Position numbers and translations under genes: made by a program. A stretch of 64,000 bases of DNA, taken from the NCBI GenBank assembly GCA_949292945.1, contig CASFAX010000003.1, forward strand, positions 37,554 through 101,553, read 5' to 3'. How positions within the stretch are numbered: position 1 is the stretch's first letter; the number at the start of each line of letters is the position of its first letter. The notes under the pieces are model-generated. The model saw nothing but the letters and a program-made list of their open reading frames with translations, was not told the DNA's origin and made no database searches. Of this stretch, positions 1 through 64,000 are shown in pieces. Origin of the DNA: an uncultured Bacillota bacterium (GTDB lineage Bacteria > Bacillota > Clostridia > Peptostreptococcales > Anaerovoracaceae).

Positions 1-1152
1 ACGGGCGGAATCGAGCCCGACAGCAAGGACGTCATACTGTCCCAGATGAGGGAGCAGGCCCAGGTGGCTATGGATATGGCAGACGTCATCCTCTTCATAG
101 TGGACGGCAAGGAAGGCATAACTTCGGCAGACGAAGAAGTGGCCAGCATGCTGAGAAGAAAGGGAAGAGAAATCGTCCTTCTGGTGAACAAAATCGATAA
201 TCCCAGGAAGATTCCAGATACCTTCTACGACTTCTACTCATTAGGCGTAGGAGAGCCTATACCGGTTTCCGCAGCCAACATGCTTAACCTGGGAGACGTT
301 CTGGACAGGATAGTTGCAAGCTTTCCCGAAGGAGCAGGAGAAGAGGACGACAGCACAAAGGTTGCCGTCATAGGAAAACCTAACGTGGGAAAATCCTCTC
401 TCATAAACAAGCTTCTGGACGAAAAGCGTGTTATCGTTTCAAACATAGCCGGAACGACAAGGGACTCCATAGACACGCCGTTTACCTGGCAGGGCGAAGA
501 GTACACGCTCATAGATACAGCCGGAATCAGAAGGCAGAGTAAGATAAACGAAAACATTGAAAAGTACAGCGTCATAAGAGCCGTTGCGGCCATAGAGCGT
601 TCCGACGTCTGTCTTCTCGTAATAGATGCCACGGAAGGAATAACGGAACAGGACAAGCGCATAGCCGGAGTCGCCCACGAAGCAGGAAAAGGCGTAATTA
701 TCGTTGTGAACAAGTGGGATCTCCTTAAGAAGGAGACTAACACCATGAAGGAATACAGGGAGGCCATCGAAGCGGAGCTTCCATTCCTCTCATACGCTCC
801 GACCCTTTTCATCTCGGTTCTCACGGGACAAAGGGTGCAGGAAGTCATGAAGATAGTGAAGACCGTAGCAGAGAACAGATCCATGAGAGTTCCTACGGGA
901 CAGCTTAACAGCCTGATTTCCGATGCGGTGATGATGAAGCAGCCCCCTTCCGATAAAGGTAAGCGACTTAAAATATATTATGTAACCCAGGTGGGAATAA
1001 GGCCGCCTCTGTTCTCATTCCAGATAAACAAGAGAGAACTCATGCACTTCTCCTACGCCAGATATCTGGAAAACAAGATAAGAGAGGCGTTTAACTTCGA
1101 CGGAACGTCGATTAAATTCGTATTCAGAGAAAAAGGAGAAAAAGAGCAGTAA
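1..1152 (+). CDS. der: GTPase Der/EngA, 5' end cut by window edge
   Basis: The frame is open from nt 1 (TGGIEPDSKD..), so the N-terminus lies upstream. Second G-domain motifs GKPNVGKSS, DTAGIRR and NKWD, plus a C-terminal KH-like domain. The stop overlaps the plsY start (TAATG). Confidence 0.95.
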   Translation, partial: TGGIEPDSKDVILSQMREQAQVAMDMADVILFIVDGKEGITSADEEVASMLRRKGREIVLLVNKIDNPRKIPDTFYDFYSLGVGEPIPVSAANMLNLGDVLDRIVASFPEGAGEEDDSTKVAVIGKPNVGKSSLINKLLDEKRVIVSNIAGTTRDSIDTPFTWQGEEYTLIDTAGIRRQSKINENIEKYSVIRAVAAIERSDVCLLVIDATEGITEQDKRIAGVAHEAGKGVIIVVNKWDLLKKETNTMKEYREAIEAELPFLSYAPTLFISVLTGQRVQEVMKIVKTVAENRSMRVPTGQLNSLISDAVMMKQPPSDKGKRLKIYYVTQVGIRPPLFSFQINKRELMHFSYARYLENKIREAFNFDGTSIKFVFREKGEKEQ

Positions 1153-1739
1153 TGGATAATCTCTATCTCGTTTTGGCAGTAGCGATAGCGTATCTTCTGG
1201 GCAACATCTCCCCTTCCACCATACTGGCAAGAATGGCCGGAAAGGACATTAAGAAAGAGGGAAGCGGAAATGCCGGAACCACCAACGCTCTCAGGGTTCT
1301 GGGAAAGAAAGCTGCTCTCATAACTCTGGTAATTGATATTGGAAAAGGAGTCGTGGCAGTTCTGCTGGGAGGCCTCATTGCGGGGTCTGAGGCAGCTATG
1401 ATATGCGCTCCTGCGGTGTTCATCGGCCACGTATGGCCCGTTCTCCTGAAATTCAAGGGGGGAAAGGGAGTGGCCACAGCTTTTGGGACTCTTCTTGCCG
1501 TGAACTGGCAGCTGGCCCTCATATGCCTGGCAATCGTAATAGTGGTCGTAGCGATTACAAGAATGGTTTCTCTCGGATCTGTTACGGCAGCAGTGTGCTT
1601 CGTGGTCTTGGCCCATTTCATGGAGCCGGGATTTTTCTGGCCGGGGCTTGTGATGGCGGTAATCCTCATATTCAAGCACAGAACCAACATAGGCAGGATA
1701 ATCCGGGGAGAAGAGAGCAGGATAAGCTTTAAGAAGTAG
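1152..1739 (+). CDS. plsY: acyl-phosphate:glycerol-3-phosphate acyltransferase PlsY
   Basis: 195-aa polytopic membrane protein with the GSGNAGTTNALR and HVWPVLLKFKGGKGVAT motifs of PlsY. Confidence 0.93.
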   Translation: MDNLYLVLAVAIAYLLGNISPSTILARMAGKDIKKEGSGNAGTTNALRVLGKKAALITLVIDIGKGVVAVLLGGLIAGSEAAMICAPAVFIGHVWPVLLKFKGGKGVATAFGTLLAVNWQLALICLAIVIVVVAITRMVSLGSVTAAVCFVVLAHFMEPGFFWPGLVMAVILIFKHRTNIGRIIRGEESRISFKK

Positions 1740-1757
1740 AACTTAAGGAGAATTCAC

Positions 1758-2765
1758 ATGAAAATCGGCGTAATCGGCGCAGGAAGCTGGGGAACGGCTC
1801 TGGCTGTGCTTCTTGAAAAGAAAGGCACGGAGGTCTTCATGACCGGAAGAAACCGGGAGCACCTGAGAGCCATGAAAAAAGAACGTGAAAACAGGAAGTA
1901 CCTTCCGGGTGTCACCCTTGGAGAAGGCATATCCTTTGTCTACACCATGGAGGAGGCGGCAAAGGATGCAGATATCGTCATGTTTTCGGTTCCGGCCCAG
2001 ACTTTCAGGGAAAACTTCAGCAGGTGCCTTCCGTATATCGGAGACGATACAATAGTGGTTAACGTTGCCAAGGGCATAGAGCAGGGCAGCCTTAAGAGGC
2101 TTTCCGAAATAGCCGAAGAACTTAAGCCGGGAGTGAAGTACGCCGTCCTTTCAGGGCCTTCCCATGCTGAGGAAGTTGGGAAACTTCTTCCTACGACGGT
2201 TACAGTGGCTTCATCTGACGAGGAAATAGCGAAGAAAATCCAGGAAGTCTACATGACTGACAGGTTCAGGGTATACACCAACAAAGACGTCATCGGGACG
2301 GAGCTTGGAGGCGCCCTTAAGAACATAATGGCGCTGGGCGCCGGCATTTCCGACGGTTACGGCTTTGGCGACAACGCGAAAGCTGCTCTCATGACGAGAG
2401 GCCTTGCGGAGATTACGCGGCTGGGAATCGCCATGGGCGCAAAGCCGGACACCTTTGCAGGCCTTGCAGGGGTCGGAGACTTAATCGTCACGTGTACCAG
2501 CATGCATTCCAGGAACAGAAGGTGCGGAATACTCATCGGCAACGGAATAAAGCCCAGCGAGGCGGTTAAGGAAATCGGCATGGTGGTAGAAGGTATATAC
2601 ACTGCTTCGGCTGCTGAAGCCCTTGCAAAGAAATACGGAGTCGAGATGCCTATTACTGAGACGCTGAATCTCTGCATCGAGGAAAAGATAACTGCGGCCG
2701 ACGCCATAACCAGGCTGATGGGAAGAAGCCCGAAGAGCGAGGGCCACGAAAGCTACGGACTTTGA
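1758..2765 (+). CDS. gpsA: NAD(P)H-dependent glycerol-3-phosphate dehydrogenase
   Basis: Rossmann motif GAGSWGTALA and LKNIMALGAGISDG. Conserved der-plsY-gpsA order. Confidence 0.95.
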   Translation: MKIGVIGAGSWGTALAVLLEKKGTEVFMTGRNREHLRAMKKERENRKYLPGVTLGEGISFVYTMEEAAKDADIVMFSVPAQTFRENFSRCLPYIGDDTIVVNVAKGIEQGSLKRLSEIAEELKPGVKYAVLSGPSHAEEVGKLLPTTVTVASSDEEIAKKIQEVYMTDRFRVYTNKDVIGTELGGALKNIMALGAGISDGYGFGDNAKAALMTRGLAEITRLGIAMGAKPDTFAGLAGVGDLIVTCTSMHSRNRRCGILIGNGIKPSEAVKEIGMVVEGIYTASAAEALAKKYGVEMPITETLNLCIEEKITAADAITRLMGRSPKSEGHESYGL

Positions 2766-2786
2766 TACAAAGGAAAAAATACATCT

Positions 2787-4097
2787 ATGATAAGAAAGTT
2801 TCACATAACCACGTTCGGATGCCAGATGAACGAGCACGACTCCGAAATCATCGCAGGTCTTCTTACCGAAGACGGATACATGGAGACGGATAACAGAGAC
2901 GAAGCCGACGTGGTGATAATAAATACGTGCAGCATCAGGGAAAACGCCGACAAGAGATTTTTCGGCACCCTGGGACAGCTGAAAAAGAGAAAGGAAAGGG
3001 AAGAGGACTTCATGGTGTGCGTGTGCGGATGCATGATGCAGCAGCAGCACATAATAGATACCATAAAGGCGAAGTACCCGTGGGTGGACGTGATATTCGG
3101 CACCCATAACATAGACGCATTCCCCAGACTTCTTAGAAACGCATATTCGGAAAAGACGAAACAGAGGGAAATCCTTGACGGCGGCGGAGACATAGTGGAA
3201 GGACTTCCGTCCATAAGAAAGTTCAGGTGCAAGGCCCTCGTAAACATAATGTACGGCTGCAACAATTTCTGCACCTATTGCATAGTGCCTTACACCAGAG
3301 GCAGGGAGAGGAGCAGAAAGCCTGAAGCCATAGTCAGCGAAGTGAAAAATCTGGTGGCCGACGGAGTCAAAGAGGTCATGCTCTTAGGGCAGAACGTAAA
3401 CTCGTATAACGGAGGGGATACGGATTTTGCGGGGCTCATATACATGCTTAACGACATAGAAGGCCTGGAGAGAATAAGGTTTATGACAAGCCATCCCAAG
3501 GATCTTTCGGACAGGCTCATAAAGGCCTACGTGGACTGTGACAAACTCTGCAAGAACATACATCTTCCCGTTCAGTCGGGGTCGTCTGCTGTTTTAAAGA
3601 GAATGAACAGGCACTACGACAGGGAAAAGTACCTGAGTCTGGTGGAAAAGCTAAAAGAAGCCGTTCCTGAGATAACGATGTCCACGGACATAATAGTGGG
3701 ATTTCCGGGGGAAACGGAGGAAGATTTTGATGATACTTTAAGCCTGGTGCGCCAGGTGGAATACGACTCCGCGTTCACATTCCTTTACTCCATCAGGAAA
3801 GGAACCCCGGCTGAAAGGTACGAGGATCAGATTCCCGAAGAGGTGAAGCACGAAAGGTTCAACCGCCTTGTGGAGCTTATAAACGAAATCAGCGCCAGGA
3901 AAAACAAGGCTTACGAGGGCAGAATCGAAAAAGTCCTCGTAGAGGGACCGGGAAAGACGGGAGAAAACATATATGCGGGACGCACCGACGGATTCAAGCT
4001 CGTCAACTTCTATTCGGAGGAAGACGTTACCGGAAAAATGTTAGATATAGAGATAACCAGAGGAAAGACATTCAGTCTTGAAGGCCGGATTGTTTAA
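2787..4097 (+). CDS. miaB: tRNA (i6A37) methylthiotransferase MiaB
   Basis: N-domain FHITTFGCQMNEHDSE, radical-SAM motif CNNFCTYC, and a full C-terminal TRAM domain of about 60 aa (IEKVLVEG...LDIEITRG). Confidence 0.9.
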   Translation: MIRKFHITTFGCQMNEHDSEIIAGLLTEDGYMETDNRDEADVVIINTCSIRENADKRFFGTLGQLKKRKEREEDFMVCVCGCMMQQQHIIDTIKAKYPWVDVIFGTHNIDAFPRLLRNAYSEKTKQREILDGGGDIVEGLPSIRKFRCKALVNIMYGCNNFCTYCIVPYTRGRERSRKPEAIVSEVKNLVADGVKEVMLLGQNVNSYNGGDTDFAGLIYMLNDIEGLERIRFMTSHPKDLSDRLIKAYVDCDKLCKNIHLPVQSGSSAVLKRMNRHYDREKYLSLVEKLKEAVPEITMSTDIIVGFPGETEEDFDDTLSLVRQVEYDSAFTFLYSIRKGTPAERYEDQIPEEVKHERFNRLVELINEISARKNKAYEGRIEKVLVEGPGKTGENIYAGRTDGFKLVNFYSEEDVTGKMLDIEITRGKTFSLEGRIV

Positions 4098-4121
4098 CCG
4101 GGCCGGGAAAGGAGCATTAAA

Positions 4122-4655
4122 ATGAGAAACGATTTAGGACTTATTCACATCTACTGCGGAGAGGGAAAGGGAAAGACAACCTGCGCCGTAGGACTTACCG
4201 TGAGAGCTTCCGGATACGGACTTAAGGTTCTGTTCATGCAGTTTCTTAAGACGGGAAAGAGCAGCGAGCTGAAGGTGCTTGCCGGCCTTGACGGAGTCGA
4301 CATTCTGGAGACTACCCCTGTGACGAAGTTTTCCTTCCAGATGACAGAAGAGGAAAAGGAGGAGACAAGAAGAATCAGCGCAAAGGAAATCGCCGATGCC
4401 GCGAAGGCAACTGAAGGAGGAGCATACGACATGCTGGTTATGGACGAAACTCTGGGAGCCATTGAAGCGGGGCTTCTGGACGAGAAGGTTGTGGTAGATT
4501 TCCTTAAGAACAAGCCTGAGCATCTGGAGGTGGTTCTCACGGGCAGATATCCGTCCGATGAGCTTGTGGAGCTTGCCGACTACGTTTCCAGAATCGACAA
4601 GGTAAAGCATCCTTACGACAGAGGCATCAAAGCCAGAAAGGGCATAGAGGCGTAA
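4122..4655 (+). CDS. cobO: CobA/CobO/BtuR-type ATP:cob(I)alamin adenosyltransferase
   Basis: P-loop GEGKGKTT, FMQFLK, VMDE and KHPYDRGIKARKGIE are colinear with CobA-type adenosyltransferases. Confidence 0.8.
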   Translation: MRNDLGLIHIYCGEGKGKTTCAVGLTVRASGYGLKVLFMQFLKTGKSSELKVLAGLDGVDILETTPVTKFSFQMTEEEKEETRRISAKEIADAAKATEGGAYDMLVMDETLGAIEAGLLDEKVVVDFLKNKPEHLEVVLTGRYPSDELVELADYVSRIDKVKHPYDRGIKARKGIEA

Positions 4656-4657
4656 AA

Positions 4658-5686
4658 ATGGCAGAATCCAGTCTGGGATATAAGCTGAGGGTTCTCAGAA
4701 AGGCCAGCTTTGGCAAGTTTTTTGACGTGGTCAAGACCGCAAGCGAAAGGTCGGGAAAGAGCAAAGCGTACTGCATGACGGACATGCTTGGATGCATGAG
4801 GAAGTATGGAGCCGGATATTACGACTACATCATTTTTCAGTTCTACAACCTGACTCCGGCTCAGAGAGACACGTATCTTACCAGATTCAGGAGCAAAAAG
4901 CTCATAATGCAGTATAACGATGAAAGTTATGCTCACATATTCGACAACAAGAACGAGTTCAACCACGTTTTCAAAGACTACATCGGAAGAAAATTCGTCG
5001 ATATGGAAAGCAATACCGATGAGGAAATCATCGACTACATATCGAATACGAAGAGAATTTTCGCCAAGATGAAGGACCTTACCTGCGGCCACGGAGCGGA
5101 GATAATCGATACCTCCGAATTTGAAAACAGCGAAGCCGTCTTAAGGTATGCAAGGGAAAAGAACTTCGGAACCCTTGAGGATATAATAGAAAACCATCCG
5201 GCTCTTGCGGAGATGTATCCGTGCTCCGTCAACACCATGAGGATGATTACCCTTATCGGAGACGACGGAAAACCTCATCTCATATACGCGGTTCAGAAAT
5301 TCGGAAACAACGGAAGAATCGTCGACAACTACGGACTTCACGGCCCGGTAGACCTTGAAACGGGAGAATTTCTATTCCCGGCTCATCCCGGCGAAACGAC
5401 GGCTGATGAGCTCTTCACCGTTCATCCGTATACGGGCAAGGAGATAGTCGGCTTTGTGACGCCTATGTTTAAGGAAGCTAAGGAGATGGTTCTCAAAGCC
5501 GCCATGGTGGTGCCGCAGATGCGATATGTGGGATGGGACGTTGCAGTAACTCCTAACGGGCCTGCCATAATAGAGGGGAATAATTACTGCGCTCACGATT
5601 TCTGGCAGCTTCCGGGACAGACGCCGGGAGGAATCGGAATCATCCCGACCCTTATGAAGATAGTTCCAAGCTTTAAGTACAGATAG
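4658..5686 (+). CDS. ATP-grasp family ligase (sugar-transfer-associated type), substrate unknown
   Basis: Starts 2 nt after the cobO stop. The N-terminal YYDYIIFQFYNL..R..Y segment and C-terminal GWDVAVTPNGPAIIEGNN (E-x-N metal/ATP motif) resemble the family I recall as PF14397. Assignment is from memory only. Confidence 0.55.
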   Translation: MAESSLGYKLRVLRKASFGKFFDVVKTASERSGKSKAYCMTDMLGCMRKYGAGYYDYIIFQFYNLTPAQRDTYLTRFRSKKLIMQYNDESYAHIFDNKNEFNHVFKDYIGRKFVDMESNTDEEIIDYISNTKRIFAKMKDLTCGHGAEIIDTSEFENSEAVLRYAREKNFGTLEDIIENHPALAEMYPCSVNTMRMITLIGDDGKPHLIYAVQKFGNNGRIVDNYGLHGPVDLETGEFLFPAHPGETTADELFTVHPYTGKEIVGFVTPMFKEAKEMVLKAAMVVPQMRYVGWDVAVTPNGPAIIEGNNYCAHDFWQLPGQTPGGIGIIPTLMKIVPSFKYR

Positions 5687-5705
5687 ACGTAGACGGAGGT
5701 TTTAA

Positions 5706-7082
5706 ATGGGAAAACTAAGGTTTGCCATAGCGCTTACGGCGGCAAAGCTTTCTGTTATCGCGCTTAAAATTACAAAGAGAAACGGAACAAACTTTCCCGG
5801 CGTAGTCGCTATTAAAATATGTCCGGACTTTCTGAAGTACATAAACAGACCGGAAAAAATAATAGCGGTTACGGGAACCAACGGCAAGACTACCGTTTCC
5901 AATCTTCTCAGGGATGTTCTCGCTCAGGCCGGAAAAAGGGTGCTTAACAACGGACTCGGCTCCAACATAGCTTCGGGAATCGCCGCGTGCCTCATTTCAG
6001 GAGTGAATATTTTCAACAGGGAAAAGTACAGGGCCGCAGTTCTAGAGGTGGACGAAAGGTCCGCCCTTCGCATATTCCCCTATGTAAAGCCCGACATGAT
6101 GGTCGTAACCAATCTTTCCAGGGATTCCATAATGAGAAACGCCCACCCGGAGTACATAAGGAAAATACTCGAGGATAACATTCCACCGGAAACCAGGCTT
6201 GTTCTCAACGCTGACGACCTTCTTTCGGCAGGAATAGCACCGGGTAACGACAGGGTTTACTTCGGCATAGAGAAAATGGAAGGGGATAAGACGGAAAGCT
6301 GCAACCTGATAAACGATATGCAGATATGCCCGCGGTGTCATACGAGACTTAAGTACGAATACGTAAGGTACAGCAGCATAGGAAGGGCCTACTGCCCGGA
6401 ATGCGGCTTCAGGTCTCCTGAATACGACTGTGCGGCATATAATGTTGATTTGGACTCTATGATTATGGATGTCAAAGCGGGAGACGAGTCTGAACACTTT
6501 GATATAATGAACGAAGGAATTTTCAACATCTACAATCAGGTTACGGTCATAACGGTAATGCATGAACTGGGATACAGCCTTTCTGAAATCAGGAATTTCA
6601 TGTCAAAGGCCGGAATAGTAAAGTCCAGGTATAACGTGACAAAGTGCGGCGACAAGACTGTAACCATGCTCCTTTCTAAGGATAAGAACGCTTACGCAGG
6701 GTCCCGTGTTTTCGAATACATTGCGTCACAGCCGGGAGATAAGGAAGTCATCCTCATGATGAACTGTCTGGGGGATGTAAAGCACTGGTCTGAGAACACG
6801 TGCTGGCTGTACGACTGCGATTTTGAATTTTTAAACGGCCACGGAATCAGGCACATAATCGTCACCGGGCCGAGAGAGAAGGACTATAAGCTAAGGCTTC
6901 TCATGGCAGGAATATCGGAAGATATTATATCGGCCTGCGAGACGGAAACCGATGCTCCGGGACTTCTTAAGCTGTTTGAAAACGACAACGTCTACATTCT
7001 CTACGGCACGGACTCCATCGCCCTGGCCGGGAGAGTAAAGGCAGGCGTCCTTGCCGCAATGGGAGAGGAGGGGACAAAGTGA
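5706..7082 (+). CDS. murT: MurT-like Mur-ligase family protein (lipid II isoglutaminyl synthase ligase subunit homologue)
   Basis: Mur-ligase P-loop VTGTNGKTT, Cys4 ribbon CPRC..CPEC, and a C-terminal WLYDCDFE segment colinear with MurT. Confidence 0.8.
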   Translation: MGKLRFAIALTAAKLSVIALKITKRNGTNFPGVVAIKICPDFLKYINRPEKIIAVTGTNGKTTVSNLLRDVLAQAGKRVLNNGLGSNIASGIAACLISGVNIFNREKYRAAVLEVDERSALRIFPYVKPDMMVVTNLSRDSIMRNAHPEYIRKILEDNIPPETRLVLNADDLLSAGIAPGNDRVYFGIEKMEGDKTESCNLINDMQICPRCHTRLKYEYVRYSSIGRAYCPECGFRSPEYDCAAYNVDLDSMIMDVKAGDESEHFDIMNEGIFNIYNQVTVITVMHELGYSLSEIRNFMSKAGIVKSRYNVTKCGDKTVTMLLSKDKNAYAGSRVFEYIASQPGDKEVILMMNCLGDVKHWSENTCWLYDCDFEFLNGHGIRHIIVTGPREKDYKLRLLMAGISEDIISACETETDAPGLLKLFENDNVYILYGTDSIALAGRVKAGVLAAMGEEGTK

Positions 7083-7810
7083 GAGTAGAGGTTCTGTTTC
7101 CTGAAATAGCAAATCTTTACGGGGAACTTGGAAATATAAGGTATCTGGAAAAATCCGTTCCCGGAGTTAAAATAAAAGAAACTTATGTAAACGAAAAACC
7201 CGCCTTCCTGGACGCAGGATGCGGTGACGGGGAAGGTTTTGACCTGGTGTATATGGGAACCATGAGCGAAAGCTCCCAGCTTCTCGTCATGGATAAACTG
7301 GCTCCGTACAGGGACGAGCTGATTTCGTCCATAGAGGGAGACCAGAGGATTCTCGTGACCGGAAACGCACTGGAGATTTTCGGAAAGTTCATTTCCGACG
7401 ATACGGGGGAAAAACAGCAGTGCATGGGGATTTTTGGTTTTCACACGGAAAGAAAGATGATGAAGAGATTCAACTCCCTCTATCTGGGCAAATACGGAGA
7501 CATAGACGTGGTCGGCTATAAGAGCCAGTTCACTCACTCCTTTTACGACGATGAAAATCTTAAGCCTTTGTTCATGACGGAAAGAGGCCCCGGCTTTAAC
7601 CCTGAAGTTAAAGAGGAGGGGATAAGGTATAAAAACTTTATGGCAACATATGTAATCGGCCCCCTCTTTATTCTGAATCCGCCTCTCATGACGGAAATTT
7701 TAAGGGAGGCAGGAACAGACGTGAAACCTGCCTTTGAAGAAGCTGCAATGGATGCCTACAGAAGCAGGGTGGCAGAGTACAGCAACCCTAAGACGGGATT
7801 TTATTATTAA
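7079..7810 (+). CDS. GatD-like CobQ-type glutamine amidotransferase homologue lacking the Cys nucleophile
   Basis: The GTG start overlaps the murT stop. ANLYGELGNIRYL and IRYKN..TYVIGP are colinear with GatD. The expected CGG elbow reads LVTGNALEIFG. Confidence 0.7.
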   Translation: MRVEVLFPEIANLYGELGNIRYLEKSVPGVKIKETYVNEKPAFLDAGCGDGEGFDLVYMGTMSESSQLLVMDKLAPYRDELISSIEGDQRILVTGNALEIFGKFISDDTGEKQQCMGIFGFHTERKMMKRFNSLYLGKYGDIDVVGYKSQFTHSFYDDENLKPLFMTERGPGFNPEVKEEGIRYKNFMATYVIGPLFILNPPLMTEILREAGTDVKPAFEEAAMDAYRSRVAEYSNPKTGFYY

Positions 7811-7899
7811 CGCTTCGCAAAGCGTTCACCGTATCTTTACATTCCCGGGTTAAAATTACACAGACATTTAGACTTAAGAGGAAGCTGGAATAAAAACAT

Positions 7900-8625
7900 A
7901 TGAACAGATTCAAACAATACTTAAATTCACCTCTGGGGATTTTCATAATTCTCCTGTTTCTGCTGAATCTGGTTTCCGGAGCATACACCAATCCGCTGGA
8001 CTGGATCATGTCTAAGATAATGATGCTGCCGGGAATCGTCATCGGACTTTCGGTTCACGAATGGGCTCACGGTTTCGTATCCCATAAGCTGGGAGACCCT
8101 ACGCCGAAGATGCAGGGAAGACTGACTTTAAATCCCGCAGCTCACATAGACCCCATAGGATTTCTGTCCCTGCTCATATGCGGCTTCGGATGGGGTATTC
8201 CGGTGGAGATAGACCCAAGGTACTATAAGCACAGAAGATCCGGCGAGATGATGGTGGCCTTTGCGGGAGTTGCCATGAATTTCATAACTGCCGTAGTTTT
8301 CGCCTTCATTGTGAAAGGAATATACACAGCGTCAGCAGTCTTTGCACTTAGCGCCGTGGGGGGAGTAATCATAGAGATACTCCTGTACGTCGTAAGGATA
8401 AACGTGGTGCTCATGGCTTTCAACCTGCTGCCTATACCTCCTCTGGACGGGTTTAATATAGTAACGGAGATATTCAACCTGAGAAAGTACGGATGGTGGT
8501 ATAAGGTATACAGGTACGGATTTCTAATTCTCTTTGCATGTATAATGCTGAGAATTACAGGTATTTTGCTCAATGCGCCGATAAAAGCCATATACAGCTT
8601 GCTGCTGCATATATTGTACCTATAA
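7900..8625 (+). CDS. site-2 protease family (M50) membrane zinc metalloprotease
   Basis: HEWAHG (HExxH) inside a hydrophobic segment and the second motif NLLPIPPLDG. Multiple TM helices. Confidence 0.85.
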   Translation: MNRFKQYLNSPLGIFIILLFLLNLVSGAYTNPLDWIMSKIMMLPGIVIGLSVHEWAHGFVSHKLGDPTPKMQGRLTLNPAAHIDPIGFLSLLICGFGWGIPVEIDPRYYKHRRSGEMMVAFAGVAMNFITAVVFAFIVKGIYTASAVFALSAVGGVIIEILLYVVRINVVLMAFNLLPIPPLDGFNIVTEIFNLRKYGWWYKVYRYGFLILFACIMLRITGILLNAPIKAIYSLLLHILYL

Positions 8626-8638
8626 AGTCTTTGATTTA

Positions 8639-8685
8639 AGACCTGAGAAGAGAGCATTTTTCTCTCTTTTCGGGTCTTTTTTTTC
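8639..8685 (+). terminator. Rho-independent terminator after the M50 protease gene
   Basis: Two-tier stem AGACCTG-AAGAGAG / CTCTCTT-CGGGTCT followed by T8. Confidence 0.8.
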
Positions 8686-8770
8686 ATAAACCAGTTGCCC
8701 GAAAGTCTTAAAACATATATTATAAGAGAGGCGGCCTTAGGATGAAAAGGAGCCGCGAAAGGAGAAGAAT

Positions 8771-9241
8771 ATGTCCCTTCACATAGTACTTGTAAATCCT
8801 GAAATTCCGCCTAATACGGGCAATATCGCGAGGACGTGCGCAGCTACGGATACCTGCCTTCACCTTGTGAAGCCCCTGGGCTTTTCCATAGACGATAAAT
8901 CTCTTAAGAGGGCGGGCCTTGACTACTGGCCCTACGTGAAGCTTACGGTTCACGAAAGCCTTGACGACTTTATGAGGGAATACGCGGGAGCGAGGATGTT
9001 TCTCGCTACGACAAAGGGTGCGCGTCTTTATACGGAGCCGGAGTACAGGGACGGAGACATGTTTCTCTTCGGCAGAGAGACGGCGGGGCTTCCGAGAGAC
9101 TTTATAGACGAACACAGAGATTTTGCCATAAGGATACCCATGAGCGAAAGCACCAGGCTGAGATCTTTCAATCTGGCCAATTCCGCCAACATCGTTTTGT
9201 TTGAAGCTTTGAGGCAGCTGGGCTTTCCGGGACTGAAATAG
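8771..9241 (+). CDS. trmL: tRNA (cytidine/uridine-34 2'-O)-methyltransferase TrmL (SpoU family)
   Basis: 156 aa with NPEIPPNTGNIARTCAAT, LFGRETAGLP and SFNLANSANIVLFEALRQ, typical of the small SpoU/TrmL class. Confidence 0.85.
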   Translation: MSLHIVLVNPEIPPNTGNIARTCAATDTCLHLVKPLGFSIDDKSLKRAGLDYWPYVKLTVHESLDDFMREYAGARMFLATTKGARLYTEPEYRDGDMFLFGRETAGLPRDFIDEHRDFAIRIPMSESTRLRSFNLANSANIVLFEALRQLGFPGLK

Positions 9242-9244
9242 CTC

Positions 9245-9273
9245 TAGGCAACCCGGAAAAAGTATGGTATAAT
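9245..9273 (+). promoter_or_regulatory. candidate sigma-A promoter for rpoN
   Basis: Extended -10 TGgTATAAT (9265-9273) with a weak -35 TAGGCA 17 nt upstream. Confidence 0.4.
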
Positions 9274-9295
9274 ATTTGCATACGGAGAGTGCCTT

Positions 9296-10660
9296 ATGAG
9301 ATTAGGATATGAACTGACAATTGAACAGACCCAGAAGCTGTCGATGACGCCGGAGCTTATCCAGGCCATACAGATCTTGCAGTTTAACAACCAGGAGCTG
9401 TCTGACTACATCCAGAACGAGCTTCTGGAAAATCCCGTACTGGAAGCTGAGAAACTGGACAGCGAAGCTGAGATAGATATAAGGGAGAAGATCGCAGAAT
9501 CGGACTATGAGCTCGATACCTACAGGCAGTGGGAGAATTCAGCCGATGACGATGACAGCGACTATACCTACGAGCAGTACGTTTCCTTTAAGTACACCCT
9601 TGTGGATTATCTTCTCGGCCAGCTGCAGTTTTCCAATTTGAAGGGCAGGTGCGCCGAAATCGGGAGATATATGATCGAGGCCATCGACGATAACGGGTAT
9701 CTTACCATGTCCGTGGAGGAAATCGCTGAGACCATGAACGCCACCACAGAGGAAGTGGAAAAGGTCCTCGACGTGATTCAGACCTTTGATCCCGTAGGAG
9801 TGGGAGCCAGGAATCTCAGGGAATGCCTCATCATTCAGCTTGCCGCCAGGGGAGAACTGGATGACGAGACGGAGTTTGTCATCGAGAACATGCTGGAAGC
9901 TCTTGCCGATAACAGGATATCTCAGATCGCCAAGACTTTGGGGATTAAGAATCAGGATGTTCAGAAAATTGCGGATAAAATAAGATCTCTGGAACCTAAG
10001 CCGGGCAGACTTTACGATTCGGATGAAAACGTCAAGTACATAGTGCCCGATGTTTTCGTGGAAAAAATAGACGGCGAGTACGTCGTGACCACCAACGACA
10101 CCAGCATGCCGAGGCTCATGGTAAGCTCCTACTACAACAGACTCAGCGCCGAAGCAGCCAAGGACGAGGAGCTTAACAAATATCTGAATAACCGCTTTAA
10201 CGCCGCAGTTTGGCTCATAAAGAGCATAGAGCAGAGAAAGCACACCATATATAACGTGGCTACGGCCATAGTGAGATATCAGCAGGACTTTTTCGATTAC
10301 GGTGAGAAGCATCTTAAACCTCTGACCCTTAAGCAGATAGCGGAAGAGGTTGGAATTCACGAGTCCACCGTCAGCAGGTCCATAAACGGAAAATACATGC
10401 AGAGCCCAAGAGGGGTGTTCGAGCTGAAATACTTCTTCACCAGCGGTGTGGCTTCAGGAGACGGAACCGGAGTTTCGTCCAACAGCGTGAAGAGCTTCAT
10501 AAAGGAAATAATAGACGGAGAAGACCCGAAAAAGCCTTACAGCGATCAGGAGATGGCAGACATTTTAAAGGCTAAGGGAATAGATATATCCAGAAGAACC
10601 GTTGCTAAATACAGGGAAGGCATGCACATTTTGTCCTCGTCTAAGAGAAGACGCTTCTGA
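9296..10660 (+). CDS. rpoN: RNA polymerase sigma-54 factor
   Basis: N-terminal Q/L-rich region (LSMTPELIQAIQILQ), HTH, and a C-terminal RpoN box ARRTVAKYR. Confidence 0.93.
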   Translation: MRLGYELTIEQTQKLSMTPELIQAIQILQFNNQELSDYIQNELLENPVLEAEKLDSEAEIDIREKIAESDYELDTYRQWENSADDDDSDYTYEQYVSFKYTLVDYLLGQLQFSNLKGRCAEIGRYMIEAIDDNGYLTMSVEEIAETMNATTEEVEKVLDVIQTFDPVGVGARNLRECLIIQLAARGELDDETEFVIENMLEALADNRISQIAKTLGIKNQDVQKIADKIRSLEPKPGRLYDSDENVKYIVPDVFVEKIDGEYVVTTNDTSMPRLMVSSYYNRLSAEAAKDEELNKYLNNRFNAAVWLIKSIEQRKHTIYNVATAIVRYQQDFFDYGEKHLKPLTLKQIAEEVGIHESTVSRSINGKYMQSPRGVFELKYFFTSGVASGDGTGVSSNSVKSFIKEIIDGEDPKKPYSDQEMADILKAKGIDISRRTVAKYREGMHILSSSKRRRF

Positions 10661-10764
10661 TGTGCCGCCTGTTTTGACAGCCTGAAACAGTACGTCCATA
10701 ATGCCGGAACGCGGCATAAAATAAATCAAACTTTAATCCAGAAAAAGAGATACGGAGGTTTAAA

Positions 10765-11784
10765 ATGGCAATTAAAGTTGGTATCAGCGGTTTTGGAAGA
10801 ATCGCCAGAGTGGTAATCAGAGCAGCTATGAACATGCCTGAAATCGAGATTGCAGGCATTAACGTGAGAAACGCGGATCTCGATTATCTCGTTTACATGC
10901 TGAAATACGACACTACTTTCGGCAGATTCCCTAAGGAGCTCGGCAAGTACGATGAGGGCCTTATCATCGACGGAAAGAAAATTCCCGTTTACAGCGAGTC
11001 CGAAGCCAAGAACATTCACTGGGACGTATGCGGCGCAGAGTATATCGTAGAAGCTACAGGCGCGTACACGACTACTGAAAAGGCTATGGATCACATCAAA
11101 GCGGGAGCTAAGAAGGTTATCATTTCAGCACCGGCAAAGGATAAGACCACGCCGACGTTCGTATACGGAGTAAACTCCGACGAATACACCAGCGACATGG
11201 ACGTCGTATCCAACGCATCCTGCACTACCAACTGTCTGGCGCCTCTCTGCAAGGTCCTGGAGGATAACTTCGGAATCGAGCAGGGACTCATGTCCACAAT
11301 CCATTCCGCTACCGCAAAGCAGAAGGTGGTAGACGCCAGATCCATGAAGGACTGGAGAACGGGAAGATCCGTCTTCGGAAACGTTATTCCTTCCACCACA
11401 GGCGCGGCAAAGGCTGTAGGTCTGGTAATTCCGGCGCTGGCAGGAAAGATGACAGGCATATCCTACAGAGTTCCTACTGCCGACGTTTCAGTAATCGACC
11501 TCAACGTTGTGCTTAAGACTTCCGCTTCCTACGACGCCATATGCAGAGCCGTAAAGAAGGCTTCCGAGACTTATCTTCACGGCGTCATAGAGTACGTTGA
11601 CGACGAAGTGGTATCCGGAGATTTCGTAGGCGATCCTCACACCTCCATCTTCGACGCAAGAGAGGGTATAGAGCTTAACGACAAATTCTTCAAGCTCATA
11701 GCTTTCTACGACAACGAGTTCGGCTATTCCAGCAAGATTCTTGAGCTTATAAAGCATATGTATGAGGTGGATAACGCCAAATAG
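10765..11784 (+). CDS. gap: type I glyceraldehyde-3-phosphate dehydrogenase
   Basis: [10 protein letters not shown] and the active site [12 protein letters not shown]. 339 aa. Confidence 0.95.
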
Positions 11785-11795
11785 GAGATTCGCTG

Positions 11796-12983
11796 ATGAA
11801 AAAGACTGTAAGAGATATAAGCTGGCAGGGCGTTCGCGCCCTCGTCCGCTGTGATTTCAACGTGCCTCTTGACGGGGACGGAAATATAACCGACGATACC
11901 AGAATCAGAGCAGCCCTTCCTACCATAGAATATCTTACGGATAACGGGGCAAAGGTCATAATAATGTCTCACCTGGGAAGGCCAAAGGGTGAACCGAAGC
12001 CTGAGTACAGCCTGAGGCCCGTTGCAGAGAGACTTTCGGAGATTATGGGAAAGCCGGTTCTCTTTGCTGAAAGTCCCGTTGTCGTGGACGACAATGTAAG
12101 GACAAAGCTCGCAGGCCTTAAGGATGGGGAAGTTGCTCTTCTTGAGAACGTAAGATACAGGAAAGAAGAGACTGAAAACGGAAGAGAGTTTTCCGAAGAA
12201 CTCGCTTCCTTAGGCGACGTCTTTGTCCAGGAGGCTTTCGGAACGGCGCACCGTGCCCATTCCTCCACGGCGGGAGTAGCTGAATTTCTTCCTGCCGTTT
12301 CGGGATTCCTCATCGAGAAGGAAGTGAAATTCCTGGGCGATGCCGTTGAAAATCCGGAAAGACCTTTTGTGGCTATAATGGGCGGCGCCAAGGTAGGCGA
12401 TAAGATTAAGGTCATCGAGAACCTTATGAAGAAGGTAGATACCCTTATCATAGCAGGAGGCATGAGCTATACGTTCTTCAAGGCCATGGGTCTTGAAATA
12501 GGAACGTCCATTCTGGACGAGGGAAGCATCAGCCTTGCAGGAGAGCTTCTGACAAAGGCTGAAAAGTCCGGCGTAAAGCTTCTCCTTCCTGTGGACGTCG
12601 TCTGCGCCGATGAGTTTAAAAACGACGCAAAGACGGTAACTGTTGACAGGGAACACATTCCTTCGGACATGATGGGAATGGATATAGGCCCTGAGACTGT
12701 GAAGCTTTTTGGAGAAGAACTTAAGGCTGCAAAGATGGTTGTCTGGAATGGCCCGGCAGGAGTCTTTGAGATGCCTGAATTTGCAAAGGGAACCAGAGCC
12801 ATCGCCGAAATTCTTGCAGATTCCGATGCCGTTACCATCATAGGCGGAGGAGATTCTGCCGCAGCGGTAAAAAGCTTTGGACTTGAGGATAAGATGACGC
12901 ATATTTCAACAGGCGGCGGAGCATCTCTCGAATTTCTCGAGGGAAAAGAGCTTCCGGGCATTGCAGTAATTCAGGAGGCGTAG
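11796..12983 (+). CDS. pgk: phosphoglycerate kinase
   Basis: [17 protein letters not shown] and GGGDSAAAV motifs. 395 aa. Confidence 0.96.
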
Positions 12984-12987
12984 ATAT

Positions 12988-13743
12988 ATGGGAATGAGAG
13001 TCCCTCTTATAGCCGGAAACTGGAAGATGTATAAGACCAGAAAGGAAGCGCGGGAGTTTGCACGGCGCTTCAGAGAGCTTTATCACGATACTGATATCAG
13101 GGCAGCGATTATAGCGCCTTTTACCCAGCTTGACGTTCTGGTGGAAACTTTTAAGGGAAGCGGCATAGGCGTTGGAGCCCAGAACGTACACTTTGAGGAC
13201 GAAGGAGCCTTCACCGGGGAGGTTTCCGTTCCTATGCTGAAGGAGCTCGGGGTGGACTACTGCATAGTGGGACATTCCGAGAGGAGACAGTACTTCGGGG
13301 AAACCGATGAAACCGTAAACCTTAAGGTGAAAAAGCTTTTAAGGGAAAGCGATATTATTCCGATTATGTGCGTAGGCGAAGTGCTCGCTGAAAGGGAAGC
13401 AGGCGTTCAGAACGATGTGGTTTTCCGGCAGCTTGAAAAAGGTCTAGACGGACTTACATCTGAAGAAGCGGGCAAACTGGTCATAGCCTATGAGCCTGTC
13501 TGGGCCATAGGGACGGGAAAAACCGCCACGCCGCAGCAGGCGGAGGAGATGTGCGCCATGATAAGGGAAAGGATTTCCGAAATGTTCGGTGAGGATACCT
13601 GCGATAAGGTCATCATCCAGTACGGAGGTAGCGTAAAGCCTGAAAACGCTACGGAGATAATGAACATGGACGAAATCGACGGATCTCTCGTAGGCGGAGC
13701 CAGTCTGGACCCGGAGAAATTCATGGAAATAATCGATTTCTGA
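12988..13743 (+). CDS. tpiA: triosephosphate isomerase
   Basis: AGNWKM, VGHSERR and AYEPVWAIGTGKTAT motifs. The start could also be ATG 12994. Confidence 0.95.
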   Translation: MGMRVPLIAGNWKMYKTRKEAREFARRFRELYHDTDIRAAIIAPFTQLDVLVETFKGSGIGVGAQNVHFEDEGAFTGEVSVPMLKELGVDYCIVGHSERRQYFGETDETVNLKVKKLLRESDIIPIMCVGEVLAEREAGVQNDVVFRQLEKGLDGLTSEEAGKLVIAYEPVWAIGTGKTATPQQAEEMCAMIRERISEMFGEDTCDKVIIQYGGSVKPENATEIMNMDEIDGSLVGGASLDPEKFMEIIDF

Positions 13744-13781
13744 TGGAAATTGTATTTAAAGCCGCCGGAATGCGCAGGAAA

Positions 13782-13816
13782 AAGTGCCTGAAAAGTGTTC
13801 AGGCGGCCACTTTTTG
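13782..13816 (+). terminator. probable terminator after tpiA
   Basis: GCCTGAA-aagtg-TTCAGGC core extended by AAGTG/CACTT, followed by TTTTT. Confidence 0.55.
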
Positions 13817-13878
13817 CTTGATTTTGGCCTGCTTGTATGATAAAGTTTAATGGTTAGAATTCTAAAGGAGGGACGATA

Positions 13879-14109
13879 ATGCATACTGCTTTAATGGTTA
13901 TCCTTGCGATAGTCAGCATATTCCTCATCGCTACAGTTTTGCTGCAGCCGGGAAACAGCGACGGACTTTCGGGCTCCATCGCAGGAGGAGCTGAGCAGCT
14001 TTTCGGAAAGAAGAAGAGCAGAGGATATGAAGCCATATTGAAGAAGATGACCGTAGTTGCAGCGATACTTTTCATAGTTATATCGCTGGCGCTGGTTACC
14101 ATTTCATAA
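13879..14109 (+). CDS. secG: preprotein translocase subunit SecG
   Basis: 76 aa with two TM helices flanking a G/S-rich loop (LLQPGNSDGLSGSIAGGAEQLFG). Confidence 0.85.
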   Translation: MHTALMVILAIVSIFLIATVLLQPGNSDGLSGSIAGGAEQLFGKKKSRGYEAILKKMTVVAAILFIVISLALVTIS

Positions 14110-14204
14110 TAAAGCTTTAAATTTTATTTTAAATATTGCTTGGAAGAGAGGTGCTTGGAGTGAGGGACCTCTTGTATTTTCGAGCAAAGAGGAGGTATTA
14201 TCTT

Positions 14205-16211
14205 ATGATCAATTGGTTGGTTCCTGTCGCAGCCCTGATCGGTATCATAGTAGCGGGAGCTCTCGCTTCCTGGATATCCAAGGCTGAGGAAGGAACAGAC
14301 AGAATGAAGGAAATCTCTGGCTACATCAGAGAAGGAGCCATGGCTTTCCTTGGAAGAGAATATAAGACGATGATCATCGTAATCGCAGTTCTCTTCGTTC
14401 TCATCGGTTTCGGAATCAAGTGGCTTACGGCCATCCTCTACGTAATCGGTGCGGTTCTTTCCGTTCTCGCAGGTTTCTGCGGAATGAAGGTGGCTACATT
14501 AGGTAACGTGAGAACGGCTAACGCAGCTATGACTTCCGGAATGCCTAAGGCTCTTAAGATCGCTTTCAGAAGCGGATCCGTTATGGGTCTTTGCGTAGCA
14601 GGTTTCGGACTTTTCGGTCTGGGTGTTGTATTCTGTGTCCTCGACCTTGCCGACGTTGTTGAATGCATCACAGGCTTCGGTCTCGGAGCATCCTCCATGG
14701 CTCTCTTCGGAAGAGTAGGAGGCGGTATCTACACAAAGGCAGCCGACGTAGGCGCTGACCTGGTAGGTAAGGTAGAAGCAGGAATCCCTGAGGACGACCC
14801 TAGAAACCCTGCAGTTATAGCAGATAACGTAGGTGATAACGTAGGAGACGTTGCAGGAATGGGTTCCGACCTTTTCGAGTCCTATGTAGGATCTATCATT
14901 TCCGCCATTACCCTTGCATCCGTTGCAGTTGCCAACGCTACAGAGGCTTCGTTCCTCACTGAAGAGACAGCAGCATTATTCCCGCTGGTTCTCTCCGCAG
15001 TAGGAATCATCGCATCCGCTATAGGAATTCTCTGCGTAAGAGGCGGAGATAACGTAAACCCTGCCAAGGCCCTTAACATGGGTACTTACATCGCAGGCGT
15101 TATAGTAATCGTTGCTTCCATCGTTTTATCCAAGGTTATGATGGGAGATTACACCTATGCATGGGCCATCATCGCAGGTCTTATCGTAGGTATAGCCATA
15201 GGTAAGATTACCGAGGTTTACACCTCTTCCGACTATGCTTCCGTAAAGAAGATTGCAGAGCAGTCTCAGACCGGTGCAGCTACTACCATCATCAGCGGTC
15301 TCGGAGTAGGAATGATGTCCACACTTCTTCCTATCCTTCTCATCGCTGTAGGTATTTTCGTATCCTACTACTTTGCAGGAGTATACGGAATCGCGCTTTC
15401 CGCAGTAGGTATGCTTTCCACTACGGGTATCACCGTTGCCGTTGACGCATACGGCCCTGTATCCGATAACGCCGGCGGTATCGCAGAAATGTCAGAGCTT
15501 CCTCACGAAGTAAGAGAAATCACCGATAAGCTTGACTCCGTAGGTAACACTACCGCTGCTATCGGTAAGGGATTCGCTATCGGATCTGCTGCTCTTACGG
15601 CTCTTGCCCTCTTCGTATCTTATGCTGAAGTAGCTAAGATTGAAATGGTAAGCCTTCTGAGCCCTATCGTAATCATAGGTCTCTTCATCGGAGCAATGCT
15701 TCCGTTCCTCTTCTCTGCCATGACCATGAATTCCGTAGGTAAGGCAGCTAACCAGATGATCGAAGAGGTTAGAAGACAGTTCAGAGAGAAGAAGGGAATC
15801 ATGGAAGGAACTGAAAAGCCTGACTATGCAAGATGCGTAGACATCTCCACAGGCGCAGCTCTCCGCGAGATGATCATCCCTGGTCTCATGGCTATCGTTG
15901 CACCGCTTCTCGTAGGATTCGTTCTCGGATCCGAGGCTCTTGCAGGTATGCTTGCCGGAGCTCTTGCATCCGGAGTTCTCCTTGCCATCATGATGGCTAA
16001 CGCAGGCGGCGCATGGGATAACGCTAAGAAGTACATCGAAGAAGGAAACTACGGCGGAAAGGGAAGCGAGCCTCATAAGGCAGCAGTTGTAGGAGATACC
16101 GTAGGAGATCCGTTCAAGGATACTTCCGGTCCTTCCATCAACATCCTCATCAAGCTGATGACTATCGTTGCAGTAGTATTCGCACCGCTCTTCGGTACCG
16201 GACTTCTGTAA
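14205..16211 (+). CDS. hppA: membrane-integral pyrophosphate-energised pump (K+-dependent type)
   Basis: [44 protein letters not shown] (Ala at the K+-dependence position) and [18 protein letters not shown] 14205 follows AAGAGGAGG. The track ORF starting at 14136 is an upstream extension. Confidence 0.93.
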
Positions 16212-16232
16212 ACAGAATAACTGATTTTTTAA

Positions 16233-16262
16233 GGCGCGGACGAAGTTTTCCGCGCCTTTTGA
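16233..16262 (+). terminator. Rho-independent terminator after hppA
   Basis: GGCGCGGA-cgaagttt-TCCGCGCC followed by TTTT. Confidence 0.85.
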
Positions 16263-16320
16263 GTTTGTGCGAATGACGTCGCACTTTTTACAGGCGAACA
16301 CATTACATGAGGTGAAGGAT

Positions 16321-16815
16321 ATGAGCAAAAAGAAAGAGCACGCGCCTAAGACCAACGCCATGAGAATAGCGGAAGCTGCCGGCAAGGAATACCTGGTTCA
16401 CACCTACGATGCGCCCGATGGATTCCTTGACGGCGTGTCTGTGGCAAAGGCGACGGGACAGAACCCGGAGAAGGTATTTAAAACTCTCGTCACCGTGGGA
16501 CACAGCAAGGAAAACTACGTCTGCGTAATCCCCGTAGCCGAAGAGCTGGACCTTAAGAAAGCGGCGGCATATTTTGGCGAAAAGAACATAGAAATGATAA
16601 GGGCGGCCGACATAACGAAAACCACGGGATACATAAAGGGAGGATGCTCTCCCATCGGCATGAAAAAGCCGTTCAGGACGGCCATAGACGAAACGGCGCT
16701 GAACCACGACACCATAGTAGTAAGCGGCGGCAAGGTGGGCTTGCAGATGGAAATGAATCCTAGGGATATTGCGGAGCTTACAGGGGCTGGATTTACAAAC
16801 CTTAAGAAAAGTTAA
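16321..16815 (+). CDS. ybaK: Cys-tRNA(Pro)/Cys-tRNA(Cys) deacylase, YbaK/EbsC family
   Basis: KTNAMRIAEAAG.., VIPV..ELDLKKAA and GGCSPIGMKK are typical of YbaK. ATG 16321 was preferred over the longer track ORF. Confidence 0.8.
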   Translation: MSKKKEHAPKTNAMRIAEAAGKEYLVHTYDAPDGFLDGVSVAKATGQNPEKVFKTLVTVGHSKENYVCVIPVAEELDLKKAAAYFGEKNIEMIRAADITKTTGYIKGGCSPIGMKKPFRTAIDETALNHDTIVVSGGKVGLQMEMNPRDIAELTGAGFTNLKKS

Positions 16816-16896
16816 CTTTCTTAAGGTTATTTCATATGGTAATATGAATAAAAGAAAATCCGAATCCCACTTAAAGCGGGCAGAAAAGGAGAGGTT

Positions 16897-17601
16897 ATGG
16901 AAAAGTACAAGATTCTCATAGCAGAAGATGACAGGGATATCGTAGAGCTTCTCGCATTATATCTGAATAACGCGGGATATGACGTTACACCTGCGCAAAA
17001 CGGCATAGAGGCTCTGGACATAATAGAAAGGGGCGAAGGGGATTTTGACATGGTGATTTTAGACATCATGATGCCGGAGCTTAACGGTTATGAAGCTGCC
17101 ATGGAGATAAGGAAGAATCACAACATGCCCATAATGTTTCTGTCTGCGAAGAATCAGGACATCGATAAGATAATGGGCCTAGACATAGGTGCAGACGATT
17201 ATATGACAAAGCCTTTTAACCCTATGGAAGTGGTGGCGAGGGTAAGATCCAACATCAGAAGATACAGGGAGATGAGCGTATCGGCGTCTTCTTCCGCTTC
17301 ACCTGAGCTCAGGTGCCGGGACCTGGTCCTTGACACGGACAAGATGATGCTGACAAAAGCAGGCAGCCCAGTTCCCATAACGGTCATGGAGTTCAGAATC
17401 CTTCAGTTCCTCATGAAAAATCCGGGAAAGATTATGACGAAGAAGCAGATATATCACGCCATGTACGGAGATGAAGCCTTCACTGACGATAATTCGCTGA
17501 CCGTACATATCTCGAAGATAAGAGCGAAGCTGGAGGATTCGACGCTGGAGCCTGTATATATTAAAAACGTAAGGGGGCTGGGCTATAAAATTGAAAAATA
17601 A
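16897..17601 (+). CDS. OmpR-family response regulator
   Basis: Receiver domain (ILIAEDD.., ILDIMMPELNG, KPF) and a winged-helix output domain (VRGLGYKI). Confidence 0.9.
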   Translation: MEKYKILIAEDDRDIVELLALYLNNAGYDVTPAQNGIEALDIIERGEGDFDMVILDIMMPELNGYEAAMEIRKNHNMPIMFLSAKNQDIDKIMGLDIGADDYMTKPFNPMEVVARVRSNIRRYREMSVSASSSASPELRCRDLVLDTDKMMLTKAGSPVPITVMEFRILQFLMKNPGKIMTKKQIYHAMYGDEAFTDDNSLTVHISKIRAKLEDSTLEPVYIKNVRGLGYKIEK

Positions 17602-19204
17602 AAAGGACGAGAGAATAAAGGGTCATTTTACGACCATGCTAATCGGAAGATACGTTCTCTTTTCCGCAGTTCTTCTGATCATGGTGCTGCTGGCCCTTAC
17701 CATAACGGTTCAGAATACGAAAAATCACGGAGATGACACTGCCATGGCCGATTTGTCGGAAGCTTTTGCGGGAAGGAGCCCATCAGAATACGACACGGTG
17801 GACGTGGAGAAATACCTTGGGAAAAACGGATACGTTCAGGTCATCGATAAGAATCTTAACGTGGTATACTCCAGCAACCCGGACAAAATATCGACCATGT
17901 ACACCGAGCGGGAAGTGAACATGATATCCGACTACAACGAGCACGTAAACGTATCCATAAAGGAGATAAATGACGAGTCGCGGGGAACCATTTCCGAGGT
18001 GACCATAACCCACGTGAACACTAAAAATGAAACCGTAGAGAATGAGCTTTTTCTCATAGACGGAGACGGCGATTACATATATTCGTCAAAGCCTTTGGAC
18101 AGCGAAAAACTCTCCGAGCGGGAGCTTAACATAATCGACAACTCCGTATCCAAGAGGTACACCATATCGAAGTACAAGTTTGTCGATTCAAACGGGGAGG
18201 AGAGAATACTCATAGGTTACAGCACCGGAGGATATTTCAGGAACATGGGGAGAATTTACGACATGTATATAAGCGTCGCATGGAAGTTCGCCCTGGCATA
18301 CCTGCTTCTGGTTATCGTCTTTTCCCTCTGGATATCGAAAAACGTGGGAAGGCCTCTAACGATGATTCAGGACGCCATGGACAGCGTGGCTGAGGGAGAC
18401 AGGGGAAAGAGGCTTGATTATTCGGGGCCGAAGGAATTCGTCACCATATGCGACAAGTTTAACGACATGTCAGAAAGGCTCGCTGAATCCGAAGAGGAAA
18501 ATCTTATCTTACAGAAGAAGAAACAGAGGCTGGTGGCAAACATCTCTCATGATCTGAAGACGCCGATAACGGTGATAAAAGGGTATTCAAAGGCGGTTCT
18601 GGATGGTGTAGCGGGAAAAGATGAGGAGCGAAAATACCTTGCCACCATCAACCTTAAGGCTGAATATCTGTCCGATCTCATAAACGACTTCAGCGAATAT
18701 GCCCTTTCGGGAGATCCGGATGACGCTTACGATTTCAAGAGGATAGACATATGCGAATACATGAGGGAGATATTCGCGGACAAGTACGATGAATTTGAAA
18801 TTGCAGGGAGACTCCCGGTTCTGGTTATTCCGGACGAGGAGGTTTACACACTTTTAGACAGGAGAAAGTTCTACAGGGCCGTAAACAACATACTGAACAA
18901 CTTTTTCAAGTACGCGCCGGCAGGTTCCAGCCTGTTCTGCCGGATGTGGGCAGATGAGAAAAACGTGTTCCTGTCCCTGGGAGACGACGGCAAGGGAGTG
19001 ACGGACGATATAAAGACGGATATTTTCGAGCCTTTTGTAACGGGAGATATGGCCAGGACCACGGGAGGAACGGGACTGGGCCTTGCATTTGTTAAAAACG
19101 TGGTGGAAAGGCACGGAGGAAGCGTAGAGCTTAAAGATCCGCCGGATCCGGGGCTGGAGTTTCAAATTGTCATACGTCTTAAAAGAGACGAAGATGCAGC
19201 GTGA
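17591..19204 (+). CDS. sensor histidine kinase (two TM segments, HAMP, HisKA, HATPase_c)
   Basis: H-box ISHDLKTPIT, N-box NNILNNFFKY and G-box GGTGLGLAFV. It overlaps the regulator stop. Confidence 0.88.
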   Translation: MKNKKDERIKGHFTTMLIGRYVLFSAVLLIMVLLALTITVQNTKNHGDDTAMADLSEAFAGRSPSEYDTVDVEKYLGKNGYVQVIDKNLNVVYSSNPDKISTMYTEREVNMISDYNEHVNVSIKEINDESRGTISEVTITHVNTKNETVENELFLIDGDGDYIYSSKPLDSEKLSERELNIIDNSVSKRYTISKYKFVDSNGEERILIGYSTGGYFRNMGRIYDMYISVAWKFALAYLLLVIVFSLWISKNVGRPLTMIQDAMDSVAEGDRGKRLDYSGPKEFVTICDKFNDMSERLAESEEENLILQKKKQRLVANISHDLKTPITVIKGYSKAVLDGVAGKDEERKYLATINLKAEYLSDLINDFSEYALSGDPDDAYDFKRIDICEYMREIFADKYDEFEIAGRLPVLVIPDEEVYTLLDRRKFYRAVNNILNNFFKYAPAGSSLFCRMWADEKNVFLSLGDDGKGVTDDIKTDIFEPFVTGDMARTTGGTGLGLAFVKNVVERHGGSVELKDPPDPGLEFQIVIRLKRDEDAA

Positions 19205-19245
19205 CCTTCTCATACTCCCGGAATAAAGAATGACGCAAAAAGCTT

Positions 19246-19290
19246 AAAACCGCTATGATCACTAAAAATTCAACGGTCATAGCGGTTTTT
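19246..19290. terminator. bidirectional terminator between the convergent kinase and crt genes
   Basis: 14-bp stem AAACCGCTATGATC / GGTCATAGCGGTTT flanked by an A-run and a T-run. Confidence 0.8.
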
Positions 19291-19320
19291 AATGTCGTTT
19301 TTATACTGTATCCGCGAAAA

Positions 19321-20106
19321 CTACTTACCGGTGAATTCCGGAGCTCTCTTTTCCAGGAAAGCTGCCATTCCTTCTCTCTTATCGTCTGTGGAGAAGGCTG
19401 CGGTAAACGTTTCGATTTCAAATCTGCTGGCTGACTTCATATCCATGTCGTAGCCGTTGTTTATTGCGGTCTTTGCAGAGCCTATGGCTATAGGAGCCTT
19501 GGATGCTATGGTCTTTGCAAGCTTTTCAGCTTCAGGAATGAGCTCTTCAGGAGCTACAACCTTTTCAACGAGGCCTATTCTGTAAGCTTCGGAAGCAGGA
19601 ATTGTCTCTGCGCTCATGATGAGGTACTTGGCCATGCCTTTTCCAACAAGCCTTGCCAGTCTCTGAGTTCCGCCAAAGCCCGGGATGATTCCAAGGCCTA
19701 CTTCAGGCTGACCGAACTTTGCCTTTTCGGAAGCGATTCTGATGTCGCATGCCATGGAAAGCTCACAGCCGCCGCCCAGGGCAAAACCGTTAACTGCGGC
19801 GATAACGGGTTTTTCTATGGATTCGATCAGGTTCATAACCTTATGACCTAAAGTCATCATCTCGCGGCCTTCAATAGGTGAAAGCTCGTACATCTGAGCG
19901 ATGTCAGCGCCTGCAACGAAAGCTCTTCCTTCGCCGGTGAGAATTACCGCCTTAACGTCCTTATCCTTTTCGATGGTGGTAAAAACGTCGTAAAGCTCGC
20001 CTAAAACGTCCATGTTAAGGGCGTTGAGAGCCTGTGGTCTGTTAACGGTAACGTAAGCGATGGATTCCTTTACCTCGTACTTGATATTCTCGTACATTTT
20101 TATCAT
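19321..20106 (-). CDS. crt: short-chain enoyl-CoA hydratase (crotonase family)
   Basis: 261 aa with GEGRAFVAGADI, NGFALGGGCELSMACD and FGQPEVGLGIIPG. Confidence 0.88.
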   Translation of the reverse strand: MIKMYENIKYEVKESIAYVTVNRPQALNALNMDVLGELYDVFTTIEKDKDVKAVILTGEGRAFVAGADIAQMYELSPIEGREMMTLGHKVMNLIESIEKPVIAAVNGFALGGGCELSMACDIRIASEKAKFGQPEVGLGIIPGFGGTQRLARLVGKGMAKYLIMSAETIPASEAYRIGLVEKVVAPEELIPEAEKLAKTIASKAPIAIGSAKTAINNGYDMDMKSASRFEIETFTAAFSTDDKREGMAAFLEKRAPEFTGK

Positions 20107-20218
20107 TCTTCCTTTCTCATAGAAATATCATGGAAAGCGGCAGGATGAGCTGCGGCGCTTCATGACATGCAATCTTTGTTAATAATATAACATAATACGG
20201 AATACATTTCAACCCGTC

Positions 20219-20872
20219 TTATTTATCTCTGGTCATAACCACGAGAAGTCTGCCTGCCTTGACGGTGACTTCTCCGTAATCGGCTGTCAGCTCGTTGCTT
20301 ACGCCAAGGGTGGTGTCGTCGGTAAGAGTGCGGTTTTCAAGCTCATATTTGAAGCCCTTGAGGGTGAGACTGTTTATATTTCCTCCGTAGCTTATGAGCC
20401 CTATGTACTTGTACTCGTCGTCGCTTGCGATGCGGAAAGTGCCTGCGCTCTTCATAAATGCCAGGTTCTGATAGTCCTTTATGAAGACTTCAACGCCGGG
20501 AGTGTCGCAGTATTTAGCCAGCAGAGAGATGTTTCCCATGGTGTGGTCAAGCCTTCCTCCAAGGCCGCCTATGATGACGATGCGCTGAAAGCCCTTTGAT
20601 ACGGCGTAGTCTAAAGCAGCTTCAGAGTCTGTGATGTCCTTTTCTGCCGGAAGGATCACCGTGTTTTCAAAATCGGGTTTCTCTGACGAGTCAAAGTCGC
20701 CTATTATCATGTCAGGTTTGAAGTTGTACTTCTCCGCGTACTTCCAGCCCTTGTCGGCGCAGATAATGTACCTGCCTTCGGGTATTCTGGACAAAATCTC
20801 TTCTCCCTCGATGTAGGACGTTATGATGTACGCTGTTCTCTTTGTGTTGTCTTTTCTGTCAAAAACGTTCAT
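20219..20872 (-). CDS. thiN: thiamine diphosphokinase
   Basis: IGDFDS and GGLGGRLDH motifs plus a C-terminal thiamine-binding beta domain. RBS GGAGGAAAAGGAC precedes the ATG. Confidence 0.88.
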   Translation of the reverse strand: MNVFDRKDNTKRTAYIITSYIEGEEILSRIPEGRYIICADKGWKYAEKYNFKPDMIIGDFDSSEKPDFENTVILPAEKDITDSEAALDYAVSKGFQRIVIIGGLGGRLDHTMGNISLLAKYCDTPGVEVFIKDYQNLAFMKSAGTFRIASDDEYKYIGLISYGGNINSLTLKGFKYELENRTLTDDTTLGVSNELTADYGEVTVKAGRLLVVMTRDK

Positions 20873-20977
20873 GTCCTTTTCCTCCTTATACGTCTACAGT
20901 ATACCACATGTAAGGGGCTGTATGTTATGAAATTGTGAAAATTCAGCTATAGATAATCAATACGTTGTTTTCAGCAG

Positions 20978-21200
20978 GCGTTCGATGTGAAACCGGTTTT
21001 GAGACGTTTACATCGAACACTTTTTCGATTTCGATGCGGATTTTTACGCTTTACATCGAATAATTTCGTTGCAGACAAGGGTTTATCAGCGGATTTGTTC
21101 GATGCCGGAAGCATTTTCAGGCTTTGAGGTCGAAGAAACGTTCGACCCAGGCGCCGAAACGCGGGTATGACATCGAAAGCCTCAAATATCGAAAGCTTCC
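20978..21200 (+). repeat. TCGA-core multi-hairpin non-coding element, copy A
   Basis: 11 TCGA tetramers between 20982 and 21234, arranged as consecutive inverted repeats of (C/G)(A/G)TCGAA and its complement. Homologous to the inverted copy at 58866-59055. Confidence 0.6.
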
Positions 21201-21255
21201 ACTGAATGGTGTATGACATGATAACAAATGTCGAGAGCAATCGTAATAAACGGGG

Positions 21256-21284
21256 TTGACAACTATCTGATTCAATGATAAAAG
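21256..21284 (+). promoter_or_regulatory. candidate promoter for riboswitch 1
   Basis: TTGACA (21256-21261), a 17-nt spacer, then a weak -10 TAAAAG. Confidence 0.35.
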
Positions 21285-21319
21285 TATTGTTGTGATACAT
21301 TTTGAAAACTTAACAGGAA

Positions 21320-21592
21320 AACAGTAGGTGCTGCATTGAAAAATGCAGGTAAAAGGGAAACAGGTTTAAAGCCTGTGCGATCTCGTCACTGTATTCAGCA
21401 GTGTATCGCCAATTATGTCACTGAGAAATCGGGAAGGCGGCGGTATGCGTTACGCTGTGAGCCAGGAAACCTGCCTGCTGTGGTACGGGAATTTGTTGAA
21501 TTCCAGATTACGAGGTTTGATCGTACCGAAACTTATATTTTTTTTATTCGATTTCGACGATCCAGCTGCGTTATGCAAGTTGGATTTTTTCT
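21320..21592 (+). promoter_or_regulatory. cobalamin riboswitch 1 with terminator expression platform
   Basis: TAAAAGGGAAACAGGTTTAAAGCCTGTGC..CACTGT core, GTCACTG..GGGAAGGC, and B12 box GAGCCAGGAAACCTGCC. P1 pairs CAGTAGG with CCTGCTG. Terminator ATCCAGC/GTTGGAT plus T6 at 21560-21592. Confidence 0.85.
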
Positions 21593-21652
21593 TTTCCGTA
21601 TTCCTTAATAGGTTTTCTTGTCAAATGCTTAAGAAAAGGAGAGGTAAAGAAA

Positions 21653-22825
21653 ATGAAAAAGAAACTTGTAGCCCTGCTGTGCATATCTGCCATGGTTTTT
21701 GCCCTCGCAGCGTGCGGAAACAACAGCGAATCAGATGACTCCGGCGATGTGAATGCCGATCAGGCTGCGGCAGATCACGTAGCCGAGCTTATCGACGCTA
21801 TCTACGCTCAGGAAAGAACCGATGAAACAGACGCTCAGTGTGAAGAGGCAAAGAAGGCTTGGGATGCTCTCACCGATGCGCAGAAAGAGCTGGTTGAGGG
21901 AGAAAACGCAAGCCCTGATTATTTCGGACTCGATACAGGCGACGCTTCCAAGGACGATCCGAGAAATCAGGACGATATAGGTGAGAACGAAATTCTCGTT
22001 GTAAGCTTCGGTACTTCCTACAACGACAGCAGAGTTGAAGACATCAAGAGTATAGAGGACGCCATAGCAGAGGCGAATCCGGACTGGTCCGTAAGAAGGG
22101 CGTTCACGTCTCAGATCATCATCAACCATATTCAGGCTCGCGACGGAGAAGCGATAGACAACATGGATCAGGCTCTTGAAAGAGCTGTGGATAACGGTGT
22201 AAAGAATCTGGTAGTTCAGCCAACCCACCTTATGCACGGCGCTGAGTACGACGAGATGGTAGAAGCGGTCGAAAAATATCAGGATAACTTCGATTCCGTT
22301 AAGATTGCAGAGCCTCTCCTTGGAGACGTAGGTTCTGACGCTACAGTTATCAACGCAGATAAGAAGGCTGTAGCGGAAGCCGTTACTGCCGCAGCAGTGA
22401 GTGATGCGGGCTTTGATAGCCTGAAGGCGGCTAAGGAAGCAAAGACTGCTTTCGTATTCCTGGGACACGGAACTTCCCACACCGCTAAGGTTTCCTACAG
22501 CCAGATGCAGACTCAGATGGAAGAGCTGGGATATGAAAACGTATACATCGGAACTGTAGAGGGTAAGCCTGAAGAAACCGCATGTGAAGCTGTAATAGAA
22601 AAGGTTAAGAAAGCAGGATACACAAACGTTGTTCTTCGTCCGCTTATGGTAGTTGCAGGCGACCACGCTAATAACGATATGGCAGGAGCTGAGGATGATT
22701 CCTGGAAGTCCATGTTTGAAGCAGACGGTTCATTTGAGAAGGTAGAGGCTCAGATTACGGGTCTCGGTGCGGTTAAGGCAATACAGGATATTTATGTTTC
22801 TCACACGGCTGCCGTAATCGGCTAA
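21653..22825 (+). CDS. exported CbiK-like (class II chelatase fold) lipoprotein
   Basis: Signal peptide with lipobox LAAC (MKKKLVALLCISAMVFALAAC), an acidic/helical N-region of about 100 aa, then the CbiK layout (ILVVSFGTSY, VVQPTHLMHG, FLGHGTSH, RPLMVVAGDHANND). Confidence 0.75.
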   Translation: MKKKLVALLCISAMVFALAACGNNSESDDSGDVNADQAAADHVAELIDAIYAQERTDETDAQCEEAKKAWDALTDAQKELVEGENASPDYFGLDTGDASKDDPRNQDDIGENEILVVSFGTSYNDSRVEDIKSIEDAIAEANPDWSVRRAFTSQIIINHIQARDGEAIDNMDQALERAVDNGVKNLVVQPTHLMHGAEYDEMVEAVEKYQDNFDSVKIAEPLLGDVGSDATVINADKKAVAEAVTAAAVSDAGFDSLKAAKEAKTAFVFLGHGTSHTAKVSYSQMQTQMEELGYENVYIGTVEGKPEETACEAVIEKVKKAGYTNVVLRPLMVVAGDHANNDMAGAEDDSWKSMFEADGSFEKVEAQITGLGAVKAIQDIYVSHTAAVIG

Positions 22826-22870
22826 GCTGAGATAAAAACTAATTTAAATTATTAGAAGAGGTAATTCCAC

Positions 22871-23389
22871 ATGAAAAGAAAAATTGCACTATTGCTCATA
22901 AGCGTATTTTGTCTGGCGACGGTTTTCGCAGGATGCTCAGGTAATGACAGCTCGGAAAGCGCATCTTCCGGAAGTGAAACCCAGAGCGAACAGCCTGCGG
23001 AAAGGGAAGAGGTTTCTTTAGAGGACGGTACTTATACTGCTGATTTTAATACCGACAGCGGGATGTTTCACGTTAACGAGGCGTGCGACGGAAAGGGTAC
23101 CCTTACGGTTAAGGATGGAGAGATGACCATTCATGTCTCTCTCGTATCTAAGAATATAGTAAATCTCTATCCGGGACTTGCAGAGGACGCCCAGAAGGAA
23201 GGGGCTGAGCTTCTTCAGCCTACCACCGACACGGTAACCTACAGCGATGGAATTTCTGAGGAGGTTTACGGCTTCGACATTCCCGTGCCTGCACTTGACG
23301 AGGAATTTGACCTCGCTCTCATAGGGACAAAGGGTGCGTGGTACGACCACAAGGTAAGCGTATCAAATCCTGAAAAGGCAGAGGAGTAG
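22871..23389 (+). CDS. secreted lipoprotein with one copy of the DGTY..GxM..IPVxALD..WY domain, function unknown
   Basis: Lipobox FAGC and an S/E-rich linker. The domain is at nt 23024-23365. Confidence 0.7.
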   Translation: MKRKIALLLISVFCLATVFAGCSGNDSSESASSGSETQSEQPAEREEVSLEDGTYTADFNTDSGMFHVNEACDGKGTLTVKDGEMTIHVSLVSKNIVNLYPGLAEDAQKEGAELLQPTTDTVTYSDGISEEVYGFDIPVPALDEEFDLALIGTKGAWYDHKVSVSNPEKAEE

Positions 23390-23497
23390 TATATGCGGGC
23401 GGACTGTTTTCCCTTGGAAGCAGCCCACTTTTGTTACTGCCACCTACACGCCATGGGTACAGAGTGCGGGCAAAGAGCGTTAAATAGGGTTAGCCTA

Positions 23498-23525
23498 TTG
23501 ACAAAACTCGTCTAAATGATATGAT
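23498..23525 (+). promoter_or_regulatory. sigma-A promoter for riboswitch 2 and the long btu-cbi operon
   Basis: TTGACA (23498-23503), a 16-nt spacer, and an extended -10 TGaTATGAT (TATGAT at 23520-23525). Confidence 0.5.
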
Positions 23526-23544
23526 TATGAGGTAAGCTTAATAA

Positions 23545-23842
23545 CATGAAACTGAATCATCTCGGAAGCCGGTGCAAATCCGGCGCTGTGTCTCAGCAAC
23601 CGTGATGTCCTTATGTCGGAAAAGTGAAGTGCTATACGCTTCGGTCACTGAAGCCTTTGGCTTTGGGAAGGCATTTTTTCGAATCTCGGACTAAGCCGGT
23701 AGACCTGATTTAAGTTTAAAGCGAGTCTTCTGAGATAAGATGTGCGATTTGTTTTATGATGTTTTCCGGTTTCGTATCGGCGTAGCGGGGAAACGTGATT
23801 AAGCGATTTACAGGCATCTCGAAGGTCGGGATGTCTTTTTAT
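23545..23842 (+). promoter_or_regulatory. cobalamin riboswitch 2 with terminator expression platform
   Basis: GGAAGCCGGTGCAAATCCGGCGCTGT..CAGCAACCGTGA core, GGTCACTG..GGGAAGGC, and B12-box variant AAGCCGGTAGACCTGAT. Terminator AGGCATC/GATGTCT plus a T-run at 23812-23842. Confidence 0.8.
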
Positions 23843-23891
23843 TTCTTACTTTGCGGACTTTATGTCTGTGGAATTGATTAAGGAGGAAGTT

Positions 23892-24932
23892 ATGAAGAAA
23901 TTGACGAAGACTTTACTGGCTGCGGCAGTGGTTATGGCTATGGTCATGTCCATGGCGGTTACAGTTTTTGCAGGCACTGCTCTCGCCGACGGCACCTACG
24001 ATTATACCGTTGAAACGGGAGAGAAGATGTTTAAGGTAATAGACGCTGACGTTATCGTAAAGGACGGACAGATGACGGCTAAGCTGCTTCTCAGCGGAAC
24101 CAGCTACTACGCTCTGGTACCGGGAACCATAGATGAAGCAAAGGCTGATTATGAAGCGGGAGATGAAAGCGGCTGGTATAAGTCAGAGGGGACAAAAGAA
24201 TACACGGCAAACGGAGAGACTAAGACAGGCGCTATTTACACCATTCCTGTTGAGTCTTTGGATAAGCCTATAGAGCTGGTTTCTGTTTCCAGGAAATATT
24301 ATGACGCCAAGGACACTGAAAAAATGTTCTACGCCAGAACCCTTACCTTTACCGAAAAGGTAGAGGAACCTGCTGCGGAGCCTGCCGTTAAGGACGGAAC
24401 CTATAAGATAAACGTCGAAACGGGAAACAAGATGTTTAAGGTAGTGGACGCTGTTCTCACCGTAAAGGACGGACAGATGACTGCAGTGGTTACTTTAAGC
24501 GGGACGGGATACGGATACCTCTATGCAGGTAAGGTAAACGCAGATAATACCGATACACTGGACACCGTTGCGGCTGCTGACAGAATTGCACCTTGCGCTA
24601 CGGTTAAGGGCGATGACGGCGGAGACCAGTATAGCTACGAGATCCCTGTAGCGGCTCTGGATACGGCTCTGGACTTCGGAGCATTCTCAAATAATAAGCA
24701 GGTATGGTATGCGAGAACTCTTACATTTGATTCGGCTTCCCTTACAGCTGTAACGGATGGAAACGATGCAGCAAAAGGCGATACCGATGCCAATGCATCT
24801 GCGGCTACCGAGGAAAAGGAGGCTGAAAAAGCTCCTAAGACAGGGGATGAGACAGACCTTATCCTCTATGCGGGCATAGCAATAGTAGCGATGCTAACGC
24901 TTGCTGCAATTTACAGAAAGCACAATGCGTAA
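23892..24932 (+). CDS. cell-wall-anchored surface protein with two tandem copies of the DGTY..IPVxALD domain
   Basis: AGGAGG lies 6 nt upstream of ATG 23892 (the track ORF starts at 23862). Signal peptide. Copies at nt 23988-24353 and 24393-24731. C-terminal APKTGD, hydrophobic stretch and YRKHNA resemble a sortase sorting signal. Confidence 0.75.
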   Translation: MKKLTKTLLAAAVVMAMVMSMAVTVFAGTALADGTYDYTVETGEKMFKVIDADVIVKDGQMTAKLLLSGTSYYALVPGTIDEAKADYEAGDESGWYKSEGTKEYTANGETKTGAIYTIPVESLDKPIELVSVSRKYYDAKDTEKMFYARTLTFTEKVEEPAAEPAVKDGTYKINVETGNKMFKVVDAVLTVKDGQMTAVVTLSGTGYGYLYAGKVNADNTDTLDTVAAADRIAPCATVKGDDGGDQYSYEIPVAALDTALDFGAFSNNKQVWYARTLTFDSASLTAVTDGNDAAKGDTDANASAATEEKEAEKAPKTGDETDLILYAGIAIVAMLTLAAIYRKHNA

Positions 24933-24966
24933 AAAGCGAGGATACTTTCAGGAGATTATTTAAAGC

Positions 24967-26085
24967 ATGAAGAAAATTATACCAGCAATATTAGCGGTAC
25001 TTATGATTTTCAGCTCGACGGCGGCAGTTTATGCCGCTGCTCCTGCTGACGGAACCTATTCGGTAGCTACCACCCTTCAGGGAGGCTCGGGAAGGACATC
25101 TATTAAGTCTCCGTCCACCCTTACAGTATCAGGCGGTAAGATGCAGGCTACCGTTGTGTTTAACAGCACTAGTTTTACCTGGATGAAGGTCAACGGAGTT
25201 ACATACAATAATTCCAACTCAGGTGGAAATTCCACATTCACCATTCCTGTATCGGCTCTGGACACGGGGATTTCGGTCAGCGCCGAAACCGTGGCAATGA
25301 GCGAGCCTCACGTAATAGATTACGTTCTGACTTTTAGCTCGGCAGGGGTCACCATGCAGGGACAGGATCCAGGCTCGAATAATTCCGGTTCTTCATCTCA
25401 AGGCGGTCAGACGAGTTCAGGATCTGATACTTCGACAGATTCGGGAAAGGGCGCAGTGGATAGCGATGCTGACAGCGACGCGGAAGACAAAGATACTGAA
25501 AAGGAAGTAGTGGTAGATGATTCAGACGCCATTGAAATAAATAACACCATGAGCAATTTCACCAGCGTAAGCGAGGATATGCTTTCGGACAGCGACGGAA
25601 AGACCATGAGTCTTGAGACGGCCCTCGGAAGAGTGGATTTTGATGAGGACGCCACTGCTGCCATAGCAAAGGCTGCAAAGGGCGGTATAACCCTTGCCAT
25701 GTCCGACGTGACGGCAGACTTTGAGGACAGAGGATATGCCATTGCCGTTTCCATATCCCTTGAGGACGGAGAAGGAAACGATCTTGCTGAGGCCGCATCG
25801 ATGGGAAATATCACCGTTACGCTGAATCTCGATGAGGACATGGAAATAGAAAATTCCCTCGTTGTTTACGCTCTTGACGGCGAAGAAGAAAGTCAGATAG
25901 AGGCTGATGTGGATGCTGACAGTCGGGCTGTAACCTTTGATGCGAGCACACTCGGAACTTTTGCCGTGGATAACGGGGCGGCGATGGGAAGCGCTACCGT
26001 GTACGTGGCCATAGGAATAGTCATCGCGGCGACAGTAATCGGGGGAATTGCGTATTTTGTCGTAAGAGGTAAGAAGAAAAAATGA
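24967..26085 (+). CDS. membrane-anchored surface protein with one copy of the DGTY..IPVxALD domain plus an acidic linker and second domain
   Basis: Signal peptide. Domain at nt 25048-25338, S/G/D-rich linker, second beta-rich region, C-terminal TM helix and KKKK. The stop overlaps the btuF start (ATGA). Confidence 0.7.
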   Translation: MKKIIPAILAVLMIFSSTAAVYAAAPADGTYSVATTLQGGSGRTSIKSPSTLTVSGGKMQATVVFNSTSFTWMKVNGVTYNNSNSGGNSTFTIPVSALDTGISVSAETVAMSEPHVIDYVLTFSSAGVTMQGQDPGSNNSGSSSQGGQTSSGSDTSTDSGKGAVDSDADSDAEDKDTEKEVVVDDSDAIEINNTMSNFTSVSEDMLSDSDGKTMSLETALGRVDFDEDATAAIAKAAKGGITLAMSDVTADFEDRGYAIAVSISLEDGEGNDLAEAASMGNITVTLNLDEDMEIENSLVVYALDGEEESQIEADVDADSRAVTFDASTLGTFAVDNGAAMGSATVYVAIGIVIAATVIGGIAYFVVRGKKKK

Positions 26086-27233
26086 TTCTTAAAAAAATAA
26101 CGGCGGCAGCCTTAAGCCTTACCATGATTCTTTCCCTGTTCACAGGGTGCGGCGGCAGGAATTCTGGGAAAGAGGAAATTCCCCAGGTGGGTGATTTAAC
26201 ATATGAAAGCACTGTAGATCTTGAGTATGCGACCCAGTTTAAGATATATAAGTACGAAGGCGGATATTCGTATATAGAAATAACGGACGGCGACAAGATC
26301 CTCGTAGTGCCCGAAGGAGCGGATACTCCTGAGGACATTGAAGATGATGTAATCGTCGTAAATCAGCCTCTTGAAAACGTCTACATGGCTGCTACATCGG
26401 CAATGTCGCTGGCGAACGCGGCGGAAGCCCTTGATCAGATTAAGTTTTCATCTCTGGAGGCGGACGGCTGGTACGTAGAGGACGCTTCGAAGGCGATGAA
26501 CGAGGGGAAGATAGACTTTGCGGGAAAGTACAGCGCTCCCGATTATGAAATACTGGTGGGAGATGACTGCGACCTCGCCATAGAGTCCACCATGATACTT
26601 CACACTCCCGAGGTCAAGGAAAAGCTGGAGGAGCTGGGCATTCCCGTGATGATAGAAAGATCCAGCTACGAAAGCCACCCTCTTGGACGGACCGAATGGG
26701 TAAAGCTCTACGGAGCGCTGTTCGGCAAGGAGAAGGAAGCGGAGAAGGCTTTTGAGGAACAGGTGTCGGTAATGGACGACCTTAAGGGTCTGAAAAACAC
26801 CGGAAAGACCGTTGCGTTCTTCTATGTAAATTCCGCAGGTGGAGTGGTCACGAGAAAGTCAAGCGACTACATCGCCACCATGATAGAAATAGCAGGCGGA
26901 AAGTACATATTCGAAAATCTTGGAGATGACGAGAACAGAAACTCCACCGTGAATATGCAGATGGAGGAGTTCTACGCTTCCGCAAAGGACGCTGATTTTA
27001 TCTTCTACAACAGCAGCATAGTGTCGGGAATAGACACCTTAGACGATTTTATCGACCTCAATCCTGTTCTTGAAGACTTTAAGGCGGTCAAGGAAGGAAA
27101 CGTGTGGTGCACGGGAAAGAACATGTACCAGGAGACCGATAAGCTGGGTGGCGTCATCAGGGATATGAACGAGATTATAACCAAGGGCGACGACTGCCCT
27201 GACACACTGGATTTCTTCTATAAGGTTAAATAA
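26082..27233 (+). CDS. btuF: ABC-transporter substrate-binding lipoprotein, BtuF/FecB (cluster A) type
   Basis: Lipobox FTGC. Periplasmic-binding-protein type 2 layout. Position is upstream of a FecCD permease and under a B12 riboswitch. Confidence 0.8.
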   Translation: MILKKITAAALSLTMILSLFTGCGGRNSGKEEIPQVGDLTYESTVDLEYATQFKIYKYEGGYSYIEITDGDKILVVPEGADTPEDIEDDVIVVNQPLENVYMAATSAMSLANAAEALDQIKFSSLEADGWYVEDASKAMNEGKIDFAGKYSAPDYEILVGDDCDLAIESTMILHTPEVKEKLEELGIPVMIERSSYESHPLGRTEWVKLYGALFGKEKEAEKAFEEQVSVMDDLKGLKNTGKTVAFFYVNSAGGVVTRKSSDYIATMIEIAGGKYIFENLGDDENRNSTVNMQMEEFYASAKDADFIFYNSSIVSGIDTLDDFIDLNPVLEDFKAVKEGNVWCTGKNMYQETDKLGGVIRDMNEIITKGDDCPDTLDFFYKVK

Positions 27234-27235
27234 AT

Positions 27236-28297
27236 ATGTCAGACATAACAGAAAGACTTGCAGATGAAGAAAATGAAATAAAGTCGGCGAAGCTTAAGCG
27301 ATATGCCAGATATAACACAGTGTTCGTTTTTCTGGCTGTCGCCTTCGTGGTTATCACCGTTTTGAACATCAATTCGGGAAGCGTTGGTATAAGCGTCAAG
27401 GAGATAGCGCGGATAATTTTTCTCCGCGAAGGAGACGAGACGGCTTACGACATAATATGGAAGATAAGGCTTCCCAGAATAGTCACCTCTGCTATCCTGG
27501 GCGGCGGTCTTGCCCTTTCCGGATTTCTCATACAGGTGTTCTTCGGAAACCCTATCGCATCTCCGTTTACATTGGGTATATCCTCAGGTTCAAAGCTGAT
27601 AGTGTCTCTCACCATGGTAGTGATGATACAGTATGTGGATTACATATCGTCCTTTGCCATGGTAGCAGCTGCCTTTTTCGGGGCACTGGTTTGCATGGGC
27701 TTCGTACTTCTGGCGTCGCGAAGGGTGAAGCAGCAGTCCACCCTTCTCATAGCGGGTATAATGATAGGATATATATGCTCTGCCGTGACAGACTTCGTTA
27801 TCACCTTTGCCGAAGATACGGATATAGTAAACCTTCATAACTGGTCCATGGGAAGCTTTTCGGGCATAGACTGGGACGACGTATGGATGTGCTTTGTCAT
27901 CATATTTGCAGCCTTTGTCTGCACCTTTCTTCTTGCAAAGCCTATAGGGGCTTACCAGATGGGTGAGGCGTATGCTCAGAGCATGGGAGTAAACATAAAG
28001 CGGTTCAGAGTGCTGGTAATACTGCTTTCCAGCCTTATGGCAGGTTGCGTAACAGCCTTTGCGGGACCCATTTCCTTCGTTGGAATAGCCGTACCCCACC
28101 TTGCAAAGCTCATGCTTAAGACAAGCAAGCCCATAGTCGTTATTCCTGCCGTATTCTTGGGAGGCGGCGTATTTTGCATGTTCTGCGACTATATAGCCAG
28201 GACGGCTTTCGCGCCGACGGAGCTTTCCATAAGTACGGTGACTGCCATATTCGGTTCGCCTATAGTAATCTGGATGCTTCTTTCGAGAAAGCGGTAA
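27236..28297 (+). CDS. btuC: FecCD-family ABC permease (corrinoid import)
   Basis: 353-aa polytopic protein with RLPRIVTSAILGGGLALSG and GPISFVGIAVPHLAK motifs. Confidence 0.85.
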   Translation: MSDITERLADEENEIKSAKLKRYARYNTVFVFLAVAFVVITVLNINSGSVGISVKEIARIIFLREGDETAYDIIWKIRLPRIVTSAILGGGLALSGFLIQVFFGNPIASPFTLGISSGSKLIVSLTMVVMIQYVDYISSFAMVAAAFFGALVCMGFVLLASRRVKQQSTLLIAGIMIGYICSAVTDFVITFAEDTDIVNLHNWSMGSFSGIDWDDVWMCFVIIFAAFVCTFLLAKPIGAYQMGEAYAQSMGVNIKRFRVLVILLSSLMAGCVTAFAGPISFVGIAVPHLAKLMLKTSKPIVVIPAVFLGGGVFCMFCDYIARTAFAPTELSISTVTAIFGSPIVIWMLLSRKR

Positions 28298-28301
28298 TGA
28301 C

Positions 28302-29414
28302 ATGAACGATATTTTCTTCAATACGAGAGACCTGGCTGTGGGATATAAGGGTCAGGTTCTCATAAGAGACATAGACATAAGCATAAAGAAAGGTGAAATC
28401 CTGACGCTGATAGGACCAAACGGTTCAGGAAAGTCCACCATTTTGAAGAGTATCACGAAGCATCTTGAAGCCATTAAGGGGGATACCTTTATAACCGACG
28501 CCAGCGTATCCCGAATGACTTTTAAAGAGCTTTCAAAGCTTGTGGCGGTGGTTTTAACGGACAGGCTGAAGCCTGAACTGATGACCTGCCGCGACGTGGT
28601 GGCTACGGGACGGTATCCTTACACAGGAAGTCTGGGAATCCTTTCTGACGACGATGAGAAAAAGGTCACCGAGGTTATGAAGCGGGTTCACACGGAAGAC
28701 CTTGCGGAAAAGGACTTTACCGCCGTAAGCGACGGGCAGAAGCAGAGAATACTCCTTGCGAGGGCGATATGCCAGGAACCTGAGGTCATAGTTCTGGACG
28801 AGCCTACGTCCTTTCTCGATATAAAGCACAAGCTTGAGCTTTTAAATATCCTGAGGGAGATGGCAAAGGAGAAGAACATAACCGTAATAATGTCTCTTCA
28901 TGAAATAGATCTGGCGCAAAAGATTTCCGATAAGGTTATGTGCGTTTCGGGAGAGGTGATAAAGAACTTCGGAACTCCCGATGAGATATTTAAAGCAGAT
29001 ATTATAAGAGACCTCTACGATATTACGGACGGAGTATACAACATCGAGTTCGGAAGCGTTGAGCTTCCCGCGTCAAAGGGCGAGCCTGATGTGTTCGTGA
29101 TTTCCTCTTGCGGTAAGGGAATAAACCTTTTCAGGCAGCTTCAAAAGGACGATTTATCTTTTTATGCTGGGATTATCTATACAAACGATATAGACTACGT
29201 TGTGGCAAAATCCCTCGCTTCGGAGGTGTTTTCGGAAAAGCCTTTTATGCCAATATCGGATGAGGTTTACGAGAAAGCCGTAAGAGCCATGAAAAATTGC
29301 AGCCGCATTATAAATGCGGGAGTTGAGATCGGAGAGTGCAACAGAAGGCTTGCCGATTTGATACGGATTGCCGAGAAAAGCGGAAAACTTGAAAATGCCG
29401 GAGATAAAATATGA
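28302..29414 (+). CDS. btuD: ABC ATPase (BtuD/FecE type) with an extra C-terminal domain of about 115 aa
   Basis: Walker A GPNGSGKST, signature VSDGQKQR and Walker B VIVLDEPTS, plus an additional domain from aa 256 (nt 29067) onward. Confidence 0.85.
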   Translation: MNDIFFNTRDLAVGYKGQVLIRDIDISIKKGEILTLIGPNGSGKSTILKSITKHLEAIKGDTFITDASVSRMTFKELSKLVAVVLTDRLKPELMTCRDVVATGRYPYTGSLGILSDDDEKKVTEVMKRVHTEDLAEKDFTAVSDGQKQRILLARAICQEPEVIVLDEPTSFLDIKHKLELLNILREMAKEKNITVIMSLHEIDLAQKISDKVMCVSGEVIKNFGTPDEIFKADIIRDLYDITDGVYNIEFGSVELPASKGEPDVFVISSCGKGINLFRQLQKDDLSFYAGIIYTNDIDYVVAKSLASEVFSEKPFMPISDEVYEKAVRAMKNCSRIINAGVEIGECNRRLADLIRIAEKSGKLENAGDKI

Positions 29415-30559
29415 CCGAAAAGGATTATGTGATAAAAAATGCCGAAAAATTAAGGTGCGGATATACTACGGGAAGCTGCGCCGCGGCTGCTGCCGCGGCT
29501 TCCGCGGAAATGGCGCTGACAGGCAAAAAATCATGGGGGGCGAGGATAAGGCTCCCACGCGGTGAAGAAGTGCTTTTTACTGTAAACAATCAGGAGATTT
29601 CGCAGGTGTCTGCACGGTGCTCCGTGACTAAGGACGGTGGGGACGATCCTGACGTGACAAGCGGTCTTGAGATATTTGCAGATGTAAAGCTTTCAGAAGA
29701 TAACAGGTTTTGTCGCGAAGCCGAAATCATCGTAGACGGAGGTGAGGGCGTTGGCAGAGTGACAAAGGCGGGGCTTAGAGTGCCCGTAGGCAAAGCCGCC
29801 ATAAATCCGGTTCCTCTTAAGATGATAGAAAAAAGCGTGTCGAATGTGCTGGAAAAGCACGGATTCAAGGGAAGCGCCGAGGTGATAATATCAGTACCGA
29901 AAGGCGCGGAAACGGCTCTTAAAACCTTTAATCACAGGCTAGGAATAGAAGGCGGCATTTCAATTCTTGGAACTACGGGGGTGGTGGAACCTATGAGCGA
30001 AAAAGCGCTGGTGGACACCATAAGGACGGAGATAGATTTTCATAAGGCGGCGGACAGGGAGAAAATCCTCATAACGCCGGGAAATTTCGGAAGTGATTTC
30101 ATAAGAGAGTATATGGGAATAGACATTACGAAAGCCGTTCAGTGCTCTAACTACATAGGGGAGACGTTGGATTATATAAGGTATTCGGGACTTAAGAAGA
30201 TACTTTTAGTGGGTCATACAGGCAAGCTCATAAAGCTTGCCGCAGGGATAATGAACACCCACTCGTCCTATGCGGACGGTCGCATGGAGGTCATAGCAAC
30301 TCACGCTGCCATGGCAGGGGCGGACAGGAAAGAAGTTTGCAGGATAATGAACTGCATTACCACAGATGAAGCAATGGATGTTATAAGAGGTGAAAGCTTT
30401 TACGGGCATGTGAAGAAATCCATCATGGAAAAGGCTTTGGATCATCTCAATTTCAGGCTGAAAAATCAGTGCAGGATAGAGACGATAATGTTTACATCGG
30501 ACAGAAGCCATATCATGAAAAGCGACGGGGCAGATAAGCTTGCAGAGGAATTCATGTAG
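29411..30559 (+). CDS. cbiD: cobalt-precorrin-5B C1-methyltransferase
   Basis: LRCGYTTGSCAAAAAAAS and GTTGVVEPMS motifs. ATGA overlap with the btuD stop. Confidence 0.9.
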   Translation: MTEKDYVIKNAEKLRCGYTTGSCAAAAAAASAEMALTGKKSWGARIRLPRGEEVLFTVNNQEISQVSARCSVTKDGGDDPDVTSGLEIFADVKLSEDNRFCREAEIIVDGGEGVGRVTKAGLRVPVGKAAINPVPLKMIEKSVSNVLEKHGFKGSAEVIISVPKGAETALKTFNHRLGIEGGISILGTTGVVEPMSEKALVDTIRTEIDFHKAADREKILITPGNFGSDFIREYMGIDITKAVQCSNYIGETLDYIRYSGLKKILLVGHTGKLIKLAAGIMNTHSSYADGRMEVIATHAAMAGADRKEVCRIMNCITTDEAMDVIRGESFYGHVKKSIMEKALDHLNFRLKNQCRIETIMFTSDRSHIMKSDGADKLAEEFM

Positions 30560-30568
30560 GAGGACATT

Positions 30569-31252
30569 TTGGAAAGAGGAAAATTTTACGCCGTTGGAAC
30601 GGGACCGGGAAATCCTGAACTTCTGACGCTTAAGGCGGTCAGGGTGATGAATGAGTGCCCGGTAATCGCAGCCGCCGAAAGTCGCGGAACGGAGAATATC
30701 GCCCTTAAAACGGCGTCAGAATATATAAAGGGTAAGGAGATAATCATGTGCGACATGCCCATGACAAGAGATGAGAGAGAGCTTGACAGGGTTCACGATG
30801 AAACTGCAGTGAGGATGGCGGGGATTCTGGATTCGGGAAAGAATATAGCATTTCTGACTCTGGGGGATCCTGCCGTATACAGCAGCGTCATGTACGTGTT
30901 TGAGAGGATAAGGAAGATGGGATATGAAGCTGAGATGATACCGGGGATTACTTCATTTTCCGCGGCAGCGGCGGCTTTAAAGGAAGCTTTGTGCGAAAGA
31001 GCGGAGCCCCTTCACATAATCCCTGCATCCTATAAAGGCGAGGAATTTGACGACCTTTGCGGAACAAAAATATACATGAAGTCGGGTAAAAGACTCTCAG
31101 CCCTGAGGGAAAGGCTGCGGGGCAGAGGCGCTGTGATGGTGGAAAATGCTTCCATGGAAAACGAGAGAGTATATAACAGCTTTGATGAGGCAGAAGGCAG
31201 TCACGGATATTTTTCTCTGGTGATATTGCCTGCCGAAGGAGGTAGCAAATAG
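30569..31252 (+). CDS. cbiL: cobalt-precorrin-2 C20-methyltransferase
   Basis: YAVGTGPGNPELLTLKAV and LTLGDPAVYSS. Length and gene order fit CbiL. TTG start as in the ORF track. Confidence 0.82.
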   Translation: MERGKFYAVGTGPGNPELLTLKAVRVMNECPVIAAAESRGTENIALKTASEYIKGKEIIMCDMPMTRDERELDRVHDETAVRMAGILDSGKNIAFLTLGDPAVYSSVMYVFERIRKMGYEAEMIPGITSFSAAAAALKEALCERAEPLHIIPASYKGEEFDDLCGTKIYMKSGKRLSALRERLRGRGAVMVENASMENERVYNSFDEAEGSHGYFSLVILPAEGGSK

Positions 31253-32002
31253 ATGGTATATTTCATAGGAGCGGGTCCGGGTGCTGCGGATCTCATAACG
31301 GTAAGAGGGGCTGAACTTTTAAAGAGGGCTGACGTTATCATATATACAGGTTCCCTTGTGAACCCTCAGCTTCTGGACTACGCAAAAGAATCATGCAAAA
31401 TATATAACAGCGCGTCCATGACCCTGGAAGAAGTAATCGATGTGATGAAGGAAAACCGAGGCAGAGAAGTGGTGAGACTTCATACGGGAGACCCTTGCAT
31501 ATACGGAGCCATAAGAGAGCAGATGGACGTTCTCGATGAGCTTAATATAGAATACACTTCCGTTCCCGGGGTAAGCTCCTTTATCGGAGCAGCCGCGGCT
31601 TTAAATGCCGAGTTCACCCTGCCAGATGTGAGCCAGACGGTTATCCTGACGAGAATGGCAGGAAGAACGCCTGTGCCTGAAAAGGAAGAAATATCAAAGC
31701 TTGCAGCCCATGGGGCCACCATGGTCATATTTCTGACCTCCACCATGCTCTACGAGCTTTCGGAAAGGCTCATAGCGGGAGGATATGCTCCAGATTCTCC
31801 TGCTGCCATAGTCTACAAGGCTACATGGCCTGACGAAAAGGTTATAAGGACGACGGTGGAAAACATCGGCAAAGCAGCTGAAGAAAATGGAATAAACAAG
31901 ATGGCTCTCATAATGGTGGGAGGCTTCCTCGGGACAAAATACGAACGCTCAAAGCTCTACGATCCGGCATTCACTCACCTTTTCAGAGAGGCGTCTAAGT
32001 GA
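31253..32002 (+). CDS. cbiF: cobalt-precorrin-4 C11-methyltransferase
   Basis: VYFIGAGPGAADLITVRG and HTGDPCIYGA. 249 aa. Confidence 0.88.
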   Translation: MVYFIGAGPGAADLITVRGAELLKRADVIIYTGSLVNPQLLDYAKESCKIYNSASMTLEEVIDVMKENRGREVVRLHTGDPCIYGAIREQMDVLDELNIEYTSVPGVSSFIGAAAALNAEFTLPDVSQTVILTRMAGRTPVPEKEEISKLAAHGATMVIFLTSTMLYELSERLIAGGYAPDSPAAIVYKATWPDEKVIRTTVENIGKAAEENGINKMALIMVGGFLGTKYERSKLYDPAFTHLFREASK

Positions 32003-33033
32003 TGAAATATCGCAGAGCAGCTGTAATTGCATACACAGACAATGCCATGGCCCTGGGAGAAAAAGCGGCTGTTTTTTTCAGGCTCTCTGGATTTCAGGCT
32101 GAGGTGATCGACGGAAGAAAGACGAAGGTCTCTCTCGAAATGGAAAGGCTTTTCTCAAAGTGTGAAGCCATACTCTTTGTTTCGGCTGCGGGTATTGCCG
32201 TGAGGATGATAGCGCCGCATATAAAGGCCAAGGATAAGGACCCTGCCGTAATAGTAATGGATGAGGGCGGAAATTTCGTCATATCTCTCCTTTCGGGCCA
32301 CCTTGGCGGCGCTAACGAAATAGCGACCGCTATCGGAAGCGCTTTCGGAGCCGAGCCTGTAATCACCACGGCAACTGACGTCAGCGGAAGGTTCGCGGTG
32401 GATGTGTGGACGAAGAAGGCGGGCTGCGTCATAGAAAATGTTGGAGCGATAAAGTACATATCAGCCGCCGTTCTTAAAGGTGAGAAGGTGTGCTTTCATT
32501 CAGACTTTGACGTTAAAGGGCGCTTACCCGAAGAGCTTACGGAAGAACCTGCGGGAGATACCGGAATATCGGTAAGCCTTTGGGGAAAGGAAAAACCTTT
32601 TAAGGAAACCCTGAATGCAGTTCCCCGCGTAGTCTCCGTGGGAGCGGGGTGCAGGCGGGATACTGATCCCGCAAGGTTTAAAGAGTTCATCTTAAAAAAC
32701 CTTGAAGATAACAGGATTTCCGTAAAGACTTTAGAGAGCATTTCCTCCATAGAGCTTAAAAAGGACGAGACTTGCATGAAGGAGTTTGCCCATGAGTTTG
32801 ATATTCCTTTCAAAACTTATACGGCAGAGGAGCTTAACGGAGCGGGAAGAGAGGATTCGGCAGGCTACGCGTTCGGTTCATCAGACTTCGTGAAAAAAAC
32901 GGTCGGAACGGATAACGTGTGCGAGAAAAGCGCATTCCTGTCTTCGGGACGCGGCAAGATCATACTCAAAAAGACAGGCCATGACGGAATGACGGTTTCC
33001 CTCGCGCTGAGGGACTGGAAGTGCGAGTTTTAA
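31999..33033 (+). CDS. cbiG: cobalt-precorrin-5A hydrolase
   Basis: Two-part CbiG layout: SAAGIAVRMIAP in the N-terminal half and VSVGAGCRRDT in the C-terminal half. It overlaps the cbiF stop. Confidence 0.85.
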   Translation: MMKYRRAAVIAYTDNAMALGEKAAVFFRLSGFQAEVIDGRKTKVSLEMERLFSKCEAILFVSAAGIAVRMIAPHIKAKDKDPAVIVMDEGGNFVISLLSGHLGGANEIATAIGSAFGAEPVITTATDVSGRFAVDVWTKKAGCVIENVGAIKYISAAVLKGEKVCFHSDFDVKGRLPEELTEEPAGDTGISVSLWGKEKPFKETLNAVPRVVSVGAGCRRDTDPARFKEFILKNLEDNRISVKTLESISSIELKKDETCMKEFAHEFDIPFKTYTAEELNGAGREDSAGYAFGSSDFVKKTVGTDNVCEKSAFLSSGRGKIILKKTGHDGMTVSLALRDWKCEF

Positions 33034-33088
33034 GCCTTTGTCCCGTGCATGTTGAATATATGAAAAAAGCGAAAGAGAGCAGAGAAAT

Positions 33089-33820
33089 ATGAAAATTTAC
33101 GTAGTCGGCATAGGTCCCGGCGGAGAGGGGTACATAACTCCTGTCGCAAGGGAAGCCATAGAAAAAAGCGATGTGGTGGTAGGCTACACCGTATACGTCG
33201 ACTTGATAAAAAATCTTACAGGAGATAAAGAAACAAAAACCACCGCCATGAAGCAGGAGGTGGAAAGATGCCGCATGGCTTTAGAGGAGTGTCTAAAGGG
33301 AAAAGATGTGGCGTTCGTGTGCAGCGGAGATGCGGGAGTCTACGGCATGGCGGGAATAATGTGCGAGGTGGCTGAAGACTATCCTGATGTAGATATAGAA
33401 GTAATCCCCGGAATTACTGCGGCGTGCAGCGGAGGAGCGGTTTTGGGCGCTCCGCTGATTCACGATTTTGCCGTAATCTCGTTAAGCGATCTTCTCACGC
33501 CCTGGGAGATGATTGAAAAGAGAATTTCTCTGGCGGCGGAGGGGGATTTCGTAATATGCCTTTACAACCCTAAGAGCAAAAAGAGAGTGACACACCTTGA
33601 CAGAGCGGTAGAACTCATAGAAAAGCACAGAGCGGGCGATACCCCTTGCGGATATGTGAAAAACATCGGGCGTGACGGAGAAACCGGCGTCATATGCACC
33701 TTGAAAGAGCTTTCCGGTAATGACGACATAGACATGTTCACCACGGTTTTCATAGGGAACTCGTCCACTAAGGTGATAAACGGAAAACTGGTTACGCCGA
33801 GGGGATATAAAGGTGTGTAG
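33089..33820 (+). CDS. cbiH: cobalt-precorrin-3B C17-methyltransferase
   Basis: IYVVGIGPGG and SGDAGVYGMAG. 243 aa. Confidence 0.88.
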   Translation: MKIYVVGIGPGGEGYITPVAREAIEKSDVVVGYTVYVDLIKNLTGDKETKTTAMKQEVERCRMALEECLKGKDVAFVCSGDAGVYGMAGIMCEVAEDYPDVDIEVIPGITAACSGGAVLGAPLIHDFAVISLSDLLTPWEMIEKRISLAAEGDFVICLYNPKSKKRVTHLDRAVELIEKHRAGDTPCGYVKNIGRDGETGVICTLKELSGNDDIDMFTTVFIGNSSTKVINGKLVTPRGYKGV

Positions 33821-33824
33821 ACTC

Positions 33825-34616
33825 ATGGATTTTGGGAAATACGGAAAAAGGGCTGCGGTATTTGCGGGAACCTCTGAGGGCAGAGCCATCGGGGAGTTCG
33901 TCCTTGAAAAGGGACTTTCGGCGAAGGTGGACTTTCTCGTAGCTACCGGGTACGGTCAGGAAATATTGGAAGAAGAAGGAAGCCTCATGGTCTTTTCGGG
34001 GAGGCTCAATGAAGGCGAGATGGAAGATTTCTTTTCACACCGCCGGATTTCTCTGGTAATAGACGCCACTCACCCCTACGCCACAGCAGTAACGGAAAAC
34101 ATAAAAGCCGCCTGCAGCAGGGCGGGAATCGAATGCGTACGGGTCACAAGAGGCGGTGATGAAGTTTTTGAAGGCAAAGGCGCCGAGAACATAACCTTCG
34201 TTAACAGCGTGGAAGAAGCTGCGCGGGCGGTAAGCGAGCTGGGGCTTAAGACCCTCGTTACCACCGGCTCTAAGGAGATTGCATCCTTTGGCGAGGTGAA
34301 AAATGCGTCTGAAATTGTAGTCGCAAGAGTGCTTCCGAGCGTAGACTCCATAAACGCCTGTTTAAAGGCGGGGATCATGCCGAAAAACATAATCGGAATG
34401 CAGGGACCCTTTACACTGGAGATGAACCTTGCCACGTTAAGGCAGTACGGCTGCGGAGCCCTCGTCACCAAGGAGACGGGAAAAGCGGGAGGCTTTGCAG
34501 ACAAAGCGGAGTGCGCGAAGCTTGGATATAATGTTATCGTAGTGAGAAAACCTGAGGGAGAGACGGGAGTTTCCCTGAAAGAAGCAAAGAATAAGCTTTG
34601 GGAAGAAATGAAATGA
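33825..34616 (+). CDS. cbiJ: cobalt-precorrin-6A reductase
   Basis: AVFAGTSEGR, IDATHPYA and KETGKAGG. GTG 33813 (the track start) is an alternative start. Confidence 0.85.
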   Translation: MDFGKYGKRAAVFAGTSEGRAIGEFVLEKGLSAKVDFLVATGYGQEILEEEGSLMVFSGRLNEGEMEDFFSHRRISLVIDATHPYATAVTENIKAACSRAGIECVRVTRGGDEVFEGKGAENITFVNSVEEAARAVSELGLKTLVTTGSKEIASFGEVKNASEIVVARVLPSVDSINACLKAGIMPKNIIGMQGPFTLEMNLATLRQYGCGALVTKETGKAGGFADKAECAKLGYNVIVVRKPEGETGVSLKEAKNKLWEEMK

Positions 34617-35821
34617 TGAAGATTACAGTGGCAGGTGCAGGATGCGGCAGTAAAATGCTTTACACGGAGGAGTTTAAGGATGCTATAAGGAAGGCGGATT
34701 TAGTCCTGACATCTCTTAAAGACATTTCAGAGCTGATCCTGTTAAACGAAAACGTGAAAACTGTGTCCGTGACGGACACCATAGAATACATAAGAGAAAA
34801 CGAGGACAGAAACGTAAATCTCTGCGTGTGTGCTTCGGGAGATACGGGCTTTTACAGCATAGCAAGGATAATAAAGAAAAGCGTCAAGGGCACGGGGGAG
34901 TTAACTTTCCTTCCCGCCGTAGGGAGCCTTTCGTATTTCTGCGCAAAAATAGGCATGGGCTACGAGAATATGAAGCTTGTGAGCCTTCACGGACGGGATA
35001 AGTCCATAGTCCCTTACGTCTGCTATAACGAGTACGTGTTCGCCCTGACAGGCGGAAAAGTTAAAGTGCAGGACCTGGCGGTTCAGCTCGTACGGGCAGG
35101 TTTTGGAGATGAGCTTACTCTTTACATTGGGGAGAATCTCAGCCTTGACGGGGAGAGAATCGTTACCGGAACTCCCGGGGAAATCGCCTCTATGGAATTT
35201 TCAGACCTTGCCGTAGTTGTAATACATAATCCGAATTACGTAAATCGACACAGGACGCTCAGAGATTCCGATTTTCTCAGGGCCAAAGTGCCTATGACAA
35301 AGGAAGCAGTCAGAACCCTTGCTGTCTCTGAGCTTGACATCGTGCCGGAGGATGTGGTGTGGGACATAGGGGCGGGAACAGGATCGGTTACGTGTGCTCT
35401 CTGCTATAAGGCTTGTGAAAGCACCGTCTACGCCCTTGAAAAAAATCCTTACGCCTGTGAACTCATAGAAAAAAATGCAGCTCACACCGGAGCGAGAAAC
35501 GTGAAGGTCGCCTGCGGGACGGCCCCTGATGATTTAGCCGGTTTTCCAAGCCCCGACAAGGTCTTCATAGGCGGAAGCAGCGGACGGATGGATGAAATAT
35601 TAGATTTGATATTAAAGGCTAATCCGAAGGCGGTAATCTGCGCTACGGCCGTTACCCTTGAAAGCCTTGACGCCATACTGAAGGGGTTTAAGGAAAGAGG
35701 CATGGATTATACGGTAAAGTGCGTAAACGTAAGCGCTGCTGAAAAGCTGGGATCATATCACCTGATGAGAGCCGAAAACCCGGTTTACATTCTGAAAGGA
35801 AGCTTTACAGGAAATGAGTAG
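34613..35821 (+). CDS. cbiET: fused CbiE/CbiT precorrin-6Y C5,15-methyltransferase (decarboxylating)
   Basis: An N-terminal tetrapyrrole-methylase half joined to a SAM-MT half with VWDIGAGTGSV. ATG 34613 overlaps the cbiJ stop (ATGA). The track ORF starts at TTG 34598. Confidence 0.85.
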   Translation: MMKITVAGAGCGSKMLYTEEFKDAIRKADLVLTSLKDISELILLNENVKTVSVTDTIEYIRENEDRNVNLCVCASGDTGFYSIARIIKKSVKGTGELTFLPAVGSLSYFCAKIGMGYENMKLVSLHGRDKSIVPYVCYNEYVFALTGGKVKVQDLAVQLVRAGFGDELTLYIGENLSLDGERIVTGTPGEIASMEFSDLAVVVIHNPNYVNRHRTLRDSDFLRAKVPMTKEAVRTLAVSELDIVPEDVVWDIGAGTGSVTCALCYKACESTVYALEKNPYACELIEKNAAHTGARNVKVACGTAPDDLAGFPSPDKVFIGGSSGRMDEILDLILKANPKAVICATAVTLESLDAILKGFKERGMDYTVKCVNVSAAEKLGSYHLMRAENPVYILKGSFTGNE

Positions 35822-37187
35822 GCGTATATTAAATACACCCAGAATTTTAATAACGGGAACGGGAAGCGGCTGCGGTAAGACTACGGTCACCTGCGCCCTG
35901 CTTCAGGCTTTGAAGGAGCGAAAGAAAAATGTCTGCGCCTTCAAATGCGGCCCCGACTACATAGATCCCATGTTTCACAGCCGGGTTATAGGAATCCCTT
36001 CCCGAAACCTGGATATCTTCCTTTGCGGCAAAGAGGGAGTTAAAACACTTCTGGCGGAGAACGCCGGGGGAAGAGACATAGCCGTAATAGAAGGGGCTAT
36101 GGGAATGTACGACGGCATAGGCTTTGACAGCGACGAATATTCGGCAAACCGCACTGCGTTGGCGACTGGGACGCCTGAAATTTTCGTTGTAAACGCGAAA
36201 GGAAAGGGAGCCTCTCTTCTTGCCGAGGTGTCGGGCTACCTTGGATTTATGAAAAACACGGTGAAGGCCGTCATACTCAACGGCTGCTCTGAAGGAATGT
36301 ATCCGACGTATAAGAAGGCCGTAGAAAGGAACTTCGACGTGAAAGTGCTCGGCTTTTTGCCTAGACTTTCTGAGGCAGGTCTTGAGAGCAGACATCTGGG
36401 GCTTATTACGGCAGGAGAAATAGAGGGCCTTGAAAGGAAGCTGAAGATTTTAGGGGAGCAGGCGGAAAAGACCGTCGACATAGAAGAACTTCTTGATATT
36501 GCAGGGCTTGCTGAGCCTTTTGAGGCGGAAATACCGGAAATTGAGCCTGTATCAGACGGGAAGTTCACCGTGGCTGCAGCCTTTGACAAAGCCTTCTGCT
36601 TCTACTACGAGGACAACTTCGACCTTCTGAAAAGGCTGGGGGCGGAAATAGAGTTTTTCTCACCACTTAAGGATGAGCCGGTTCCAGAAGGTGCAAAAGG
36701 CCTCATCTTAGGCGGCGGCTATCCGGAGGAACACCTTGAGGAGCTGAGCAGGACAGAAAGGACCAGAAGCAGCATAGAAAGAGCCGTAAAATCGGGGATG
36801 CCTGTCTGGGCCGAGTGCGGCGGCTTTATGTATCTGGGAAAGAGTATCGAAAAAGACGGAATGGAATATCTCATGGCGGGAGTTCTTGACGGAAAGGCTA
36901 AGATGACAGAAAGACTCGTAAGGTTCGGATATAAGACCCTGACTGCGAGAAGGGATAATATTATGTGCAAGGAAGGACAGTCCATAAAGTGCCACGAATT
37001 TCACTACAGCGACAGCAGTGAAAACGGTGAAGACTTCGATGCAGTGAGAAAGAGCGGAATGAAAAGCCGGTGCATCGTGGCAAAGGATAATATATTTGCC
37101 GGATACCCTCACATACATCTGTGGTCAAATCCGGAGTTTGCAGTCCGCTTTGCCAGAGCGTGCGCAGCTTACGGAGGAGTCCTATGA
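35814..37187 (+). CDS. cbiA: cobyrinate a,c-diamide synthase
   Basis: P-loop ITGTGSGCGKTT and a C-terminal amidotransferase domain with the ECGGFMYLG nucleophile elbow. Confidence 0.9.
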   Translation: MSRRILNTPRILITGTGSGCGKTTVTCALLQALKERKKNVCAFKCGPDYIDPMFHSRVIGIPSRNLDIFLCGKEGVKTLLAENAGGRDIAVIEGAMGMYDGIGFDSDEYSANRTALATGTPEIFVVNAKGKGASLLAEVSGYLGFMKNTVKAVILNGCSEGMYPTYKKAVERNFDVKVLGFLPRLSEAGLESRHLGLITAGEIEGLERKLKILGEQAEKTVDIEELLDIAGLAEPFEAEIPEIEPVSDGKFTVAAAFDKAFCFYYEDNFDLLKRLGAEIEFFSPLKDEPVPEGAKGLILGGGYPEEHLEELSRTERTRSSIERAVKSGMPVWAECGGFMYLGKSIEKDGMEYLMAGVLDGKAKMTERLVRFGYKTLTARRDNIMCKEGQSIKCHEFHYSDSSENGEDFDAVRKSGMKSRCIVAKDNIFAGYPHIHLWSNPEFAVRFARACAAYGGVL

Positions 37188-38149
37188 GCATAGCACTTTC
37201 CATATTGATAGGATTCCTTCTGGACTGCGTCTTCGGTGATCCCAGGCGGTTTCCTCATCCCATATGCCTCATAGGAAATTTCATAAGCTTTATGGAAAAG
37301 GTTCTGAGGAGAATTTTTCCGAAATCGGAAAGGGGAGAGCTTGCGGCAGGAGCTGTTCTTGCGGCAGTGGTGCCGGCGGCAGCTTTTGGGGTATCTTTTG
37401 TCATCCTGATGCTGTGTCAGGCGGTAAGTCCCGTTCTGAAGTTTGCGGTCGAGACTTTTTTCTGCTACCAGATATTTGCCGCAAAGTCCCTAAAGGACGA
37501 AAGCATGAGGGTATACAGGTACGTAGAGGCAGGAGACATAGAAAACTCCAGAAAGTACCTCTCATGGATAGTGGGAAGGGATACGAAGGAGCTGGGCTTT
37601 GAGAAGATAGACAAAGCCGTAGTTGAAACGGTGGCGGAAAACACCTCCGATGGAGTGGTGGCGCCTCTGTTATTCATGGCCATAGGCGGAGCGCTCCTGG
37701 CGTTTTTGTATAAGGGAGTAAACACCCTTGACTCCATGGTGGGATACAAGAACGACAGGTACCTTTACTTTGGCAGGGCATCGGCAAAGCTGGACGATCT
37801 GCTTAACTTCATTCCTGCAAGGCTCACAGGCCTTGCCATGTGCGCAGGGGCGTTTTTCACGGGTCTTGACTTCAGGCAGGCTTTCAGAATATACAGGCGC
37901 GACAGAAAAAACCACTCCAGTCCCAACAGCGCCCATCCGGAGTCTGCCTGTGCGGGAGCCTTAAACGTACAGCTGGGCGGGGACGCTTATTACTTCGGCA
38001 AGCTGTACAGGAAAAAGACCATAGGCGACGATATAAGGCCTGTGGAGAGCGGCGATATAAGGCTTGCCATAAGGCTAATGTATGCCGCATCGGTAATATG
38101 CCTGGGGCTTGCGCTGACGGTACGGATTTTAATATTTGCTGTAATTTGA
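37184..38149 (+). CDS. cbiB: adenosylcobinamide-phosphate synthase
   Basis: GDPRRFPHPI N-terminal motif and a polytopic membrane protein. ATG 37184 overlaps the cbiA stop. The track ORF from 37121 is an upstream extension. Confidence 0.88.
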   Translation: MSIALSILIGFLLDCVFGDPRRFPHPICLIGNFISFMEKVLRRIFPKSERGELAAGAVLAAVVPAAAFGVSFVILMLCQAVSPVLKFAVETFFCYQIFAAKSLKDESMRVYRYVEAGDIENSRKYLSWIVGRDTKELGFEKIDKAVVETVAENTSDGVVAPLLFMAIGGALLAFLYKGVNTLDSMVGYKNDRYLYFGRASAKLDDLLNFIPARLTGLAMCAGAFFTGLDFRQAFRIYRRDRKNHSSPNSAHPESACAGALNVQLGGDAYYFGKLYRKKTIGDDIRPVESGDIRLAIRLMYAASVICLGLALTVRILIFAVI

Positions 38150-38160
38150 AGGATTTTTTG

Positions 38161-39213
38161 ATGAAGGAAGTACACGGCGGAAATATATATAAATACGAAA
38201 GAAAAATGCACGACTTTTCGGCGAACCTGAACCCTCTGGGAATGCCGGAAGAGGTGAAGGAGGCCATTATAGGAAACATCTGCGCATACGAAGCTTATCC
38301 CGATACGGAAAACAGGGAGCTTACGGCCGCAGTATCCGGGGCCTCCGGCGTACCAGGAGACTTTCTTGCCTTCGGAAACGGGGCAGCCGACCTCATATTT
38401 AGGCTTTCCCTTTACCTTAAGCCTGAAAAGACTTTGATAATTTCGCCTACCTTCGCGGAATACGAAGAGGCGGCAAAGGCTGCAGGATCTGAAATTTCAC
38501 GCTATTTTCTCACCGAAGAGACGGGATTCAGATACGATGAAGGAGCGGAAGAAGCCGTTACAGACGGCACGAACCTGGTATTCATCTGCAATCCCAACAA
38601 TCCGACCGGAATACCTGTTGAAAAGGAGAAAATGCGGTCTCTGGCCTCAAGGTGCAGGGAAAAGGGAGCGGTTCTCGTCATAGACGAGTGTTTTTCCGAT
38701 TTTCTCGAGGAAGAGGAAAGGTATTCATTTCTGCCATTCATAGATGATTTCAAAAATGTTGTAATCCTGAAGGCCTTTACGAAGATTTTCGCCATGGCAG
38801 GTCTCAGACTGGGGTATGCGATATGCAGCGACGGGAAGCTCATAGAGGGAATAAAAGGAACGCTTCAGCCATGGGCGGTAAATACGCCTGCGTCAAAGGC
38901 GGGAGCCGCGGCAGCGGGACTTTCAGACTTTGTCAGAAAGACGAAGGATTACGTGAAAGGAGAGAGGGAGTACCTTATTTCAGCCTTTGAAAATCTGGGA
39001 TTGAAACCTTACGGCTCAAAGGCCAACTACGTGCTCGTAAAAAGCGGCGTCGACCTTAAGAAGGAACTTGAAGGCTTTGACATTATGGTGAGAAGCTGCG
39101 GAAATTACCCGGGACTTGACAATTCCTATTTCAGATTCGCAGTGAGAACTCGCAAAGAAAACGAATATCTGATAGAATGTCTTAAGAACATTTTCAGAAA
39201 GGAAAGACTATGA
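38161..39213 (+). CDS. cobD: threonine-phosphate decarboxylase (aminotransferase class I/II fold)
   Basis: HGGNIY start, NPNNPTG, and [14 protein letters not shown] with the PLP lysine. ATG 38161 was preferred over the track start 38098. Confidence 0.85.
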
Positions 39214-40673
39214 CCAGGAAAATCATGATACAGGGCACCTGCTCCAACGCAGGGAAAAGCCTTATAGCGGCAGGGCTTTGCAGGATATTCAGACAGGACG
39301 GATACAGGGTTGCGCCGTTTAAGGCACAGAACATGGCCCTTAATTCATATATTACGGCAGACGGTCTTGAGATGGGAAGGGCTCAGGTGGTGCAGGCGGA
39401 AGCGGCGGGAATCGCCCCGGATGTTAGGATGAATCCGATTCTTCTAAAGCCTACCAGCGACGAGGGCTCTCAGGTAATAATAAATGGAGAAGTCGAGGGA
39501 AACTACACGGCAAAGGACTTCTACAGGGAAAAGCCAGCTTTCAGGGCAAAGGTAAGGGAAGCCTTTGAAAGCCTCGCTTCGGAATACGACATAATCGTCA
39601 TAGAAGGGGCAGGAAGCCCTGCGGAGATAAATCTTAAGGACGACGATCTGGTAAACATGGGAATGGCCGAAATGGCAGACGCTCCCGTTCTTCTAACAGG
39701 GGACATAGACAGAGGCGGCGTGTTCGCATCCCTTGCAGGAACCATGCTACTGTTTACAGAAGAAGAGAGAGCCAGGGTCAAAGGGGTCATAATCAACAAA
39801 TTCCGCGGCGACCTGGATATTCTGAAGCCGGGCCTTGACATGCTGGAAGACATAATTCACGTGCCGGTAGCCGGTGTGGTTCCGTACATGAACGTGGATA
39901 TAGACGATGAGGACAGCCTGACGGAAAGGTTTGCAAAGAAGAATTCTTCTGGGCTCGTAGATATCGCCGTAATCCGCGTTCCGAAAATCTCCAACTTCAC
40001 CGATTTCAACGCCCTGGAGTGTATGGACGGAGTAAACGTAAGGTATGTAGACGGACCTGGGCAGCTGGGTGATCCGGACATGGTTATCCTTCCCGGAACA
40101 AAGTCGACAATGGCAGACTTAAAGTGGATGAGGGAATCAGGCCTTGAGTCTGCGGTGATAAAGTTTGCATCCCGGGGAAAGCCGGTTTTCGGAATATGCG
40201 GCGGATATCAGATGCTGGGCCGGCACCTTTCCGATCCTGAAGGAGTGGAAGGCGGAGGAGACATGCGGGGCATGGGACTTCTCCCTCACAGCACCGTCTT
40301 TGCAGGTGAAAAGACGAGAACGGCAGAGGAAGGAGCGCTTTCAGACGTTACGGGGATGTTTTCCGGCCTTTCGGGAGCCCGCTACAAAGGCTACGAGATA
40401 CACATGGGTCTTTCGGAGGCGGAAGGAAACATCATAAACGAAAGGAATGTCTACGGAACATACATTCACGGAATCTTTGACAGCGAAGAAACAGCGGGGA
40501 CTGTGGTAAAAGCCCTCTATGAGGCCAAAGGCCTTGATTCTTCGGAGGTTAAAGCCTTTGACATGGACGAATATAAGGAAAGACAGTACGATATTCTCGC
40601 GGACGGGCTGAGGAAATCACTTGACATGGAGCTGATTTATAGGATAATGGAGGATAGCGGCGATGAAAATTGA
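39210..40673 (+). CDS. cobQ: cobyric acid synthase
   Basis: [19 protein letters not shown], and a C-terminal amidotransferase with [10 protein letters not shown] and GYEIHMG. Confidence 0.92.
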
Positions 40674-41289
40674 AAATGTGAAACCTGCCGATATAGAGAA
40701 GAGAAGCTTTGAGATAATCGCGGAGACTCTGGAGGAAACAGGCATCGACATAGACGAAAGGTATGCCCACATCATCAAAAGGTGCATACACACCTCGGCG
40801 GATTTTGATTACGCCCGCACCATGTTCTTTTCAGAAGGGGTCGAGGAGAAGATCGCTTCGGTTATAAGAGACGGCGGATACATCGTGACGGACACCAGGA
40901 TGGCTCAGTCCGGAATAAACAAGAAGCGCATCGAAGCCTGGGGCGGCAAGGTCCTCTGCTTCATAGGAGATGAGGACGTTGCGGAAAGAGCAGCAAAAGA
41001 AGGGCTTACCCGATCCTACGTCAGCATGGAAAAGGCGGCGGAGCTGGATAGACCGGTAGTGTTTGCCATAGGAAACGCGCCTACGGCGCTCATTGCAATA
41101 TGCCAGCTGTTCGAGGAAGGAAAGCTTAAACCGGAAGCAGTGGTAGGTGCGCCTGTGGGATTTGTCAACGTGGTGGCGGCAAAGAAACTTCTCATATCTT
41201 CAGGTATTTCCTGCATAGTTCCAAGGGGACGAAAAGGCGGCAGCAACATAGCCGCTGCAATCATTAACGCCGTTCAGTACAACATGTGA
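40663..41289 (+). CDS. cbiC: cobalt-precorrin-8 methylmutase
   Basis: HTSADFDY and [10 protein letters not shown]. 208 aa. Confidence 0.9.
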
Positions 41290-41302
41290 GAATGGAGATT
41301 TT

Positions 41303-42055
41303 ATGCAGAACATAATTGTAAGAGAAACGTCCTATGAGCTCAGAAGCATAGGCAGAAACGCCCTCAGCGGATCCTGGGGAAAAGTGGCTGCGGCCTGTTT
41401 CCTCTACTACGTCATGATGTTTACGGTGCCAGATATCCTGAGCATGATCATACCCGCCAGCATGTACTTAGGCCGGGAGCTGTTCGGAACGGAGCTTGCC
41501 ATATCATACGTGGCATACCTGTACTCCGCGGTTATGACAGGAGTTTTTCAGCTGGGCCTCATAATATTCATACTGACGTTCCTCAGGACGAGGAAGGCAA
41601 ACTCTGCCGTCATATTCAACGGCTTCGAGTTCTTCGCAAAAGCTTTCTGCGTCAGCTTCATGTGCGCTGTTTTCACAGCTCTATGGGCAATGCTCTTCAT
41701 AATACCGGGCATAATAGCCTTTATCAGATACTCTCAGGCTATTTACATTCTGGCAGACGATCCGAGAAAAGGCGTGTTCCAGTGTATCAACGAGTCAAAA
41801 TTTCTCATGACGGGAAATAAATCCAAGTACTTCTGCCTGAACCTTTCCTTCATAGGCTGGATAATACTGGCGAACCTGCCGATAGTGCTGTTTCCGTTTG
41901 CAGTGCACGGGTGGCTTGCCATAGCCCTGGATCTGGTTCTGTCCATACCGTATTTCTTCGTCATGGCCTACACTCAGGTGACGAACGGCATATTCTACGA
42001 ACTGGTTACCGGTCACCTGGTAGCAAAGCGGGTAGAGCAGACAGCAGACAATTAA
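41303..42055 (+). CDS. DUF975-like integral membrane protein
   Basis: 250 aa with N-terminal RNALSGSWGKVAAACFLYY followed by 5-6 TM segments. It starts 13 nt after cbiC. Family assignment is from memory. Confidence 0.5.
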   Translation: MQNIIVRETSYELRSIGRNALSGSWGKVAAACFLYYVMMFTVPDILSMIIPASMYLGRELFGTELAISYVAYLYSAVMTGVFQLGLIIFILTFLRTRKANSAVIFNGFEFFAKAFCVSFMCAVFTALWAMLFIIPGIIAFIRYSQAIYILADDPRKGVFQCINESKFLMTGNKSKYFCLNLSFIGWIILANLPIVLFPFAVHGWLAIALDLVLSIPYFFVMAYTQVTNGIFYELVTGHLVAKRVEQTADN

Positions 42056-42085
42056 AAGCCTTAACGTTTTGATTCACACCGGTCA

Positions 42086-42120
42086 TTTCCGGCGCGCTGA
42101 GGTTATGAGCGCACCGGAAA
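42086..42120. terminator. bidirectional terminator between the DUF975 and EamA genes
   Basis: 12-bp stem TTCCGGCGCGCT / AGCGCACCGGAA with one mismatch. A T-rich run lies downstream. Confidence 0.7.
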
Positions 42121-42143
42121 CGGCCGGATTTTCATTTTTTGTA

Positions 42144-43076
42144 TCACCTGTCAGATGGAATTTTTCTCTTTATATTCGCCGTGTAGACTCCGATTAGAAT
42201 GAGAACTGCACCGACGCCTTGAACGATGGAAAAGCTTTCTCCGAGAATGAGTACGCCGGCGAAAATGGAAACCACCGTAGATATTCCCATAAAAGATGCA
42301 TTCCGGTTTACTCCTATGAAGGCAATGGAGATGTTTGAAAGGTAAAATGCTATTATGGAGCAGCAAATCCCCTGATAGAGGATTGCAGATAAAAACGCGG
42401 TGTCGCTGGCAGGAAGAGTTATGAGTGTTTTAAAATCGCCGTGAAGCATTGCCTCTGAAACAGCCAGGACGACGTAAAATACGGCGCCGGAAAGGAGCAT
42501 AAAATACGTTATCTCCGTTTCGGTGTAGTTTGAAGCCTTTGCGACAAAGACGCTGTAAAGGGAATATGAAATTACGGCGATAAACAGAAACAGATAGCCT
42601 GACGCTGAAAAGCTTGCCGATGCTCCTGCCGCAAAGACGGTAATGAGCACCCCGGTCATGGTTATGCATATGCCGATAACCTGGGCAGGAAACGGCTTTT
42701 TCTTCAGAACCAGAGCAGAAAGTATCAGCGATGTGATGGGGATGGACGCGATGATAGCGCCGCTTTCCGAGGCTGTGGTGAGACTTATGCCAAAGGTTTC
42801 GCCCAGAAAATAGATGCAGGGACAAAAAAGCGCGATTTTGAGAAGGGGAGCCACAGGCTTGCTCCTGAAATCGACTTTAATAACTTTAAACGCTACGAGG
42901 ACAGTCATGATGAGAGCTCCGACGAGAAAACGCCATCCCATCAGCGCAAGCTCGCTTGCGTTTCCCGTAGCCTGTTTTGTGAACATGTAGCTTAATCCGT
43001 AGATGAATTCGCATATAAGCGCGCAGACACAGCCCATAAACGTTCTGCCGGCAGCTGAATTAAAGTGTTTTTTCAT
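42144..43076 (-). CDS. DMT-superfamily (EamA-type) transporter
   Basis: 310 aa, 10 predicted TM helices, duplicated EamA-like halves. Confidence 0.8.
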   Translation of the reverse strand: MKKHFNSAAGRTFMGCVCALICEFIYGLSYMFTKQATGNASELALMGWRFLVGALIMTVLVAFKVIKVDFRSKPVAPLLKIALFCPCIYFLGETFGISLTTASESGAIIASIPITSLILSALVLKKKPFPAQVIGICITMTGVLITVFAAGASASFSASGYLFLFIAVISYSLYSVFVAKASNYTETEITYFMLLSGAVFYVVLAVSEAMLHGDFKTLITLPASDTAFLSAILYQGICCSIIAFYLSNISIAFIGVNRNASFMGISTVVSIFAGVLILGESFSIVQGVGAVLILIGVYTANIKRKIPSDR

Positions 43077-43168
43077 AATTTCACGTATATATCTATAATA
43101 TCTGAGATGTGCTAACTGTACTACTGTTTTTGGAGTCTGTCAAGGATATGCGAAGTTGTGCAAAATTG

Positions 43169-43195
43169 TTAGCACTCTTTTTAAGCGAGTGCTAA
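43169..43195. promoter_or_regulatory. CIRCE operator (HrcA binding site) upstream of clpB
   Basis: Perfect match to TTAGCACTC-N9-GAGTGCTAA (TTAGCACTC tttttaagc GAGTGCTAA), 88 nt upstream of the clpB ATG. Confidence 0.85.
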
Positions 43196-43282
43196 AAAAT
43201 GCTTGCTTTTTGCATTTGGAGGTAGTAATATATATTTGTAAGTAGAAAATGATACCTGTTTATCAAAGAGGGGTGATATATA

Positions 43283-45874
43283 ATGAACATTGAAAAATAC
43301 ACGCAGAACGCGCAGCAGGCTGTAATGGACAGCCAGAATATCGCTATTTCAGAGGGGAACCAGACTCTGGATGTGGAACACCTGCATCTTGCTCTTCTTC
43401 GCCAGAAGGATGGACTGATTCCAAAGCTTATAAAGAGCATGGGAGTAAACGAAACCCGGTTTGAAGGCGATGTGGAGGCTGAAGTTTCCAGGCTTCCGAA
43501 GGTGTCTGGAGGCAGCGGACAGCTTTACGCTTCGGGCAGACTTAACAAGGTTCTCATGAACGCCGAGAAGAATGCCGAAGACTTTAAGGACGAGTACGTA
43601 AGCGTAGAGCACATATACCTTGCCATGCTGGCGGAGAGAAACACGCCGTCGGCTGCCATATTTAAGAAGTATGGAATCACCAAGGATAAGTTCCTCGACG
43701 CTCTTTCTAAAGTGAGGGGCAATCAGAGGATAACCAGCCAGAATCCGGAGGATAACTACGATGCGCTTAATAAGTACGGCAGAGATCTGGTGGAGATGGC
43801 CCGTGAGGGTAAACTGGATCCTGTAATCGGAAGGGACAGCGAGATAAGACACACCATACAGATTTTGTCCAGAAGAACCAAGAACAACCCTGTTCTCATA
43901 GGAGAGCCGGGAGTAGGTAAGACGGCCGTGGTTGAAGGTCTTGCCCAGAGAATACTTAAGGGAGATGTTCCTGAAGGACTGAAGGATAAGACCATATTTG
44001 CCCTTGATATGGGCTCCCTCATAGCCGGAGCCAAGTTCAGAGGCGAGTTCGAGGAAAGACTTAAGGCCGTTTTAAACGAAATAGAAAAATCCGAAGGCAG
44101 AATAATTCTGTTTATCGATGAGATTCACAATATCGTTGGGGCCGGAAGAACGGAAGGCTCAATGGATGCAGGAAACCTGCTTAAGCCTAAACTGGCTAGA
44201 GGCGAGCTTCACTGCATAGGCGCGACTACTCTTGACGAGTACCGAAAGTACATAGAAAAGGATGCAGCCCTTGAGAGAAGATTCCAGAAGGTTCTCGTGG
44301 ATCAGCCGAGCGTTGAGGACACCATTTCCATCCTGAGAGGACTTAAGGAAAGGTTTGAAATTCACCACGGCGTAAGGATAACCGACGGCGCGCTTATCGC
44401 ATGTGCGACCCTTTCCGACAGATACATCTCCGACAGATTCCTTCCGGACAAGGCCATCGACCTTATGGATGAAGCTGCCGCGAGAATCAGAACGGAAATA
44501 GACAGCATGCCTTCAGAACTTGATGAGATTTCAAGGAAGATCATGCAGCTTGAAATAGAGAAGCAGGCCCTCAGCAAGGAGACGGACAGAGGATCCAAGG
44601 CAAGGCTTGAGGCTTTGGAAAAGGAGCTTGCCCAGCTTAAGGATGAAAACGCGTCCATGAGAGCTCAGTGGGAAAACGAGAAGAAAGCCATCGCCGACGT
44701 TAAGGCGACGAAGGAAGAAATCGATGCGGTTAAGCATCAGATGGAAGAGGCTGAAAGAAACTACGACCTTGAAACCCTTGCAAAGCTGAAATACGGAAAG
44801 CTTCCTGAGCTTGAGAAAAAGCTGGAGGCGGAAAAGGAGACGGCGGATCCTTCGGAGAACAGGCTTCTTAAGGAAGAGGTCAACGAGGAGGAAATCGCCG
44901 AGGTTATATCCTCCTGGACGGGAATTCCTGTGGCAAAGCTGGTTGAAAGCGAGAGAGAAAAGCTTCTCAAGCTTGCAGATATTCTCCATAAGAGGGTAAT
45001 AGGTCAGGATGAAGGCGTCGAAGCAGTATCTGAGGCAATACTTAGAGCCCGTGCAGGACTTAAAGAGGAGAACAGGCCTATAGGATCCTTCATATTCCTG
45101 GGACCTACGGGAGTCGGAAAGACCGAGCTTGCAAAAGCCCTTGCAGAAGCCCTCTTTGACACCGAGAAAAACCTCATAAGAATAGATATGTCCGAGTACA
45201 TGGAGAAGCACTCAGTTTCCAGACTGGTTGGAGCTCCTCCAGGATATGTGGGATACGATGAAGGCGGTCAGCTTACGGAAGCTGTCAGAAGGAGACCTTA
45301 CAGCGTAATACTGTTCGACGAGATAGAAAAGGCACATCCTGATGTGTTCAACATTCTCCTTCAGCTTCTGGATGACGGACGGCTTACGGATAACCAGGGA
45401 AGAACCGTAGACTTTAAGAACACGGTAGTCATAATGACTTCCAATATAGGAAGCGCTGAGCTTACGGAAAACATACGTCCTGACGGAACCATATCCCAGG
45501 AGGTAAAGGACAGGGTAGAGGCGCAGCTGAAGAACTACTTCAGACCTGAGTTCTTAAACCGTATAGACGACATAGTGGTATTCAGCCCGCTTACGGAAGA
45601 GCAGGTTATAAAGATTACCGAGCTTTCCATGAAAGCCCTTGAAGCGCGTCTTGCTGACAGGAATATTACTCTGGAGCTTACGGATGATGCAAAGAGGTTT
45701 ATCGCTTCGGAGGCCTACGATCCGAACTACGGCGCCCGTCCGGTAAAGCGTTACATTCAGAGAAACATCGAGACAAAGCTTGCAGAGCTTATCATAAAGG
45801 GAGATGTGGCTGACGGCGACAGAGTAAAGATAACAGCAGGAAAGGACGGACTGGAATTCAGCAGAGTGAACTGA
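43283..45874 (+). CDS. clpB: ATP-dependent chaperone ClpB
   Basis: Clp N-domain, two AAA+ modules (GEPGVGKTA and GPTGVGKTE) separated by a long coiled-coil M-domain. 863 aa. Confidence 0.95.
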
Positions 45875-45900
45875 TGATTCCGGCTGACGTAAATGAAATC

Positions 45901-45937
45901 GGCATGGCCTGAAGAAATTCGGGTCATGCCAATTTTT
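45901..45937 (+). terminator. Rho-independent terminator after clpB
   Basis: GGCATGGCC / GGTCATGCC stem with one G-T pair, followed by AATTTTT. Confidence 0.75.
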
Positions 45938-45994
45938 GACGGTTGAAAAATATGCGTTTTAGAATAAAATAAGAATGTGGATAAATGACGCTTC

Positions 45995-46654
45995 TTACCC
46001 GCGGCGCTTAATGGAACTCTTCATGTGAACCTTCATAGCCCTGGCGCCGTTATCGGTGTTGCCGCTTTTAAAGGCGTTGTAGATGCGGGAATGTTCCTTG
46101 AAGACCTTCTGAAGGTATCCCGGTGCAAAGTAGTTGGACGAGCTGCAGTAGTTTATGATGGTCTGGTAGCGCAGGAGGGTGTCCTCCAAAAGCCGGTTGT
46201 GGGCGGCTTTATATATCTGCCGGTGAAAAGCGGTGTTTATGCTTATCATCTTAGGAATGTCGTCCTTGGCCGTGTAGAACTTCATGAAATCGTATATTTC
46301 ATCCAGTTCGTCCATCTGATCTTCAGTGATACGCTTGATACCCCATCGGACGGCAAGGATCTCATAGTCCGTGCGCATTTCAAAGAAGTCGGATATTTCC
46401 TGTTCGGAAAAGCCGGTAACGACGGCGCCCTTGTTTGGAATGAGGCGTATGACTCCGTCCTTTTCAAGGCGGCCCAAGGCTTCGCGGACGGGGGTTCTGC
46501 TGGCGCTGTACATCTCGCAGACCTTCTGCTCAACGAGCCTGGTGTCTTTTTTGATGCGGCCTGTAAGGATATCTCTCAGGAGCTTTTGATATACGGCTTC
46601 CGTAAGGGGAAGAGCGTCGAAATTGGTTTCGCTTATTTCTTTAATAATACTCAT
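45995..46654 (-). CDS. GntR-family transcriptional regulator (FadR/FCD subfamily)
   Basis: Winged HTH SRTPVREALGRLEKDGVI plus an all-helical FCD-type C-domain. The + strand ORF 46025-46660 is its shadow. Confidence 0.88.
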   Translation of the reverse strand: MSIIKEISETNFDALPLTEAVYQKLLRDILTGRIKKDTRLVEQKVCEMYSASRTPVREALGRLEKDGVIRLIPNKGAVVTGFSEQEISDFFEMRTDYEILAVRWGIKRITEDQMDELDEIYDFMKFYTAKDDIPKMISINTAFHRQIYKAAHNRLLEDTLLRYQTIINYCSSSNYFAPGYLQKVFKEHSRIYNAFKSGNTDNGARAMKVHMKSSIKRRG

Positions 46655-46708
46655 GAATAGATTATATTATCAGCCTGCGGGCTTTGTCAACGCAGAAAGG
46701 AATTGGTA

Positions 46709-47332
46709 ATGGATAAGGAAAACGTGAAAAAAGTGCTTGATTTGCTGGAAGGAGAATACCCGGAGGCGGAGTGCGCCCTTCATCATAGAAACCCGTTTGA
46801 GCTCATCGTGGCGGTAGCTTTATCGGCTCAGACTACGGACAAAAGCGTAAACCAGGTGACTCCGGGACTCTTTGAGAAATACCCTGACGCTGAAGCTCTT
46901 TCAAAGGCTAATCCCGCCGATGTCGAGAATTTCATAAGGCGCATAGGAATGTATAAGACAAAGTCGAAAAACATCGTTGCCATGGCCCAGAAACTCGTCT
47001 CGGACTTCGGAGGCCGGGTGCCTGATGATTACGATGCCTTAGTCAGCCTTCCGGGAGTTGGGAGGAAGACGGCAAACGTGGTGCTTTCAGTGGGATTCGG
47101 CCACCAGAGGATAGCTGTGGATACACACGTTTTCCGTGTTTCAAACAGGATAGGACTCGTTCATGAAAGCAACGTTTTAAAGACTGAGCTTGCCCTCATG
47201 GAAACCGTTCCGGAGGAGAGATGGTCAAAAACCCACCACAGCCTCATCTTTCACGGCCGGAACTGCTGTACGGCGAGAAAGCCGGACTGCGAGAACTGCG
47301 TGATTGCAGACCTTTGCGAGAAGAATCTATAG
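46709..47332 (+). CDS. nth: endonuclease III
   Basis: HhH-GPD LPGVGRKTANVV and 4Fe-4S ligands C-x6-C-x2-C-x5-C (CTARKPDCENCVIADLC). The track start TTG 46703 is an alternative start. Confidence 0.92.
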   Translation: MDKENVKKVLDLLEGEYPEAECALHHRNPFELIVAVALSAQTTDKSVNQVTPGLFEKYPDAEALSKANPADVENFIRRIGMYKTKSKNIVAMAQKLVSDFGGRVPDDYDALVSLPGVGRKTANVVLSVGFGHQRIAVDTHVFRVSNRIGLVHESNVLKTELALMETVPEERWSKTHHSLIFHGRNCCTARKPDCENCVIADLCEKNL

Positions 47333-47373
47333 ATAGAGGAATATATAAACTGACAAATAGGAGGTATTAAGAA

Positions 47374-47985
47374 GTGAAAAAAGTGGAAGTAAACGCCATG
47401 GGTCAGCAGTGCCCCGTGCCTGTAGTCATGACGACGAAGGCTTTAAAGGAAATCACCGAGCCTGCGGAGGTGGAGGTGCACGTGGATAACGAGGTTGCGG
47501 TGCAGAACGTGCTTCGTCTTGCGGGAAGCAGGAACTTTGAAGCAAAGAGCAGAAAAGTGGAGGATAACCACTTTGTTATAACCATAAATGCTTTGGCTGA
47601 AGAGTCTGCCGGGGACGATAAGGCTCCGGCATGCACTCCTGATATGAGAGGAAATACCGTAGTCGTTTTCAGTTCCGACAGGATGGGCTCAGGAGACGAC
47701 GGTCTGGGAAAGCTTCTGATGAAAAGCTTCATATACGCCCTGTCTCAGCTTGACGAGCTGCCGAAGGCCATGATATTCTATAACGGAGGAGCAGCCCTTA
47801 CCGTGGAAGGATCTGAATCTTTGGAAGACCTTAAGAACATGGAAGCTCAGGGAGTAGAGATAATGACCTGCGGAACGTGCCTTGACTATCTTAAGATAAA
47901 GGATAAACTGGCGGTAGGATCCATAGGCAACATGTACACCATAGTGGAGACTATGAACGGTGCCGGAAAAATTTTAAGACCTTGA
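47374..47985 (+). CDS. yedF: YedF-type sulfurtransferase-like selenium-metabolism protein
   Basis: TusA-like N-domain with CPVPVV fused to a DsrE-like C-domain (VVVFSSDRMGSGDDGLG). GTG start 8 nt after AGGAGG. Confidence 0.75.
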   Translation: MKKVEVNAMGQQCPVPVVMTTKALKEITEPAEVEVHVDNEVAVQNVLRLAGSRNFEAKSRKVEDNHFVITINALAEESAGDDKAPACTPDMRGNTVVVFSSDRMGSGDDGLGKLLMKSFIYALSQLDELPKAMIFYNGGAALTVEGSESLEDLKNMEAQGVEIMTCGTCLDYLKIKDKLAVGSIGNMYTIVETMNGAGKILRP

Positions 47986-47990
47986 TTTTA

Positions 47991-48024
47991 AACCGGGAGC
48001 TGCTTGTCTGACTCCCGGTTTTTG
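47991..48024 (+). terminator. Rho-independent terminator after yedF
   Basis: AAACCGGGAG / CTCCCGGTTT stem followed by TT. Confidence 0.8.
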
Positions 48025-48035
48025 TAGGGAGATGT

Positions 48036-48545
48036 ATGATGAAGGATATGACGGACAAAGTAAAGCTCAGACCGATTGAATCAGGAGACGATCCGTACCT
48101 CGGCGAAATAGCCAGATATAATCTGAAAAAATACGGTCTCGACATTCCGGGAACGGCGTATTTTGATCCTGAGCTTGACCACCTTTCCGTATATTACGGC
48201 GCTAAGCCGAAGGAAAGATTTTACCTGGTGGCAGAGCTTTCAGGAGAAGTCCTTGGCGGAGTCGGAATTGCGGAATTTCCGGCTGTCAAAGGGTGTGCGG
48301 AGCTTCAGAAGCTTTATCTTAAGGACAGCGCAAAAGGCTTTGGCCTGGGAAAGCTTCTCATGAAGGAAATAGAGAAAAAGGCCGGAGAGTACGGATATGA
48401 AAGGATATACCTTGAAACTCACAGCAGCCTGAAGACGGCCCTTCACATGTACGAAAAGGGCGGCTATGTGGACAGAAGCAAGGTGGATGCACCTTCGACC
48501 AGCGCTCATAAGGCCATGGACAGGTTTCTCATAAAGGAGCTTTAG
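48036..48545 (+). CDS. GNAT-family N-acetyltransferase
   Basis: 169 aa with the acetyl-CoA motif LYLKDSAKGFGLGKLLM (Q/RxxGxG/A type). Confidence 0.8.
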   Translation: MMKDMTDKVKLRPIESGDDPYLGEIARYNLKKYGLDIPGTAYFDPELDHLSVYYGAKPKERFYLVAELSGEVLGGVGIAEFPAVKGCAELQKLYLKDSAKGFGLGKLLMKEIEKKAGEYGYERIYLETHSSLKTALHMYEKGGYVDRSKVDAPSTSAHKAMDRFLIKEL

Positions 48546-48548
48546 GAA

Positions 48549-49583
48549 ATGAAAGCACTTACATATGTGGAAAACGGAAAATTTCAGCTGGTGGAAAAAC
48601 CGAAACCGGAGATACGGGAAAGCAGGGATGCCATAGTAAAGGTGACACTGGGATCCATCTGCACCAGCGACCTTCACATAAAGCACGGCGGCGTGCCGAG
48701 GGCAGTTAAAAAAATAACAGTAGGTCACGAGATGGTGGGAATCGTCGATTCTGTTGGAAAGGATGTAAAGACCGTAAAGCCAGGAGATCGGGTTACGGTA
48801 AACGTAGAGACCTTCTGTGGAGAGTGTTTTTTCTGTAAGCACGGTTTTGTCAATAACTGTACAGATGAAAACGGCGGTTGGGCCCTGGGCTGCCGCATAG
48901 ACGGCGGACAGGCAGAATACGTAAGGGTTCCATATGCTGACAGAGGGCTGGATTTAATACCGGAGTCCGTGACAGACGAACAGGCCCTATTCGTAGGAGA
49001 TATTCTGGCAACAGGGTTCTGGGCTGCGAAAATATCCGAGATTACCGCGGAGGACACGGTTCTAATAATAGGCGCAGGGCCTACGGGAATCTGCACTCTT
49101 CTTTGCGTAATGCTGAAAAATCCGAAGAGAATAATAGTATGTGAAAAGGATGAGGACAGAAGGAATTTCGTAAAGGAACATTACCGTGACGTTTACGTAT
49201 GCACCCCTGAGGCATGTGAGGAATTTACCAGGCTAAATTCCGATCACGGCGGAGCTGACAGAGTTATAGAAGCCGCGGGAGGAGTCGATACGTTTCAGCT
49301 GGCATGGAAGTGCGCCCGACCGAACGCAGTAGTGACAGTCGTCGCAATGTACGAGGAACCGCAGATTTTGCCGCTTCCTGACATGTATGGAAAGAACCTC
49401 ACCTTTAAAACCGGAGGCGTAGACGGCTGCGACTGTAAAGATATACTAAAGCTCATAGAGCGGGGCAAAATAGATACGACACCTCTGATAACGCATAGAT
49501 TTCCCCTTTCGGAGATAGAGGAAGCCTACAGAATTTTTGAAAACAGGCTGGACGGAGTTATTAAGGTAGCGATTGAAGTATAA
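48549..49583 (+). CDS. zinc-dependent medium-chain alcohol/polyol dehydrogenase
   Basis: GHEMVGIVDSVG catalytic zinc motif, structural-zinc Cys cluster CGECFFCKHG..C, and Rossmann IIGAGPTG. Confidence 0.85.
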   Translation: MKALTYVENGKFQLVEKPKPEIRESRDAIVKVTLGSICTSDLHIKHGGVPRAVKKITVGHEMVGIVDSVGKDVKTVKPGDRVTVNVETFCGECFFCKHGFVNNCTDENGGWALGCRIDGGQAEYVRVPYADRGLDLIPESVTDEQALFVGDILATGFWAAKISEITAEDTVLIIGAGPTGICTLLCVMLKNPKRIIVCEKDEDRRNFVKEHYRDVYVCTPEACEEFTRLNSDHGGADRVIEAAGGVDTFQLAWKCARPNAVVTVVAMYEEPQILPLPDMYGKNLTFKTGGVDGCDCKDILKLIERGKIDTTPLITHRFPLSEIEEAYRIFENRLDGVIKVAIEV

Positions 49584-49602
49584 ATGTTACAGGAGGTATA
49601 TC

Positions 49603-50100
49603 ATGTTCAGAGAAATGAGAAGAAAAAAGCAGGTTATGAGCGAAGAGGTTACGAAAAAAGTTCTGTCCGATGGCACCTCGGGAGTTCTGGCTCTTGAAGG
49701 TGACGACGGTTATCCTTACGCCGTGCCGGTAAGCTACGTCTATGACGGCGAGAAGCTGTATTTTCACTGCGCAAAGGAAGGACATAAGATAGACGCGATA
49801 AAGAGGAACGAGAAAGCTTCCTTTTGCGTAATTGAGACGGACCATGTCGTTCCGGAGGAATATACCACATATTTCAGAAGCGTTATTGCCTTCGGCAGGA
49901 TAAGAATCCTGACGGGAGACGATGAAAAGCGTGACGCCCTTGCAAAGCTGGGAAAGAGGTATGCTCCGGGGGATTCTCCTGAAAATCTGGCAAAGTACAT
50001 AAATAAAGAGTGGGATCCCGTATGCGTTCTCGAAATGACGGTAGATCATCTGTCCGGAAAGGAAGCCATCGAATTCGTAAGAGAAAGAGAAAACAGGTAA
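49603..50100 (+). CDS. pyridoxamine 5'-phosphate oxidase-fold flavoprotein (NimA-like)
   Basis: GVLALEGDDGYPYAVPVSYVYDGEKLYFHCA pattern. ATG 49603 follows AGGAGG. The track ORF begins at TTG 49573. Confidence 0.7.
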   Translation: MFREMRRKKQVMSEEVTKKVLSDGTSGVLALEGDDGYPYAVPVSYVYDGEKLYFHCAKEGHKIDAIKRNEKASFCVIETDHVVPEEYTTYFRSVIAFGRIRILTGDDEKRDALAKLGKRYAPGDSPENLAKYINKEWDPVCVLEMTVDHLSGKEAIEFVRERENR

Positions 50101-50147
50101 TCGCAAAACGTTATGGCAGCGGCACGGAGCCTGGCTCCGCGCCGTTC

Positions 50148-50176
50148 TTGAAATATACATGCCAAAGTGGTAAAAT
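50148..50176 (+). promoter_or_regulatory. sigma-A promoter for asd
   Basis: TTGAAA, a 17-nt spacer, and an extended -10 TGgTAAAAT. Confidence 0.55.
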
Positions 50177-50218
50177 ATAACGATAATATTCAGATCAAGA
50201 CGTTAAAAGGAGCAAGAC

Positions 50219-51313
50219 ATGAAAGAGAGAGAAAGAAAGCTCAGAGCCGGAATAATCGGCGGAACCGGAATGGTGGGACAGCGATTTGTGACATTGCTTT
50301 CAGACCATCCGTGGTTTCAGGTAAGCGCTATTGCTGCCAGCGCCAGAAGTGCAGGCAAGACGTATGAGGAAGCCGTGGGAGACCGGTGGAAGATGACCGC
50401 GCCTATGCCGGATAACGTGAAGAATATCATCGTTAAGGATGTTAAGGATATTGCAGCCATGTCCGAAGAAGTCGATTTCGTGTTCAGCGCCGTGGACATG
50501 ACGAAGGAAGAGATAAGGAAGATAGAGGAAGACTACGCAAAGGCTGAAATTCCAGTCGTATCCAACAACAGCGCTCACCGCTGGACTCCGGATGTGCCTA
50601 TGGTAATCCCTGAAATCAACATGCAGCATTTTGATGTCATAGAACATCAGAAGAAGAGACTGGGAACAGAGCACGGATTTATAGCCGTTAAGCCTAACTG
50701 CTCCATTCAGGGGTACGTGCCGGCACTTGCGGCCTGGAAGGAATACGAGCCATACGAGGTCGTAGTGACCACTTATCAGGCCATAAGCGGCGCCGGAAAG
50801 ACGTTTAAGGACTGGCCGGAAATGGTTGAAAACATCATTCCGTACATCGGAGGAGAAGAAGAAAAGAGCGAGCAGGAGCCGCTGAGGATTTTCGGACACA
50901 TCGAAGATGGCGAAATTGTCAAGGCTCAGGAGCCTGTTATCACCAGCCAGTGCGTGAGAGTTCCGGTACTTGACGGCCACACCGCCGCAGTCTTTGTCAA
51001 GTTCAGAAAGAAACCTTCAAAGGAAGAGCTGATAGAAAAGCTGAAAGCATTCAGGGGATTTCCTCAGGAAGCGGAACTTCCTTCTGCTCCAAAGCAGTTT
51101 ATCCAGTATCTGGAAGAAGACGACAGACCTCAGGTTAAGCTTGACGTGAACTACGAAAACGGATTCGGCGTTTCCATAGGAAGGCTCAGAGAGGATACGG
51201 TATACGATTATAAGTTTATCGGCCTTGCCCACAATACAGTCAGGGGAGCAGCCGGAGGAGCCGTTCTCTGCGCTGAAGCCCTTACGGCAAAGGGATATAT
51301 AACAGAAAGATAG
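50219..51313 (+). CDS. asd: aspartate-semialdehyde dehydrogenase
   Basis: IIGGTGMVGQRF Rossmann motif, active-site Cys context KPNCSIQGY, and ISGAGK. Confidence 0.85.
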   Translation: MKERERKLRAGIIGGTGMVGQRFVTLLSDHPWFQVSAIAASARSAGKTYEEAVGDRWKMTAPMPDNVKNIIVKDVKDIAAMSEEVDFVFSAVDMTKEEIRKIEEDYAKAEIPVVSNNSAHRWTPDVPMVIPEINMQHFDVIEHQKKRLGTEHGFIAVKPNCSIQGYVPALAAWKEYEPYEVVVTTYQAISGAGKTFKDWPEMVENIIPYIGGEEEKSEQEPLRIFGHIEDGEIVKAQEPVITSQCVRVPVLDGHTAAVFVKFRKKPSKEELIEKLKAFRGFPQEAELPSAPKQFIQYLEEDDRPQVKLDVNYENGFGVSIGRLREDTVYDYKFIGLAHNTVRGAAGGAVLCAEALTAKGYITER

Positions 51314-51399
51314 GATCAAACGGTCAGGGGCGGTCGTGACGGAAGTCTTGACCGCTTAAACCTGTTTTACGGCATTTTTTTCAGGAGAAGATTTCAGAA

Positions 51400-54090
51400 G
51401 TGGCAGCGACAAAAAAAGCATCTAAATCATCTAAATCCAGGAAGGCAGAAACGAATAAAACCGGCAGTTCCGGCAGGAAGTCATCCTCCGGAAAGAGAGA
51501 TTCATCGAAGGATTCCGGTAAAGATAAGGCAGTTCATAAAGGCGTACGCGATAACATATGGGGCGTATGCCTTATTGCCCTTGGGATATTTCTCTTTGCT
51601 GCCATAGAATTCGAAGCGGCAGGGGAGATAGGAAATATGCTCGGAGATTTTCTGAAGGGCATATTCGGCTTTGTCGCTCATGTTCTGCCGTTCTACCTCC
51701 TTGCACTAGGGGCGCTTCTCTTTCTTAACAGAAATGCTCACGTATCATGGCTTACGTTTATACTTTCCGTAGTCGTTCTCCTCATGTTCTGCCTCATAAA
51801 CTCGGGCAGGTTCATCGACGGGGAAAATATCCGTTATGCCGCGGGAGATTTCTATGAGAGCGGAGTGACTCTTGAAAGCGGAGGTCTTTTCGGAATGATG
51901 CTGGGCTCTGCCCTTGTGAAGTTTACGGGAAAAGTAGGACTTTACATAATATCTGTTGTAGTAATCCTCGTGTGCATCCTAATCGTCATCAACAGACCTG
52001 TTTCTGCGGCCGTGGATAAAATAACGGACGGGGCGCAGAAGGCAAAGGAACGCAGAGAGGAAAGGGAAGAAGAGCTTGCATCTCTTGAAACGGAAAACAG
52101 GGCGGAAAATTCGCAGCTTACCATAGAAGGCCTAATGTCAAATCCTTATGACATAAAACAGTATGAAAAACCGGAAAAGAAGAGCAGGCTTAAGAATATC
52201 CTCAGGTATATGAAGGACGACAGACTCTTCGAGAAGGATATGACGGCTTTTGACAGCGACAAGGCCATGTCCCCGGGAAACGGTGAAGATGCCGGTGAAG
52301 TTTCGGGCACTCAGGAGGCGGAAGCTCTCGGACCGGAGATTTCTTACGGCCTTGACGGGACAAAGGCTGAAGTCGTGCCGGGGTACGGCCTTGACGGCGG
52401 CGATGAAAGAGCCTCTGACGGATACGGCCTTGAAGGAAATATCTTTCCTGACAACATTGGAATTTCAGGCTACGGCCTCGACGGTGATGTGGTATACCCT
52501 TCTTCCGAAGAGAGAGATGAAGAGACGGGGCTGCCGCCTGAGCAGGAGGCTTCAAAAGATGATAAACCGGCTAAAAGGAATCTTTCACAGGCTGAACTTA
52601 CGGAGCTGATGCCGGAAGTCGATACTGCTCCTAAGAAGAAAAAGTACAGGATGCCGCCGCTGGATCTTCTGAAGCCTGCTGCCGGAGGAAAGGATCCCCA
52701 TTTGGCGGCAGATCTTAAGGCCATGGCGGCAAAGCTGGAAGAGACTCTTAAAAACTTCAACGTTGACGCAAGAGTGATTCAGGTCACCAGAGGGCCTGCC
52801 GTAACCAGATACGAGATTCAGCCGGGAATCGGCGTCAAGGTAAGCAGTATAGCAAGGCTCTCAGACGACATAGCTTTAAACCTGGAGGCAAAGTCCATAA
52901 GAATAGAAGCGCCTATTCCGGGAAAAGCCGCAGTGGGCATAGAAGTCGAGAACGATAAGATAAACATGGTTACCCTGAGGGAGATTATCGGTTCTCAGGA
53001 ATTTAAACGGGCCGAATCGAAGATAACTTTTGCCGTAGGTAAGGATATAGCCGGAAAGGCAGTAGTTGCAGACCTTAAGAGCATGCCCCACCTTCTCATC
53101 GCAGGATCTACGGGCTCCGGAAAGAGCGTGTGCATAAACAGCATCATAACCAGCATACTTTACAAGGCAAATCCGGACGAGGTGAAGCTGGTGCTCATAG
53201 ACCCGAAGGTTGTGGAACTTGGAAACTACAATGGCATTCCGCACCTTCTCATTCCGGTGGTTACCGAGCCGACAAAGGCTGCGGCTGCTCTTAACTGGGC
53301 CGTTGCCGAAATGACGGACAGGTATAAGAAGTTTGCGGAAAACAACGTGAGAGATCTGGCTGGATACAATAAGCACATGTTGGCGGCAGGAGATGCGGAC
53401 AGCGTCATGCCTCAGATAGTGATAATAATCGACGAGCTTGCTGACCTTATGATGGCAGCGCCGTCTCAGGTGGAGGAGTCCATATGCAGGCTGGCCCAGA
53501 TGGCAAGAGCAGCCGGGATGCACCTTATCGTCGCTACTCAGAGACCGTCCGTCGATATCATCACGGGAGTAATAAAGGCCAATATTCCGTCCAGAATCGC
53601 CTTTGCCGTTTCATCTCAGTTCGATTCCAGAACCATTCTGGACATGTCGGGAGCTGAGAAGCTGGTGGGAAAGGGCGACATGCTCTTTAACCCTCTCGGA
53701 ATGGGAAAGCCCGTAAGAGTTCAGGGCTGTTTCATATCGGACGAAGAGGTGTCAGCTGTAATAGATTTCATAAAGTCTCAGAGCGAAGATGAGCCTGAGT
53801 ATGCAGATGACGTCATGAACACCATAGAAAAGGGAGGCCCTTCTGATGGAGGAAAGGATGACGACGGAGACGAGCTGCTTCCTGAGGCCATAGACTGCGT
53901 CGTTCACGCGGGGCAGGCATCTGTATCTATGCTCCAGAGGCGGTTCAGAATAGGATATAACAGGGCTGCCAGAATTGTGGAGATGATGGAGGAGAGAGGA
54001 ATAGTGGGCCCTCAGGACGGAAGCAGACCGAGACAGGTTCTTCTGACGGAAGAGGAACTCAACGCCATGAAGGAGGAAGCATTAGAATAG
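51400..54090 (+). CDS. ftsK: DNA translocase FtsK/SpoIIIE
   Basis: K/S-rich N-terminus, 4 TM segments, a long acidic linker, motor domain with Walker A GSTGSGKS, and a C-terminal gamma winged helix ([18 protein letters not shown]). GTG start. Confidence 0.92.
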
Positions 54091-55322
54091 TGAAGGTATT
54101 TTTTGAGACTCTTGGATGTCCCAAGAATTTTTACGATACGGAAAATGCGGAAGGAATACTGGAGGCAGACGGATTTGAAATATGTGATGCCCCGGAGGAA
54201 GCGGATTTTGTCGTGGTGAACACCTGCGGCTTTATAAATGACGCAAAGACGGAATCCATAGAGCGGATTTTTGAAATGGCTCAGGTTAAGAGAGACGATG
54301 CAAAGCTGGTGGTGTCAGGATGTCTTTCAAAGAGGTATGCAAAGGAGCTATTTGAGGAGATGCCGGAGGCTGACGCCTTTGTCGGAGTAAACGAGTACGA
54401 AAAGCTTCCGGAGATACTCCGCTGGCTTTCCGAAAACCCCGGAGAGAGAAAGGTGCTCTGCGAAAACGGATACGACGAAATTTTAAAGCCGATGCCGAGA
54501 AAGCTGGGTGAAAATCCGTACACCGCAACCCTTAAAATCGCGGAAGGCTGCGACAACGTGTGCGCCTACTGCATCATTCCTTTCATCAGAGGGGGATACA
54601 GAAGCAAGAGGATGGAAGACGTGGTGGCAGAAGCCGAGTCTCTTGCCGAAGCGGGATGCAGGGAGCTTATCCTAATAGCTCAGGATGTAACCTGCTACGG
54701 ACTTGACCTTTACGGCGAATACAGCCTGGATAAGCTTCTCAGAAAGCTGTGCAGAATCGATGGGATAAGGTGGATACGGCTGATGTACTGCTACGACGAC
54801 CGCATAACGGATGAGCTCATAGAAACCATCGCCTCCGAGGACAAAATATGCAACTACCTGGATATTCCTATCCAGCATGCCAGCGACGCCGTCCTTTCTG
54901 CCATGAACAGAAGATCCAATAAGGCGGATTTAATAGCCAAGCTTGAAAAGATAAGAAATGCCATACCCGATATAAGGATCAGAACCACACTCATAACAGG
55001 CTTTCCGGGAGAGACGGAAGAAGATCACGAAGAGCTTCTGGAATTTGTGGAGGAACAGAAGTTTGCCCGTCTCGGAGTGTTCGCTTATTCCATGGAGGAG
55101 GGAACCCTTGCAGGAGAGATGGAGAACCAGGTGGACGAAGATATAAAGGCCCGCAGGCTCGATGAGATAATGAGAACCCAGCTTGAGATTTCTCTTGAGA
55201 ATAACCGCAGCCTCATAGGCCAGGTAATTTTCACGTCGGACAGGGAGCTTAAGCCGGGAGACATCGTCAATGTAAAGATAAGCGATGCGTTCGACTACGA
55301 CCTTACCGGAGAGGTATGCTGA
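54090..55322 (+). CDS. rimO: ribosomal protein S12 methylthiotransferase RimO (short TRAM domain)
   Basis: FETLGCPKNFYDTE N-domain and radical-SAM motif CDNVCAYC. Only about 35 aa follow the ..SLIGQ anchor, where MiaB in this window has about 60. Confidence 0.85.
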   Translation: MKVFFETLGCPKNFYDTENAEGILEADGFEICDAPEEADFVVVNTCGFINDAKTESIERIFEMAQVKRDDAKLVVSGCLSKRYAKELFEEMPEADAFVGVNEYEKLPEILRWLSENPGERKVLCENGYDEILKPMPRKLGENPYTATLKIAEGCDNVCAYCIIPFIRGGYRSKRMEDVVAEAESLAEAGCRELILIAQDVTCYGLDLYGEYSLDKLLRKLCRIDGIRWIRLMYCYDDRITDELIETIASEDKICNYLDIPIQHASDAVLSAMNRRSNKADLIAKLEKIRNAIPDIRIRTTLITGFPGETEEDHEELLEFVEEQKFARLGVFAYSMEEGTLAGEMENQVDEDIKARRLDEIMRTQLEISLENNRSLIGQVIFTSDRELKPGDIVNVKISDAFDYDLTGEVC

Positions 55323-55675
55323 TGGACAGAATAATAATAATAGACGGAAACAGCCTCATAAACAGGGCATATTACGCCATGGCAAGGCCAATGATTACCA
55401 GAGAGGGTATATACACCCAGGGAATCTACGGCTTTCTCAACATGCTCTCTAAAATAGAGGAAGACTATGAGCCTACCCATATGGCTGTGGCGTGGGATCT
55501 TAAGGCTCCGACTTTCCGTCATAAGGAATACGATGCCTATAAAGCGGGAAGAAAGACCATGCCCGCAGAGCTTGCCATGGAACTTCCCATAATGAAGGAC
55601 ATCCTCGAGGCGAAGGGAATCAGGAATCTTTCCGTAGAAGGAAGATGGCTGACGATGCCGGCATGGATACCATGA
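55316..55675 (+). CDS. polA: DNA polymerase I, N-terminal 5'-nuclease fragment (frame broken near 55643)
   Basis: IIIDGNSLINRAYYA and FRHKEYDAYKAGR motifs of the 5'-3' exonuclease domain. The frame ends at 55675 after out-of-frame residues RWLTMPAWIP. Confidence 0.8.
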   Translation: MLMDRIIIIDGNSLINRAYYAMARPMITREGIYTQGIYGFLNMLSKIEEDYEPTHMAVAWDLKAPTFRHKEYDAYKAGRKTMPAELAMELPIMKDILEAKGIRNLSVEGRWLTMPAWIP

Positions 55676-57945
55676 TAATCACCGGTGACAAGGACGCTCT
55701 TCAGCTGGCATCGGACACGGTGAAGGTTATCATCACAAAGAAGGGAATTACCGAATTCGAGCTTTACGATGCCGGGAAGATGAAGGAAAGGTATCAGCTC
55801 ACGCCGTCTCAGTTCGTGGACCTTAAGGGGCTTATGGGAGATTCGTCGGACAACATTCCGGGCATTCCGGGAGTAGGGGAGAAGACGGGAATAAAGCTTT
55901 TGACCCAGTTCGGATCCATTTCCAATATGCTTGCCCACACGGATGAAATATCCAATAAGAAGCTCAAGGAAAAGGTGGAAGAAAACGCCCAGCTGGCACT
56001 GATGAGCCGCCGCCTTGCGGAAATCGTAAGAAACGTTCCGGTAGGCGTTACGCTGGATGAGTTGAAAATCGGAGAGACGGATACTGCAAGGCTCATAGAC
56101 ATTTACAGGAAGCTTGAGTTCAAGAGCTTTCTCAAAAAGCTTCATATAGAAGGAAGTGAAACTAAGAGGTTCAGCGAGGAAAATTCGGCGGAAATCCTTT
56201 ACATAGATTCTTCCGAAGGAATAGAGGCGCTGAGCAGGGCTGAGGCAGGGGCGGAAGCAGTAGTAAAGACGGTGTCAGATCACAGCCATATCGGAAAGCC
56301 TGAAATCAGCGCCGTGGGAATCCTGATAGGCGACAGGTACTATCACGTCGACGTGACGGCAGAAGGGGTTCTTGAAAGCCTGGTAAACCTTTTGAACGAC
56401 AAGAGGTTCAGAATGTCAGGCCACGATCTGGTAAAGGAATACTACGATCTCATGTGGAACGGATTTGAAGCCGTAAATACGGATTTTGACACGGCCGTAG
56501 CCCAGTACGTCCTGGATCCGTCCAGATCCGGATACGATCTCAAATCTCTTGCGACGGAATATCTTCACTATGAGATAGCAGACGAAAAGGAAGCCTTAAA
56601 AGACCTGGGCCAGATGGACATTCTGGGAGAGAACGGAAAGAAACTGGCGGAATTCTGCATGGAGCAGTGCCTTGCAATTAGAAGAGTCAGAGCCGTTCAG
56701 GAAGAAGAAATCGGAGAAAAGGGTCTAGAGAACGTTTTCACAAAGGCGGAGCTGCCTCTCATAGAGGTTCTGGCTGCAATGGAGCGGCAGGGCTTTACCG
56801 TAGACAGGGAAACTCTGGCGGAGCAAGGAAGGCTTCTTACGGGCAGAATAAACAGGATTACCGATGAAATATTCAGCCTTGCGGGAGAGGAGTTCAACAT
56901 AAATTCTCCTGTCCAGCTGGGAGAAATCCTCTTCGAGAAACTGGGGCTTCCAGCCGGAAAGAAGACGAAGCGGGGATACAGCACCAGCGCCGACATCCTG
57001 GAAAAAATCAGGGACAAGCACCCTATAGTGGACATGGTCCTCCAGTACAGGACCCTTTCAAAGCTTAAGAGCACCTACGTGGACGGCCTCATCCCCCTCA
57101 TAGGAGCAGACGGCAGAATCCGTGCCCATTTCCGTCAGACTGTTACAGCTACGGGCAGGATAAGCTGCACCGAACCTAATCTTCAGAACATACCTATACG
57201 CCATGAGGAGGGAAGGCTTTTAAGGAAGGCCTTTACCCCGTCCAAGGACAACAGAATTCTCGTGGGGGCAGACTACTCTCAGATAGAGCTGAGGGTTCTG
57301 GCGCACCTTTCCGGCGATGAAAATCTCATAGAGGCATTTAACCGGGGCGACGACATTCACAGAAACACCGCCGCACGGGTCTTCGGCCTTAAATACGAGG
57401 ACGTTACGCCTCTTGACAGAAGCCGGGCCAAAGCCGTCAACTTCGGGGTTATATACGGAATGAGCGGATTCGGCCTTTCGGAAGAACTTTCCATAACGAG
57501 AAAGGAAGCCGAAAAGTACATCGCCGATTATTTCTCAAAACATGAAGCCGTAAAGAAATACATGGACGAGCAGGTAAGACTTTGCCGTGAGAGAGGTTTT
57601 ACTGAAACCATCCTCGGAAGGAGAAGATATATTCACGAGATAAATTCTTCCAACTACATGACGAGGCAGCTGGGGGAAAGGCTTGCCATGAACAGCCCTA
57701 TACAGGGAAGCGCCGCCGATATAATAAAGCTTGCCATGATAAAGGTATACCGGGAGCTGAAGGAGAAAAACATGCGCTCAAAACTCATCCTTCAGGTTCA
57801 CGATGAACTCATAATCGATACGGCTTTGGAGGAACTGGAGGACGTAAAGGAACTTCTCATAAGGAACATGACCGGAGCCATGGATCTTAAGGTTAAGCTT
57901 GAAAGCGACCTGAACATGGGAAAAACGTGGTACGACCTGAAATAA
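55645..57945 (+). CDS. polA: DNA polymerase I, main fragment (rest of 5'-nuclease domain, 3'-5' exo-like domain, polymerase domain)
   Basis: ADD..IITGDKDALQL, the H3TH motif GIPGVGEKTGIKLL, and polymerase motifs DYSQIELRVLAH, RSRAKAVNFGVIYG and QVHDELI. Confidence 0.9.
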   Translation: MADDAGMDTMIITGDKDALQLASDTVKVIITKKGITEFELYDAGKMKERYQLTPSQFVDLKGLMGDSSDNIPGIPGVGEKTGIKLLTQFGSISNMLAHTDEISNKKLKEKVEENAQLALMSRRLAEIVRNVPVGVTLDELKIGETDTARLIDIYRKLEFKSFLKKLHIEGSETKRFSEENSAEILYIDSSEGIEALSRAEAGAEAVVKTVSDHSHIGKPEISAVGILIGDRYYHVDVTAEGVLESLVNLLNDKRFRMSGHDLVKEYYDLMWNGFEAVNTDFDTAVAQYVLDPSRSGYDLKSLATEYLHYEIADEKEALKDLGQMDILGENGKKLAEFCMEQCLAIRRVRAVQEEEIGEKGLENVFTKAELPLIEVLAAMERQGFTVDRETLAEQGRLLTGRINRITDEIFSLAGEEFNINSPVQLGEILFEKLGLPAGKKTKRGYSTSADILEKIRDKHPIVDMVLQYRTLSKLKSTYVDGLIPLIGADGRIRAHFRQTVTATGRISCTEPNLQNIPIRHEEGRLLRKAFTPSKDNRILVGADYSQIELRVLAHLSGDENLIEAFNRGDDIHRNTAARVFGLKYEDVTPLDRSRAKAVNFGVIYGMSGFGLSEELSITRKEAEKYIADYFSKHEAVKKYMDEQVRLCRERGFTETILGRRRYIHEINSSNYMTRQLGERLAMNSPIQGSAADIIKLAMIKVYRELKEKNMRSKLILQVHDELIIDTALEELEDVKELLIRNMTGAMDLKVKLESDLNMGKTWYDLK

Positions 57946-57968
57946 CCGGCCGGCCGGAAGGTGATAAT

Positions 57969-58568
57969 ATGAAAGTGATAGGACTTACAGGCGGCAGCGG
58001 ATCAGGAAAGACGACTGCCGCCGGATTCATAAGGGAAATGGGGATAAAGGTAGTCGATGCCGATTCCATTGCACGGGACATTACCGTAAAGGGAAGTCCC
58101 GCCATTGGCAGGCTGGTGGACGCATTCGGAAGCGGCATTCTTCTTCCTGACGGAAACCTCGACAGAAAATCCATGGCAGACAGGATATTCAGCGATCCAA
58201 AGTCTAGAGCTATACTTGAATCCATAGTTACGGAAGGCGTCATAGAAAAGATAAAATCCGTAATAGAAGATGAAAGAAGCGCTGGAACTCCGGTTCTCGT
58301 CATAGATGCACCAACGCTCTTTGAGACCGGGTCAGATGCCCTATGCGACAAAGTGTGGCTGGTCACAGCCTCAGAAGCTGTCAGACTGAAAAGGCTTTCG
58401 AAACGGGACGGAATATCCGAAAAAAGCCTGAAAGCCAGAATAAACGGCCAGCTTTCCGAAGAGGAAAAGGCCTCCCGTTCCAATGTGGTCATAGAAAATG
58501 ACGGAACAGCAGAGGAGCTGAAGGAGAAAGTTCGGAAGGTGGTAAGGAGCGAAATTGCAGGGCTTTAG
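57969..58568 (+). CDS. coaE: dephospho-CoA kinase
   Basis: MKVIGLTGGSGSGKTT P-loop. ATG 57969 was preferred over the longer track ORF starting at 57927. Confidence 0.9.
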   Translation: MKVIGLTGGSGSGKTTAAGFIREMGIKVVDADSIARDITVKGSPAIGRLVDAFGSGILLPDGNLDRKSMADRIFSDPKSRAILESIVTEGVIEKIKSVIEDERSAGTPVLVIDAPTLFETGSDALCDKVWLVTASEAVRLKRLSKRDGISEKSLKARINGQLSEEEKASRSNVVIENDGTAEELKEKVRKVVRSEIAGL

Positions 58569-58709
58569 ATAGTGCGTTTTGCGCATATGTTACATGGCGA
58601 AATAATATAAAGCAGAGAAACAATTAATATGCAAAATTAGTGCTTGCAATTTCTTGGATTTGTGGTAACATATATAAATGTGGCCGGTAAAAAAACGGAC
58701 ACATGATAA

Positions 58710-58791
58710 GCGGCCGTGGCGGAATGGCAGACGCGTACGTTTGAGGGGCGTATGGGCAACCGTGCTGGTTCGAGTCCAGTCGGCCGCACCA
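58710..58791 (+). tRNA. tRNA-Leu (anticodon GAG)
   Basis: Hand-folded. Acceptor GCGGCCG/CGGCCGC, 3-bp D stem, anticodon stem TACGT/GCGTA with loop TTGAGGG, long variable arm, T arm CTGGTTCGAGTCCAG, encoded CCA. Confidence 0.9.
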
Positions 58792-58795
58792 CTTG

Positions 58796-58824
58796 AATCC
58801 GAACCGAACAGGTTCGGATTTTTT
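58796..58824 (+). terminator. Rho-independent terminator after tRNA-Leu(GAG)
   Basis: AATCCGAACC-gaaca-GGTTCGGATT followed by TTTT. Confidence 0.9.
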
Positions 58825-58865
58825 AGTATCAGCGTGTGTTACAGCTGAGCGGCGGATATACGGGT

Positions 58866-59055
58866 TATATTTTTGGAGTTCGACTTTTTTGCGGTATACA
58901 CGTGGTCAGGTCGAACGGTTCTTCGACAAAATCTGCGGTATCTGATGCTTAGGTCGAACTTTTCGGTCAGTATCCTGATGAAAACGACAGATATGTTCGA
59001 CCTCAGAGACCTTTTGGGGATAAGACATCGAAAAATCGTTCGATGTAAGGTCACT
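58866..59055 (-). repeat. TCGA-core multi-hairpin non-coding element, copy B (inverted relative to copy A)
   Basis: 7 TCGA tetramers in about 165 nt. The reverse complement shares two conserved blocks with copy A at an identical 121-nt spacing. Confidence 0.6.
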
Positions 59056-59135
59056 ATTTGTTGAAAAAGTAGAACCATATAGGCTGACGACATTAAAATC
59101 AACCGGCTTTATGTAGGTATGGAAGGTATGGACGT

Positions 59136-60389
59136 ATGAAAAGCGATGAAACATCCTTATTCAGAAACAGGAACTACATACTTCTGATTTTGTCTAACGT
59201 ATTTAACAGGTTTGGCGATTCCATAGACTCCATAGTGTTCACATGGCTTGCGTATTCTATTACGGGAAGCGCCTCGTACAGCGCCATAGTTTTTGCGGCA
59301 AACCGTATTCCTACGGTTCTCTTTCAGCCTGTAACCGGAGTGATAATTGAAAGGCGCAGAAAAAAGTATATAATGGCGGTTTCAGATGTTATTAGAGCCA
59401 TGCTTGCAGGATACATTCTGATTAGACTTGTTACGGGTCTGCCGACGCCGCCGGAGATGGTAATTGTAACTTTTTTGATTTCTACGGTAGAAGCTTTCAG
59501 GCAGCCTGCCGGAAGCAGTATCATTCCTGAAGTTGTCGACGAACCGATGTATACCCAGGCTGTTTCATATCAGTCTGGATTTTCCAGCGGAGCTGAGCTT
59601 GCAGGCCTGGGCGCTGCCGGTGTACTTATCGGATTTATTGGAAATGCAGGTGCAGTTTTAGTCGATGCTGCTATGTTCTTGCTGTCGGCATTTTTTCTGT
59701 TTGCAATGAGAATCGGGAGAACAGGCGGGGGAGGTAAAGATGATATTCACCTGCGAAAAATTTTCTCCGGCCTTGCGGAGGGTGCCCGTGTGGTGAGGGC
59801 AAGCGATATTATAATGTTTCTGATTACCTTTGCCGTGCTTCTAAACGCCATGCTGACGCCGTATAACTGCCTTCCGTCGCCTATGGTAAAGGAGATACTT
59901 AAAAGCGATGAAAGAATGCTGTCTGTAATCGGCGTAGCGCTGAGCCTGGGTATGATAGCGGGTTCGTCTTTATATCCGAAGCTGAGCGCACGGTTTAAGT
60001 GCAGGCCGCTGCTTATGACAGCAGGGATTTTTACGGGCCTTATGTATATCGGAACGGTGATTCTGGGAGAATTTTCAATATCATCATATGCGCTTTACGC
60101 ATTTCAGGGGACGATAATGTTTTTTTCAGGAACCGGCATTTCGATACTGAATACATTTGCAATGGTAAATATTCTCAGAAAGTGTAATCCCGATTATCTT
60201 TCAAGGGTCAGCGGAATCGTAGCCAGCGCATGTTCTGCTGCTGTTCCGGTTGTTTCTTTCATCGTTTCCGCTGTTGCAGGTTTTGTCTCTACTGCATGTA
60301 TTTTCACAGTAATGGGGGTACTGACGCTGGCAACGTGTTTTGTCGTATTCAGCAGAAAGGTGATGCCGAAGGAGCTCCTTGAAAACTGA
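59136..60389 (+). CDS. MFS transporter
   Basis: 417 aa, 12 predicted TM helices, typical MFS N-terminus (RNRNYILLILSNVFNRFGDS). Confidence 0.8.
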   Translation: MKSDETSLFRNRNYILLILSNVFNRFGDSIDSIVFTWLAYSITGSASYSAIVFAANRIPTVLFQPVTGVIIERRRKKYIMAVSDVIRAMLAGYILIRLVTGLPTPPEMVIVTFLISTVEAFRQPAGSSIIPEVVDEPMYTQAVSYQSGFSSGAELAGLGAAGVLIGFIGNAGAVLVDAAMFLLSAFFLFAMRIGRTGGGGKDDIHLRKIFSGLAEGARVVRASDIIMFLITFAVLLNAMLTPYNCLPSPMVKEILKSDERMLSVIGVALSLGMIAGSSLYPKLSARFKCRPLLMTAGIFTGLMYIGTVILGEFSISSYALYAFQGTIMFFSGTGISILNTFAMVNILRKCNPDYLSRVSGIVASACSAAVPVVSFIVSAVAGFVSTACIFTVMGVLTLATCFVVFSRKVMPKELLEN

Positions 60390-60434
60390 CCGTAACTTTT
60401 TTCCGTGCGCGGCCATAAACTGCGTATCCACGTC

Positions 60435-60464
60435 TTGACTGACGGAGCTTTTTTGTGCTAAAAT
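60435..60464 (+). promoter_or_regulatory. sigma-A promoter for tRNA-Leu(CAA)
   Basis: TTGACT, an 18-nt spacer, and an extended -10 TGcTAAAAT, about 15 nt upstream of the tRNA 5' end. Confidence 0.6.
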
Positions 60465-60478
60465 GTTCATTGCTATTT

Positions 60479-60565
60479 GCCGGCGTGATGGAATTGGCAG
60501 ACGTGCGGGATTCAAAATCCCGTGGTGGCGACACCGTATGGGTTCGACCCCCATCGCCGGCACCA
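60479..60565 (+). tRNA. tRNA-Leu (anticodon CAA)
   Basis: Hand-folded. Acceptor GCCGGCG/CGCCGGC, anticodon stem CGGGA/TCCCG with loop TTCAAAA, long variable arm, T arm TGGGTTCGACCCCCA, encoded CCA. Confidence 0.9.
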
Positions 60566-60626
60566 TTTACGCGAAAAACGGACTTTGTTTAATCGCTTAA
60601 GCTGAAATTTTTAGGAGGAATCAATT

Positions 60627-61118
60627 ATGCAAGGATTAGGCGTTCAGGTTTTCATTTTAGTTCTGTTCATCCTTATCATGTACTTCCTGCTCATCAGACC
60701 GCAGAAGAAGAAGGAAAAAGAAATCAACAACATGAGAAATAGCATTCAGGTAGGAGATGAAATAGTCACTATCGGAGGAATCTGCGGAAAGGTTGTAAAG
60801 ACTAAAGAGGACACTATCGTCATCCAGGTAGGAGCCGACAAGGTAAAGTTTGAAATGAAGCGCTGGTCTGTATCTTCCGTAGAGAAGAAGAGCAGCTCTA
60901 GAGTTGAGAAAGAGGAGAAGGAAGAGGTTAAGAAGCCTTCCCCTAAGAGACTGAAAAAAGCCGAGAAGAAAGCCGAAGAACCTGCTGAGGAAAAGGCAGA
61001 GGAGAAGAAGGAAGCTGCTGCTGAGGAGATTAAAGAGGATGCTCCTAACGTAGTCGAAGTACCGGCAGATGCAGCTGAAACAGGCGATACTGAAGACGGC
61101 AATGCCGAGGAAAAGTAG
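60627..61118 (+). CDS. yajC: preprotein translocase subunit YajC with a K/E/A-rich C-terminal extension
   Basis: A single TM helix, then IRPQKKKEKE..LQVGDEIVTIGGICGKV typical of YajC. A low-complexity tail of about 75 aa follows. Confidence 0.85.
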   Translation: MQGLGVQVFILVLFILIMYFLLIRPQKKKEKEINNMRNSIQVGDEIVTIGGICGKVVKTKEDTIVIQVGADKVKFEMKRWSVSSVEKKSSSRVEKEEKEEVKKPSPKRLKKAEKKAEEPAEEKAEEKKEAAAEEIKEDAPNVVEVPADAAETGDTEDGNAEEK

Positions 61119-61138
61119 TCCGGTTATAGAAAATGCTG

Positions 61139-61170
61139 AAAAGCTCCCTGTTTAAGGGAGCTTTAATACT
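61139..61170 (+). terminator. possible terminator after yajC
   Basis: AAGCTCCCT-gttta-AGGGAGCTT stem. The downstream T-tract is weak. Confidence 0.5.
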
Positions 61171-61268
61171 TTCCGGTTGATGAAAGACGGAAAAAGTAGT
61201 ACAATTAAATTTATTATAAAATGCCGTTATTTCGGGCAAAAATCAACTTGCAAAGGTGGACATCTGTA

Positions 61269-63491
61269 ATGAACATGAATTTGAGAAGAATTTTATCAGG
61301 TCTTGTGGTAATTGCCGTGCTGTTTGGATGGTACATCACGGTTTTTGGCATTGGACCTGTTGGAAATATCAAGGATGAGATGAAGTTCGGCCTTGATATT
61401 AACGGAGGAGTTTACGTGGTAATGGAGGCCGATACGGACGCCGACGGCAGCGAATTAAACGACCTTATGGAACAGACGAGAGCCGTTTTAAACAACCGTG
61501 TAAACGCTATGGGTATTTCGGAAGCTACCGTTTCCAGAGAAGGGGATAAGAGACTGAGAGTAGAGCTTCCGGGAGTGGACGATCCCGACGAGGCCATAGA
61601 GCAGATAGGAAGAACTGCAAAGCTCAGATTCCTCCTGGCTGACGGAACCGAAGTTTTGAGCGGAACCGACATAAAGAAGGCGGGAATAGATACCGACCCT
61701 ACTCACGGGGGATATCTGGTAACTCTTGAATTTACGTCGGAAGGTACTGAAAAGTTCACCGAGGCTACGACAAAAGCTTCAAGCGGCCAGGTGACTTCAG
61801 CAATAGACGGAGTTGCAAACAACGCCATAGTGATAATGCTGGATGATGAAATAGTGACTGCTCCGTCATGTGAGTCTCCTATATATCAGTCCACGTGCAC
61901 TATCACAAATCCTAACGGCGGATATGCACAGGAAGATGCATCGAATACTGCGGCGCTGATAAACGGAGGAGCACTGCCTCTGGATCTTCACGAGGTGGAG
62001 TCATCTGTTCAGACTGCGACCATAGGAACGGATGCCCTGGATAAGAGCATAATCGCAGGTCTCATCGGACTTGCCATCATATTCGTTCTTATGCTCATCA
62101 TGTACAATATCCTCGGCCTGATGGCAGATATCGCCCTTCTGCTTTACGTAATCATCGTACTCTGGATTATGGCAGGACTGGGAAGCGTCCTGACTCTGCC
62201 GGGCATTGCGGGTATAATCCTGTCCATAGGTATGGCCGTTGACGCCAACGTAATCATATTTGCGAGAATAAGAGAGGAAATCGCCGCAGGCAAGACCATA
62301 AGAGTGGCGGTGGCTCAGGGATTCAAGAGAGCCCTTGTTACGGTTCTTGACGCTCAGATAACGACCCTTATCGCATCGGTGGTTCTCTATGAGATAGGAT
62401 CCACATCGGTAAAAGGCTTTGCCCTCACGCTTATGATAGGTATTATCGTAAGCATATTCACCGCAGTAGTAATAACCCAGATACTCATGGGTCTTGTGGC
62501 AAACAGCAAAACCTTTGCCAAGAACAAGTTCTTCGGCATAAACGAGGACGGAACCCAGAAGGTATTCGTAAAGAAGCAGTTCGGCTTCATGAACATGAGA
62601 AAGTTCACCTACTGCCTCAGCGCCGGAGTTCTCATTCTCGGAGTGATATTTGCAGCTGTAAGGGGCTTTAACTACGGAATAGACTTTACCGGAGGAACCA
62701 TGCTCCAGATAGACATGGGAGAGAAGGTTTCCACGAAAGAGGTAGCAGACGCCATAAGCGATTTTGATCTGGATCCTTCCATAGTCCTGGCCGGTGAAAA
62801 CGAGGAACAGGTAATAATAAAGACCATAGAGGCTCTCGATACCGAGGAGCGTGCGGAAGTGGTAAGCACTCTCGGAGACAAATTCGGAATTACCGATGAA
62901 GACGTCCTCGCGTCCGAACAGTTCGGACCTTCGGTGGGAGATGAGCTTAAGATGAACGCCATCAAGGCCGTTCTCGTTGCCGCAGCCGGCATGCTCATAT
63001 ACGTGGGAATCAGGTTTAAATCGTGGAAATACGGCGTTACGTCCATTCTCGGCGTAGTTCACGACGCTCTGGCGGTTCTCGCCTTCTACGCAATATTCGG
63101 CGTAACCATAAACAATCCGTTTATAGCAGGTATCCTTACGGTAGTAGGATATTCCATAAACGATACCATAGTAATATTCGACAGAATTAGAGAGAACAGG
63201 CAGCTCTATAAGAAGATGCCGCTGAAGGAAACCATGGATCTCAGCATAAACCAGACCCTGAACAGATCCATAATGACATCCCTTACGACTCTCATCGTAA
63301 TGGTGCCGATGATGATAATGGTGTCCACGTCCATAAGAGAGTTTGTAATTCCTCTCATGGTGGGAGTACTTGTAGGAACGTATTCTTCCATATTCCTTTG
63401 CAGCCCGCTTCTCTATGAGATAAGCAAGAACGAGGGTGTGTCAAAGTACGTGGCATCCAACAGAAAGAACAGTAAAAAGAAGGAAAAGTAA
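61269..63491 (+). CDS. secDF: fused protein-export membrane protein SecDF
   Basis: SecD half (GLDINGGV, large periplasmic loop, GIAGIILSIGMAVDANVIIFERI-like segment) followed by a SecF half (NYGIDFTGGT, GYSINDTIVIFDRIREN). ATG 61269 was preferred. The track ORF starts at 61221. Confidence 0.9.
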   Translation: MNMNLRRILSGLVVIAVLFGWYITVFGIGPVGNIKDEMKFGLDINGGVYVVMEADTDADGSELNDLMEQTRAVLNNRVNAMGISEATVSREGDKRLRVELPGVDDPDEAIEQIGRTAKLRFLLADGTEVLSGTDIKKAGIDTDPTHGGYLVTLEFTSEGTEKFTEATTKASSGQVTSAIDGVANNAIVIMLDDEIVTAPSCESPIYQSTCTITNPNGGYAQEDASNTAALINGGALPLDLHEVESSVQTATIGTDALDKSIIAGLIGLAIIFVLMLIMYNILGLMADIALLLYVIIVLWIMAGLGSVLTLPGIAGIILSIGMAVDANVIIFARIREEIAAGKTIRVAVAQGFKRALVTVLDAQITTLIASVVLYEIGSTSVKGFALTLMIGIIVSIFTAVVITQILMGLVANSKTFAKNKFFGINEDGTQKVFVKKQFGFMNMRKFTYCLSAGVLILGVIFAAVRGFNYGIDFTGGTMLQIDMGEKVSTKEVADAISDFDLDPSIVLAGENEEQVIIKTIEALDTEERAEVVSTLGDKFGITDEDVLASEQFGPSVGDELKMNAIKAVLVAAAGMLIYVGIRFKSWKYGVTSILGVVHDALAVLAFYAIFGVTINNPFIAGILTVVGYSINDTIVIFDRIRENRQLYKKMPLKETMDLSINQTLNRSIMTSLTTLIVMVPMMIMVSTSIREFVIPLMVGVLVGTYSSIFLCSPLLYEISKNEGVSKYVASNRKNSKKKEK

Positions 63492-63494
63492 CCG

Positions 63495-64000
63495 ATGTTG
63501 ACCAAAGAGCAGTTTTTAGAAGAACTTCTGAAATACAATCCGGGCTATGATACCGAGTTAATCGGAAAGGCCTACGACAAGGCGAAGATGCTTCACGAGG
63601 GGCAGTTCAGAAAGAGCGGGGAACCGTACTTCATTCACCCCATCGCTGTAGCCATAATTCTCGCCGGCCTCGGCATGGACGAGGAGACCATAGTCGGAGG
63701 TCTGCTTCACGATGTAGTGGAGGATACCGAATACACCAGGCAGATGCTCGTTGAAGATTTTGGCGAAGAAGTTGCTCTTCTGGTCGACGGAGTAACCAAG
63801 CTGGGCGCCATAAAGTTTGACACTAAGGAAGAAGCTCAGGCGGAAAGCCTCAGGAAGATGTTCCTGGCTATGTCAAAGGACATCAGGGTTCTCATCATAA
63901 AGCTGGCCGACAGGCTTCACAACATGCGCACGGCTCAGTACTGGCCGCCTCATAAGCAAATAGAAAAATCACAGGAAACCCTGGATATATACGCTCCCCT
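63495..64000 (+). CDS. relA: RelA/SpoT-family (p)ppGpp synthetase/hydrolase, 3' end cut by window edge
   Basis: ATG 63495. My own translation reads MLTKEQFLEE..HEGQFRKSGEPYFIHPIAVA..LLHDVVEDT (HD hydrolase domain). The frame stays open to nt 64000. Confidence 0.88.
   Translation, partial: MLTKEQFLEELLKYNPGYDTELIGKAYDKAKMLHEGQFRKSGEPYFIHPIAVAIILAGLGMDEETIVGGLLHDVVEDTEYTRQMLVEDFGEEVALLVDGVTKLGAIKFDTKEEAQAESLRKMFLAMSKDIRVLIIKLADRLHNMRTAQYWPPHKQIEKSQETLDIYAP

What the first reader, a model, noticed from the sequence alone, without database searches (positions are those of the whole stretch)
21320..22825. B12 riboswitch controls a CbiK-fold protein with a lipoprotein signal peptide
Seen in sequence: a cobalamin riboswitch with an intrinsic terminator precedes a 390-aa ORF. 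Its N-terminus (MKKKLVALLCISAMVFALAAC) is a signal peptide with a lipobox. An acidic helical region of about 100 aa follows, then a complete CbiK-like chelatase fold that retains His-containing motifs (PTHLMHG, GHGTSH). The long cbi operon downstream encodes cbiD, L, F, G, H, J, ET, A, B, cobD, cobQ and cbiC but no cytoplasmic chelatase (cbiK/cbiX) in this window. Established knowledge: exported CbiK paralogues exist (periplasmic CbiK(P) of Desulfovibrio vulgaris binds haem, and IhtB of Porphyromonas gingivalis is a surface CbiK homologue tied to haem/iron). Inference: this protein acts outside the cell on a tetrapyrrole or on cobalt, by corrinoid or precursor binding, cobalt capture, or metal exchange, and is made only when B12 is scarce.
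Basis: partly seen in the sequence, partly recalled or inferred. Interest (0 to 1): 0.6.

Follow-up and report, generated by a model that had tools for sequence, protein, structure and literature searches.

The report
Exported B12-switched CbiK chelatase lipoprotein
This Lachnospiraceae bacterium cannot make the early ring precursor of vitamin B12, and its only cobalt-inserting enzyme is predicted to sit outside the cell under a B12 switch, next to haem-carrier-like proteins and an importer, so it probably scavenges a half-made B12 precursor from its neighbours.

Summary
A full-length cobalamin riboswitch (21309-21492, 102.6 bits) with a terminator hairpin precedes a 390-aa ORF (21653-22825). 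The ORF has a lipoprotein signal peptide, an unassigned acidic helical module and a complete CbiK chelatase domain.

- **Active site and lineage:** His145, Glu175 and His207 are invariant in 36 of 36 exported relatives, which form one clade apart from cytoplasmic CbiK.
- **Conserved module:** in 80 species the order is riboswitch, exported CbiK, a NEAT-like carrier (sometimes fused to CbiK), then a FecCD-type ABC importer.
- **Truncated pathway:** this genome has no hemA, hemB, hemC, cobA-hemD or sirC, and no cytoplasmic CbiK or CbiX. It keeps cbiL through cbiC, cbiP, cbiB and cobUST.
- **Recurrence:** the same genotype occurs in 9 genera. HemB and CobA are absent in 18 of 23 exported-only genomes and in 0 of 23 cytoplasmic-only genomes.
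- **Link to ring synthesis:** 83 of 86 checked carriers of an exported CbiK keep CbiD.

Best reading (about 0.5): this is the surface entry step of a salvage route for sirohydrochlorin-level precursors. Cobalt is inserted, or cobalt-sirohydrochlorin captured, outside the cell, and the product is imported to CbiL. The layout parallels P. gingivalis IhtB/FetB. Nothing has been tested at the bench.

The parts
21256..21284 (+). Possible promoter of unit 1: TTGACA, 17 nt, TAAAAG, with TG two bases upstream of the second hexamer
   Evidence: Read from the sequence. The consensus scan did not flag it because the last base of the -10 hexamer is G. Tentative.
21309..21492 (+). Cobalamin riboswitch aptamer 1 (RF00174), full length
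   Evidence: cmscan 102.6 bits, E 1.5e-24, model positions 1-189. An equivalent aptamer lies upstream of the orthologous gene in 11 of 11 loci tested with cmscan and in 74 of 80 with an nhmmer profile.
21559..21597 (+). Expression platform: terminator-like hairpin (21559-21586) followed by U6CU4
   Evidence: RNAfold dG -13 kcal/mol, z -2.9 against shuffles. Not flagged by the simple terminator scan.
21636..21644 (+). Shine-Dalgarno AAGGAGAGG, 8 nt before the ATG at 21653
   Evidence: Sequence.
21653..21715 (+). Lipoprotein signal peptide MKKKLVALLCISAMVFALAA and lipobox Cys21
   Evidence: Rule-based reading: KKK n-region, hydrophobic core, L-A-A-C. Cys21 is kept in at least 90% of 56 homologues. 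Lipoboxes were found in 23 further family genomes.
21716..21988 (+). Variable acidic linker followed by a conserved helical and acidic module of about 80 aa (residues 22-112) with no family assignment
   Evidence: No Pfam or PDB match even at E<=10. Helices 30-50 and 57-71 have pLDDT 80-88. Many columns are invariant, including Cys63 and Trp70. The module is present in both lipoprotein and Sec-type exported forms.
21989..22825 (+). CbiK class II chelatase domain (residues 113-390) with intact His/Glu/His site
   Evidence: PF06180 251 bits. PDB sequence matches: FetB 9b86, CbiK 1qgo, CbiK(P) 2xvx. Foldseek TM 0.86, 0.85 and 0.80. His145, Glu175 and His207 equivalents are invariant in 36 of 36 exported forms.
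22871..23389 (+). Second lipoprotein (172 aa, 'lp172'), a diverged NEAT-like tetrapyrrole-carrier domain and the conserved partner of the exported CbiK
   Evidence: Lipobox FAGC. The AF2 domain has pLDDT above 90. Best PDB folds are Shp, Hbp2-N2, IsdX1, IsdH and IsdB. It follows the CbiK gene in most of 80 species loci and is fused to CbiK in others.
23498..23525 (+). Promoter of unit 2 (TTGACA, 16 nt, TATGAT, with TG)
   Evidence: 11 of 12 consensus matches.
23564..23704 (+). Cobalamin riboswitch 2 (partial match to the model, positions 47-167)
   Evidence: 45.3 bits against a gathering score of 31.5. Terminator-like hairpin at 23812-23836 followed by a T-run.
23862..26085 (+). Two NEAT-like surface proteins: 356 aa with two domains and a PKTG plus membrane-anchor tail, and 372 aa with a C-terminal membrane anchor
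   Evidence: PF05031 matches below the gathering score (27.7 and 25.7 bits against 32.8). Weak IsdC and LPXTG-family hits. Sequences.
26082..29414 (+). FecCD-type ABC importer: lipoprotein substrate-binding protein (383 aa), permease, ATPase
   Evidence: PF01497, PF01032 and PF00005. The binding protein has a lipobox, LFTGC. Its only named similarity is a weak match to IsdE. It shows no BLAST similarity to the genome's other, BtuF-like binding protein.
29411..41289 (+). cbiD, cbiL, cbiF, cbiG, cbiH, cbiJ, cbiET, cbiA, cbiB, cobD, cbiP, cbiC: the pathway from cobalt-sirohydrochlorin onwards, all full length
   Evidence: Pfam assignments with near-complete profile coverage.

Best explanation
The 390-aa protein is a lipid-anchored class II chelatase tethered to the outer face of the cytoplasmic membrane. 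It probably forms the entry step of a salvage route for an early B12 ring precursor at the sirohydrochlorin (factor II) or precorrin-2 level.

Proposed sequence of events:
1. When cellular adenosylcobalamin is low, riboswitch 1 lets transcription run into the CbiK gene and its NEAT-like partner. Riboswitch 2 opens the rest of the locus.
2. Outside the cell, the chelatase binds sirohydrochlorin released by other microbes and inserts Co2+. Alternatively it captures ready-made cobalt-sirohydrochlorin.
3. The cobalt tetrapyrrole passes through NEAT-like carriers to a dedicated lipoprotein binding protein and a FecCD-type ABC importer.
4. Inside the cell, CbiL and the remaining cbi enzymes complete the corrin ring.

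Status of each step:
- Shown by computation: riboswitch, ORF, fold, conserved catalytic triad, conserved synteny and fusions, and the absence of the upstream pathway and of any cytoplasmic chelatase.
- Predicted: extracytoplasmic location.
- Inferred: the ligand, cobalt insertion outside the cell, and the hand-over order.
For: 1. **Export is a selected trait of a whole lineage.** Exported forms from more than 30 genomes form one clade (support 99/97), apart from cytoplasmic CbiK. They use different solutions: lipobox, Sec signal with a basic C-terminal domain, and tandem CbiK.
2. **Catalytic residues are kept.** His145, Glu175 and His207 are invariant in 36 of 36 exported forms. The fold is confirmed.
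3. **The own genome has a truncated pathway.**
   - No HemB.
   - No CobA above cut-off.
   - No hemA, hemC, cobA-hemD, sirC or short cbiK by tblastn.
   - No other CbiK or CbiX.
   - cbiL through cbiC, cbiP, cbiB and cobD are intact, and cobT, cobU and cobS are present.
   - The first cytoplasmic enzyme is therefore CbiL, whose substrate already carries cobalt.
   - A second assembly of the same genus (G166) shows the same pattern.
4. **The genotype recurs.** Among genomes whose only CbiK is exported, 18 of 23 (9 genera) lack both HemB and CobA. Among genomes with only a short cytoplasmic CbiK, 0 of 23 do. Fisher p = 2.4e-8.
5. **Exported CbiK travels with ring synthesis, not with plain B12 auxotrophy.** CbiD is present in 34 of 36 sequence-verified carriers and in 49 of 50 further carrier genomes. 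Only about 42% of family genomes have any CbiK.
6. **Synteny is conserved in 80 species.** The order is riboswitch, CbiK lipoprotein, NEAT-like lp172, binding protein, permease, ATPase, then cbi genes. Direct CbiK-NEAT fusions exist.
7. **The partner is a tetrapyrrole-carrier fold.** lp172 folds like the haem carriers Shp, IsdX1 and Hbp2.
8. **A separate B12-type importer exists.** The genome has a BtuF-like importer behind its own riboswitch. Its binding protein is unrelated by BLAST to the one in this locus. The locus importer therefore probably carries something other than finished cobamide.
9. **There is precedent.**
   - FetB/IhtB of P. gingivalis has cobalt and manganese chelatase activity in vitro and no dechelatase activity (PMC13065792).
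   - It sits with a FecCD-type ABC system that does not respond to iron or haem (PMC12094164).
   - P. gingivalis also lacks precorrin-2 synthesis (Roper 2000, as cited in PMC6461909).
Against: - There is no direct evidence that sirohydrochlorin or its cobalt complex is available outside cells in the gut or rumen. Free Co2+ is probably scarce there.
- Six genomes (G133, G134, G141, G143, G144, G202) have HemB, CobA and CbiD, a single CbiK hit and no CbiX. That CbiK is an exported type in the four whose sequence was read (G133, G143, G144, G202). G144 has a SirC-HemC fusion that might chelate, as CysG or Met8p do, but that is inference.
- G316 and G336 lack HemB and CobA yet keep an orphan cytoplasmic CbiK. 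In those genomes metal-free precursor may be imported and the exported copy may only bind it.
- A third B12 riboswitch in this genome controls an Opp/Nik-type ABC transporter. If it imports cobalt, cobalt would be used in the cytoplasm.
- The characterised exported homologues were described as haem-binding proteins.
- Localisation rests on a rule-based reading of the lipobox.
- The genome is a 96%-complete draft in 77 contigs.
- The association test is not corrected for phylogeny.
Confidence: 0.5

Rival explanations
1. The protein is a surface receptor only. The exported CbiK fold, together with the NEAT-like proteins, captures finished or late corrinoids (cobamides, cobinamide, cobyric acid) and passes them to the importer. 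No chelation takes place, and the conserved His/Glu/His site merely ligates the bound cobalt.
For: - The gene sits behind a B12 riboswitch and next to a BtuFCD-type importer.
- The carrier partner has a NEAT fold.
- Bacteroides use several surface lipoproteins (BtuG, BtuH, BtuJ, BtuK) to bind B12 (PMC12751083).
- Several earlier notes of this scan read the module this way. Those notes are not independent evidence.
- In many species the importer is followed directly by cbiP and cobT, which are late-pathway genes.
Against: - If the module captured finished B12, pure auxotrophs should carry it. Instead, 83 of 86 checked carriers keep CbiD.
- Genomes without hemB and cobA retain eight intact ring enzymes that would be useless for late corrinoids.
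- This genome already has a separate BtuF-like importer behind its own riboswitch.
- The active-site triad is invariant.
Confidence: 0.22
2. The protein is the ordinary biosynthetic chelatase and works in the cytoplasm. Either the signal peptide is not used, or part of the protein stays inside, and the precursor comes from an unrecognised route or importer.
For: - It is the only chelatase in a genome with an otherwise intact cbiL-to-cbiC pathway.
- In Agathobacter it heads the whole cbi operon, where cbiK would normally sit.
- Six genomes with a full hem and cobA set have a single CbiK hit, and it is an exported type in the four whose sequence was read.
Against: - The start codon with the strong SD is the signal-peptide Met. 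No alternative in-frame start with an SD precedes the domain.
- Export signals of three different kinds, plus wall-binding or NEAT fusions, are conserved across the clade.
- Its constant neighbours are themselves lipoproteins or surface proteins.
- Genomes that carry both forms keep a separate short cytoplasmic CbiK inside the hem cluster.
Confidence: 0.1
3. The protein captures cobalt. The acidic module and the His/Glu/His site bind Co2+ at the cell surface and supply metal for uptake, with no tetrapyrrole substrate.
For: - Residues 22-112 are very acidic, with a conserved DTGDASKDD stretch.
- No CbiM-type motif was found in the genome.
- B12-riboswitch control is typical of cobalt transporters (PMC7689651).
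Against: - The adjacent importer is of the FecCD/Peripla_BP_2 type, which carries chelates such as haem, siderophores and B12 rather than free ions.
- The partner is a tetrapyrrole-carrier fold.
- The tetrapyrrole-facing motifs of CbiK (SFGTS, GDHANNDMA) are as conserved as the metal ligands.
- A candidate cobalt/nickel-type ABC transporter exists elsewhere behind its own riboswitch.
Confidence: 0.08
4. The module is a haem or iron acquisition system like those proposed for IhtB/FetB and CbiK(P). It binds haem, or removes iron from it, and is only incidentally linked to B12 genes.
For: - The best PDB sequence match is annotated 'heme-binding protein FetB'.
- The partners have NEAT folds like Isd and Shp.
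- The binding protein shows weak IsdE similarity.
Against: - A B12 riboswitch precedes the gene in 74 of 75 informative species loci.
- The module is embedded in or beside cbi genes.
- FetB showed no dechelatase activity with haemin (PMC13065792).
- Haem cannot relieve B12 shortage.
Confidence: 0.05

Closest known systems
Salmonella enterica CbiK (sirohydrochlorin cobaltochelatase; PDB 1qgo, 2xwp)
   Same: - Same Pfam family.
- Same two-lobed class II chelatase fold (TM 0.86).
- Same His145, Glu175 and His207 site.
   Different: - The Salmonella enzyme is cytoplasmic, 264 aa and has no signal peptide.
- The window protein has a lipobox and an extra module of about 90 aa.
- It scores 195.6 bits against NCBI's equivalog cut-off of 400.
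- It belongs to a separate clade.
Desulfovibrio vulgaris periplasmic CbiK(P) (PDB 2xvx, 2xvy, 2xvz)
   Same: - An exported CbiK paralogue that keeps the chelatase site.
- Fold TM 0.85.
- The organism also has a separate cytoplasmic CbiK, as do genomes such as G005 and G107 here.
   Different: - CbiK(P) is a soluble periplasmic protein of a Gram-negative bacterium, described as haem-binding.
- It has no helical N-terminal module and no NEAT partner.
- No B12 riboswitch link is known to me.
- It lies outside the Lachnospiraceae exported clade in the tree, with a long-branch caveat.
Porphyromonas gingivalis IhtB = FetB and the ihtABCDE locus (PDB 9b86)
   Same: - A lipoprotein CbiK homologue, and the best PDB sequence match (2.4e-37).
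- It is encoded next to a binding protein, permease and ATPase of the FecCD type (PMC12094164).
- It shows cobalt and manganese chelatase activity in vitro (PMC13065792).
- Its host also lacks precorrin-2 synthesis while keeping the rest of the corrin pathway (Roper 2000).
- A B12-repressed riboswitch precedes a 'btuB' gene, PGN_0704, in that species (PMC3422912). I recall this gene as ihtA, but I did not verify the locus-tag equivalence here.
   Different: - It belongs to a diderm bacterium, where it is surface-exposed on the outer membrane and works with a TonB-dependent receptor instead of NEAT proteins.
- It has no helical N-terminal module.
- In the literature it is interpreted as part of a haem/iron or Mn-porphyrin system.
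- By the tree it arose independently.
Isd and Shp/HtsABC NEAT haem relays of Gram-positive bacteria
   Same: - Same logic: surface NEAT-fold carriers hand a metallo-tetrapyrrole to a lipoprotein binding protein and a FecCD-type permease.
- lp172 matches Shp, IsdX1, Hbp2, IsdH and IsdB by fold.
- One carrier has a sortase-like PKTG tail.
   Different: - Pfam NEAT scores are below the gathering cut-off.
- The system is controlled by a B12 riboswitch instead of Fur.
- A chelatase is part of the relay.
- The cargo is probably not haem.
'Precorrin-2 salvager' genotype (Shelton et al. 2019, ISME J, PMC6461909) and the P. gingivalis 'enigma' (Roper et al. 2000)
   Same: - The genome lacks ALA-to-precorrin-2 genes but has complete corrin-ring and nucleotide-loop genes.
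- Many Clostridia are listed in this class in their Supplementary Table 10.
   Different: - That work defined the class from gene absence only and verified only ALA salvage.
- In the parts I read, it proposed no uptake route and did not note that the chelatase is extracytoplasmic.
Bacteroides surface B12-binding lipoproteins BtuG, BtuH, BtuJ, BtuK
   Same: Riboswitch-controlled surface lipoproteins that feed a B12-family importer (PMC12751083; PMC6143338).
   Different: - Their folds are unrelated (beta-propeller, beta-jelly-roll).
- They bind finished cobamides and occur in auxotrophs.
- None is a chelatase homologue; 'chelatase' and 'CbiK' do not occur in PMC12751083.

Membership tests
Cobalamin riboswitch (Rfam RF00174) | Covariance-model score above the gathering threshold over the full aptamer | tested here: met
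   102.6 bits against 31.5, model positions 1-189, E 1.5e-24.
Cobalamin riboswitch (Rfam RF00174) | Expression platform able to switch the downstream gene off (terminator or SD sequestration) | tested here: inconclusive
   A hairpin at 21559-21586 (dG -13, z -2.9) is followed by a U-run. The consensus scan did not flag it. No anti-terminator pairing was modelled and no ligand response was tested.
CbiK family of class II chelatases (Pfam PF06180) | Profile match above the gathering score | tested here: met
   251.1 bits against 26.2, residues 114-389.
CbiK family of class II chelatases (Pfam PF06180) | Two-lobed alpha/beta chelatase fold | tested here: met
   AF2 model with pLDDT 79.5. Foldseek TM 0.86 to 1qgo, 0.85 to 2xvz and 0.80 to 9b86.
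CbiK family of class II chelatases (Pfam PF06180) | Metal and catalytic residues His145, Glu175, His207 (Salmonella numbering) | tested here: met
   Present in the window protein and invariant in 36 of 36 exported relatives.
Sirohydrochlorin cobaltochelatase CbiK, biosynthetic equivalog (NCBIfam NF047852) | Score above the curated equivalog cut-off | tested here: not met
   195.6 bits against a cut-off of 400. The protein also falls in a separate clade from canonical cytoplasmic CbiK.
Sirohydrochlorin cobaltochelatase CbiK, biosynthetic equivalog (NCBIfam NF047852) | Cytoplasmic enzyme without an export signal | tested here: not met
   A lipoprotein signal peptide sits at the only SD-preceded start and is conserved in homologues.
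Sirohydrochlorin cobaltochelatase CbiK, biosynthetic equivalog (NCBIfam NF047852) | Cobalt insertion into sirohydrochlorin | not testable with these tools
   Requires an anaerobic enzyme assay.
Bacterial lipoproteins (Lgt/Lsp substrates) | Positively charged n-region, hydrophobic core and lipobox [LVI][ASTVI][GAS]C within about the first 35 residues | tested here: met
   MKKK, a 16-residue core and L-A-A-C21. The Cys is kept in at least 90% of 56 homologues. The test is rule-based; no SignalP or LipoP was available, and lipidation itself was not tested.
Exported CbiK paralogues of the CbiK(P) / IhtB-FetB kind | CbiK fold with an export signal, encoded beside a FecCD-type ABC transporter | tested here: met
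   The iht layout is taken from PMC12094164.
Exported CbiK paralogues of the CbiK(P) / IhtB-FetB kind | Common descent with FetB or CbiK(P) | tested here: not met
   In the 52-sequence tree, FetB and CbiK(P) group with Salmonella CbiK, outside the Lachnospiraceae exported clade (99/97). Long branches make this tentative.
Exported CbiK paralogues of the CbiK(P) / IhtB-FetB kind | Haem binding | not testable with these tools
   Requires spectroscopy.
NEAT domain (Pfam PF05031), for the partner proteins | Profile match above the gathering score | tested here: not met
   lp172 gives no Pfam hit. The 356-aa and 372-aa proteins score 27.7 and 25.7 bits against 32.8.
NEAT domain (Pfam PF05031), for the partner proteins | NEAT beta-sandwich fold | tested here: met
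   The top ten Foldseek matches for lp172 are Shp and NEAT domains of Hbp2, IsdX1, IsdH and IsdB, with probability 0.99-1.0 and TM 0.20-0.62 normalised to target length (lowest where the target chain carries several domains).
'Precorrin-2 salvager' genotype (Shelton et al. 2019) | All genes upstream of precorrin-2 are missing | tested here: met
   PF00490 gives no hit. TIGR01469 matches only cbiL, cbiF and cbiH, below cut-off. tblastn with hemA, hemC, cobA-hemD, hemB and sirC of relatives finds nothing; a 38%-identical aminotransferase is the only hemL-like hit. Caveat: the assembly is 96% complete. The congener G166 shows the same pattern.
'Precorrin-2 salvager' genotype (Shelton et al. 2019) | Corrin-ring and nucleotide-loop genes are complete | tested here: met
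   cbiD, L, F, G, H, J, ET, A, B, cobD, cbiP and cbiC are in the window. cobT, cobU and cobS lie on contig C1.

The most novel reading that the evidence does not exclude
In a large share of gut and rumen Lachnospiraceae, the first cobalt-dependent step of anaerobic B12 synthesis takes place outside the cell. The same may hold, by convergence, in Collinsella, Ruminococcus, Prevotella-type bacteria and P. gingivalis. Sirohydrochlorin leaked by sulfate reducers, methanogens or B12 producers would then be a cross-fed public good. It would be metallated at the surface by an exported CbiK, relayed by NEAT-like carriers and imported as cobalt-sirohydrochlorin. 'Precorrin-2 salvagers' would then be real B12 producers that depend on a neighbour's early intermediate.
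Probability: 0.35. Interest if true: 0.85.

Novelty: new variant of a known kind. Interest (0 to 1): 0.7.

Why it matters
Roper et al. (2000) called cobalamin biosynthesis in P. gingivalis an 'enigma', and Shelton et al. (2019) defined 'precorrin-2 salvagers'. Both describe bacteria that keep a costly corrin pathway they cannot start. No uptake route or substrate has been shown for them.

The evidence here suggests that in such genomes the missing chelatase is not absent but relocated to the cell surface. There it is under B12 control and physically coupled to tetrapyrrole carriers and an importer.

- **A testable hypothesis.** Feed sirohydrochlorin plus cobalt to a carrier strain, and assay the purified mature protein.
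- **Relevance to abundant gut bacteria.** Relatives carrying the module include Agathobacter, Roseburia, Coprococcus catus and Anaerobutyricum hallii.
- **Consequences for genome-based prediction.** If true, predictions of who makes B12 in the gut would change, and early tetrapyrroles would join the list of cross-fed metabolites.
- **Reinterpretation of a known system.** The IhtB/FetB system of P. gingivalis might need re-reading.
- **Annotation.** The protein is currently named 'sirohydrochlorin cobaltochelatase' in the named database records seen, which hides the difference.

Tried and rejected
- **Internal start:** I looked for an internal start codon that could give a cytoplasmic isoform. 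The only candidates are Met14, inside the signal peptide, and GTG33, which has no SD and lies in the non-conserved linker.
- **Assembly gap:** I considered that the missing hem, cobA and cbiK genes sit in an assembly gap. This is made unlikely by the same pattern in a second assembly of the genus and in 8 other genera at 90-99% completeness. It is not excluded for this genome.
- **CbiX as the cytoplasmic chelatase:** only G363 of 80 genomes has a true CbiX.
- **B12-box regex:** a regular expression for the B12 box found the riboswitch in only 35 of 80 loci. cmscan then found it in 11 of 11 regex-negative loci, so I replaced the regex with an nhmmer profile.
- **CbiM motif:** a regex for the CbiM N-terminal motif found nothing convincing. 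This is weak evidence only.
- **N-terminal module:** Pfam and PDB searches with residues 22-112 found nothing, even at E<=10.
- **lp172 and the 356-aa protein:** PDB sequence searches found nothing. Only the fold search was informative.
- **G317:** the short CbiK of G317 was not recovered in the region I fetched.
- I could not test whether the NEAT-like carriers or the 383-aa binding-protein type occur in genomes without cbi genes, nor HemB and CobA status in the 50 genomes.
- **Model coordinates:** the structure tool gives no coordinates, so I could not see where the N-terminal module packs relative to the active-site cleft.

Full report
**1. What is in the sequence**

A cobalamin riboswitch aptamer lies at 21309-21492 on the plus strand. 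It matches all 189 positions of RF00174 at 102.6 bits (gathering score 31.5, E 1.5e-24). A possible promoter (TTGACA, 17 nt, TAAAAG) lies at 21256-21284. I read it by eye and the consensus scan did not flag it.

Downstream of the aptamer, a hairpin at 21559-21586 (dG -13 kcal/mol, z -2.9) is followed by U6CU4. This is a plausible intrinsic terminator, although the simple scan missed it.

A strong Shine-Dalgarno (AAGGAGAGG) ends 8 nt before the ATG at 21653. That ATG opens a 390-aa ORF ending at 22825. The protein has three parts:
- **Signal peptide:** MKKK, a 16-residue hydrophobic core and the lipobox L-A-A-C21.
- **Middle region (residues 22-112):** acidic (27 D+E against 6 K+R) and partly helical.
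- **CbiK domain (residues 114-389):** PF06180 at 251 bits.

No other in-frame start with an SD exists before residue 171. The catalytic and metal residues are the His of GHG, the Glu of TVEG and the His of GDHA (His145, Glu175 and His207 of Salmonella CbiK). The His of PTHLMHG is not one of them and is kept in only 26 of 36 exported relatives.

**2. The neighbourhood**

The next gene (22871-23389) encodes a second lipoprotein of 172 aa, here called lp172, with no Pfam match. A second promoter (23498-23525, 11 of 12 consensus matches) follows. After it come a second, partial RF00174 match (23564-23704, 45 bits) and a terminator-like hairpin.

Behind that second switch lie:
- two NEAT-like surface proteins, one with a PKTG-plus-anchor tail;
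- a lipoprotein substrate-binding protein of 383 aa (Peripla_BP_2);
- a FecCD permease and an ABC ATPase;
- cbiD, L, F, G, H, J, ET, A, B, cobD, cbiP and cbiC, all with near-complete profile coverage.

**3. Fold and family**

- By sequence, the best solved relatives are P. gingivalis FetB (9b86, 2.4e-37), Salmonella CbiK (1qgo) and D. vulgaris periplasmic CbiK (2xvx).
- An AlphaFold model (pLDDT 79.5) matches these with TM 0.80-0.86.
- NCBI's equivalog model for biosynthetic CbiK gives 195.6 bits against a cut-off of 400.
- The module at residues 22-112 has no match in Pfam or the PDB, even at E<=10. Yet it is among the most conserved parts of the protein, with invariant Cys63, Trp70 and a DTGDA stretch.
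- The lp172 domain is modelled with pLDDT above 90. Its best structural matches are the haem carriers Shp, Hbp2-N2, IsdX1, IsdH and IsdB. It is a diverged NEAT-like tetrapyrrole carrier.

**4. Export is a property of a whole lineage**

Database searches found several thousand homologues, and the named ones are from Lachnospiraceae. The 120 best all have a lipobox-type N-terminus, a variable linker, the helical module and the CbiK domain. Some carry lp172's domain fused to their C-terminus.

I read 39 CbiK loci from genomes of the same family. They show four architectures:
- lipoprotein with the helical module;
- lipoprotein with a short linker;
- tandem double-CbiK lipoproteins;
- Sec-signal proteins with an N-terminal NEAT-like domain, the helical module, CbiK and a basic C-terminal domain of about 100 aa.

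In a 52-sequence maximum-likelihood tree, all exported forms make one clade (support 99/97), separate from the canonical cytoplasmic CbiK of the same family. FetB and CbiK(P) fall elsewhere on long branches, so export probably arose independently in those lineages. His145, Glu175 and His207 and the surrounding motifs are invariant in 36 of 36 exported forms.

**5. Conserved gene order and control**

A scan of one genome per species returned 384 relatives, of which the 80 best loci were kept. These include Agathobacter, Roseburia, Coprococcus catus, Faecalicatena contorta, Kineothrix and Blautia.

In nearly all loci with enough flank, the order is exported CbiK, lp172 (one or two domains, or fused to CbiK), binding protein, permease, ATPase, then cbi genes. 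In an Agathobacter genome the exported CbiK heads one operon that contains the importer and the rest of the pathway. No short cbiK is present there.

RF00174 was found just upstream in 11 of 11 loci tested by cmscan (86-109 bits). A profile built from those matches found it in 74 of 80 loci. Five of the six misses lack upstream DNA, and in the sixth the importer genes come first.

**6. The metabolic context changes the reading**

The window's genome is 2.0 Mb in 77 contigs and 96% complete. Its status is:
- only this one CbiK and no CbiX above cut-off;
- no HemB;
- no CobA above cut-off;
- no hemA, hemC, cobA-hemD, sirC or short cbiK by tblastn with the genes of relatives;
- cobT, cobU and cobS present.

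The first cytoplasmic enzyme of the pathway is therefore CbiL. By established knowledge of the anaerobic route, CbiL acts on cobalt-sirohydrochlorin. This is the 'precorrin-2 salvager' genotype that Shelton et al. (2019) predicted for many Clostridia.

The pattern is not an assembly accident, as a family survey shows:
- 148 of 349 family genomes have a CbiK.
- Among genomes whose only CbiK is an exported form (sequence-checked), 18 of 23 lack both HemB and CobA. These 18 come from 9 genera and include a second assembly of this genus.
- Among genomes with only a short cytoplasmic CbiK, 0 of 23 lack HemB and CobA. Fisher p = 2.4e-8, not phylogeny-corrected.
- Genomes with both forms, such as G005 and G107, keep the short cbiK inside a cbiL...cbiK-hemA-hemC-cobA/hemD-hemB-hemL-sirC cluster and carry the exported module as well.
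- Exported CbiK is almost never found without ring synthesis. CbiD is present in 34 of 36 verified carriers and in 49 of 50 further carrier genomes.

A general B12-capture device would be expected above all in auxotrophs. That is not the pattern seen.

**7. A second importer**

The genome has four B12 riboswitches. One, on contig C4, controls a separate operon of binding protein, permease and ATPase. Its 303-aa binding protein resembles BtuF and shows no BLAST similarity to the 383-aa binding protein of this locus. Finished cobamides therefore probably have their own importer, and the one beside the exported CbiK probably carries something else.

**8. Mechanism proposed**

1. When B12 is scarce, the cell displays a working chelatase on the outer face of its membrane.
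2. The chelatase takes sirohydrochlorin from the environment and inserts cobalt, or binds ready-made cobalt-sirohydrochlorin.
3. NEAT-like carriers and the lipoprotein binding protein pass the product to the FecCD-type permease.
4. CbiL and the later enzymes finish the corrin.

The sequence features, fold, conservation, synteny and gene absences are shown by computation. The location outside the cell is predicted. The ligand, the outside chelation and the order of transfer are inferred.

P. gingivalis offers a parallel:
- IhtB/FetB is a CbiK-like lipoprotein next to a FecCD-type ABC system. It does not respond to iron or haem.
- P. gingivalis also lacks precorrin-2 synthesis.
- A B12-repressed riboswitch precedes a 'btuB' gene there. 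I believe this gene is ihtA, but that equivalence is from memory and was not verified.

**9. What argues against it**

- Nobody has shown that sirohydrochlorin is available outside cells.
- Six genomes combine a full hem and cobA set with a single CbiK hit and no CbiX. The CbiK is an exported type in the four whose sequence was read. One of them has a SirC-HemC fusion that might chelate, as CysG or Met8p do (inference).
- Two precursor-less genomes keep an orphan cytoplasmic CbiK. This suggests that metal-free precursor can also be imported.
- A third riboswitch controls an Opp/Nik-type ABC transporter that might bring cobalt into the cytoplasm.

I therefore put about 0.5 on early-precursor salvage in general and about 0.35 on chelation outside the cell. 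The rivals and their weights are:
- receptor for late corrinoids: 0.22;
- cytoplasmic enzyme after all: 0.10;
- cobalt capture: 0.08;
- haem or iron system: 0.05.

**10. Novelty and limits**

Exported CbiK paralogues, NEAT relays and precursor-salvager genotypes are each known. In the literature I searched, I found no paper linking an exported chelatase, a B12 riboswitch, NEAT-like carriers and a truncated pathway in Gram-positive gut bacteria.

Earlier AI notes of this scan describe the same module in this and other genomes and reach similar readings. They are leads, not independent evidence.

Noticed in passing
Own genome, contig C10, about 44263-56727 (minus strand); outside the window: A third full-length B12 riboswitch (98 bits) precedes a 687-aa OYE-type Fe-S flavoenzyme. 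The flavoenzyme's best named relatives are bilirubin reductase (long form) and BaiCD, at 357 bits each, below their cut-offs. An Opp/Nik-type ABC transporter and two DppA-like genes follow. A tetrapyrrole-reductase-like enzyme under B12 control is unexplained. The transporter could import cobalt or another precursor.
   Followed up: partly
Own genome, contig C4, 1185-4738; outside the window: A fourth B12 riboswitch (92.6 bits) controls a separate importer made of a BtuF-like lipoprotein (303 aa), a permease and an ATPase. Its binding protein has no BLAST similarity to the 383-aa binding protein of the cbi locus.
   Followed up: yes
window 23564-23704: The second riboswitch matches only model positions 47-167 (45 bits). 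It has its own strong promoter (23498-23525) and a terminator-like hairpin (23812-23836). The exported CbiK and lp172 therefore form a two-gene unit switched separately from the carriers, importer and cbi genes. In most other species one riboswitch appears to serve the whole set.
   Followed up: partly
window 21716-21988 (residues 22-112 of the CbiK lipoprotein): A helical and acidic module of about 80 aa has no Pfam or PDB relative. It carries an invariant Cys63, Trp70 and a DTGDASKDD-like stretch, and is at least as conserved as the enzyme domain. It occurs in both lipoprotein and Sec-type exported CbiKs. Its role is unknown; it might dock to the carrier or binding protein, or gather metal.
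   Followed up: partly
P0026, P0059; loci L070, L082, L099, L102, L105, L117, L123 and others; G330-G332; G129, G174, G024, G282, G276: The exported CbiK clade has varied architectures. These include C-terminal fusions to the lp172 NEAT-like domain (518-715 aa), tandem double-CbiK lipoproteins, and Sec-signal forms with an N-terminal NEAT-like domain and a very basic, FN3-like C-terminal domain of about 100 aa that may bind the cell wall.
   Followed up: partly
L020 (G107) 11881-16114 and L024 (G005) 9151-13350: In genomes with a canonical cytoplasmic cbiK, that gene sits in a cluster with the order cbiL, ABC ATPase, ABC-2 permease, exported 343-380-aa protein, cbiK, hem genes. The exported protein's N-terminal domain resembles the window's 372-aa NEAT-like protein (40-43% identity over 109 aa). 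An undescribed transporter with a NEAT-like component therefore also accompanies the cytoplasmic chelatase.
   Followed up: no
L149 (G144) 7995-9620: A 541-aa fusion joins a SirC-like (NAD-binding, CysG N-terminal type) domain to HemC. It lies next to cobA-hemD and hemB, in a complete genome whose only CbiK is the Sec-exported type.
   Followed up: no
window 41303-42055: A DUF975 polytopic membrane protein is attached to the end of the cbi operon, 13 nt after cbiC. It gives only a weak YciC-family hit and its role is unknown.
   Followed up: no
window 28302-29414: The ABC ATPase of the locus importer is 370 aa. Its ABC_tran domain ends near residue 170 of the Pfam match, so it carries an extra C-terminal region. 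Another first-stage note also flagged this.
   Followed up: no

What the first reader, a model, noticed from the sequence alone, without database searches (positions are those of the whole stretch)
58866..59055. Second, inverted copy of the TCGA hairpin element with identical spacing and compensatory stem changes
Seen in sequence: the gap between the tRNA-Leu(GAG) terminator and the MFS gene holds 7 TCGA tetramers in about 165 nt. Reverse-complemented, it aligns without gaps to copy A. Block 1 is TTACATCGAACgaTTTTTCGAT (B 59048 down to 59027) versus TTACATCGAACacTTTTTCGAT (A 21008-21029), 20 of 22 identical. Block 2 is GTCGAAGAAcCGTTCGACC (B 58927 down to 58909) versus GTCGAAGAAaCGTTCGACC (A 21129-21147), 18 of 19 identical. 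The block-to-block distance is 121 nt in both copies, and three further TCGA cores fall at the same offsets (about +48, +92 and +166), although the intervening sequence is largely different. The helix pairing offsets 46-52 with 90-96 is CATCGAA/TTCGATG in A and (A)GGTCGAA(C)/(G)TTCGACC(T) in B. That gives two compensatory pair changes outside the TCGA core (C-G to G-C and A-T to G-C). The outer pairing around block 2 changes likewise (TTCGAT..ATCGAA versus TTCGAC..GTCGAA). In both loci the same strand of the element faces the downstream gene (thiN on minus, the MFS gene on plus). Inference: selection acts on secondary structure, either RNA or cruciform/ssDNA, as in a structured ncRNA, cis-regulatory leader or REP-like element.
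Basis: seen in the sequence. Interest (0 to 1): 0.6.

Follow-up and report, generated by a model that had tools for sequence, protein, structure and literature searches.

The report
Genus-specific TCGA palindromic intergenic repeat
The TCGA-rich stretch between tRNA-Leu and the transporter gene is one of about 37 copies of a roughly 200-base palindromic repeat found only in one genus of uncultured gut Clostridia; it is a new family of a familiar kind of "junk-like" intergenic repeat, not a dedicated regulator of the neighbouring gene.

Summary
Copy B (core 58878-59075) carries seven TCGA anchors plus a degenerate eighth, and aligns without gaps to copy A (20980-21178).

A and B are not a special pair. 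This 2.0-Mb genome holds about 37 such loci, all intergenic. Each has eight GTTCGA/TCGAAC anchors at rigid spacing (31-12-31-43-31-12-31), with largely unrelated sequence between them. The element consists of four 39-nt units in alternating orientation, so it has dyad symmetry. A(+) aligns to B(+) as well as to B(-), which makes "inverted copy" and "same strand faces the gene" meaningless.

The family occurs in 4 of 5 genomes of the genus (Candidatus Avanaerovorax) and in none of 56 other genomes of its family and order. A scan of one genome per species (185,579) found it in four other species' genomes.

Site B is empty at the syntenic locus in three congeners.

Covariation is real only for the bases next to the anchors. 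It supports two mutually exclusive folds equally, and sites that cannot pair are also correlated. The spacers show no copy-specific compensation.

No Rfam family, RAYT or DDE/IS110 transposase was found.

Best reading: a new BIME/REPIN/MITE-like repeat whose mobilising protein is unknown.

The parts
58878..59075 (.). Copy B, core of the repeat: eight anchors s1-s8. TCGA starts at 58880, 58911, 58923, 58954, 58997, 59028 and 59040; s8 is degenerate (TAGA at 59070).
58878..58916 (+). Unit U1, 39 nt, GTTCGA...TCGAAC (s1-s2).
   Evidence: Unit consensus; forms a hairpin in the folds.
58921..58959 (-). Unit U2, reverse orientation (s3-s4). Together s2 and s3 form core block 1, TCGAAC-GGTTCT-TCGA.
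58960..58994 (.). Central linker between s4 and s5. The flanks AGGTCGAAC and GTTCGACCT are complementary.
58995..59033 (+). Unit U3 (s5-s6).
59038..59075 (-). Unit U4, reverse orientation (s7-s8, with s8 decayed). Together s6 and s7 form core block 2, TCGAAAAATCGTTCGA.
20980..21178 (.). Copy A of the same family, between the thiamin pyrophosphokinase gene and the cobalamin riboswitch.
58710..58791 (+). tRNA-Leu(GAG), the left neighbour. It is not part of the element.
58795..58821 (+). Intrinsic terminator of the tRNA gene. It is not part of the element.
59136..60389 (+). MFS transporter gene, the right neighbour. It is not part of the element.

Best explanation
Copy B is one member of a dispersed family of non-coding DNA repeats restricted to one genus.

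Shown:
- Each copy consists of four 39-nt units (GTTCGA-N27-TCGAAC) in alternating orientation. The linkers are 4-5 nt, about 37 nt and 4-5 nt.
- This gives eight TCGA anchors at rigid spacing and nested dyad symmetry. The layout is that of BIME/REPIN clusters of REP elements.
- Site B is occupied in this genome and empty at the syntenic locus in three congeners. The same site holds a different subfamily in another species, and near-identical copies occur in unrelated flanks.

Inferred:
- The element behaves as non-autonomous mobile or recombining DNA.
- The invariant TCGAA(C) anchors and their fixed geometry are the recognition sites of the unidentified protein that copies or maintains the element. 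They may be read as duplex sites or as the feet of extruded hairpins.
- The spacers drift or are shuffled between copies.
- Any effect on neighbouring genes, such as stabilising or ending transcripts, would be incidental, as for REP and ERIC elements.
For: - Copy number: about 37 loci, found by iterated nhmmer. All lie between gene-like ORFs. They occupy 31 of 345 long intergenic gaps.
- Spacing: 31/12/31/43/31/12/31 in 20-27 of 22-29 scorable copies for each interval.
- Units: the four oriented units share one consensus.
- Range: 4 of 5 genomes of the genus and 0 of 56 others. The scan of one genome per species (185,579) found it in four other species' genomes. It is absent from viral contigs. 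The three of seven metagenome-contig hits that were read lie in GC-rich sequence without the other anchors.
- Site B: empty in G002, G003 and G004, with the same tRNA-Leu(GAG)-MFS-tRNA-Leu(CAA) synteny and a spacer of about 80 nt against 345 nt here.
- Copies in other species are up to 93-96% identical, while their flanks share no DNA similarity.
- The site downstream of lexA holds unrelated subfamilies in two species.
- Several contigs end inside copies.
Against: - No transposase was found in this 96%-complete assembly. Y1/RAYT, rve, IS110 and DDE_Tnp_1 are all absent. No multi-copy transposase ORFs were found. The anchor 9-mers occur outside the elements no more often than chance predicts.
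- No consistent target-site duplication was seen. The outer boundaries differ by subfamily, from 8 to 65 nt beyond s1 and s8.
- No clean filled-versus-empty pair among close relatives was obtained.
- The median identity between copies is only 56%, which is low for a recently active MITE.
- Many copies sit at shared loci in different species, so long retention under host selection is also possible.
Confidence: 0.7

Rival explanations
1. The element is a structured non-coding RNA or cis-regulatory leader. It is transcribed, and the TCGA segments form helices that act on the downstream gene or on the stability of the upstream mRNA.
For: - Copy B folds well: z = -3.2 as RNA.
- RNAalifold returns a cloverleaf consensus.
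- Flank pairs exceed every one of 500 shuffles.
- There is a non-significant trend towards gene 3' ends.
Against: - The RNAalifold covariation term is only -0.64 kcal/mol.
- Two mutually exclusive folds score equally.
- Sites that cannot pair are also correlated.
- There is no copy-specific compensation.
- The helix cores never vary.
- The element has no strand asymmetry.
- There is no Rfam match even at E <= 10.
- Site B is empty in congeners.
- The neighbouring genes have unrelated functions.
Confidence: 0.08
2. The element is a fixed-geometry array of duplex binding sites for a host DNA-binding protein, with a regulatory or architectural role. One specific version: each core block (CGAAC-N4-TTTCG) is a weak LexA (Cheo-type) operator.
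For: - The anchor sequence is invariant and the spacing rigid. Intervals of 31, 43 and 74 bp correspond to 3, 4 and 7 helical turns.
- Core blocks match CGAAC-N4-GTTCG at 9 of 10 specified positions.
- Native SOS boxes in this genome are GAAC-N4-GTT[CT].
- One copy lies directly downstream of lexA in two species.
Against: - Position 10 of the box is T in at least 90% of copies and G in all four native boxes.
- LexA is also present in G001, which has no element.
- One copy in 37 lying next to lexA is weak evidence.
- Spo0A, whose box TGTCGAA resembles some anchors, is absent from the genus.
- The insertion and replacement pattern fits selfish spread better.
Confidence: 0.12
3. The element is an invertible DNA switch. 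The two core blocks are inverted recombination sites for a tyrosine recombinase, which flips the 101-bp interior.
For: - Each block looks like a recombinase core site, with 8-bp inverted arms and an asymmetric 6-bp spacer. The two blocks are mutually inverted.
- The genome encodes seven tyrosine recombinases, one directly beside a copy.
Against: - In 27 pairs of related copies whose outer segments match, the interior always matches in the direct orientation and never reversed.
- The consensus of the interior is symmetric and carries no promoter-like signal in B.
- No tyrosine recombinase is shared by the four element-bearing genomes and missing from G001.
Confidence: 0.03

Closest known systems
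BIMEs and REPINs (clusters or doublets of REP elements; Enterobacteria, Pseudomonas)
   Same: Units are imperfect palindromes of 35-40 nt in alternating orientation with fixed short and long linkers. Copies are strictly intergenic, number in the tens, and are specific to a lineage. Sequence at the hairpin foot is conserved.
   Different: No RAYT (Y1 transposase) is present in the genome. The foot motif is GTTCGA/TCGAAC rather than GTAG. There are always four units. The inner stems are poorly conserved and do not covary. The host is a Clostridia genus.
ERIC/IRU elements (Enterobacteriaceae)
   Same: A long imperfect palindrome of more than 100 bp in intergenic regions, with no mobilising enzyme known.
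   Different: ERIC copies are similar along their whole length. Here only the eight anchors and their spacing are kept, and median identity between copies is 56%. The two families were not compared directly.
MITEs such as Correia elements (Neisseria) and RUP (pneumococcus), and the modular pneumococcal BOX repeats
   Same: Short, non-coding, with inverted-repeat ends. Sites can be occupied or empty. Copies are mosaics of subfamilies.
   Different: No target-site duplication, no parent IS and no transposase were found. The ends are not sharply defined.
Ends of Tn7- and Mu-type transposons, which carry several phased transposase-binding sites
   Same: Several copies of one short binding motif at fixed spacing in each arm, with the arms inverted.
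   Different: No rve-type transposase is present in the genome with the most copies. This resemblance is recalled from memory and was not tested.

Membership tests
REP/BIME/REPIN | Short imperfect palindromic units, multi-copy and extragenic | tested here: met
   39-nt units bounded by GTTCGA/TCGAAC; about 37 loci, all intergenic.
REP/BIME/REPIN | Units clustered in alternating orientation with fixed linkers | tested here: met
   The order is U, rcU, U, rcU, with invariant spacing.
REP/BIME/REPIN | A cognate RAYT (Y1 HUH transposase) gene in the genome | tested here: not met
   PF01797 gives no match in the window's own 96%-complete genome; positive controls were detected.
REP/BIME/REPIN | Conserved GTAG-type tetranucleotide at the 5' foot | tested here: not met
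   The foot reads GTTCGA.
MITE | Terminal inverted repeats | tested here: met
   The family consensus has dyad symmetry. Outer flanks such as AAGGAAnnGTTCGA ... TCGAACnnTTCCTT appear in some subfamilies.
MITE | Target-site duplication | tested here: inconclusive
   Boundaries differ by subfamily. Only a possible 2-nt duplication was seen, in one pair.
MITE | A parent autonomous element with the same ends and a transposase | tested here: not met
   Anchor 9-mers outside the elements are at chance level. There are no multi-copy transposase ORFs. rve, IS110 and DDE_Tnp_1 are absent from this genome. The assembly is a MAG, so an IS could have been missed.
MITE | Occupied and empty sites among relatives | tested here: met
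   Site B is empty in three congeners with conserved synteny.
Described structured RNA family (Rfam) | Match to a curated covariance model | tested here: not met
   Nothing at gathering score, and nothing meaningful at E <= 10.
Structured RNA in general | Covariation that supports one fold | tested here: inconclusive
   Against 500 shuffles: cloverleaf 0, two-domain fold 0, global hairpin 1, four hairpins 15-36 depending on the measure. Sites that cannot pair also correlate.
Structured RNA in general | Transcription as a discrete RNA | not testable with these tools
Invertible promoter switch (inverton) | Both orientations of the interior are observed | tested here: not met
   0 of 27 related pairs have a reversed interior. 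Read-level data were not available.
LexA (Cheo-box) operator | GAAC-N4-GTTC palindrome like the organism's own SOS boxes | tested here: not met
   The blocks read CGAAC-N4-TTTCG, with T fixed where all four native boxes have G.

The most novel reading that the evidence does not exclude
The element may be a mobile cassette of eight phased duplex binding sites. Each half resembles a recombinase or repressor core site (CGAAC-N4-TTTCG) flanked by two accessory half-sites at +/-31 bp. Under this reading it is spread or exploited by a tyrosine recombinase or a LexA-like winged-helix protein rather than by any transposase. That would be a new way of propagating REP-like repeats in Firmicutes. A link to island integration is possible: a 12-kb pilus island with an integrase lies between two copies.
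Probability: 0.1. Interest if true: 0.75.

Novelty: new member of a known kind. Interest (0 to 1): 0.36.

Why it matters
REP, BIME, ERIC and MITE-type repeats are well described in Proteobacteria and in a few pathogens. They are barely described in anaerobic gut Clostridia.

This family has very rigid geometry, with invariant anchors and free spacers. The genome that carries the most copies encodes no known mobilising enzyme.

Practical points:
- The family breaks MAG assemblies, since contigs end inside copies.
- It can be mistaken for a riboswitch-like leader.
- It could serve as a marker for typing or tracking the genus.

If the protein that recognises the anchors were found, it could reveal how RAYT-less palindromic repeats spread.

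Tried and rejected
- Global long hairpin or cruciform with copy-specific arms. Rejected: left-right complementarity within a copy equals that between copies.
- Copy-specific hairpins within each unit. Rejected by the chimera test and by fixed-register pairing.
- Concerted evolution of the four units within one element. Not seen, z <= 1.9.
- Inverton. No reversed interiors.
- Spo0A boxes. There is no Spo0A in the genus.
- LexA operator. The key base is wrong.
- RAYT, rve, IS110 and DDE transposases, and multi-copy ORFs. Absent. The multi-copy ORFs have sequences that look like cell-wall-binding surface proteins; this was read by eye and they were not scanned.
- Hybrid attL/attR test at the pilus island. 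The single element in G002 matches only the left of this genome's two copies, along its whole length.
- Similarity to phages or plasmids. None relevant.
- Viral contigs had no match. Of seven metagenome-contig hits, the three that were read lie in GC-rich sequence without the other anchors.
- Literature searches on the motif, the genus and LexA with MITEs. Nothing relevant beyond the taxonomy of the genus.
- Exact-protein look-up for strain variants. Not on record.
- A clean empty site among the three close congeners at locus L017. The site is a synteny breakpoint.
- Bias in gene context. Not significant: convergent 10 of 31, p = 0.11; divergent 3 of 31, p = 0.18.

Full report
**Observation**

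TCGA starts at 58880, 58911, 58923, 58954, 58997, 59028 and 59040. The two conserved blocks match copy A at 20 of 22 and 18 of 19 positions, and the block-to-block distance is 121 nt in both copies. TCGA occurs once per 340 nt in this genome, so seven in 217 nt has P = 5e-6. An eighth anchor, decayed to TAGA, lies at 59070. The core is therefore 58878-59075.

**A and B belong to a family**

A scan of the whole genome (2.0 Mb, 77 contigs, 48.5% G+C) for dense TCGA found 34 clusters. Iterated nhmmer found about 37 loci of 195-200 nt. TCGAA-N6-TTCGA occurs 58 times, mostly as pairs 116-118 nt apart.

The multiple alignment shows eight anchors, s1 to s8. Odd-numbered sites read GTTCGA followed by TGT or CCT. 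Even-numbered sites read ACA or AGG followed by TCGAAC. Most of the sequence between anchors differs from copy to copy. Spacing is almost invariant at 31, 12, 31, 43, 31, 12, 31. Sixteen of 32 full copies keep all eight anchors.

**Anatomy**

Once oriented, the four stretches s1-s2, s3-s4, s5-s6 and s7-s8 share one 39-nt consensus, GTTCGAtgT.aa...c..ttt..ggc.tt.A.aTCGAA(C/A). The element is therefore U, rcU, a linker of about 37 nt, U, rcU. This is the layout of a BIME or of two REPINs. It explains why every locus is hit on both strands. It also explains why A(+) aligns without gaps to B(+) (111 of 246) as well as to B(-) (105 of 246).

**Is structure selected?**

RNAalifold gives a weak cloverleaf (s1-s8, s2-s3, s4-s5, s6-s7). 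Its covariation term is -0.64 kcal/mol.

On alignment A2, which holds 34 copies less than 80% identical to each other:

| Fold | Covariation score | Shuffled mean | Shuffles reaching it (of 500) |
|---|---|---|---|
| Cloverleaf | 0.168 | 0.120 | 0 |
| Two-domain (s1-s4, s2-s3, s5-s8, s6-s7) | 0.164 | 0.118 | 0 |
| Global hairpin | 0.151 | 0.122 | 1 |
| Four hairpins | 0.123 | 0.111 | 26 |

The cloverleaf and the two-domain fold exclude each other, yet they score the same.

The signal comes from the one to three bases next to the anchors. The s4-s5 pair is very strong (p = 2e-6 and 9e-5). However, s4-s8 (p = 4e-4) and s1-s5 (p = 0.005) are in the same orientation and cannot pair, and they are correlated too.

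Outside the anchors, three tests found no copy-specific pairing:
- Left-right complementarity within a copy is 0.40, against 0.41 between different copies.
- Chimeras of two copies fold as well as real copies.
- Inner-stem positions pair no more often than cross-copy expectation.

The symmetry therefore belongs to the family consensus. The TCGAA cores are conserved as sequence, and genuine compensatory evolution is not established. Copy B does fold stably (z = -3.2 as RNA, -4.0 as DNA), as any palindrome-rich sequence would.

**Distribution**

The pattern was scanned against one genome for each of 185,579 species. It hit four other species' genomes, among them Candidatus Avanaerovorax faecigallinarum. 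That genus is placed in Anaerovoracaceae, Peptostreptococcales (PMC8035907).

Within the genus, 4 of 5 genomes carry the element. Half-element matches number 49 here and 6-13 in the other three. None of 56 other genomes of the family and order has it, and the reversed-pattern control gave zero. There are no matches in viral contigs. Of the seven metagenome-contig hits, the three that were read lie in GC-rich sequence and lack the other anchors. There is no Rfam match and no relevant phage or plasmid similarity.

**Dynamics**

The syntenic locus tRNA-Leu(GAG)-MFS-tRNA-Leu(CAA) exists in G002, G003 and G004. Its spacer there is about 80 nt and holds no element, against 345 nt here.

One subfamily is 87-96% identical across species, while its flanks share no DNA similarity.

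Downstream of lexA, this genome and G002 both carry an element. Only the anchors match, although the flanking genes are about 90% identical.

About half of the copies found in relatives map to loci that are also occupied here. Copies are mosaics, and duplicated segments extend 8-65 nt beyond s1 and s8 depending on subfamily. No consistent target duplication was seen.

Interiors are never inverted relative to the outer parts in 27 related pairs.

The distribution over convergent, tandem and divergent gaps does not differ significantly from that of long intergenic gaps.

**Search for a partner protein**

The genome has no Y1/RAYT, rve, IS110 or DDE_Tnp_1 gene. It has no multi-copy transposase-like ORFs. 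The anchor 9-mers are not in excess outside the elements.

Seven tyrosine recombinases are present. One of them (290 aa) lies beside a copy at the end of a 12-kb sortase-pilus island. The island sits between rho and hbd and is bracketed by two copies. G002 has a single copy between rho and hbd. That single copy matches only the left of this genome's two copies, so no hybrid att sites are evident.

The core blocks resemble the Gram-positive LexA box at 9 of 10 positions. They carry a fixed T where the organism's own boxes have G; those boxes lie at the lexA promoter and as three boxes before a LysM-domain gene that resembles the SOS-induced division inhibitor yneA (resemblance judged from its sequence, not scanned). 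Spo0A is absent from the genus.

**Verdict**

The finding is real. It is one copy of a genus-specific composite palindromic repeat of the BIME/REPIN/ERIC/MITE kind. It is not a private regulatory structure of the MFS gene. Its mobilising or binding protein is unknown.

Noticed in passing
own genome C1:55519-67725 (outside the window): A 12-kb island lies between rho and hbd and is bracketed by two copies of the repeat. It encodes class-C sortases, LPXTG pilin-like proteins, a 1650-aa adhesin, an S8 peptidase, a signal peptidase and a 290-aa tyrosine recombinase. G002 has rho, one copy and hbd with no island. G003 has a different integrase beside the copy next to hbd.
   Followed up: partly
own genome C8:749-826 (L030) and C6:58412-58500 (L028:1769-1782): Native SOS boxes. 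Three GAAC-N4-GTT[CT] boxes lie around the promoter of a LysM-domain gene that looks like yneA. One box, CGAACAGATGTTTA, overlaps the -35 region of lexA. A copy of the repeat lies directly downstream of lexA here and in G002.
   Followed up: partly
whole genome: CTAG is almost absent: 497 observed against 7814 expected, a ratio of 0.06. GATC (0.50) and CGCG (0.45) are also depleted, while TCGA is only mildly depleted (0.76).
   Followed up: no
L017:28-130 (G004) and G002 C26, C21, C3, C1: A separate repeat of about 100 nt is 97-98% identical at four places in G002, at least one of them at a contig end. It is unrelated to the TCGA element.
   Followed up: no
window 58640-58709 and L021:1250-1337: The promoter region upstream of tRNA-Leu(GAG) is nearly identical between this genome and G002, although the sequence downstream of the tRNA has diverged completely.
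   Followed up: no
own genome C21:4209-5708, C61:2-1438, C60:247-3066, C27:252-2549, C34:2163-4331: A family of large surface-protein paralogues whose C-terminal repeats look like cell-wall-binding repeats (judged from the sequences, not scanned). Two of them lie beside copies of the repeat.
   Followed up: no
window 21309-21492 and 23564-23704: Two cobalamin riboswitches (Rfam RF00174). The first lies about 130 nt to the right of copy A.
   Followed up: no
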